This document shows positions 1 through 32,000 of a stretch of DNA of 32,000 nucleotides, piece after piece (positions within the stretch are counted from its first letter, which is position 1; the number at the start of each line of letters is the position of its first letter). The notes beneath the pieces were generated by a model. The model saw only the letters and a list, made by a program, of their open reading frames with translations, ran no database searches and was not told the DNA's origin. The translations under genes were made by a program, and so were the position numbers. Origin of the DNA: Clostridia bacterium (lineage in GTDB: Bacteria > Bacillota > Clostridia > UMGS1840). The stretch lies in the NCBI GenBank assembly GCA_045656345.1, contig JAZOQZ010000002.1, forward strand, positions 16,260 through 48,259. Reading direction: 5' to 3'.

Positions 1-1
1 C

Positions 2-475
2 GGTTACGATGATTTGCCCGAAATTTTCGCGGAGTACGAAAAACTGGCAGAAGAAATCATCAAAAGAGAAAAAAGTGGCGAAAACCGTTTTAATTTCTTC
101 CACTTTATGATTGATTTGGATAACGGCCCCTGTGCACTTCGCCGTATTTCAGGATGTGGTGCAGGCTGCGAATATGCAGCGGTTACCCCCTCGGGAGACA
201 TTTTCCCTTGTCATCAGTTTGCAGATGAACCTGAATATAAAATCGGGAACGTGTTGGACGGCACCTATGAAATGCCCGAAGCTTTCCGCGACCGTGACAT
301 CTACACCGTAAAAGGTTGCGATTCCTGTTTTGCAAAATTCTATTGCAGCGCAGGTTGCAGCGCAAGTTCTTTAAAATACGAAAAAGATTTATACAAACCT
401 TATGATATCGCTTGTCAGATGCAGAAAAAGCGTGTGGAATGTGCCATCGCAATCAAAGCGGCACTGGCAGAATAA
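2..475 (+). CDS. radical SAM/SPASM-domain maturase-type enzyme, C-terminal part (5' end lies outside the window); SCIFF-maturase/anaerobic-sulfatase-maturase-like
   Basis: The frame is open from the window edge, so the TTG at 14 is only the ORF-track start. Cys-rich SPASM pattern: CALRRISGCGAGCEY..GDIFPCHQF..GCDSCFAKFYCSAGCSAS..DIACQMQKKRVEC. Confidence 0.8.
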   Translation, partial: GYDDLPEIFAEYEKLAEEIIKREKSGENRFNFFHFMIDLDNGPCALRRISGCGAGCEYAAVTPSGDIFPCHQFADEPEYKIGNVLDGTYEMPEAFRDRDIYTVKGCDSCFAKFYCSAGCSASSLKYEKDLYKPYDIACQMQKKRVECAIAIKAALAE

Positions 476-487
476 GGGGTTGATACT

Positions 488-1048
488 ATGATTATCGGTG
501 TTTACGGCAGAATCGGAAGTGGAAAAACCACCTTCTGCAATTATCTTCGGACCAAAGGATTTTATGTGATTAACGGCGATAAAATCAGCCGTGAAATCTT
601 AATGCCTCAAAAAAAAGGACTCACTCAGGTGATAGAAGCTTTTGGATGCGAATATTTGAATGCAGACGGCACCTTAAACCGAAAAAAACTGGGAGAACAT
701 GTGTTTTCCCATCCTGAAGCATTAAAGCGTTTAAACGCCATTACACACCCGCTCATTACTGCCGAGGTGAAATCACAGATTGACGCACATCCCCGCACTC
801 ATATCGTGATAGAAGGTGCAGTGCTTTATGCCACCGATATTGTGAAATTGTGCGATAAAACCGTGGTCACAAAAAGTGATGCCACATTAAAGCGGATTAT
901 GGCAAGAGACTTTCTCACCGAGGAAGAGGCACTCTCCAGAATCAACGCTCAGGAAATTTATGAGCAGGCGGATTTCATCATAGAAAACAACGGAACTCTT
1001 CCCGAGTTCTACCAAAAAATTGACAGGATGTTAGACGGCATTCTGTAA
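488..1048 (+). CDS. coaE: dephospho-CoA kinase
   Basis: 186 aa with N-terminal P-loop IGVYGRIGSGKTT. Size and the ..ITHPLI.. motif are typical of CoaE. RBS AAGGGG lies upstream. Confidence 0.85.
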   Translation: MIIGVYGRIGSGKTTFCNYLRTKGFYVINGDKISREILMPQKKGLTQVIEAFGCEYLNADGTLNRKKLGEHVFSHPEALKRLNAITHPLITAEVKSQIDAHPRTHIVIEGAVLYATDIVKLCDKTVVTKSDATLKRIMARDFLTEEEALSRINAQEIYEQADFIIENNGTLPEFYQKIDRMLDGIL

Positions 1049-1067
1049 GAAAGAGAAGTGGGAAACA

Positions 1068-2420
1068 ATGAAAAAAGAACATTTGTTTAAAAAACATAAA
1101 GGAACCGACTATCAGGCGAAAGCGGAAGCGTTCTCCGAAGGTTACAAAGATTTTTTAACCTTTGCTAAAACCGAACGTCTCTGTGTGGAATATTTTGAAG
1201 CCAAAGCTAAAGAAAACGGTTTTTCTGCTATTGCAGACAAAACCGTTTTAAAAGCAGGGGACAGAGTTTATTATATCAATAAAAACCGTTCTGCTGTGTT
1301 TGCAGTGATCGGAGAAGAGGATTTGGAAGCAGGCATCAACTTGGTTGCCGCACATATTGATTCCCCCCGTCTGGACTTAAAACCTGCACCGGTTACCGAA
1401 GAAGGTGGCTTTTCCTATCTTCGCACCCATTACTACGGCGGCATCAAAAAATATCAGTGGGTGGCAACGCCTTTAGCCCTTTACGGCGTGGTGGTAAAGA
1501 AAAACGGTGAAACCGTGAAAATTGCCATTGGTGACAACGAAAATGACCCTATCTTCATGATTACCGACTTATTGCCTCACTTGGCATCCAAGCAGATGAC
1601 TCAGAAAATGACCGAAGGGATTCCCGGAGAAAAACTGATGGTGTTATCCGGTTCCAATCCTGATTTTGATGCAGAAAGCGATGAAGTGAAAACTGCATTA
1701 TTAAAAATTTTAGAAGAAAAATATCAGATTACTGAAGAAGATTTCTATTCTGCGGAAATCGAAGTGGTACCTGCAGGCGCTGCCCGTGATTTAGGGTTTG
1801 ACCGCAGTATGGTGGCATCCTACGGTCACGATGACAGAGTGTGTGCCTACACCGCTTTCGAAGGTCTTCTGGAAGTGAAAGCGCCTAAGAAAACTGCTGT
1901 TGTGTTGTTAGCTGACCGTGAAGAAGTGGGAAGTATGGGCAATTCCGGTATGCAGTCCCGTTTCCTGGAATACTTTTTAGAAGAGTTAAAACCCAATGTC
2001 CGCATCAATAAAGTGATGGCAAACACCGTTTGTCTTTCCTCCGATGTGGCGGCAGCGTATGATCCCATGTATGCCGATGTGTACGAAAAACAGAATTCCC
2101 CCATCTTCGGATGCGGCTTAACCTTGCTTCGTTACACCGGTTCCCGCGGAAAAGGCGGCTCTTCTGAAGCCAGCGCCGAACTGGTTGCTCGCCTCCGCAA
2201 ACTCTTTGACGAAAACGATATTGCCTTCCAGTTTGCCGAACTTGGTAAAGTGGATGAAGGCGGCGGCGGAACCGTTGCTCAGTATATCGCCAACTTGGGT
2301 GCCGATGTTATTGACGCCGGCGTAGCACTTTTGTCTATGCATGCACCTTATGAAATTGCACACAAGGCTGATATCTACGAGGCTTATCGTTCCTATATTG
2401 CATTTATGGGGGCTCGATAA
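1068..2420 (+). CDS. M18-family aminopeptidase (aspartyl aminopeptidase/aminopeptidase 1-like)
   Basis: 450 aa with motifs AAHIDSPRLDLKP, GHDDRVC, ADREEVGS and SMHAPYE, characteristic of M18 metallo-aminopeptidases. Confidence 0.85.
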   Translation: MKKEHLFKKHKGTDYQAKAEAFSEGYKDFLTFAKTERLCVEYFEAKAKENGFSAIADKTVLKAGDRVYYINKNRSAVFAVIGEEDLEAGINLVAAHIDSPRLDLKPAPVTEEGGFSYLRTHYYGGIKKYQWVATPLALYGVVVKKNGETVKIAIGDNENDPIFMITDLLPHLASKQMTQKMTEGIPGEKLMVLSGSNPDFDAESDEVKTALLKILEEKYQITEEDFYSAEIEVVPAGAARDLGFDRSMVASYGHDDRVCAYTAFEGLLEVKAPKKTAVVLLADREEVGSMGNSGMQSRFLEYFLEELKPNVRINKVMANTVCLSSDVAAAYDPMYADVYEKQNSPIFGCGLTLLRYTGSRGKGGSSEASAELVARLRKLFDENDIAFQFAELGKVDEGGGGTVAQYIANLGADVIDAGVALLSMHAPYEIAHKADIYEAYRSYIAFMGAR

Positions 2421-2445
2421 ACAGCGCCAAATGGGTTAACTTCAC

Positions 2446-2492
2446 CACTCGGCGTACACAATGTACGCCTTCGGGTAACCCCTGCGGGTTCA
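2446..2492. repeat. REP-like imperfect palindromic unit, copy A (core CTCGGCGTACACAATGTACGCCTTCGGG plus a second small hairpin AACCC..GGGTT)
   Basis: 23 of 28 core positions match copy B at 18147-18174, and a related core occurs at 25027-25049. It lies just downstream of the M18 gene stop. Confidence 0.55.
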
Positions 2493-2607
2493 GTTTCCCC
2501 ATTTTGCATCTGTTTCTCATCGCCCAAGGTTAGAGCTTGAGAAATGGAACAGGTAAAAAAATTGGTAAAACAGACATTTTCCGAAAAATCGGAGAAGGGA
2601 AAACTCT

Positions 2608-3492
2608 ATGACAAGATCAGGTTTCGTTGCTCTGGTGGGGCGCCCCAATACGGGAAAATCCACCTTACTTAACAGCATTATCGGAGAAAAAGTGGCAATC
2701 GTGTCCTATCGCTCCCAGACCACCCGTAATCGGATTGTGGGCATTTTAACCCAGGGAGACGACCAGATTGTGTTCACCGACACGCCCGGCATTCACACTC
2801 CCAAAACCCGTTTAGGAGAAGAAATGATGTCTGCGGCAAACGGTGCGGTGGCAGATTGCGACCTGACCGTTTTAGTGGCAGAGCCCCGTTTTCCCGGTGA
2901 TATTGAGAAAAAAATTATTGAAAATTTCAAGAAAAATAATATTCCTGCCATTTTAGTCTTAAATAAAATTGACACCATTCCCAAGGAAAAATTGCTTCCC
3001 GTGATTTTAGAATATTCCAAACTCTATGATTTTATTGAAGTGATTCCTGTTTCTGCCTTAAAACGGGACGGTATTGATTTATTAATCAGCATTTTAAAAG
3101 ACCATCTCATTGAAGGTCCCTTCTTCTATCCTGAGGATATGAAGACCGATACCGACCCTCGTATGCAGATTTGCGAAATCATCCGTGAGAAACTCTTAAA
3201 ACTGTTGAATGAAGAAATTCCTCACGGTTTAGCATTGGAAACCGTGCAGATGGAGGAAACCAAAAACCTCTTGAAATGCGGTGTGAACATTTACTGTGAG
3301 CGTGATGGTCACAAGCGGATTATTATTGGCAAAGAGGGAGCATTCCTCAAAAAAATCGGCACGATGGCAAGAGAAGAGCTGGAGAAAAAATACGGAAAAA
3401 AAGTTCACTTAGAGCTTTGGGTGAAAGTAAACCGTGACTGGCGAAACAATATTTATAAAATCCGCACCTTCGGACTTTCCGATGTGGAATAA
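2608..3492 (+). CDS. era: GTPase Era
   Basis: G1 GRPNTGKST, G3 DTPG, G4 NKID and a C-terminal KH-type region (..GKEGAFLKKIG..). 294 aa. Confidence 0.95.
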   Translation: MTRSGFVALVGRPNTGKSTLLNSIIGEKVAIVSYRSQTTRNRIVGILTQGDDQIVFTDTPGIHTPKTRLGEEMMSAANGAVADCDLTVLVAEPRFPGDIEKKIIENFKKNNIPAILVLNKIDTIPKEKLLPVILEYSKLYDFIEVIPVSALKRDGIDLLISILKDHLIEGPFFYPEDMKTDTDPRMQICEIIREKLLKLLNEEIPHGLALETVQMEETKNLLKCGVNIYCERDGHKRIIIGKEGAFLKKIGTMAREELEKKYGKKVHLELWVKVNRDWRNNIYKIRTFGLSDVE

Positions 3493-3503
3493 AAGGAATA
3501 CTT

Positions 3504-4052
3504 ATGAATTTAGTTGACATTATTATGATTGGCATCGGTCTTAGTATGGATGCTGTTGCCGTGTCCCTAACCAACGGTATGGCTTATCGGATGGGGCAGG
3601 ATAAAAAGTTTATGATGCCTGTGTTTTTCGGTATCTTTCAGGGATTGATGCCCTTATTGGGATATTTCACAGGTGGTATTTTCTCCCAGTGGATTACTCA
3701 GTATTCAGGTCTCATTATCTTTCTGATTTTAGGATTTTTAGGCGCTAAAATGCTAAAAGAAGGATTATCTCACGAAAAGGTCGAAAAAAAAGAACCCACC
3801 GTGATGACATACGGGGTTCTTTTCGTGCAGGCGATTGCTACCAGTATTGATGCATTTGCTGTGGGAATTGCATTCTGCACCACCTGTGTTTCCATTTGGT
3901 TTTCGGCGTCAATTATTTGTCTGACCACTTTTATATGCAGCTTTATTGCAGTGTTGCTGGGAAAAAAATTCGGCGAAATGCTTGGCAAAAAAGCAGAAGC
4001 ACTAGGAGGATCTATTTTGATTCTTCTTGCCCTGAAGGCTCTTCTGTTCTGA
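3504..4052 (+). CDS. mntP: manganese efflux pump MntP family protein
   Basis: 182-aa polytopic membrane protein. It has the duplicated SMDAVAVS / SIDAFAVG motifs typical of MntP (DUF204). Confidence 0.85.
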   Translation: MNLVDIIMIGIGLSMDAVAVSLTNGMAYRMGQDKKFMMPVFFGIFQGLMPLLGYFTGGIFSQWITQYSGLIIFLILGFLGAKMLKEGLSHEKVEKKEPTVMTYGVLFVQAIATSIDAFAVGIAFCTTCVSIWFSASIICLTTFICSFIAVLLGKKFGEMLGKKAEALGGSILILLALKALLF

Positions 4053-4649
4053 TTTTTTAGCCTTTTTCTCTGCTTTTTCTTTCTTTTTTTCTTTTTCTTT
4101 TATGGCGTCTTGTTGAGATAACAGCAAGTGTTTCGGTGTGCATAACACGCTGAGGACGGCAAGTCCCACGGTGCCGATTGCGGTGATGAAAGAAACGGTT
4201 GTTCCTGCAATCATCACGGCAAACACCTTGTTCATCTTAGGAAGCAATGTGTAGAAAATGGACTGTCCCAGCAGGTCATGAGGGATAGAATTTCTGAAAA
4301 TAATCGTGAATAAAATATGGCAAAATGCCTCTAATAAGAAGATTTCACCCGTTACCAGGAACCAGTTCCCGGTGCGGGTTTCTTTTTTTAATTGTTCTCC
4401 CACAAAGGTGGAAATGAAAATTGCTCCCAGCATAAACCAGGCATAGGAAGGACCAAACACAAAACAGGCCAGGCACAAAAAGGTTACGATGGCAGTCAGA
4501 ATTCCGCCGGTGGAACCAAGCAGTGCAGTCACATAAACTGTTCCGGTGTGGTATGCCAAAAAGGGCAGCCTCAGAAAGTAAGCTGCCCCGAATAACCCTA
4601 AATTCATCAGAATTCCAAGATAAATCAAGCGAACAGGTCGTTTGTCCAT
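4002..4649 (-). CDS. hypothetical polytopic membrane protein with a Lys/Glu-rich C-terminal tail
   Basis: 215-aa ORF with AGGAG 10 nt upstream of the ATG and about 6 hydrophobic segments. I recognise no family. Its 3' end overlaps the mntP 3' end by 51 bp (convergent). Confidence 0.6.
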   Translation of the reverse strand: MDKRPVRLIYLGILMNLGLFGAAYFLRLPFLAYHTGTVYVTALLGSTGGILTAIVTFLCLACFVFGPSYAWFMLGAIFISTFVGEQLKKETRTGNWFLVTGEIFLLEAFCHILFTIIFRNSIPHDLLGQSIFYTLLPKMNKVFAVMIAGTTVSFITAIGTVGLAVLSVLCTPKHLLLSQQDAIKEKEKKKEKAEKKAKKSEQKSLQGKKNQNRSS

Positions 4650-4673
4650 AGCGAAATAACTCCTGATAAGAGA

Positions 4674-6740
4674 TTATTTTTCATAAAAAATTTGATTGGA
4701 AACAATTTCATAGGTCATTTGTGTTTTGCTGTAATGAATTCTTAAAAATTCGGTGGGCGTTTCCAGAAGACCTTCCGGTTCACACTGGTCGTATGCCACC
4801 GAAATTACCCGCACACCGTCTTTTAGGGATTTTAATTCTGTCTTTTCTCCACGATGCAGCACCAGGATGTTTTTTCCTTGATAAGCGGCTTCTGAAATCA
4901 TGGAGAAAAACAGATCTTCTTCTTGCTGTCTGGAAAAGGAAATCGGATCTTCCAGGCAGATGATGATGTTATTCTTTTCTGTCTTTAAGGTATCTGAAAA
5001 ACGATTCCATTCGGTCATTCTCTTATTTAAAATCTGCCCTTCTAGGTTGTCTAATGTCACGATTTCAATGTAGTCATTTTCAATTCGCTCACTTTGAAAC
5101 GGATACAGCGTCCGACCGGATTTTTTTAAGATATTGGAGGTGATCAGATGATCCCAGATGGTTTCGTATTTCACTCGTCCACCGTAAATATTCAAGGTTT
5201 CGGGAAGCCCCTGATTGTCAGCCATAGCATCCAAGACGGGAAGTTTATCCACCAAAGTAAGATTTTTGCCGTTTTTGTATTCTTTCTCGCTGACGGATTG
5301 TTTGTAGCCGTGGGAATTTGCAGCCAGATAGCTGCCATCTTTTTGTTTCTGCACATATTCGGCAGGAGTAACCACAGTGATTTCACAGGTTGCCGAAATT
5401 CCTTCATAGGTGATAATTACGGTTTCTTTTTCCACCGATTCACCATAGTAAAAACCGTTTTCCAACCGTCCCAGGCCGTTTTGTAAGGAAAACTTCACCT
5501 TTGCAGGATTTACCTCCATGGGATTCCCGTTTTCATCGTAGACGGTATAGTTGATTTTTTTGGGAATATTGCGGAAAACCACAGCATCTTCCGTGTGGAT
5601 TCCGTATGCTTTCGGAGATTCATTCTGTGTCAGGATCCCAACGCCGTTGGCAACCGAACGCTCATATCCGGAAGCCAGCGGATGGATATACTCAAGTTCT
5701 CCTGTTACATTGTTTTTCACAGCACACTGCGTGGAGCCGCCGCCGTCTAATGCCACGGCATAGTAGGCGCCCTGTGCTTTGCATAATTCCGCCATTCGTT
5801 TTAAGGTCAGATTATTCTGATTCACCACTGTAATCATCCACAGGGTTTTTCCGTCTTGGGAAATGCCGATGGCAGAGAAAGAGGAGGAGGTTTTGGGGTA
5901 GGACATCTGGTCCACGATTTCCCCTTCCTGCACCAGCAGAGAACCGCCACCCACAGTGAAATCAGGCAAAAATTCCAGCTCAGGTGTGGTGAGGATTTCC
6001 AGCGAAACTTCGTCTCCTACCTGCACCTGATCAAATAATGTGGTCAAATCGGATAATCCTGCCAGCACAAAACCGTTCTCGGGAATTTTAACAGGAGGCA
6101 TATCGCGACGGATTTCAGTTAAAATGTTATCTTCAATCACCAATTCCACCAGAGTGCCGTGAGAACCCAGGGATTCTTTTCCCCAGTGGCTGTCGTAAAT
6201 GGCAACACCCTCCAGGGAGGAATATTTATTGTAGGTTTTTACAAATTCAAACACTTCATCACGGAATCCGATTTTAATCTGATTGGAGAAAATATCAAAG
6301 GAATACTGATGGTCATCCTTGTAGGAGAAGGAATACACCTTCTCTTCCAGAGCGTTGGAGAGAAGTTCTCCGTCCTTCTGATTGTAACCCACTGCAGAAC
6401 CTTCGTTGGCTTTGTCGGAACGGTTGAAATAGTCTGCATTGATTACAACTGCCGCTTTGTTGTCTTCCCCGATGTTACGGGTTGGTTTTAAGGTTCCTGC
6501 CCCTTCGGAGGGATACAAAAGGTCTAAGGAAATATTGGGATTGGTCAAATCGCAGGTCACCACCTGATAGTTGAAAAATCCACCGTTTTCAATGGTGGAA
6601 ACTGTGGTTACCAAAACACCGTTAAGGGGACTGTATGTAGTTTCCTCGTGATAGTTGTCACCTGCAAATGCGCTCAGCGTAATGAGCTGTATCAATATCA
6701 GAATGAGAGCAATTGCTCTTGGAATCACAGAATGTTTCAA
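4674..6740 (-). CDS. secreted phosphodiester glycosidase family protein (DUF2233/NAGPA-like) with extra C-terminal domains
   Basis: Hallmark motifs VVINADYFN and AVALDGGGSTQ. I place the start at TTG 6740 (AAAGGAGA 9 nt upstream), giving the signal-peptide-like N-terminus LKHSVIPRAIALILILIQLITLSAFA. The ORF-track start at 6905 lies upstream of the predicted promoter. Confidence 0.8.
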   Translation of the reverse strand: MKHSVIPRAIALILILIQLITLSAFAGDNYHEETTYSPLNGVLVTTVSTIENGGFFNYQVVTCDLTNPNISLDLLYPSEGAGTLKPTRNIGEDNKAAVVINADYFNRSDKANEGSAVGYNQKDGELLSNALEEKVYSFSYKDDHQYSFDIFSNQIKIGFRDEVFEFVKTYNKYSSLEGVAIYDSHWGKESLGSHGTLVELVIEDNILTEIRRDMPPVKIPENGFVLAGLSDLTTLFDQVQVGDEVSLEILTTPELEFLPDFTVGGGSLLVQEGEIVDQMSYPKTSSSFSAIGISQDGKTLWMITVVNQNNLTLKRMAELCKAQGAYYAVALDGGGSTQCAVKNNVTGELEYIHPLASGYERSVANGVGILTQNESPKAYGIHTEDAVVFRNIPKKINYTVYDENGNPMEVNPAKVKFSLQNGLGRLENGFYYGESVEKETVIITYEGISATCEITVVTPAEYVQKQKDGSYLAANSHGYKQSVSEKEYKNGKNLTLVDKLPVLDAMADNQGLPETLNIYGGRVKYETIWDHLITSNILKKSGRTLYPFQSERIENDYIEIVTLDNLEGQILNKRMTEWNRFSDTLKTEKNNIIICLEDPISFSRQQEEDLFFSMISEAAYQGKNILVLHRGEKTELKSLKDGVRVISVAYDQCEPEGLLETPTEFLRIHYSKTQMTYEIVSNQIFYEK

Positions 6741-6852
6741 TAGAATTCGTCTCCTTTCGTTAGGCTTTTTCAATTGTTTCGACGAATTTGTGACAAAAAG
6801 GTTCGTTTTGTTTTGGATGAGGGAACCCCTATGGGAATCATCCGTTGGATTC

Positions 6853-6881
6853 ATTATAATATGGATTGCATACTTCGTCAA
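6853..6881 (-). promoter_or_regulatory. sigma-A-type promoter for the phosphodiester glycosidase gene
   Basis: Minus strand reads TTGACG, 17 nt, TATAAT. Confidence 0.6.
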
Positions 6882-6954
6882 TCTTTTTTTGGAAGATTGA
6901 GCCAAAAATCACAAGTTTTTCATAATTATTTTTTACAATATTTCCGAAAATAAC

Positions 6955-6983
6955 TTGACGAAACTGTAAAAATACAGTAAAAT
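6955..6983 (+). promoter_or_regulatory. sigma-A-type promoter for the SLH protein gene
   Basis: TTGACG, 17 nt, TAAAAT, about 60 nt upstream of the TTG start at 7044. Confidence 0.55.
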
Positions 6984-7043
6984 ATAAGGTATAGGAGAAT
7001 TAGATTCTCTTTTCATTTTTCAGAAGAAGGAGATGGCAAAGTT

Positions 7044-8096
7044 TTGAAACGTCTGATTGCTGTTCTGATGGCTGTTGTAATGTTGTTATTACAAAGCTCT
7101 GTTTGCTTTGCCAGAGAGGTTTCCACTTACGATGTGCTGTTAAATATGGATCCTGAGCTGATTGACCGTTTTTCAGAAGGCGGTTTGTCGGAAGAAATGA
7201 TCCGTTCCTTTATGGGCGTTTTGGATGACGAGGCAGACAAGCTCCAAAAGCCGGAAGACAGAGAAACTTTGGAAAACTATTTTCTTACCCTTTTGCTTTT
7301 GTATATTTTCCAGCAGGAAAAATATTTGCCTGTGATGGTTGCGTTTGATCAGGAGTTTCAGGAAGAAGTTGCTTATATTGCTGAAACGGGACGTGTACCT
7401 GAGAGTATGGAAATCTTCTTTTTATCCGTGATGGGGAACAACCTCGCATACGTTCCGCCGCAGGAGGAAGATTTTATTGATCCCGGACCCGAACTTACCG
7501 AGGAACCGGAACCCACACCCACTCCCACCCCGATTCCAACTCCTGAACCGCCCTTTTGGGATCTGGAAGGATACGATTGGGTAATTCCTTCGGTGGAGTA
7601 TTTAAAAAACGAGGGATATATCAGCGGTTATCCGGACGGCAGTTTCCGACCGGACCAACCTATCACCCGAGGGGAACTTTGTGTATTGGTAACGAAAGCG
7701 TTCTTAGATGAGGCCTACCGTTATGACACCAGCCGATATCCGGATGTTTGCCCATCTGATTGGTTTCATAAACAGCTATTGACGGCAGAATATTTTTCGT
7801 TATTCCAATGGATTTATGAAGATGAATTTTGTGCGGATGAGTATGTAACCCGACAGGAAATGTGTGCGGTGATTTACCGTGCTTACCGACGCAACGAAGC
7901 GGATCTTGCCCGGGTGAATCCCCGTTATGAATTTCTGGACTTTTCGCAGATTGCCAATTATGCTTATGACCCGATTCAACGGCTTCAGCAGGCAGGTTGC
8001 ATCAGCGGATATGAAAGCGGTGAATTTCTGCCGTTAAAACTTGCCACCCGTGCTGAAGTGGCAAGGGTGGTAGTCTCCGTGATACAACTCCGATAA
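7044..8096 (+). CDS. secreted SLH-domain cell-wall-anchored protein
   Basis: TTG start with AAGGAG upstream, then a signal peptide (MKRLIAVLMAVVMLLLQSSVCFA). A Pro/Thr/Glu linker (EPEPTPTPTPIPTPEPP) precedes three C-terminal SLH repeats (..YISGYPDGSFRPDQPITRGEL.. and ..CISGYESGEFLPLKLATRAEV..). Confidence 0.85.
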   Translation: MKRLIAVLMAVVMLLLQSSVCFAREVSTYDVLLNMDPELIDRFSEGGLSEEMIRSFMGVLDDEADKLQKPEDRETLENYFLTLLLLYIFQQEKYLPVMVAFDQEFQEEVAYIAETGRVPESMEIFFLSVMGNNLAYVPPQEEDFIDPGPELTEEPEPTPTPTPIPTPEPPFWDLEGYDWVIPSVEYLKNEGYISGYPDGSFRPDQPITRGELCVLVTKAFLDEAYRYDTSRYPDVCPSDWFHKQLLTAEYFSLFQWIYEDEFCADEYVTRQEMCAVIYRAYRRNEADLARVNPRYEFLDFSQIANYAYDPIQRLQQAGCISGYESGEFLPLKLATRAEVARVVVSVIQLR

Positions 8097-8133
8097 CAGT
8101 TTTTGAATTGTGTAGAAAGGGACGAATGTACAT

Positions 8134-9948
8134 ATGAGAAAAATTGCATTGATACTTTTGTTGATATATCTGACCATTTTGGGAGTATCCGCACAACCGG
8201 TAACTGCTCCTGAGGGAGAAGCTCAGCCTGTAGCAACCGCTACTCCTACAGCAGAACCGGCTCCTGAGGTGACAACTGCTCCTGAGGTGACAACTGATCC
8301 TGTAGCGACAACTGCTCCTGTGGTAGCAGCTGATCCTATCCCCACGCCCACTCCTTCGCCTACTCCCTTTGTAATTCCGGAGAGTGGTACCACGGTTCAT
8401 GTGTTATTTACTTCTGATATTCATGGTCATTTTCAAAGAAATCCTGCCAATGGAACGTTAGGTTATTCCGGGATTGCTGCTATTCAGCGTTCGCTCCCCG
8501 ACAGTATTCTGGTAGATGGTGGGGATTATTTGACCTCCAATATGTTTACGACGGAAGAAACCATCACCGGTGTGCTTTCTCTGATGAATGCCGCTGGCTA
8601 TCGTGTGGCAGGGATTGGGGAAGCCGACCTGGAAAATGGTGAGGAAGTTTTGCAGAAAGCGCAAACAGAAGCCGGTTTTTATATGTTGTCTTCTAACGTT
8701 ACTTACGGAAAGGACAGGTCCCCCTTATTAGGTAACACCGAAATTTGCGAAGTAAATGGCATCAAGGTTGGCTTTTTCAGTATTTTGAATCCCGATTTGC
8801 GATTGGATGCAAGTTTGCAAAATTTAGAGAACGTATATCTGGAAGATGCTGCCCGAACTGCACAAAAATGCGTGAATCAGTTAAAAGCAGAAGGTGCAGA
8901 TGTGATTATTGCACTGAGCCATATCGGGAATGAAGGAAATACCAACGTGGATCAGGTTGCTGCGTTCGTAAACGGAATTGATTTTATTTTAGACGGTCAT
9001 GACCATCAAGAAGAAGGCGGCAGATGGATTGGGGAAACCCTCATCTTAAATCCCGGCGCAGACGGCAAACAGTTGATTCAGCTGACTTTAAATTATGATA
9101 GGTACAGAAAATTGACCGGTTTTTCCACAACTCAGTGGAGTTACGAGGGGGTTGCAAACCTGCCGATGGACGAAACTGTTGTGGCGTTGGAAAACGAAAT
9201 TGCCCAGAGACAGTCTGAATTTCTGGGGTCTGATGTTGCTGTAGCAGAGCATGCAATTCCATATTCCTTCTCTATGATGTATCAGTCGGAAGCATTAGGG
9301 AATTTTGTTGCAGACGCCTACCGCGCAAAAACACAGGCCACCGTTGCCATCGTAAATGCAGGTAGTATTGAATCCGGGATTCCTCAAGGGGAAATTAGCA
9401 AAGCAACCATTTTAGCGGTGCTTCCCAACCAGTATTCCGTGCAGGTGAAAAAAGTGACTCCAAAGATGTTGAAAACTGCTTTGGAAGGATGCTTGTATAA
9501 TATTAAGGTGCGAGAAGACGGCACCATTGATCCGGCCACTGCCACCGCAGAATTTCCGCAGGTTTCCGGATTTACCGCACAAGTTAACTTTAACAATGAA
9601 CCCGGAAAAAGGGTTATGGGAATTCAGTTGGACAACGGTATTGAATTGAATCTGACCGACACTTATACTCAAATTTCACTGGCATCTTCCAGTGGGGTGT
9701 TCTCCGGTGAATTCGGTTACGATATTTTCCTGGATCGGGAAGTAGAAGAGGATTACGGTTCAGAAGGACAAGCGCTTTTAGAACATTTAAGCCGTACTCA
9801 GAATCCGGAGGAGTATCAGGCTCCCCGTATCACAATAACCAATCAACAGGAAAGTTATACCGGGCTTATTATCAGTATTCTTTTGGTAATTGTTTTGGTA
9901 GTTATGGTGTTGATTGTCATTATAAAAATGATGACCAGGGACTCCTGA
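8134..9948 (+). CDS. cell-surface 5'-nucleotidase/metallophosphoesterase family protein (UshA/CpdB-like) with C-terminal membrane anchor
   Basis: Signal peptide and PT-rich repeat linker. Metallophosphatase motifs DIHGH, GGDY, SHIGNEG and GHDH are present, followed by a 5'-nucleotidase C-terminal-type region and a terminal TM helix (LIISILLVIVLVVMVLIVII). The GNHE motif position reads GIGEAD (see findings). Confidence 0.85.
   Translation: MRKIALILLLIYLTILGVSAQPVTAPEGEAQPVATATPTAEPAPEVTTAPEVTTDPVATTAPVVAADPIPTPTPSPTPFVIPESGTTVHVLFTSDIHGHFQRNPANGTLGYSGIAAIQRSLPDSILVDGGDYLTSNMFTTEETITGVLSLMNAAGYRVAGIGEADLENGEEVLQKAQTEAGFYMLSSNVTYGKDRSPLLGNTEICEVNGIKVGFFSILNPDLRLDASLQNLENVYLEDAARTAQKCVNQLKAEGADVIIALSHIGNEGNTNVDQVAAFVNGIDFILDGHDHQEEGGRWIGETLILNPGADGKQLIQLTLNYDRYRKLTGFSTTQWSYEGVANLPMDETVVALENEIAQRQSEFLGSDVAVAEHAIPYSFSMMYQSEALGNFVADAYRAKTQATVAIVNAGSIESGIPQGEISKATILAVLPNQYSVQVKKVTPKMLKTALEGCLYNIKVREDGTIDPATATAEFPQVSGFTAQVNFNNEPGKRVMGIQLDNGIELNLTDTYTQISLASSSGVFSGEFGYDIFLDREVEEDYGSEGQALLEHLSRTQNPEEYQAPRITITNQQESYTGLIISILLVIVLVVMVLIVIIKMMTRDS
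8260..8331 (+). repeat. 18-bp in-frame tandem repeat, 4 units (2 identical, 2 diverged), encoding APEVTT-type linker units
   Basis: GCTCCTGAGGTGACAACT appears twice, followed by GATCCTGTAGCGACAACT and GCTCCTGTGGTAGCAGCT. Confidence 0.9.
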
Positions 9949-9982
9949 TTTTCTGTTTTTGCTATAGAAATTTAGAAAGGGC

Positions 9983-10579
9983 TTGTTGGGTTTGAAGTTG
10001 TTTCTTAAAATTTTAAAAAGAATAGTTATCACATTGGTGATTCTATTTTTAGTTGGCTATATTGCGTATCAGATTGCATATCCCTACATTGCACCTATGG
10101 TTTTTGATTACCTGGTGGAAAGAAATGCCCAGATGTTTGTGCAATTGGAGGAATCGCTGGAAGCAACTTTGGAATCAGACAGCACAGAAGAATCACAACC
10201 TCCGTCTCCGGCGGTTGAAGAAGAGAATCCTGAAGATTCTTCCGAGGCTTCCGATGGAAGCGCAACGGAACATGCGCCGGTTGCCACAACACCACCCAAG
10301 AAACCCAATACCGAAATTCAAACGGTGCATACCACGATGGGGGATTTCACCGGAGCTCAATTGGTAAGGGCGCTTAAGAATATTTCTCCTGCGGATAAAA
10401 CCAGAATTATTTCCCTCTGTCAGCAAGCAGTTTCTATGTCAGATATTGCCACTGTCACTCAGATTTTAACCCAGGATGGATTGACTGTGGATCAGCAGAA
10501 ATATATTGAAAATTATTTAAGAAATAATCTGTCAGTTCCCTCTAAACGGGAAATCTTAGAAATACTACAAAAATATTAA
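9983..10579 (+). CDS. hypothetical N-terminally membrane-anchored protein with acidic linker
   Basis: ORF with one N-terminal TM segment. The start is uncertain: TTG at 9983, 9986 or 9992. TTG 9992 (MKLFLKILKR..) has the best spacing to GAAAGGG. No family recognised. Confidence 0.55.
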   Translation: MLGLKLFLKILKRIVITLVILFLVGYIAYQIAYPYIAPMVFDYLVERNAQMFVQLEESLEATLESDSTEESQPPSPAVEEENPEDSSEASDGSATEHAPVATTPPKKPNTEIQTVHTTMGDFTGAQLVRALKNISPADKTRIISLCQQAVSMSDIATVTQILTQDGLTVDQQKYIENYLRNNLSVPSKREILEILQKY

Positions 10580-10591
10580 GGAGAGATCCGG

Positions 10592-11314
10592 TTGGAAAAA
10601 AACAAGGAAATTACATCAAAAATCAATGAGAATTTCACGATTTTCCAACGGGAAGATTCATTTAAATTCGGCACGGATGCAGTGCTGCTGTCCCGCTTTG
10701 CCAGGATGGGAAAAAAAGATGTGCTTTTTGATATCTGCTCCGGAACTGGAGCAGTGGGATTTTTTTGTCACCTGAACTTTCACCCCAAAGAAATCCATTT
10801 TGTGGAAATCGATCCGACAATGACGGAATTATCCCGAAAAACTGCCGCCTATAACGGAATCTCAGAAAAATGTCGTTTTTATTGTAGCGATATTGCTGAT
10901 TTTCCGATACAAGACACAATGATGGCAGATGCCATCACGGTGAATCCGCCCTATTTCTTTGAAAATAGCGGAAGGGTAAACAAAAATGATAATCTGAAAA
11001 CTGCCCGTCATACAGAGCAGTTTTCCCATGACATTTTATTTGAAAAGGCCTACCGTCTTCTTCGGGATGGTGGCAAAATTTTTTTAATTCAGCGGGCACA
11101 GAATTTAGCGGAGATTCTTGCGAACTTAAAAGAACACCGCTTAGAGCCGAAACGCCTTCGTTTGGTATATGGAAATCCTAAGAAGGATGCCAACCTGTTT
11201 TTGGTGGAAGCCGTAAAAAACAGCGGTGTCTGGATGGATTGCCAACCACCCTTATTTCTCTATGACGAAAACGGTGAAATGACCGAAGAATTTCGTCGGA
11301 TGCAGGAGTTTTAA
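10592..11314 (+). CDS. SAM-dependent N6-adenine methyltransferase, tRNA1(Val) m6A37 methyltransferase (YfiC/YabB)-like
   Basis: TTG start after AAGGAGAG. SAM motif I DICSGTGAVG and catalytic NPPY (ITVNPPYF). It sits directly upstream of rsmI, as yabB does in Bacillus. Confidence 0.8.
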   Translation: MEKNKEITSKINENFTIFQREDSFKFGTDAVLLSRFARMGKKDVLFDICSGTGAVGFFCHLNFHPKEIHFVEIDPTMTELSRKTAAYNGISEKCRFYCSDIADFPIQDTMMADAITVNPPYFFENSGRVNKNDNLKTARHTEQFSHDILFEKAYRLLRDGGKIFLIQRAQNLAEILANLKEHRLEPKRLRLVYGNPKKDANLFLVEAVKNSGVWMDCQPPLFLYDENGEMTEEFRRMQEF

Positions 11315-11316
11315 CT

Positions 11317-12144
11317 ATGTTGGGAACTTTATATCTTGTTGCCACCCCTATCGGAAATATGGGAGATTTATCTCCCCGTGCCAAAGAAATTTTAGCATCA
11401 GCAGATTTGATTGCTGCAGAGGATACCCGTGTGACCGGTGCTTTGCTGAAAAAACTTGGCATTGAGAAAAAACTGGTCAGTTATTATGAGCATAACGCAG
11501 CCATGCGAAGCTCTCTGTTAATCCGTCATTTGGAAGACGGAGACACTGTGGCGCTGGTTTCTGATGCCGGAACCCCGGCTATTTCAGACCCGGGGGAAGC
11601 CATTGTGGAGGAGTGTATCCGCCGTGGAATTGATGTGTATCCCATTCCCGGTCCTTGTGCATTTGTCTGTGCATTGACGGTGTCTGGGTTTTCCACCGCG
11701 CAGTTTAGCTTTATCGGTTTCTTGCCATCCAAACCAAACGACCGTAAAAAGGAATTGGAAACCGTAAAGCATCGGGAAGAAACCCTGGTTTTTTATGAAG
11801 CACCCCATCGCCTTCTGAAAACACTGTCCGATATGAAAGCGGTATTCGGGGAAGAGCGCAGAGTGTGTGTTTCTCGTGAAATCACCAAAAAATTTGAAGA
11901 ACATATCCGTGGAACGTTGACGGAAGTTCTGAGTCATTTTGAAAGCAATCCTGTAAAAGGAGAATTCGTGATTGTGGCAGAAGGCGGCATCAAGGAGGAA
12001 AGCAGCCTCAATCAGTTGTCTTTGGAAGAACATCTGGAATTTTATCTGAAAAAAGGGATTTCTCAGAAAGATGCCATCAAACAGATCGCTCAGGACAGAA
12101 ACCTGCCCAAGCGGGAAGTGTATGCCCATTTTCATAAAGACTAA
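11317..12144 (+). CDS. rsmI: 16S rRNA (cytidine1402-2'-O)-methyltransferase
   Basis: N-terminus LYLVATPIGNMGDLSPRA..AEDTR and SDAGTPAISDPG, typical of RsmI. 275 aa. Confidence 0.93.
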   Translation: MLGTLYLVATPIGNMGDLSPRAKEILASADLIAAEDTRVTGALLKKLGIEKKLVSYYEHNAAMRSSLLIRHLEDGDTVALVSDAGTPAISDPGEAIVEECIRRGIDVYPIPGPCAFVCALTVSGFSTAQFSFIGFLPSKPNDRKKELETVKHREETLVFYEAPHRLLKTLSDMKAVFGEERRVCVSREITKKFEEHIRGTLTEVLSHFESNPVKGEFVIVAEGGIKEESSLNQLSLEEHLEFYLKKGISQKDAIKQIAQDRNLPKREVYAHFHKD

Positions 12145-12148
12145 AAAA

Positions 12149-12180
12149 AGCCAAGGAACGCACCGTTCCCTGGCTTTTTA
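12149..12180 (+). terminator. intrinsic terminator after rsmI
   Basis: AGCCAAGGAACG-CAC-CGTTCCCTGGCT hairpin followed by TTTTTA. Confidence 0.75.
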
Positions 12181-12202
12181 TGTGCTATCACACATTTTTG
12201 GC

Positions 12203-12235
12203 AACAAAAAAGCAGTTCCTTTTAGAACTGCTTTT
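12203..12235 (-). terminator. intrinsic terminator for rpsU
   Basis: Minus strand has an AAAGCAGTTC..GAACTGCTTT hairpin followed by a U-run. Confidence 0.65.
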
Positions 12236-12357
12236 GTAATTCACTATCCTGAAAATTTATGATAATATCAGCGTGCCGACCATCTGCGAGGAATGGTACA
12301 TAATGAGGAGCAAAACTCCTAAAAGGTTAGTGAAATTAAAAATGAAGAATGAAATTC

Positions 12358-12534
12358 TTATTTGAATTTTCTTTTTCTTGCTTCTTCGGATTTTTTCTTT
12401 CTTTTAACGCTGGGTTTTACATAATGTTCTCTTTTTCTGATTTCAGAAAGAACACCTGCTTTTGCACACTGTCTTTTAAATCTTTTTAACGCATTATCTA
12501 AAGACTCGTTATCTTTTAATCTGATTTCTGCCAT
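12358..12534 (-). CDS. rpsU: 30S ribosomal protein S21
   Basis: 58 aa: [66 protein letters not shown] upstream. The longer 130-aa ORF-track version is an upstream extension. Confidence 0.95.
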
Positions 12535-12606
12535 CGGTCTGTCCCTCCTCCCGTAAACGCGATCAGTCACGCCGGATAGATTTTGTATCATAAATTCACG
12601 TACACT

Positions 12607-12635
12607 ATTATAATATATAATTTTTATGATGTCAA
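12607..12635 (-). promoter_or_regulatory. consensus sigma-A promoter for rpsU
   Basis: Minus strand reads TTGACA, 17 nt, TATAAT. Confidence 0.7.
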
Positions 12636-12721
12636 CATTTTTTTTTAATTTTTTGCATTTTTTTTGATTTGCGCTAAAATATGTAAAATCTGATAAATTT
12701 TGCTGAAAAACCAAATATCTC

Positions 12722-12751
12722 TTGACAAAGTCCGTCCTGGGTTGATACAAT
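12722..12751 (+). promoter_or_regulatory. sigma-A-type promoter for the ATPase/radical SAM gene pair
   Basis: TTGACA, 18 nt, TACAAT, about 80 nt upstream of ATG 12834. Confidence 0.55.
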
Positions 12752-12833
12752 CAAAACAGCACATATCCACGCACCGAAGAGGAAAGAGCGCATAGAATAA
12801 TTCTGACCAATCTAACATCTGGGAGGATTTTTT

Positions 12834-13868
12834 ATGCAACCCTTACATCATTATTTTCCCGGTGGCAACACCCCGGAAGGATTTTTCAGTTATTATCGTG
12901 AAATATCAGATTCCCATAAGAATGGAAAACTGGCTGTTATCAAAGGCGGTCCCGGCACAGGGAAGTCCACCTTTTTAAAATCACTCGGCAAAACCCTTTT
13001 TGAGCAGGGCGAAACGGTTACTTATCTGCACTGTTCTTCCGACCCTGATTCTTTGGACGGCATTTTTCTGCCCGATTATAATTCTGCTGTTATTGACGGA
13101 ACATCACCCCATATCACAGATGCCGCATATCCGGGTGCCTATGACACGGTGCTGAACTTTTGTGACCTTATCGGCGATATTTCCGAAAAAGAAACCGTTC
13201 GCTGTGAGAGTCGGTTGGCAACAAACACCTTTGCGGAGGGTTACTGCTATCTGCGAAGTGCAAAAGCGCTGCTGGAGCTGATGCATCTGAGAAGCGAGAA
13301 GAGATTGCTGGAAGACGAGATTCGTTCCTTTAGCTTAGACATTGCCAGACGGATTGCGACCTTTCCTGCCAACGGTTTTCGGAAAAATGTGTTCCTGTCT
13401 GCCATCACCGGAAAAGGACTTGTAAACTTTCTGAAGGAAAACTTAAGCGATTACTATGTGATTTCAGTGGAAAGCGAGGTAGGTGATGCCACATACCGTC
13501 TGATGGAAATGGTGCAAAACGCTTGTAGCCTGCGGAATGCAGATATGATTCTTTGCCGTTGTCCGATGAATCCGGAAAAAACGGAGCATCTGATTTTCCC
13601 GTCAGCGAATCTGGCGCTGGTCACTTCTCACCTGTATCACTCCTACACTGATGCCGATGAAATTGTGTCTTTTTCCGATATGATTACCAAACGGACATCA
13701 AACCGTTCTCCCCGGCTGCTTTATGATGGTCTGTTGCAGTTGGCAATCAAGACGTTTGAAACAGCAGCCATTCATCATAACCGTCTGGAAGCTGTTTATC
13801 AGACTGTCACAGACTATTCTGCCATAGAACCGTTCAAACAAAAGGCTCTGGATTTTTTGATTTCATAA
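12834..13868 (+). CDS. P-loop NTPase of unknown function (resembles the PRK06851-type family of Firmicutes)
   Basis: N-terminus HYFPGGNTPEGFFSYY followed by Walker A IKGGPGTGKST. 344 aa. Family assignment is from memory of the motif only. Confidence 0.7.
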   Translation: MQPLHHYFPGGNTPEGFFSYYREISDSHKNGKLAVIKGGPGTGKSTFLKSLGKTLFEQGETVTYLHCSSDPDSLDGIFLPDYNSAVIDGTSPHITDAAYPGAYDTVLNFCDLIGDISEKETVRCESRLATNTFAEGYCYLRSAKALLELMHLRSEKRLLEDEIRSFSLDIARRIATFPANGFRKNVFLSAITGKGLVNFLKENLSDYYVISVESEVGDATYRLMEMVQNACSLRNADMILCRCPMNPEKTEHLIFPSANLALVTSHLYHSYTDADEIVSFSDMITKRTSNRSPRLLYDGLLQLAIKTFETAAIHHNRLEAVYQTVTDYSAIEPFKQKALDFLIS

Positions 13869-13881
13869 CAAGGAGAAATTT

Positions 13882-14769
13882 ATGCTGAAGTATTCCGAAT
13901 TTTTAAGAAACCTGTATGGAGAAAAAGTATATAAGATTCCTGTCAACACCGGAGGTACCTGTCCCAATCGGGACGGTACCAAAGGAGTAGGTGGGTGTAT
14001 TTTCTGTTCCGAAGTGGGAGCAGGTTTTGAATTGCAGGATGCTTCTGTGGATATTTCAGAGCAAATCACCACCAATATGGCATACATTCGCAAAAAATAC
14101 AACGCCCATCGCTTTCTCATTTATTTTCAGAATTTTACTGCCACTTATCTGCCGTTGGAAACATTCCGACAGTATCTTTTTCAGGCAATCAAAGCAGAAA
14201 ACATAGTTGGAGTGATAATCTCCACCAGACCGGACTGCCTGAACGGGGGACATCTGGACTTGCTTAGTGAGGTGAAAGCCAAAGGACTGGACGTGTTTAT
14301 TGAACTTGGTCTCCAGTCCGCCAATGACGATACCTTGCTTAAAATCAATCGGGGACATACCGTTTCCGATTATATCCGGGGTGCCGCTTTGGTGAAAGAA
14401 CGAGGATTCTATCTGGATACCCATCTGATTTTAAATCTTCCCTGGGATACCGACGAAGACATTCTGAATGCGGCAACGCTGATGAACGAAGTGGGAACCG
14501 ATTCGGTAAAACTGCATTCCCTGCATATTCCTTACGGAACTAAACTCTATGAGTTGTATCAGTCAGGGGAAATTGATGTGATTGCCAAAGAAGACTATTT
14601 TTACCGTCTATATGTGTTTTTAAAAGAATTAAATCCCAGAGTTGCGGTGCAGCGACTGTTTTCACGGGCTCCCAAAGAGGACACTGCCTTCTGCAATTGG
14701 CAGACAAGCTGGTGGAAACTGGAGGAAGAGTTTCATCGTTTTGCCGAACAAATGGAAAAAGAACATTAA
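13882..14769 (+). CDS. TIGR01212-family radical SAM protein (YtqA-like)
   Basis: N-terminal cluster GGTCPNRDGTKGVGGCIFCS and overall length of 295 aa. Confidence 0.85.
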   Translation: MLKYSEFLRNLYGEKVYKIPVNTGGTCPNRDGTKGVGGCIFCSEVGAGFELQDASVDISEQITTNMAYIRKKYNAHRFLIYFQNFTATYLPLETFRQYLFQAIKAENIVGVIISTRPDCLNGGHLDLLSEVKAKGLDVFIELGLQSANDDTLLKINRGHTVSDYIRGAALVKERGFYLDTHLILNLPWDTDEDILNAATLMNEVGTDSVKLHSLHIPYGTKLYELYQSGEIDVIAKEDYFYRLYVFLKELNPRVAVQRLFSRAPKEDTAFCNWQTSWWKLEEEFHRFAEQMEKEH

Positions 14770-14846
14770 AAATCCCTATTACATTATATATTATATATAA
14801 GGCACTTGTCTGATTTGGTAAAATTTCAAAAAAATTCAAAAACATC

Positions 14847-14875
14847 TTGACAAAATCAAAAAAACAGAGTATAAT
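14847..14875 (+). promoter_or_regulatory. distal consensus promoter upstream of the S-layer gene
   Basis: TTGACA, 17 nt, TATAAT, preceded by A-tracts that could be an UP element. About 315 nt upstream of the ATG. Confidence 0.65.
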
Positions 14876-15051
14876 CAATTGGTTGATATTTTGCCTATGT
14901 GTTTTTTGGGAACAAAATAGTTCTTTTTTCGTCAAAATAGTGACAAACGGTAAAAAAACACCTTTTTTTAACCAAATGTTTGCAGGTTTGTTACCAAAAT
15001 ATTACCGCAACGCATAAATTTTACAACTTTGTTACATATATTTTGATATTA

Positions 15052-15080
15052 TTGACAAACTGATTGTTATCTGTTAAAAT
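15052..15080 (+). promoter_or_regulatory. proximal promoter upstream of the S-layer gene
   Basis: TTGACA, 17 nt, TAAAAT, about 110 nt upstream of the ATG. The leader contains a GGGCT..AGCCC hairpin. Confidence 0.65.
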
Positions 15081-15190
15081 GACACCATAGGATACCCCTC
15101 GGATGGGATTATTCTATCAATCGGGCTTTTCGTGAGCCCCCAAAAATTCGTAAAAAAAAAATTATATATCATTTTTAGGAGGACATCCAA

Positions 15191-18037
15191 ATGAAACTGT
15201 CTAAAGTTTTATCCTTAGTATTAGCAGTTGTTATGCTGTTCGGCATGCAGACTTTCGCATTCACCGACGTTGCAGCTACTGCTAACTACGCAGAAGCTGT
15301 TCAGGTTCTGTCCGCTTTAGAAATCATCAATGGTTATGAAGACGGCACTTTCAAACCTGAAGGCAAAATCACTAGAGCAGAATATGCTGCAATCGTTTGC
15401 AGAATTCTGGACATGGGCGATGCAGGCGCTAACCAGGTTGGCGGCTACTTCACCGACGTTGAAGCTGACCACTGGGCATCCGGTTACATTGCAACCGCTT
15501 CTCAGTTAGGTATCGTTAACGGTATGGGCGATGGTACTTTCGCTCCTTCCGCAGAAGTTACCTACGAACAGGCTGTTGCTATGTTAGTTCGTGCACTGGG
15601 TTATGAAAGAAAAGCTCAGTCTATGGGCGGTTACCCCACCGGTTACATGATGATTGCTAACCAGGAATCCATCACCGTTGGTACTGCTAACACCGCTGGC
15701 GGCGCTTCCAGAGCAACCGTTGCAAGATTAACTTACAACTCTCTGACCGTTCCCATGATGGACCAGACTTCTTGGGGTTCTGATGAAAAATTCGAACCCA
15801 TCGCTACTCAGTCTTTACTGTGGACCAAACTGAACGCAATCAAAGCTGAAGTTACTTTCAACAACATCCCCTTAAACAAAACTGAAACTGATGCTACCGT
15901 TACTATCGCTCCTACCAAAATGGATCAGGTTGCTCAGGCTAACTACAACAAAGCTCCTTTCGCAATTCCCTCCAGCGTTAAAATCAATGATGTTGATTTA
16001 ACCGGTTTACAGGGCTTAGTTGCTACCGCTATCATCGACAAAGCTGATGATGCTGAATGGAAACTGGTTACCGTTGTTGCTAAAGCTGGCAAAAACGTTG
16101 AAATCGAAGTTGATCCTGCATTATTACAGGAAACCGTTTACACCGATGGTTCCATCGAATACAAAAAAACCGCTGATGACGACAGAAACAGCAAAATCAA
16201 AGTTCCTACCGGCGGCTTAACTGTTTACAAAAACTTAGTTTACGGTGCTTGGTCCGACGTTGATGCTTTAGGTGCTGACGCAACTGACGTTGCTTACAGA
16301 TTTGTTGATACCGATAACAACGGCGAATACGAAACCGTATTTATTGACAACGTGGGCGTATTTATGGTTGGTTCTGTAAATACCAAAAACTTCAAAATCC
16401 AGAGAGAAACCACCAATGCTAACGCTCAGGCTACCTACACTTCCAGCATCGTTTTAGATCCTGAAGTTGAAACCACTGCTTGGTCCTTAACCGACGCTGA
16501 AGGTAATGCTTTAGAATTAGCAGACATCAAAGCAGGTGACGTTTTAGCTGTTGCAGTATCCTTTGACAGCCCCGACACCTACTATGAAATCGTTGTTACC
16601 AACAACACTATCGAAGGCACTGTAACTCAGTCTTACACTGAAAATGGTGACACCTACTACACCATCGGCGATGCTGATTACACCATGCTGACCACCGGTA
16701 CCTTAAATCCCGGTGATGCTATCACTGCTACCGTATATGGCGACAAAATCGTTTGCTACGATGTAGCTGAAGGCGTTAAAAACTACGGTGTTGTTATCGC
16801 TAACAACGTTGCTTCTGACTTCGGTACCACTTACCAGGCTCAGATCTTAACCATGGCTGGTGAAATCGTTACCTTAGACTTAGCTGACAAAGTAAACGGT
16901 GCAGATTACACCGGTACTAACTTCGCTACTGACTTCGCTAAAGACAACATCATTGCTTACAACTTAAACAATGCTGGCGAAATCAAAGCTTTCGAAGTAG
17001 CTGACAAAGATGTTACCGTTGGTACCATCGTTGGTGACTTTACTCCTGCTGCTACCACCGTATCCGGTGATGACAAAGCAGTTTATGCTACTGGTAAATC
17101 CTACTACGATACTCGTGAAAAATTAGACAACTTATACATCACTGACGATACTGTTGTTGTAATCACTGAAAATGCTTACGGTGCTAACAACAAAGCTGAT
17201 TACGCTGTTTCTTCCAAAGCTATCTTTGATGAAACCGAAACCTATGATTTCTTCGCAGTATACAATGATGCAAAAGAAGCTAAATTCGTTGTTCTGTATC
17301 AGGAAATGAACAATGTTAACATGAGCGGCTATCCCCTGGTTGTAACCAAAGTTTCTACTGTAACCGTTGATAACGACTACAGAACCAAATTAGTTGGTTA
17401 CATCGATGGCGAAGAAGTTGAATTAGTAACTGCTGAAGGCGTAAGCAGAACCTTATTAGCTGCTAACGATATCGCTATGATCGCTACCAATGCTGACGGC
17501 GAAATCACCGCTGCTACTATCTTAGCTAAATACGTTGACAGTGTTGGTTACAAAGTTGTTGACAACTCTGCTAACGCTGCAGCTGATGACAAATTAAGCA
17601 AAGCTGGTACCGAACAGACCATCGCGTTTGCTCCTACCTTCAACACTGCTAACCTGGACACCTTCTTCAGTGCTGGTGCTACCGATGCAGAAACCTTAAA
17701 AGGTTTTGGTATCGCTGGTAAAGTATTTGAAATCAAAGGTAAAACTCTGAACTTAGTTCAGGCAGATGATTACGCTCTGACCTTATCCGGTACCGATAGA
17801 TTCTACGGTGCTAACGATGCGTACATCACTGACTTCACCTTCAATCCTGCTGCTAACGCTTACATCTACAATGTAAGAACCGGCAAAATCACCGTTGATA
17901 CCATCGGCGATGTAGATACTGAAAAGAGCACCAACGACTACCAGGATGCTACTCAGTTATTCAACGATGACGCTGTATACGTATACAACTACGACGGCGA
18001 AACCAAATTAATCTTAGTTATCGACATTAACGGTTAA
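15191..18037 (+). CDS. S-layer protein (N-terminal SLH repeats plus a large Thr/Ala/Val/Asp-rich surface domain)
   Basis: Strong AGGAGG RBS and signal peptide (..MLFGMQTFA). SLH repeats FTDVAATANYAEAVQVLSALEIINGYEDGTFKPEGKITRAEY and FTDVEADHWASGYIATASQLGIVNGMGDGTF. Codon choice is strongly biased (GCT/GTT/ACC/TTA), consistent with very high expression. Confidence 0.9.
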   Translation: MKLSKVLSLVLAVVMLFGMQTFAFTDVAATANYAEAVQVLSALEIINGYEDGTFKPEGKITRAEYAAIVCRILDMGDAGANQVGGYFTDVEADHWASGYIATASQLGIVNGMGDGTFAPSAEVTYEQAVAMLVRALGYERKAQSMGGYPTGYMMIANQESITVGTANTAGGASRATVARLTYNSLTVPMMDQTSWGSDEKFEPIATQSLLWTKLNAIKAEVTFNNIPLNKTETDATVTIAPTKMDQVAQANYNKAPFAIPSSVKINDVDLTGLQGLVATAIIDKADDAEWKLVTVVAKAGKNVEIEVDPALLQETVYTDGSIEYKKTADDDRNSKIKVPTGGLTVYKNLVYGAWSDVDALGADATDVAYRFVDTDNNGEYETVFIDNVGVFMVGSVNTKNFKIQRETTNANAQATYTSSIVLDPEVETTAWSLTDAEGNALELADIKAGDVLAVAVSFDSPDTYYEIVVTNNTIEGTVTQSYTENGDTYYTIGDADYTMLTTGTLNPGDAITATVYGDKIVCYDVAEGVKNYGVVIANNVASDFGTTYQAQILTMAGEIVTLDLADKVNGADYTGTNFATDFAKDNIIAYNLNNAGEIKAFEVADKDVTVGTIVGDFTPAATTVSGDDKAVYATGKSYYDTREKLDNLYITDDTVVVITENAYGANNKADYAVSSKAIFDETETYDFFAVYNDAKEAKFVVLYQEMNNVNMSGYPLVVTKVSTVTVDNDYRTKLVGYIDGEEVELVTAEGVSRTLLAANDIAMIATNADGEITAATILAKYVDSVGYKVVDNSANAAADDKLSKAGTEQTIAFAPTFNTANLDTFFSAGATDAETLKGFGIAGKVFEIKGKTLNLVQADDYALTLSGTDRFYGANDAYITDFTFNPAANAYIYNVRTGKITVDTIGDVDTEKSTNDYQDATQLFNDDAVYVYNYDGETKLILVIDING

Positions 18038-18075
18038 TTTGAAGATTACAACTCGATTGTAATATCTAACTGATA

Positions 18076-18110
18076 AAAGGGCTGCTCCTTCGGGAGTAGC
18101 CCTTTTTGTT
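18076..18110 (+). terminator. intrinsic terminator after the S-layer gene
   Basis: GGGCTGCTCC-TTCG-GGAGTAGCCC followed by TTTTTG. Confidence 0.85.
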
Positions 18111-18144
18111 TGCTTAAAAAATGAGTCATAATCCGAAAATCACT

Positions 18145-18196
18145 CCCTCGCAGTACACAAAGTACAGCTTCGGGCAGGTCAAGGCGAAGCCTTGAT
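18145..18196. repeat. REP-like imperfect palindromic unit, copy B (core CTCGCAGTACACAAAGTACAGCTTCGGG plus hairpin TCAAGGC-GAA-GCCTTGA)
   Basis: 23 of 28 core identity to copy A. It lies between two convergent terminators. Confidence 0.55.
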
Positions 18197-18272
18197 TTGA
18201 TTTTCAAATTCTGCTCTCATTTTTCTTCGCAAGTTTTTTTGGTGGATGAGCCATAATTTGTGAACTTTCCAT

Positions 18273-18308
18273 CATGCAAAAAGCCTTCCTCTCATGGGGA
18301 AGGCTTTT
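18273..18308 (-). terminator. intrinsic (bidirectional-looking) terminator after the M14 peptidase gene
   Basis: AAAAAGCCTTCC..GGAAGGCTTTTTT hairpin flanked by A and T runs, abutting stop codon 18309-18311. Confidence 0.8.
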
Positions 18309-19130
18309 TTATAGATTTCGCACTGTTTCTATCACGGAGTCCAATATCACCTTGCAATCTTCATATACTTTGGGCAACAAACTGTGGGGAAGAGGATTCT
18401 TTCCCAAGCCTGCCTCCACGGTAAAAGCGGGTTTTCCGAATTTCTTGATAAACCAATCTTTCATTCCTCCGTGAGAGGCGGTTCCTGTGGGTTTTGCAAT
18501 GTGATAATGTGAGTTTTTTTGAAATGCGTTTAAATAACAGTTAGTTCCGATGGGAACAACCCCATCGTATTCATAATAAATTTCTTCCCCTTGAGAGTGG
18601 AACGCAATTGCCACATCAAAGGGGATTTTTTTGCACAAATCATAAATTGCTTTGGTTTCTGATTCTGAGAACGGTTCTTCACCGCCAAATTTAGTGGGGT
18701 TTGGACCCAAAATTCCTTCTTTCGCTACTGCTTTTTTTGCCAAATAAAAACCTGCATCATAGTTATGATTCAAATCCACGCCACGGTAATTGGCTTGCCA
18801 GTTGCTTTTTTCCAAAAACGGTTCGGGCGGTTTGATTCGTCCTGCCACGATTTCTGCACCGTCGGGGTTTAAGAGAGGCACCGCATAAAGGGTTATGCCG
18901 TCAAACCATGTTTCTTTGGAACGAAATAAGTATTCCATCAAAAATTCTGATAACATCGTCTCCAAACTGTGATGTCCGCAGATTGCCAACACCTTTTTGT
19001 CACCATCACCTGCTTTCACACAAAATATATTTTGTCCTAAATAGGAAGTTCCTATCGAAAAGAAGGACATCTCTTTCTGGAACACATCCAGGCGAATCAG
19101 GTCATAAATCAACTCGTGATATGCATACAT
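18309..19130 (-). CDS. M14-family zinc peptidase (gamma-D-glutamyl-diamino-acid peptidase/carboxypeptidase-like)
   Basis: Motifs GHHSLETM (HxxE), NPDG, DLNHNY and FHSQGEEIYY. I place the start at ATG 19130 (MYAYHELI..) with GGAGG 10 nt upstream, 13 codons inside the ORF-track start. Confidence 0.8.
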   Translation of the reverse strand: MYAYHELIYDLIRLDVFQKEMSFFSIGTSYLGQNIFCVKAGDGDKKVLAICGHHSLETMLSEFLMEYLFRSKETWFDGITLYAVPLLNPDGAEIVAGRIKPPEPFLEKSNWQANYRGVDLNHNYDAGFYLAKKAVAKEGILGPNPTKFGGEEPFSESETKAIYDLCKKIPFDVAIAFHSQGEEIYYEYDGVVPIGTNCYLNAFQKNSHYHIAKPTGTASHGGMKDWFIKKFGKPAFTVEAGLGKNPLPHSLLPKVYEDCKVILDSVIETVRNL

Positions 19131-19274
19131 ATATAAAAAACCTCCAATACTGTTATTATAGTTAAACAACTGCGAAGAAGCTCCCTCGTTTGAGGGAGAC
19201 TCTATAATGTAAGATAAATGAATTTAAAACAATAAAACGAAAGGCGGAAGATTTCTTCCGAAACAGGTGATGTT

Positions 19275-19733
19275 ATGTCAGACACGAAAAAAACCAATTG
19301 GCTCATTGCGATTATCACAGCGGTAACGGCAATTTTAGGTGGTTTCTTTTCTATGAATTCATCAGAATTCTATGACACCTTAGTTCGACCTCCTCTGGCA
19401 CCGCCGTCCATTGCGTTTCCTATTGTGTGGGGAATTTTGTATGTGGCAATGGCGATTTCTTTAATGCTGTTTTTCCGCAAAAATCCTGACGACACTGTTG
19501 CATTATTGCTTTATGTGGGAAATTTGGTGTTAAATGCCCTTTGGCCCCTCTTTTTCTTCACACTTCAAAATGTTGGATTAGCGCTGATTGTTCTGATTGT
19601 CATGATTTTTGTGAATCTGATCTTGTTAGGACGGCTCAGAACTGTGAAATGGGCATTTTATTTGTATCTGCCCTATCTGTTATGGCAGTTATTTGCCCTG
19701 TATCTGAATATTGCCATTTGTTTATTGAATTAA
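19275..19733 (+). CDS. tspO: TspO/MBR family tryptophan-rich sensory protein
   Basis: 152 aa with five TM segments. Motif FYDTLVRPPLAPPSIAFPIVWGILYVAMAIS and a Trp-rich C-terminal half. Confidence 0.85.
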   Translation: MSDTKKTNWLIAIITAVTAILGGFFSMNSSEFYDTLVRPPLAPPSIAFPIVWGILYVAMAISLMLFFRKNPDDTVALLLYVGNLVLNALWPLFFFTLQNVGLALIVLIVMIFVNLILLGRLRTVKWAFYLYLPYLLWQLFALYLNIAICLLN

Positions 19734-20609
19734 TAAATTAAGCATTATAAAATAACATACCGATAATATGCCGTAAATTACTCTCCAAAATAGCAATCGG
19801 AGAAAATTTATGGCATGTTTTTTATCAAAATACAACGATTGAAACAGAACCGATAACCCAGAAAATCCGCAAAAGAACACAACCATTTGTGTGGGGTAAC
19901 GCCCTGCTAATAAACAGATGCCTGTGGTGATTTCGATAAACGATGCTCCAATAGGGTAAAATGTTTGGGGCAAAGGCAAGTTTTTCAGCAACTCAATCAT
20001 CGACGAAAAAAAGCAAACAAAAAATAACAAAGAAACCATCGTTTGCGCACTCTCGCTGACCGATTCCACCAGTGCCTCCGATATTTTCTGTTTTTCTTGT
20101 TTTTTGGATGATTTTTCTTTCTGTGGCATTTTCTGATTGTTGGAAAGATTTCTTCCAGAAAAGAAAATTAAGGTCAAAGAAGCGAGTATAAAACTCAGAT
20201 AAATCAGCCACCCTTGAAGCGAGCTGTTTAATGCACCACCCAAATAAGAAACTGTGAATCCAAAACCGGGCACATTGGCAAACATGAAAAGCAACGAAAA
20301 TTCTTTTTTTGTGATGCTACCATTATCGTATGCCAAAGCTGACAGTCTTGCTCCTGTGGGATATCCGCAAACCAAAGAAGGAATCAGCAGTTCTCTTGCC
20401 GCCTCTGAGAGAAAACAGATTCTGATTTTTTTAGAAATATTGCGGAGTGCACCTGTTTTTATCAGAATTCCCGACAACACAAGATAGGGAAAAATACTGG
20501 GCACCAACACCCGTCCACCCAGTTCCAGACCGTTTGCAACGCCGCTTTTCACTGCTTGCGGAAAGAAAATAAACCAGAGAAGAAGTCCCCATCCTGTCCA
20601 TTCAGACAT
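19722..20609 (-). CDS. YlbJ-like sporulation integral membrane protein (nucleoside-recognition/Gate-domain family)
   Basis: VPSIFPYLVLSGILI and VCGYPTGARLSALAYDNGSITKKE resemble B. subtilis YlbJ. Start placed at ATG 20609 (MSEWTGW..) after AAAGGGG. It is shorter than Bacillus YlbJ. Confidence 0.65.
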   Translation of the reverse strand: MSEWTGWGLLLWFIFFPQAVKSGVANGLELGGRVLVPSIFPYLVLSGILIKTGALRNISKKIRICFLSEAARELLIPSLVCGYPTGARLSALAYDNGSITKKEFSLLFMFANVPGFGFTVSYLGGALNSSLQGWLIYLSFILASLTLIFFSGRNLSNNQKMPQKEKSSKKQEKQKISEALVESVSESAQTMVSLLFFVCFFSSMIELLKNLPLPQTFYPIGASFIEITTGICLLAGRYPTQMVVFFCGFSGLSVLFQSLYFDKKHAINFLRLLFWRVIYGILSVCYFIMLNLLIQ

Positions 20610-20690
20610 AATTTTCACCCCTTTTCCATAAAATGTTACCACATTATATGGAAATACTTGTGAGAATATACGCAGGAAGAAGGGTGAGAA

Positions 20691-21008
20691 ATGAAACGGG
20701 AAAAGATAAAACAAGTTGAAAAACCTCTGACCTCAGAGGTTACTCCCATAACACCGCCAAAAACTCTGGCGGAGAAACTTGGCATTTCGGCGGAAGTGCT
20801 GTTGGGGGAACCGAAAATTATCGTCACCGGCGATTATCTGGTGGAAATTGTGAATCACAAAGGGATTATCAGTTTTTCCGACGAGCAAATTGAGGTGAAT
20901 ACCCGAAAGTATGTTTATAAAATTTTGGGAAATTCTTTAGTGATCACGGCTCTGACCGATGAAGAAATCAGCATTTCGGGGAATGTGGCAGTTATCGAAA
21001 AACTGTAG
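20691..21008 (+). CDS. yqfC: sporulation protein YqfC (YabP/YqfC family)
   Basis: 105 aa; ..PKIIVTGDYLVEIVNHKGIISFSDEQIEV..LVITALTDEEISISG.. is typical of the family. It lies upstream of yqfD, as in Bacillus. Confidence 0.8.
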   Translation: MKREKIKQVEKPLTSEVTPITPPKTLAEKLGISAEVLLGEPKIIVTGDYLVEIVNHKGIISFSDEQIEVNTRKYVYKILGNSLVITALTDEEISISGNVAVIEKL

Positions 21009-21020
21009 GAGGTGGTTTTT

Positions 21021-22193
21021 GTGGTGCGTGTCTATCGGTTTCTAAAAGGGTATCAGTGTTATCGGGCAACCGGAATACATCTGGAGAAATTTTTGAATCT
21101 GTGTCTTTCGCATAAGCTGTACCTTTGGGATATTTGCCGAACTGACAGAAACACAGTGTTGTTTTCAGTGAGTAATCGGGGAGCACGGTTACTGAAAGAA
21201 TTTGCCGAAAAAACAGGAACTACCCTGGCAGTGCAGGAGGGAAGAGGATTGCCCACCGTTTTAAAATCACTGAAAAAAAGAACGGTTTTCCTGGTTGCTT
21301 CCGCCTGCTTTCTTGTGGGCATTTTTGTGTCTTCTTCTTTTATCTGGACAGTCACATTCGATGTTTCTGCCGGAATAGACACGGGAAAAATCAGAGACTT
21401 TCTGTCTGAAAACGGATTGGGTGTTGGAAAAATCCGAAAAACGGTGGATACCACCCATCTTTCCAATCAGATTATTAATCGTTTTCCTGAGGTGCTTTGG
21501 GCGAATGTGGAACTTTCGGGGACAAATCTTTTAGTCACACTGATTCCCAGAACAGATTCTCCCGAGATTATTCCCAAGGATACCCCCACCAATATTGTGG
21601 CAAAAAAAGACGGTTACATTAAGGAAATCGTTGCCCAAAACGGAGAAGCACTGGTCAAAGCAGGCGACACAGTGCTAAAAGATCAGATTTTAATTTCGGG
21701 CTTGATTCCAAGTCCCGCAGTGGGGACACGGTATATTCATTCTTTGGGCAACATCCGCGCAATTACCTGGGAGGAAAAAACTTTTGAAAAAAAGTTGTAT
21801 CAATATGAAAAAATTCCCACAGGGAAAGAAATAATCCGTCGTGAATTACAACTTCCGTTTTTAAAAATTCCATTGTATTTTGGGCAAAGTATTGACTTTT
21901 ATAATTATGATAGTATAATAAAAGATAGACATTTCCTGTTTATCACCTATCGGGAAACCGTTTTTTCGGAATACACCTTGCAAAAGGTGGAAAGAAGTGA
22001 AGAAGAAGCAATCAAAGAGGCCACAGACGAGTTTTTAAAAGGCCTTTCCGAACAGGGGATAGAGGATATTGTTTCGCTAAAAACAGAGTCAGCAAGGCTA
22101 TCAGAAGATTGCATTTCTGTGACGGTGTTTGCAGAATGTGAGGAAGAGCTGGGGGTATCCCGAGTGATTGAAAAGCCGGTTGACGTGCAATAA
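21021..22193 (+). CDS. yqfD: sporulation protein YqfD
   Basis: N-terminus ..YRFLKGYQCYRATGIHLEKFLNLC.., one central TM segment, about 390 aa. Conserved yqfC-yqfD-phoH order. The start is ambiguous among GTG 21012, 21021 and 21024 after AGGAGG at 21007-21012. Confidence 0.8.
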   Translation: MVRVYRFLKGYQCYRATGIHLEKFLNLCLSHKLYLWDICRTDRNTVLFSVSNRGARLLKEFAEKTGTTLAVQEGRGLPTVLKSLKKRTVFLVASACFLVGIFVSSSFIWTVTFDVSAGIDTGKIRDFLSENGLGVGKIRKTVDTTHLSNQIINRFPEVLWANVELSGTNLLVTLIPRTDSPEIIPKDTPTNIVAKKDGYIKEIVAQNGEALVKAGDTVLKDQILISGLIPSPAVGTRYIHSLGNIRAITWEEKTFEKKLYQYEKIPTGKEIIRRELQLPFLKIPLYFGQSIDFYNYDSIIKDRHFLFITYRETVFSEYTLQKVERSEEEAIKEATDEFLKGLSEQGIEDIVSLKTESARLSEDCISVTVFAECEEELGVSRVIEKPVDVQ

Positions 22194-22204
22194 AAGAGGT
22201 ATAT

Positions 22205-23191
22205 ATGGAGAAAGAAATTTTGCTTAGTTCCGTGGACGAAGCCATTCGTCTGTTCGGCAATTTCGATGAAAATATTCTGTTGATTGAAAAAGAGTTGGGT
22301 GTGAAAATTTTTCACAGAAACGGCATTGTGAAAACCAGTGGGGAAGAAGTTGCGGTAATTATGGCAACCGAAGTGTTGGAAGGACTCATTCAGCGTCTGA
22401 AATTTGAAGAATCCTTAGATGAACAGACCGTTCGCTATCTCATCAGTATGGCAAGAGAAGGGAATGTGAAGTCTGTTGCGGAAATTGGCGGAAACTGTGT
22501 TTGCGTCACTGCCAAAGGCAAACCCATCAAACCCAAAACCTTAGGGCAGAAAGCTTATGTTGAAAGCATCCAGAAAAACATTATCAATCTGGGAATTGGC
22601 CCTGCAGGGACAGGGAAAACCTATCTGGCAGTTGCCTGCGCAGTAACAGCGTTTAAAAACAAAGAAGTGTCCCGCATTATTCTCACCCGTCCCGCCATTG
22701 AAGCAGGGGAAAAACTGGGATTTTTGCCCGGAGATTTGCAGTCTAAAATTGATCCGTACTTGCGTCCCTTATACGATGCGTTATTTGATTGTTTAGGCTC
22801 TGATACCTTTAGCAAATATTCTGAAAAAGGGTTGATTGAAGTGGCTCCTCTTGCCTATATGAGAGGTAGAACTTTAGATGATTGTTTTGTGATTTTGGAT
22901 GAAGCACAGAACACCACCCCTGAACAGATGAAAATGTTTTTAACCCGTATTGGCTTTAACACGAAAGCGGTTATCACAGGGGATATCACCCAGACTGACC
23001 TGCCTTTCGGTAAAAAATCGGGATTAAAAGAAGCGGTTTCTATCCTAAAAAATATTGAAGGTATTTCGATTACCATGCTTTCTCATAAAGACGTTGTTCG
23101 TCATCCGTTGGTGCAGAAAATTATTTTGGCATACGAAAAACATGAACAGCAAAAATTAAGAAAAAGCCGTTATCAGGGCAACGAAAGATAA
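22205..23191 (+). CDS. phoH: PhoH-family ATPase
   Basis: Walker A GPAGTGKTYLAVA, ..ILDEAQNTT.. and ..ITGDITQTDLP... 328 aa. Confidence 0.93.
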   Translation: MEKEILLSSVDEAIRLFGNFDENILLIEKELGVKIFHRNGIVKTSGEEVAVIMATEVLEGLIQRLKFEESLDEQTVRYLISMAREGNVKSVAEIGGNCVCVTAKGKPIKPKTLGQKAYVESIQKNIINLGIGPAGTGKTYLAVACAVTAFKNKEVSRIILTRPAIEAGEKLGFLPGDLQSKIDPYLRPLYDALFDCLGSDTFSKYSEKGLIEVAPLAYMRGRTLDDCFVILDEAQNTTPEQMKMFLTRIGFNTKAVITGDITQTDLPFGKKSGLKEAVSILKNIEGISITMLSHKDVVRHPLVQKIILAYEKHEQQKLRKSRYQGNER

Positions 23192-23195
23192 AGAA

Positions 23196-23230
23196 AAAAC
23201 AGTCTTCCTTGGAAGACTGTTTTTATTTTC
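23196..23230 (+). terminator. intrinsic terminator after phoH
   Basis: CAGTCTTCC-TT-GGAAGACTG followed by TTTTTATTTT. Confidence 0.85.
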
Positions 23231-23232
23231 TC

Positions 23233-23261
23233 TTGACATAAAAAAAAGAATATGGTATGAT
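23233..23261 (+). promoter_or_regulatory. sigma-A promoter (extended -10) for the AbrB-like/glycosyltransferase pair
   Basis: TTGACA, 17 nt, (TGG)TATGAT. Confidence 0.65.
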
Positions 23262-23288
23262 TAATCATACTAATCATACTAATCATAC
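23262..23288 (+). repeat. three perfect tandem 9-bp units TAATCATAC at or just after the predicted transcription start; candidate operator
   Basis: TAATCATAC occurs three times. The first unit and the -10 together form the 14-bp perfect palindrome TATGATTAATCATA (23256-23269). Confidence 0.8.
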
Positions 23289-23306
23289 TGATGGGGAGGT
23301 TATACT

Positions 23307-23513
23307 ATGGATATTTTGCAAGGAAAATATGCCTGGATGGTTAAAATTGGAGAAAAGGGACAGTTTGTGATTCCCAAGCAAGCACGGGAACTGTTCGATT
23401 TGAATCCGGGGGATGAAATCATCGTGTTAGGAGATCAGGAGCACGGAATCGCCATTCTGCCCAAAGAAAAACAGCAGAATTATGTGAAACGTATTTTTAA
23501 GGATTTGAAATAG
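23307..23513 (+). CDS. AbrB/MazE/SpoVT-family DNA-binding protein
   Basis: 68 aa; ..GEKGQFVIPKQARELFDLNPGDEIIVLGDQEHGIAILP.. matches the swapped-hairpin SpoVT-AbrB domain pattern. GGGGAGG RBS. Confidence 0.75.
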   Translation: MDILQGKYAWMVKIGEKGQFVIPKQARELFDLNPGDEIIVLGDQEHGIAILPKEKQQNYVKRIFKDLK

Positions 23514-23533
23514 CGAAGGCAGGGGAACTTTGT

Positions 23534-24919
23534 ATGAAAACAATTTTTTTCTTTTGTATTCCGGCGCACGGACACACCAATCCCATGCTTCCTGTTGCAA
23601 AAGAATTGGTGCAAAGAGGAAATATGGTCCGATTTTATTCGTTTTGCGAATTCCGGGAAAAAATAGAGCAAACAGGAGCAGAATTTGTCTCCTGCGATTC
23701 GTATTTACTTCAACTGGATGAGCACGCAGAACAAAAACTAAAGGAAGTTTCCACCACGGAAATGACTGTGCAGGCAATTGCCATCACCCGCAATATGGAC
23801 GGTTTTTTAGATGGTGAATTCAAAACCTATCAGCCGGATGTGATATACACAGATTCCGTTTGTTTCTGGGGAAAACTGAACGCCCTAAAACATAAGGTGC
23901 CCATGGTGGTTTCCACCAGCACTTTTGCGTTTAATCAGTTGTCTTCCCAATATATGAAACATTCCAAAAAGGAACTGGCGGATATGATTTTTGGGCTATC
24001 CAGAGTTGCTAAGGAATTAAAATCTCTGGAGCCATACGGCTATCACGTGAAGAATCCGCTGTCCTTGGTGCAAAGTGACAACCATACCGATTCTGTGGTA
24101 TATACCTCACGAAGATTCCAACCCTATGCGGAAAGCTTTTCTGCACATTATGCATTTGTGGGACCTTCCGTTTTTTCCAAGCTTGCAGCGGACAAAACCA
24201 AAAATCGACCCCTCGTGTATATCTCGCTGGGTACCGTTATCAACGACAGACCTGATTTTTACAGAACCTGCATCAGCGCTTTGGGGAATCAGAATCTGGA
24301 TGTTGTGATTTCCTGCGGAAATGCAATAACACGGGAATCCCTTGGGGAGATTCCTGATAATTTTCAGGTATTTGCTTCCGTGAACCAGTTGGATGTTTTG
24401 TCAAAAGCGGATGTGTTTCTCAGCCATTGCGGAATGAACAGCGTTTCGGAAAGCCTTTATATGGGAACACCTCTTGTGTTATATCCTCAAACTGCGGAGC
24501 AGAAAGCCGTGGCAAGAAGAGTAACGGAAATTGGTGCCGGTAAGATGCTTTCTGATGATTCAGCAGAGGGTATCCGACTGACTGTTCTGGAACTGCTGGA
24601 AAATCCTGTATATCAAGAAGGTGCCGAAAGCTGCGGCAAAGATTTTCGCAATTGCTCCGGACCATCCGGTGCAGCAGAGTTTATTGAAACGGCACCTCAC
24701 ACAACGGAAGGCACTGATATTTTGGAAACATTAAATCAATTTGGAAAGTATTTTCAGCTGATTTACTGGATGTTAGTGATTGTTATCATCAATCTGATTG
24801 GATTTTTTGTGGGTTGGGATTTTATTTGGGTAATCGGAATCCTGGCGGGATTTTTTTCTGCTCCCATCGGAAGACTTATGCAAAGTGTAAAATACCAATC
24901 TTTGATTAAGCGAAAGTAA
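23534..24919 (+). CDS. GT1/MGT-family UDP-glycosyltransferase (macrolide glycosyltransferase-like) with extra C-terminal two-helix membrane tail
   Basis: N-terminus IPAHGHTNPMLPVAKELVQRGNMV and donor-binding signature SHCGMNSVSESLYMGTPLVLYPQTAEQ. The last ~56 aa contain YFQLIYWMLVIVIINLIGFFVGWDFIWVIGILAGFF. Confidence 0.85.
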   Translation: MKTIFFFCIPAHGHTNPMLPVAKELVQRGNMVRFYSFCEFREKIEQTGAEFVSCDSYLLQLDEHAEQKLKEVSTTEMTVQAIAITRNMDGFLDGEFKTYQPDVIYTDSVCFWGKLNALKHKVPMVVSTSTFAFNQLSSQYMKHSKKELADMIFGLSRVAKELKSLEPYGYHVKNPLSLVQSDNHTDSVVYTSRRFQPYAESFSAHYAFVGPSVFSKLAADKTKNRPLVYISLGTVINDRPDFYRTCISALGNQNLDVVISCGNAITRESLGEIPDNFQVFASVNQLDVLSKADVFLSHCGMNSVSESLYMGTPLVLYPQTAEQKAVARRVTEIGAGKMLSDDSAEGIRLTVLELLENPVYQEGAESCGKDFRNCSGPSGAAEFIETAPHTTEGTDILETLNQFGKYFQLIYWMLVIVIINLIGFFVGWDFIWVIGILAGFFSAPIGRLMQSVKYQSLIKRK

Positions 24920-24940
24920 GATTAATATTTTGAGATTTGT

Positions 24941-25026
24941 TTGCCTTCTTAAGGTTCAAGTCCTGTATGAAAAAAAGAGCCATCCATTTTATGGATGACT
25001 CTTTTATTTGGTCGAGGTGACAGGAC
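24941..25026. repeat. 86-bp perfect direct repeat, copy 1 (terminator hairpin plus the last 18 nt of tRNA-Pro, without the rest of the tRNA)
   Basis: Identical base for base to 25143-25228 by direct comparison. Confidence 0.95.
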
Positions 25027-25100
25027 GCGGTCGCACAAGTGCGCCCTGGTTGCTCGGCGACCCAAAGGCGTTGCCTTTCGGTACCCGCCTTGCGCACCAA
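25027..25100. repeat. REP-like structured element, copy C (core GCGGTCGCACAAGTGCGCCCTGG; hairpins GGTCGC..GCGACC and AAAGGC-GTT-GCCTTT)
   Basis: Shares the G-Y-R-CAC-AA-GT-R-C palindromic core with copies A and B. It forms most of the 116-bp spacer between the two 86-bp repeats. Confidence 0.45.
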
Positions 25101-25142
25101 CTTCGCTAAAAACTTGCCGCAGGCAACTTTTTTAAACGCTCG

Positions 25143-25228
25143 TTGCCTTCTTAAGGTTCAAGTCCTGTATGAAAAAAAGAGCCATCCATTTTATGGATGA
25201 CTCTTTTATTTGGTCGAGGTGACAGGAC
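25143..25228. repeat. 86-bp perfect direct repeat, copy 2 (overlaps the 3' end of the intact tRNA-Pro)
   Basis: Identical to 24941-25026. Confidence 0.95.
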
Positions 25229-25287
25229 TTGAACCTGCGGCATCTTGGTCCCAAACCAAGCACTCTACCAAACTGAGCTACACCTCG
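25211..25287 (-). tRNA. tRNA-Pro (anticodon UGG), CCA encoded
   Basis: Minus strand reads CGAGGTG-TAGCTCAGTTTGGTAGAGTG-CTTGG-TTTGGGA-CCAAG-ATGCC-GCAGGTTCAAGTCCTGT-CACCTCG-A-CCA. It forms a clean cloverleaf with a 7-bp acceptor stem and a GTTCAAGTC T-loop. Confidence 0.93.
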
Positions 25288-25300
25288 AAAGCCAAAAGCT

Positions 25301-25329
25301 ATTATACAATACTTTTGGCTTCTTGTCAA
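25301..25329 (-). promoter_or_regulatory. consensus sigma-A promoter for tRNA-Pro
   Basis: Minus strand reads TTGACA, 17 nt, TATAAT, ending about 13 nt before the mature tRNA 5' end. The -10 lies in the loop of the hairpin AGCCAAAAG..CTTTTGGCT (25290-25320). Confidence 0.7.
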
Positions 25330-25359
25330 GAGAATTCTTTGAAACAGACCTACGATTGA

Positions 25360-26154
25360 TCAGTTTCCAAAAGCAGCGTTATATCCTCCGATGTCAGCCC
25401 CTAATTCACAGGTGTAAAGCCATTCGATTTGATCGCCGTCTTTTAACTGATATCGTGAACATCCGTAATTGGGGAACCAACCGTTTACCCGATACATCCA
25501 TCCTGAAAGTTCTCCGCAGTCAAACTCGTAAAGGTTTGCAATGCCTTCGATATAGGAACTGTTATATAGTGGTGTGTGTTCAAATTCCATGTGAATCCCA
25601 TTTTGTCTTGCTTCACGAAGGAGCACATCAAACACGCTTTCTCCGTCATAGAAGACGACTGTCCGTTCTGCATAGATAACTCCGTCTTCCGGCACCAGCT
25701 CCACCTTCTGTGGTTCTAACCATTCCATATGCTGAAGAATACTGTCACAACGAACAGACAGTGTGCAGGTCAGCACTTGGTCGGATACAACAACATCCTG
25801 GGGTTCCACGGGGACGGGTTTTCCTTCGGGAACAGGGTCGGTAAGATATTTGTCTTTTCCGGTTTCCTCATCAATTACCATACCGTTTTTGACAGAGGTA
25901 ACTTCATTTTCTTGCGTAGTGTCCGAGACGGATTCCTGTTCCAAAGTAAGTTTCTCTGCTTTGATTGCGGATGAATCATCATTGGGTTGCTCTGACGGGG
26001 CAGGGGTAGGAGCATCGGTTGCAACAGATACAGTCTTCTGAGGCTTTGGATTCCAACCGCGAAGTCCCGGTGAATTACCGCCGTACCAAAAGGAAAAGGC
26101 AAGGATTGCTGAGATGAGTATAGCAAATATGATTTTTGTTTTGTGCTTTTTCAA
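25360..26154 (-). CDS. membrane-anchored DUF4430 (transcobalamin-like beta-domain) protein
   Basis: TTG start after AAAGGA and an N-terminal TM anchor (IIFAILISAILAFSFWY). A linker containing KDKYLTDPVPEGKPVPVEPQ precedes the C-terminal domain ending ..FDCGELSGWMYRVNGWFPNYGCSRYQLKDGDQIEWLYTCELGADIG. Confidence 0.8.
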   Translation of the reverse strand: MKKHKTKIIFAILISAILAFSFWYGGNSPGLRGWNPKPQKTVSVATDAPTPAPSEQPNDDSSAIKAEKLTLEQESVSDTTQENEVTSVKNGMVIDEETGKDKYLTDPVPEGKPVPVEPQDVVVSDQVLTCTLSVRCDSILQHMEWLEPQKVELVPEDGVIYAERTVVFYDGESVFDVLLREARQNGIHMEFEHTPLYNSSYIEGIANLYEFDCGELSGWMYRVNGWFPNYGCSRYQLKDGDQIEWLYTCELGADIGGYNAAFGN

Positions 26155-26172
26155 TCCGGTTCACATCCTTTT

Positions 26173-28188
26173 TTACTGCATTTGCAGAAAACGCATGATA
26201 ATCGTTGCCACCTGAGCACGAGTTGCAGTATCTTTGGGAGATAAGGTGGCGTGATTGGTACCATTCAGTAAAGAGACAGCGTTTGCCCACCGGATGGCAT
26301 CCAGTGCCCAGTCGCTCACATCGTTTTTATCTGCGTATATTTCAAGATCGGAACTACCTGAAACATCCATTCCTTGCATCTTTGCGTAACGCTGGAGCAT
26401 CAGAGCCATTTGTTCACGGGTAACCTCTTGATTGGGCATAAATTCTGTTTCGTTTACACCGTTTACGATATTGTTTGTAACTGCCCAGGCCACTGCATCA
26501 GCGTACCAGCTATCTTCCGATACATCTGAAAAATTGTGAATCGCTTCTGTTTTTTCGGAGGAGTGCATTCTGTAAAGGGTTGTCACAAGCATGGCTCTTG
26601 TCATCTTCGTGTTTGGTTCAAAGCCATTGTCGGTGCCTTGCATCAGATTGTTTTCATACACATATTTTACGGATTCGTAATACCAGTCATTTTTTTGAAC
26701 ATCTGCGAAAGTAGTATCAGTCATTTCAAAGACTTCTGTGTTTTCAGATGTTGTTTGTTCTGTTTCGGGCTGTTCTGTCTCCTGTTGTGTCAGATTATTT
26801 TCTGTGGAGAGGGAATCTTCTGCTTCGGGTTCCTGGTAATCTTCCTCGTAAACGGAATTTTCGGGTTCTTCTTCTATGATGGCATTGTCCCAATCTTCAG
26901 GCTCTTCATCTGCTATTACATCGTCCCAAATTTCCGGTTCATCTTCTACGATATCATCATCGTCGGTTTCTTCTTGGTTTTCATCTTGCAGCATAGTGAC
27001 ATCCGTCATATCGTAAAGAGTGGTTTTTCCTTCCAGAAAACGGATATAGGAAACCAATGCGTACTCGCCTTGTTCTGTTGCCATACCATTTAAGCCACTA
27101 CTCGGAAGATGCTCAAAACCACCACCGTCAACAGCAAACATACATAGCGCATCTACAACGGAAATCCCGTTTTTGATGAAGCGTTCCTCTGTTTCGGGGT
27201 CAATTCCGAGTGTGGTCAATGCAACAATCACCTGAGCACAGGACTCGCTGCAAATACCGTCGATGGAACCAAAAGCTCCATTTTCATATTGAACTTCAGA
27301 AAGGTAACTCAGCGCAGTTTCCACGGCTTCTGCAACCTGGGGATTGGTATCGCAATAGGGAGCAAGTGCCGTAATCGCCATCCCTGTCATATCAGGGTCG
27401 GAGGTCTGTCCATAAATGGACCAGCCACCGTCAGGAAGTTGTTTTTCCAGAATATAGGAGATGATATCTTCTCTGGTTGCCTGAGTGTCTTCGTTGGAGT
27501 TTTGGGGAATTTCATAACCATAACTATCTAAGGCGATAAGAGCCCAGATGGGACCGTTCACCCCTTGTCTTTTTAAGTAACTCATATCGGAAAGTCCGCA
27601 AAGCAGATTATGTCCATCCACATTGGTCACATCATATCCTAATGAGGTAAGTGCAAGAATTACCCTGGAATTTTCCGTGGATTTCGCTCTGTGAAGCTGC
27701 CCTTTGTCATTGATATTTTCATTCACAAAGTTCACCACGTTTTCGTAGTATCCCTCCGGACATTCCCTGCCGGAACGGGTAAGGGCAATTACCATCCATT
27801 CTCCGCCAACAGAACCCACATTGGGGATTCCAAGCTGAGAAATATACTCGGCAGTTGCTTCGTAAACAGACAGATAATCGATGTTGGCTAATTCTTCATA
27901 CAACACTGCGATGACTGCTTCCGCATCGGTTAAACTATCAATATTTTCAACCAATTCTTTGTGAGAATCGGGTAATTCTTCGTATGCATCCCGAGCATCT
28001 TTGATTTTATTTCCTGCGTGGATGGTAACCTCGCCGATGGCATCAATTTTTTCCATCACCGCATTGATACTATTATAATCTATTTCTTCGGTGACAATAT
28101 CATTTTCCACAACTTCCTCTGATGCCAGAACGGGAACTGCATAAAACAGCATTGCCAAAAGAAGCAGAACACTAACAATTTTCTTCAT
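26173..28188 (-). CDS. secreted alpha/alpha-toroid (prenyltransferase/terpene-cyclase-like repeat) protein with acidic linker and three C-terminal SLH domains
   Basis: Signal peptide with AGGAAAGGA RBS. Repeat motifs GGEWMVIALTRSG, NGPIWALIALDS, DGGWSIYGQTSDPDMTGMAITAL, NGAFGS and DGGGFEH. Acidic EPE-x-WD repeats, then SLH repeats (FADVQKNDWYYESVKYV.., FSDVSEDSWYADAVAWA.., ..VSDWALDAIRWA..). Confidence 0.75.
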   Translation of the reverse strand: MKKIVSVLLLLAMLFYAVPVLASEEVVENDIVTEEIDYNSINAVMEKIDAIGEVTIHAGNKIKDARDAYEELPDSHKELVENIDSLTDAEAVIAVLYEELANIDYLSVYEATAEYISQLGIPNVGSVGGEWMVIALTRSGRECPEGYYENVVNFVNENINDKGQLHRAKSTENSRVILALTSLGYDVTNVDGHNLLCGLSDMSYLKRQGVNGPIWALIALDSYGYEIPQNSNEDTQATREDIISYILEKQLPDGGWSIYGQTSDPDMTGMAITALAPYCDTNPQVAEAVETALSYLSEVQYENGAFGSIDGICSESCAQVIVALTTLGIDPETEERFIKNGISVVDALCMFAVDGGGFEHLPSSGLNGMATEQGEYALVSYIRFLEGKTTLYDMTDVTMLQDENQEETDDDDIVEDEPEIWDDVIADEEPEDWDNAIIEEEPENSVYEEDYQEPEAEDSLSTENNLTQQETEQPETEQTTSENTEVFEMTDTTFADVQKNDWYYESVKYVYENNLMQGTDNGFEPNTKMTRAMLVTTLYRMHSSEKTEAIHNFSDVSEDSWYADAVAWAVTNNIVNGVNETEFMPNQEVTREQMALMLQRYAKMQGMDVSGSSDLEIYADKNDVSDWALDAIRWANAVSLLNGTNHATLSPKDTATRAQVATIIMRFLQMQ

Positions 28189-28212
28189 GAGATTGGTTCC
28201 TTTCCTGATTTA

Positions 28213-29274
28213 TCAATTTACAATATATGCTTCACAAAGGGGCATACAGGTTGTAAAGCCATCCCACAACATAATCTTATCATTGGAAGAAAGTGTGATA
28301 TCGGAATCAATGGGAACAATCATCACATTTTCACCGCTTGTTTTTTTGGTGGTCAGGGGAATTGGTTTTATAAGGTTTAATTGATCGTTTTCATAATCTG
28401 CCAAAATTAAGGTAATATTGGCACCTTCTTCGGGGAATGTGATATACACAAAATCTCCGTCATAGCCTGTGATTTCAAAATCTGAAACCGTGGCGGTGAA
28501 AAAAGTATCTTCAATGTAGCTGGTGAGGATTGTTTCCTGTTCTGTCAGTTCCGAAGCACTTGCCAAAGGATTGGCAGCTACCGAAAGTGCAGTTTCATAC
28601 ACATCGTCGGTATCAAGATTTCCATAATAATCATTGATTGCAGCCAAGAGGAAAATCAGGTCAGATTTATCTTCCTGAATAAATAAATTTCCACCCATCC
28701 ATTCTGCCATCGCATTGTTAGCAAATCCACAATCACAGCCATAACCTTTGACGGTAAAATGCCATCGAATCACATCGCCGAGAATCACCGTTTCGCCGGA
28801 GTTGTAATCAACAATTGCATCCCCCGGATATGCATCCGATGCCCCCCAGGATGCCCACCAGTCATTCATGGTATAGCACCAACCGGACATCCAGCTATAA
28901 TCGAATTCCTCCAAATAACCGTTTCCGTCTCCTAAACCGTCAAATTCCCAGATGTAGTCTTCCAGATATTCGGGATATTGGGGTTCAATAGTATCGTCAA
29001 ATTCAAATCCGCTGAAATAAGAGGTGTCCCCCGTATAACCAATGTTCTTTTTGGTAAGAACCTCTACTGTAATATCGCCAACTGATTTTCCTTCTTTGGC
29101 ATATAAAGACGGTTCTACCAGAAAACCCTGACCGAGATTATACGCTTCCACGGTGATAGCACCATAGTTTTCTCTCAGATCGTCTAAAGTCATTGTGTTG
29201 GCAAATGTTGCAAGAGGGGAACAGGTAATCAGCATTACCAAAAGAATCAGAATACTTATAAATTTGTTGTTCAT
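28213..29274 (-). CDS. secreted protein with an N-terminal DUF4430-like domain plus C-terminal domain(s) of unknown function
   Basis: AAGGAGA RBS and signal peptide (ISILILLVMLITCSPLATFA). ..ITVEAYNLGQGFLVEPSLYAKEGKSVGDITVEVL.. through ..SGWCYTMNDWWASWGASDAYPGDAIVDYNSGETVILGDVIRWHFT.. follows the DUF4430 pattern. Confidence 0.7.
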   Translation of the reverse strand: MNNKFISILILLVMLITCSPLATFANTMTLDDLRENYGAITVEAYNLGQGFLVEPSLYAKEGKSVGDITVEVLTKKNIGYTGDTSYFSGFEFDDTIEPQYPEYLEDYIWEFDGLGDGNGYLEEFDYSWMSGWCYTMNDWWASWGASDAYPGDAIVDYNSGETVILGDVIRWHFTVKGYGCDCGFANNAMAEWMGGNLFIQEDKSDLIFLLAAINDYYGNLDTDDVYETALSVAANPLASASELTEQETILTSYIEDTFFTATVSDFEITGYDGDFVYITFPEEGANITLILADYENDQLNLIKPIPLTTKKTSGENVMIVPIDSDITLSSNDKIMLWDGFTTCMPLCEAYIVN

Positions 29275-29367
29275 TTGAAATTCTCCTTTTTATTATTTAT
29301 GGGAAATAGCGTCTTGGTAACATCACGTTTTATTTCTGAATACGCCTCCTTGTTTTTACCGCAGATA

Positions 29368-29408
29368 ATAAAAAAACTGCGGCAATTTTGAATTCAAAAT
29401 TGCCACAG
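29368..29408 (-). terminator. intrinsic terminator in the leader (riboswitch expression platform)
   Basis: Minus strand has CTGTGGCAATTTT-GAATTC-AAAATTGCCGCAG (13-bp stem with one G-U pair) followed by TTTTTTT. It lies about 95 nt upstream of ATG 29274. Confidence 0.8.
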
Positions 29409-29507
29409 CAGAGTGTTTCTGTGAACTTCATATTTTGTTTTTCTCAAAAAAGAAAAACAAAACTATTATTCCTGTGCAAATCCTCCAGGCACATTGACGG
29501 AACAACA

Positions 29508-29700
29508 TCAAAGCAGGTCTTCTGACTCATATCTCATAACGTTCATTCTTTAGTCTTCTCAGTTTCCCAATGACCGGCTTTCGCCCTGTGCCGAATTCGG
29601 CAGAATGAACTGGATACATACAGCGACTGGTATCGTCCGGGATTCGCACCCGGTTCCCTTTTCATCTGCAGTGCCAAACGGCAGGGCAGACACTTTGTAT
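29508..29700 (-). promoter_or_regulatory. cobalamin (B12) riboswitch aptamer
   Basis: Minus strand has the conserved core AAAAGGGAACCGGGTGCGAATCCCGGACGATACCAGTCGCTGTA, ..TTGGGAAAC.. and the B12 box AGTCAGAAGACCTGC (29513-29527). Boundaries are approximate. Confidence 0.85.
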
Positions 29701-29721
29701 GAATTATTTTGTTGTATCAAA

Positions 29722-29750
29722 AGCATAGCATAGATATTCTTTGTTGTCAA
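29722..29750 (-). promoter_or_regulatory. sigma-A promoter driving the riboswitch operon
   Basis: Minus strand reads TTGACA, 17 nt, TATGCT, immediately upstream of the aptamer. Confidence 0.6.
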
Positions 29751-29798
29751 GCGGAAAAAATTTTCTTTTGGAAAAAACTCTAATTTTTGTAAAAACTA

Positions 29799-29827
29799 TT
29801 GAACTTTTAGCAAGGATATGGTATAAT
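29799..29827 (+). promoter_or_regulatory. sigma-A promoter (extended -10) for the NuoE/NuoF-like operon
   Basis: TTGAAC, 17 nt, (TGG)TATAAT. Confidence 0.6.
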
Positions 29828-29933
29828 ATTTATGCATATTGTATAAATTGCAACAATTACTGAGTTAAAAAATGTGATATATACCCAAATGGTGTGATTT
29901 TTCGCACCGATTGTGCAGAAGGAGGATCTAATT

Positions 29934-30425
29934 ATGGCTCACATTAGTGAAGCGGGAGTGAAGAAAATTTGCGAAATCTGTGACAGATACGCAAACGAAA
30001 AAACTCCGCTGATGATGATTTTAAGTGACATTCAGAATGAATACGGTTACATTCCGTTGGATGTGCAACAGATTGTGTCGGATAAAACCGGCATTTCGGT
30101 TGCAGAGATTTACGGCGTGGTAACCTTCTATTCTTTCTTCTCTTTAGAACCGAAAGGAAAATATGTAATCGGCTGCTGTATGGGTACTGCTTGTTATGTA
30201 AAAGGTGCTCAGCTGGTAATGGACAAATTCTCCGAAATTTTAGGCATTGCTCCCGGCGAAACCACCGCTGACGGATTATTTACCATTGATGCTCTGCGTT
30301 GTATCGGTGCTTGCGGTATTGCTCCGGCGGTAACCATCAATGGGAAAGTGTATCCTAAATTGTCGGTGGATCAGGTTCCCGGCATTGTGGCAGAATATAA
30401 AGCTTTAGGAGGTGCCAACCAATGA
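29934..30425 (+). CDS. NuoE-like [2Fe-2S] thioredoxin-fold subunit (HydC/HndA-type) of a NAD(P)H-linked hydrogenase/dehydrogenase
   Basis: Start at ATG 29934 after GAAGGAGG; the ORF-track start at 29913 is less likely. Cys motifs GCCMGTACYVKG and LRCIGACGIAPA. Confidence 0.88.
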   Translation: MAHISEAGVKKICEICDRYANEKTPLMMILSDIQNEYGYIPLDVQQIVSDKTGISVAEIYGVVTFYSFFSLEPKGKYVIGCCMGTACYVKGAQLVMDKFSEILGIAPGETTADGLFTIDALRCIGACGIAPAVTINGKVYPKLSVDQVPGIVAEYKALGGANQ

Positions 30426-32000
30426 AAACATTTGCAGAATTAGATGCTAAAATTTGCAGCTGTACCGAAGCCTTAAAAGGTAAAATTGACGGTGCTGACG
30501 GAAAACGTGCTATTTTATTGTGTGGCGGTACCGGATGCTTGTCCTCCAATTCTATGGATATTAAAGCAAAATTTGAACAGCTGATTGCTGATCATAATAT
30601 GAGCGACAAAGTGACCTGCAACATCGTTGGATGTTTCGGATTCTGCTCTCAGGGACCTTTCGTAAAAATTTTCCCCGAAGATACTCTGTACCGTCTGGTG
30701 CAGGTGGATGACGTGGAAGAAATTTTTGAAAAGGATATCAAAAACGGCGAAATTGTGGAACGCCTGCTTTATGTGGAACCCTTAACCGGAGAAAAGGTTG
30801 CAAAACAGGAAGATATCAATTTCTATAAAAAGCAAAAACGTATCGCACTGCATGGTTGCGGTGTTATCAATCCGGAAGACATCAACGAAGCAATGGGCGA
30901 AGGTGCATTTGCCGGTTTAAAAAGAGCTTTGTCTATGAGTCAGAAAGAAGTGATTGACGAAGTGCTTGCCTCCGGTCTTCGCGGACGTGGAGGAGCAGGG
31001 TTCCCTTCAGGTCGTAAATGGAGCTTTGCGTATGCTAACGAAGCAGACCAGAAATATGTGGTTTGTAATGGTGACGAAGGTGACCCGGGTGCATTTATGG
31101 ACCGTTCTATCTTAGAAGGAAATCCTTTTGCCGTGCTGGAAGGCATGATGATTGCAGGGTATGCCATCGGTGCAACCGAAGGGTACTTCTATGTTCGTGC
31201 AGAATATCCCATTGCGGTTGCACGATTGAAAAATGCTATCAAGCAGATGAACGAAGCCGGTATTTTAGGCGAAAATATTATGGGAAGCGGATTTAGCTTC
31301 CAGGCACATATTCGTTTGGGCGCAGGTGCTTTCGTGTGTGGGGAAGAAACTGCTTTGTTAAATTCCATTGAAGGCAAACGCGGTATGCCCCGTCCTCGTC
31401 CTCCCTTCCCGGCGGTAAAAGGTTTGTGGGGCAAACCCACCATCGTAAATAACGTGGAAACTCTGGCTTGCGTGCCCTACATATTAAGAGAAGGCGCAGA
31501 AAAATTTGCAGAATGCGGTACCGAAAAATCCAAAGGCACTAAAGTGTTCGCGTTGGGCGGTAAAGTGAATAACGTAGGTTTGGTGGAAATCCCCATGGGC
31601 ACCACCTTACGGGAACTGATTTATGATATCGGTGGCGGTATTCCGAACGGCAAAGAATTCAAAGCAATTCAGTCCGGTGGTCCTTCCGGCGGTTGCTTAA
31701 CCAAAGAAGCTCTGGACGAACCCATCGATTTTGATAACTTGGTGGCAAAGGGCTCTATGATGGGCTCCGGCGGTGCTATCGTAATGGACGAAGACAACTG
31801 TATGGTAGACGTTGCCAAATTCTATATGGAATTTATCTGCGACGAATCCTGCGGTAAATGTTCTCCCTGCCGCATCGGTACCAAGAGAATGTTGGAAATC
31901 TTAACCCGCATTACCGAAGGTAAGGGCACTATGCAGGACTTAGAAGAACTGGAAGAACTGGGTAAAACCGTAAAAGCAAACTCTCTGTGTGCACTGGGTC
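30422..32000 (+). CDS. NuoF-like FMN/NADH-binding Fe-S subunit (HydB/HndC-type), 3' end outside the window
   Basis: Not in the ORF track because it runs off the window. The ATG overlaps the upstream TGA (ATGA). My translation gives an N-terminal Trx-like 2Fe-2S region (LLCGGTGCLSS..VGCFGFCSQGPF), GLRGRGGAGFPSGRKW, NGDEGDPGAFMDR, GAGAFVCGEETAL and ESCGKCSPCRIGT. Confidence 0.9.
   Translation, partial: MKTFAELDAKICSCTEALKGKIDGADGKRAILLCGGTGCLSSNSMDIKAKFEQLIADHNMSDKVTCNIVGCFGFCSQGPFVKIFPEDTLYRLVQVDDVEEIFEKDIKNGEIVERLLYVEPLTGEKVAKQEDINFYKKQKRIALHGCGVINPEDINEAMGEGAFAGLKRALSMSQKEVIDEVLASGLRGRGGAGFPSGRKWSFAYANEADQKYVVCNGDEGDPGAFMDRSILEGNPFAVLEGMMIAGYAIGATEGYFYVRAEYPIAVARLKNAIKQMNEAGILGENIMGSGFSFQAHIRLGAGAFVCGEETALLNSIEGKRGMPRPRPPFPAVKGLWGKPTIVNNVETLACVPYILREGAEKFAECGTEKSKGTKVFALGGKVNNVGLVEIPMGTTLRELIYDIGGGIPNGKEFKAIQSGGPSGGCLTKEALDEPIDFDNLVAKGSMMGSGGAIVMDEDNCMVDVAKFYMEFICDESCGKCSPCRIGTKRMLEILTRITEGKGTMQDLEELEELGKTVKANSLCALG

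Follow-up and report, generated by a model that had tools for sequence, protein, structure and literature searches.

The window analysed here, a 32,000-nucleotide stretch of DNA, contains a riboswitch-headed operon for three extracytoplasmic proteins that probably serves, under repression by B12, to capture corrinoids outside the membrane of a Gram-positive envelope with SLH-anchored wall proteins. We infer capture, domain pairing and relay from the genomic context, which supports corrinoid capture well and makes it the most likely role: a cobalamin riboswitch and genes of ECF-type transporters accompany most related loci, the central protein folds as an alpha/alpha toroid, and the parts occur naturally as fusions.

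On the minus strand, Infernal identified a cobalamin riboswitch aptamer (RF00174) at positions 29495–29712, scoring 76.4 bits (gathering score 31.5; E = 2.3e-17) and covering model positions 1–189 of 189, bearing out the cobalamin-riboswitch leader claimed in an earlier, sequence-only reading of this DNA. A putative sigma-70-type (sigma-A-type) promoter, TTGACA-17-TATGCT with an extended -10 TG (29722–29750, minus strand; consensus scan, 10/12), lies about 10 nt 5' of the aptamer, a distance that fits a transcription start near 29715. The expression platform ends in an intrinsic terminator (29366–29409, minus strand; terminator scan), whose 15-bp stem contains 6 GC pairs and is followed by a T7 tail. 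It is present in the MFE fold (z = −4.6), and five relatives keep it, GGCAATTTT/AAATTGCC giving way to GGTAATTTT/AAATTACC as a compensatory change. Both the promoter and the strong terminator had been proposed from the letters, and both were recovered here. The expression platform also has a conserved small hairpin (TTTTGTTTTTC/GAAAAACAAAA; 29433–29462, minus strand; MFE fold), its stem preserved through multiple compensatory changes in the related loci L013, L002, L057, L004 and L003. In L002, L003, L004–L007, L013 and L057 the same cassette is likewise preceded by a homologous aptamer.

Three minus-strand ORFs follow, as tightly packed as had been described, with intergenic gaps of 24 and 18 nt: P1 (28213–29274; 353 aa, secreted), with a GGAG ribosome-binding site inside 29281–29290; P2 (26173–28188; 671 aa, wall-anchored); and P3 (25360–26154; 264 aa, membrane-anchored). 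The operon encodes no transporter, B12-dependent enzyme or B12-independent isozyme, as the earlier reading had noted, and the rest of the window is also free of them; EcfT, EcfA/A' and a CbrT-like S component are thus absent here as companions of the cassette. Directly 3' of P3, a tRNA-Pro(UGG) gene (25211–25287, minus strand; Rfam 67.8 bits, and ARAGORN) with its own perfect promoter (25301–25329, 12/12) delimits the cassette at its 3' end, just where relatives have ECF genes; the next minus-strand terminator past the cassette is at 25114–25126. The host is a gut Clostridia bacterium.

P3 begins with a transmembrane helix (residues ~7–23), carries an invariant juxtamembrane WYGG..PGLRGW motif and a Pro/Glu-rich linker, and ends in the canonical DUF4430 domain that had been read from its sequence (PF14478; residues 171–248, 25411–25644, minus strand). 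The match reached 66.9 bits against a gathering cut-off of 23.8 (E = 2.3e-18, profile positions 1–71 of 72), and the family is very large, with more than 8000 matches. PF14478 also occurs at the C-terminus of TCN proteins (PMC4350170; PMC1796856). When a diverse DUF4430 profile was compared with the whole PDB, the isolated transcobalamin beta domain 5no0_A ranked second and was covered over the full domain, at a non-significant E = 1.7.

P1 carries a signal peptide and can be divided into an SLBB/DUF4430-like beta-grasp domain (residues ~37–175), a helical region (177–259) and an Ig/FN3-like beta-sandwich (266–337), with no recognisable anchor. Its earlier description as DUF4430-like holds at the level of remote homology: BLASTP relates P1 to P3 at E = 3e-6, hhalign aligns residues 117–185 with the P3 family (96.7%, E = 3e-10, 55 columns), and a distant P1 homologue, P0064, carries PF14478. 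The accompanying expectation that PF14478 would be found twice stood for P3 at threshold and for P1 at the profile–profile level alone, P1 having no Pfam (E ≤ 0.1) or NCBIfam match and not reaching the PF14478 gathering cut-off. In the AF2 model (pLDDT 83.6), the secondary-structure order of beta-beta-alpha followed by a beta-hairpin fits the transcobalamin-like SLBB clade as defined in PMC1796856. Foldseek gave no significant match for the whole P1 model; FN3-like matches covered the C-terminal part, and intrinsic factor 2pmv_A appeared at just E = 0.27. The P1 family is small (64 matches).

P2 consists of a signal peptide, a helical N-domain (residues 38–101), an alpha/alpha toroid (~105–395; 27004–27876, minus strand), an acidic linker (~400–490) and three SLH repeats (491–671; 26176–26718, minus strand), so that the claimed toroid with three SLH anchors was reproduced. 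The SLH repeats matched PF00395 in three stretches (E = 1.4e-29) and the SLH structures of the S-layer protein Sap (3pyw, 6bt4; E = 1.9e-14), and the AF2 model gave an alpha/alpha toroid with a pLDDT of 88.6 and a pTM of 0.82. All 39 PDB matches of this model at E ≤ 1e-3 in Foldseek were toroids. The matches of the model include transcobalamin (2v3n, 8ixu, 7qbg) as well as prenyltransferase beta subunits and class II cyclases. The anticipated match to transcobalamin was therefore obtained (2v3n, E = 6e-4, TM 0.43/0.46), but it is unspecific, the toroid being no nearer transcobalamin than prenyltransferase beta subunits (E = 7e-6, TMt up to 0.61). Sequence profiles agree: of the prenyltransferase-like or cobalamin-binding alpha-domain foreseen, the prenyltransferase/cyclase type appeared in sub-threshold Prenyltrans and SQHop_cyclase matches, whereas PF01122 (Cobalamin_bind) gave no match to P2 at E ≤ 0.1 and is missing from the 25 most frequently matched families in a set of 45 family members. 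By sequence and fold, P2 is a generic prenyltransferase/terpene-cyclase-like toroid, for which transcobalamin is one match among many.

That these best matches are enzymes raises the reading that P2 is itself an extracellular member of the terpenoid cyclase/prenyltransferase superfamily, with an envelope lipid or isoprenoid as its substrate and the DUF4430 proteins as accessories. An invariant motif of the P2 family, D264-P-D266-M-T268, lies at what we take to be the position of the class II cyclase DxDDTA site. The third Asp of the catalytic DxDD is, however, replaced by Met throughout the family, and P2 is a single toroid with no beta-gamma didomain. Display by SLH, dockerin or LPXTG anchors places the protein extracellularly, at a distance from isoprenoid diphosphates; it shares its regulation and operon with B12 transport genes rather than lipid genes, and relatives are fused to SLBB ligand-binding domains. 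We consider an enzymatic role exceedingly improbable.

An alpha-2-macroglobulin/complement thioester domain was ruled out for P2, because the conserved motif M-A-T-E-Q lacks the Cys of CGEQ; no TED structure was present in the top 50 Foldseek matches. Neither of the folds named beforehand as speaking against corrinoid capture, the thioester domain and the catalytic terpene cyclase, was thus found, and each computational check put forward in the earlier reading turned out favourable to it or neutral. While the toroid core is constant, the anchors of P2-type proteins vary among SLH, dockerin (with an operon-encoded cohesin), LPXTG and cadherin-like forms, which fits a role in surface display.

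We then consider the related loci. Among the 60 with adequate upstream sequence, a same-strand cobalamin riboswitch was found in 50, with two further weak matches (50–52/60); where weak matches to the riboswitch model were re-tested, 7/7 exceeded the Rfam gathering score. The roughly 8 to 10 loci without one mostly encode giant toroid proteins, some of them on mobile elements. Such proteins are the ground for reading the family as B12-regulated surface or adhesion proteins with no corrinoid role, made for instance to remodel the surface under B12 scarcity: the family includes giant surface proteins with multiple domains, one fused protein sits in a mobile element with no riboswitch (L001), and weak TED_complement matches occur in 2 of the 45 family members. 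The absence of the thioester Cys and the pervasive linkage to the riboswitch and to ECF genes argue against this reading, which we regard as highly unlikely.

ECF genes adjoin the cassette in 53 of the 69 related loci with enough downstream sequence, and EcfT, EcfAA' and the S component all lie 3' on the same strand in 41 of the 53. In L003–L007, whose P2 proteins are 63–73% identical to that of the window, the P1-P2-P3 cassette continues directly into EcfT and EcfAA'-S, and the one S component tested, that of L003, matches CbrT of 6FNP (E = 5e-8). A survey of relatives for co-occurrence with btuFCD or ECF-CbrT had been suggested, and co-occurrence with an ECF transporter was observed. Natural fusions link P1, P2 and P3-type parts in the manner of a Rosetta stone: DUF4430 and toroid share a single polypeptide in P0180, P0132, P0160, P0184 and 27 surveyed loci, and P0061 joins a segment 70% identical to P1 residues 144–261 to a P2-type toroid (49% identical). 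Taken together, riboswitch, ECF linkage, toroid fold and fusions support the transcobalamin-like corrinoid-capture reading of the operon, within which binding and relay stay predictions.

No ECF genes lie within 8–9 kb downstream of the cassette in the window, L002 or L057, and 16 of the 69 informative loci are ECF-less. Sequestering or storage of corrinoids at the surface, which would deprive competitors or allow sharing instead of feeding a dedicated importer, would account for why the operon of this lineage has lost its ECF genes, and P1 has no recognisable anchor. Repression by B12, on the other hand, is the logic of an acquisition system, and P3 retains its invariant juxtamembrane motif and membrane tether, suggesting that a membrane partner persists. 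Sequestration accordingly appears unlikely to us.

For corrinoid capture, we propose the following mechanism, in which the ligand, the domain pairs, the direction of transfer and the switching-off are putative. At low intracellular cobamide, the riboswitch would be unliganded and transcription would continue past the terminator, so that all three proteins would be made; when cobamide is plentiful, ligand binding would favour the terminator and turn the operon off. The P2 toroid would be held on the wall by its three SLH repeats, beyond the acidic spacer of ~90 residues, while P1, secreted, and P3, anchored in the membrane through a single helix followed by a flexible linker, would each offer a transcobalamin-type beta-grasp (SLBB/DUF4430) domain. 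Toroid and SLBB domain would sandwich one corrinoid, as transcobalamin does, a predicted pairing for which the natural fusions are the sole, indirect support; P1 may partner the P2 toroid in the wall zone, and P3 may take the ligand at the membrane and present it to an ECF-type B12 importer with a CbrT S component. In sister lineages this importer is encoded directly 3', in the same riboswitch-controlled operon; it is not in cis in the window genome and its nearest relatives and would have to be encoded elsewhere. We found no demonstration in the literature of corrinoid binding by bacterial members of the toroid/DUF4430 system.

A more elaborate version, which we hold to be rather doubtful, makes P1 a freely released "corrinophore". 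Much as a hemophore does, P1 would collect cobamides at a distance from the cell and use its Ig-like domain to dock on the P2 toroid, forming a transient transcobalamin-like holo-complex from which P3 would strip the ligand at the membrane, in a relay that has in this lineage been uncoupled from its dedicated ECF importer. If true, this would constitute a three-tier Gram-positive B12 relay using a shared or different transporter, or a B12-piracy device.

The closest genetically studied system is the Latilactobacillus sakei operon lsa1836-1840, which likewise has its alpha-like (toroid) and beta-like (DUF4430) parts on two distinct secreted proteins, a "split transcobalamin", together with an ECF transporter, and whose deletion impaired heme uptake (bioRxiv 10.1101/864751). 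We compared the window with the L. curvatus locus L085, presumably orthologous to lsa1836-1840 judging by the published description, gene order and sizes: the P2 toroid is 27% identical to its LPXTG-toroid protein (E = 1e-22) and the P3 DUF4430 domain 49% identical to its ECF-operon DUF4430 protein (E = 1e-27), with gene order matching the published lsa1840-1836. This homology to the only genetically studied system of the kind opens the reading that heme or some other non-corrin tetrapyrrole is what the cassette captures, the role suggested for the alpha-like/beta-like pair Lsa1840/Lsa1839 of the ECF-like system. The heme assignment of the L. sakei alpha/beta proteins, however, is based on docking and not on binding data (10.1101/864751), and the L. 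curvatus locus has no cobalamin riboswitch, whereas one precedes the window operon and the great majority of its relatives. Furthermore, the L003 S component matches CbrT, the S component of a transporter dedicated to Cbl/Cbi and insensitive to inhibition by hemin (PMC5997447). We consider heme or another non-corrin tetrapyrrole very unlikely as the ligand. The L. sakei-type operon also differs from the window in having EcfT, EcfAA' and S in cis, an LPXTG anchor and no third, P1-type protein.

With transcobalamin, intrinsic factor and haptocorrin, the proposed corrinoid capture by the window operon shares the scheme of an alpha/alpha toroid and a beta-grasp SLBB domain that jointly enclose one cobalamin (PMC1796856). 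The eukaryotic proteins are one polypeptide, alpha then beta, whereas the window has these domains on separate proteins, and the bacterial fusions run beta then alpha, the reverse of animal transcobalamin; P2, moreover, lacks Pfam Cobalamin_bind and resembles animal transcobalamin no more than it does prenyltransferases. The link to ECF-CbrT (Santos et al. 2018, PDB 6FNP) lies in the sister loci, whose cassettes share a transcript with EcfT, EcfAA' and an S component. ECF-CbrT of L. delbrueckii was reconstituted from the ECF module and CbrT only, and the window is without any ECF component. In Bacteroides, the beta-propeller protein BtuG and other lipoproteins feed the TonB-dependent BtuB in the Gram-negative outer membrane. 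That relay differs from the window in protein families and envelope; the likeness is a functional analogy, in that cobamide-uptake operons encode a multiprotein extracellular relay feeding a membrane transporter (PMC13616437, PMC12751083).

The sequence-only reading had taken this architecture to be uncharacterised in Firmicutes, which is wrong: besides the homologous L. sakei operon, Burroughs et al. (2007; PMC1796856) had predicted bacterial transcobalamin-like toroid and SLBB surface proteins with CbiO/CbiQ operons to be B12 scavengers, the same functional prediction, reached independently. Their systems likewise occur in low-GC Gram-positives and have secreted or wall-anchored SLBB (= DUF4430) domains, to which the toroid is either fused, at one side or the other, or supplied by an accompanying gene; the operon also encodes a paralogue as second SLBB protein, and there is CbiO/CbiQ-type (ECF) linkage. 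That work was purely computational and its text does not contain the word "riboswitch", the association with which is quantified here; the window differs in its SLH anchor, in a P1 too divergent for Pfam and in having no ECF genes in the operon. The idea of corrinoid capture is therefore not new, and the window adds a new example to a kind of system that is known but under-studied.

The sequence-only reading placed a promoter, a B12-riboswitch leader, a terminator and three closely packed minus-strand genes at 25360-29750, and we confirmed all of these elements as first described. The promoter (TTGACA-17-TATGCT, 29750-29722, minus strand; 10/12, with a TG extension) lies ~10 nt upstream of the aptamer, for which Infernal returned a full-length match to the Rfam cobalamin riboswitch model RF00174 at 29495-29712 on the minus strand (E = 2.3e-17; score 76.4 bits, gathering cut-off 31.5). 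Downstream of the aptamer, the leader folds into a small AT-rich hairpin (29433-29462, minus strand) and an intrinsic terminator whose 15-bp stem is followed by a T7 tail (29409-29366, minus strand); compensatory substitutions preserve both in an alignment with five relatives, indicating that the expression platform is under selection, and termination at the leader would depend on ligand. The three ORFs that follow on the same strand, separated by gaps of 24 and 18 nt, encode P1, a secreted 353-aa protein (28213-29274), P2, a 671-aa SLH-anchored toroid protein (26173-28188), and P3, a 264-aa membrane-anchored DUF4430 protein (25360-26154). A tRNA-Pro(UGG) gene with its own perfect promoter (TTGACA-17-TATAAT; 25211-25329, minus strand) begins 31 nt past the P3 stop codon, at the position where relatives have ECF genes. 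We found no minus-strand terminator between the P3 stop codon and this tRNA gene, the next one being at 25114-25126, and riboswitch-controlled transcripts may therefore read on into it.

Searches yielded more than 3700 relatives of the toroid family and more than 8000 of membrane-anchored DUF4430 proteins such as P3; gut and rumen Clostridia abound in this toroid/DUF4430 family. P1 belongs to a small clade-specific family (64 matches). Scanning one genome per species gave at least 562 relatives, and the 80 loci kept for the survey all come from gut or rumen Clostridia (Oscillospiraceae, Acutalibacteraceae, Lachnospiraceae, Faecousia, Christensenellaceae and others). A covariance model built from three aptamers was run on all loci, and toroid, P1, P3 and ECF components were mapped with custom-built HMMs. 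The typical operon runs from a riboswitch through a toroid protein (often with DUF4430 embedded) and a membrane DUF4430 protein to EcfT and EcfAA', often with a second EcfT, and its S component is either fused to EcfAA' or separate. Riboswitches were counted in the 60 loci whose upstream sequence reaches 700 nt or more, where 45/60 passed a strict criterion. Map reading recovered matches in three loci that this criterion missed owing to the called ORF start or to distance (L023, L050 and L048), and Rfam matches lie 2.3 kb upstream, with one gene intervening, in L033 and L038; the total is thus 50/60, plus 2 weak matches, and all seven weak model matches that were re-tested exceeded the Rfam gathering score. 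Two or three serial cobalamin riboswitch aptamers stand upstream of the gene cassette in L075, L054, L070 and L076, the three of L075 (1507-3765) being ~1 kb apart.

The co-occurrence with an ECF transporter that the sequence-only reading had proposed to survey was borne out among related loci. ECF components lie beside the cassette in 53 of the 69 loci with informative downstream sequence, L013 being left out because its contig stops 269 nt past the cassette; the other 16 are ECF-less, as is the window, and its close relatives L002 and L057 likewise have no ECF genes in cis. Corrinoid sequestration without import is unlikely, as judged from the window and the surveyed loci. In L003-L007 the P1-P2-P3 cassette is directly followed by EcfT and an EcfA-A'-S fusion, and the S domain of L003 resembles CbrT, the S component of the solved B12 transporter PDB 6FNP (E = 5e-8). 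ECF-CbrT is a dedicated cobalamin/cobinamide importer for which hemin is no inhibitor (PMC5997447). The best-supported reading, which we regard as probable, is that B12 represses the operon and that its products capture corrinoids extracellularly and deliver them to an importer. P2 would hold the toroid at the cell wall, SLBB domains would sit in two places, the secreted P1 and the membrane-tethered P3, and the ligand would go to an ECF-CbrT-type importer, whose genes share the operon in sister lineages but not in the window's lineage. Comparative genomics supports this corrinoid-capture interpretation. The analysis demonstrates the regulation, the domain identities, the synteny and the fusions, and from these we infer the identity of the ligand, the SLBB domain that partners the toroid and the direction of transfer.

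P2 contains three SLH domains (E = 1.4e-29), with Prenyltrans and SQHop_cyclase matches below threshold. The AF2 model of its N-terminal 440 residues (pLDDT 88.6, pTM 0.82) comprises a helical N-domain and an alpha/alpha toroid, and Foldseek of the model against the PDB returned toroids only, led by prenyltransferase beta subunits (E = 7e-6) and class II cyclases, with transcobalamin (TC) appearing from rank 34 (2v3n, E = 6e-4, TM 0.43/0.46; 8ixu and 7qbg too). Among 45 family members searched, Pfam Cobalamin_bind was absent from the 25 most often matched families. The predicted fold suits a transcobalamin-like alpha domain, yet shows no specific transcobalamin likeness, with prenyltransferase beta subunits ranking higher. 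The family-invariant motif D264-P-D266-M-T268 resembles a degenerate class II cyclase DxDD (DxDDTA) motif, and the conserved MATEQ (residues 369-373) resembles the complement/alpha-2-macroglobulin CGEQ thioester motif minus its Cys; both may be remnants from the shared toroid superfamily that now serve in ligand contacts. An enzymatic toroid, akin to the prenyltransferases and cyclases heading the Foldseek matches, fits the genomic context poorly and is extremely improbable.

P3 is a canonical DUF4430 protein, with PF14478, the transcobalamin-like SLBB (beta) domain, at residues 171-248 (E = 2.3e-18), preceded by an N-terminal hydrophobic helix and a Pro/Glu-rich linker. Its family has five invariant or near-invariant cysteines (Cys130/136/213/232/249) and, directly after the TM helix, an invariant juxtamembrane motif at residues 22-34, W-Y-G-G-x2-P-G-L-R-G-W. 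A membrane partner could dock at this motif, which the L. curvatus P3 homologue lacks. DUF4430 had been expected in both P1 and P3, and the Pfam match upheld this for P3, whereas P1 has no Pfam or NCBIfam match and was assigned by profile-profile comparison only, its residues 117-185 aligning to the DUF4430 core of the P3 family (hhalign 96.7%, E = 3e-10). The AF2 model of P1 (pLDDT 83.6) has a beta-beta-alpha unit and then a beta-hairpin, followed by a helical domain and an Ig/FN3-like sandwich; the order of beta-beta-alpha and beta-hairpin is diagnostic for the transcobalamin-like SLBB clade (Burroughs et al., PMC1796856). Foldseek with the whole P1 model gave nothing significant, FN3/monobody matches to the C-terminal sandwich dominating and intrinsic factor reaching only E = 0.27. 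Searching the PDB with the bare P1 and P3 sequences gave nothing relevant, a profile of close P3 homologues did not find transcobalamin there, and the TC beta domain surfaced, non-significantly, only with a diverse, domain-only DUF4430 profile. A lipoprotein assignment for P1 (LITC) was rejected, the Cys not being conserved in the family consensus.

Many relatives carry toroid and DUF4430 in a single polypeptide, in the order beta then alpha, whereas transcobalamin has the reverse order. In the homologous protein P0061, P1 residues 144-261 (70% identical) are in frame with a P2-type toroid (49% identical), and this single partial metagenomic ORF, which agrees with the P1-P2 gene order, gives modest support for a linkage of P1 to the toroid. 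At L084 (7264-17731) a cobalamin riboswitch scoring 89 bits precedes genes for a P1-like protein, a dockerin-bearing putative toroid placed by its position, an operon-encoded cohesin protein and a DUF4430 protein, and then the ECF genes; this would be a dockerin-cohesin-tethered B12-capture module. Relatives keep the same toroid core on differing anchors (SLH, dockerin, LPXTG, cadherin-like), as would suit a displayed binding module. A surface role unrelated to corrinoids suits the context poorly and is highly improbable.

In L084 (7787-7975, with an HNH_repeat match) and L033 (7693-8004) a small ORF separates the riboswitch from the gene for the first secreted protein; the window has no counterpart. 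L033 also encodes, at 7979-9913 between riboswitch and toroid gene, a different 644-aa secreted protein at the P1 position, with several seemingly beta-rich repeats and a DUF4430-like GW...DGD motif judged by eye only; L038 and L048 have a similar-sized gap there. This position may recurrently be filled by a first secreted SLBB-like protein. Some DUF4430-toroid fusions have neither cobalamin riboswitch nor ECF genes (L001 8001-9644, L059, L064, L080, L074 and L079), that of L001 lying inside a mobile element (Toprim/DUF3991, PcfM, SNF2 helicase, toxin-antitoxin), and this branch may have a different role.

Elsewhere in the window, two more SLH proteins (350 and 948 aa) and a NAGPA phosphodiester glycosidase protein (4674-6905, minus strand; 7044-8096 and 15191-18037, plus strand) indicate that the envelope carries SLH-anchored wall proteins, and YqfD (21012-22193) that the organism is a spore former. 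A membrane protein of the tetrapyrrole-binding TspO/MBR family (19275-19733, plus strand, E = 1.3e-34) is encoded 5.6 kb from the operon, and we found no link between the two. A TP_methylase-family gene (11317-12144, E = 3.6e-34) adjoins a small methyltransferase gene, the pair occupying 10592-12144 on the plus strand; B12 biosynthesis was rejected on its size and neighbour, which point to a probable RsmI-like rRNA methylase.

The architecture had been called uncharacterised in Firmicutes, which does not hold: the concept was predicted in 2007 (PMC1796856), and the L. sakei genes lsa1836-1840 have been studied. Burroughs et al. (PMC1796856) described a transcobalamin-like SLBB clade in low-GC Gram-positives, fused to alpha/alpha toroids in either order, with signal peptides and wall anchors, in operons that encode another, paralogous SLBB protein and are linked to CbiO/CbiQ-like genes; they predicted B12 scavenging for these proteins and proposed the bacterial toroid plus SLBB as the ancestral form of animal B12 carriers. 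Deletion of lsa1836-1840 impaired heme uptake (Verplaetse et al., bioRxiv 10.1101/864751). The L. curvatus locus L085 (CP117684.1, 114052-119694) has the same gene order as this L. sakei 'heme' ECF operon, from which we infer that it is the lsa1836-1840 orthologue. P2 has a homologue in its alpha protein (27% identity across the full toroid, E = 1e-22) and P3 in its beta protein (49% identity, E = 1e-27), but the locus has no cobalamin riboswitch, unlike the window; the system may bind cobalamin, heme or both. Capture of heme or another tetrapyrrole, the function assigned to the one studied homologue being heme uptake, is very unlikely here, as the cobalamin riboswitch and the CbrT link speak against it, and corrinoid capture is preferred. 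The system has seen little experimental study, and our literature search found no experimental B12-binding study of these DUF4430/toroid proteins.

Far less is known about competition for scarce cobamides among Gram-positive gut anaerobes than about the Bacteroides BtuG/BtuB systems, and the window offers a compact three-protein version apt for biochemistry, in which the toroid protein is short and the two SLBB proteins are separate. It raises the questions of whether bacterial toroid and SLBB pairs bind corrinoids in the manner of transcobalamin, and whether they are ancestral to the animal carriers. Compared with the systems already described, only four features set this one apart, namely pervasive control by the riboswitch, an SLH anchor, the divergence of P1 and an operon with no ECF genes in cis.
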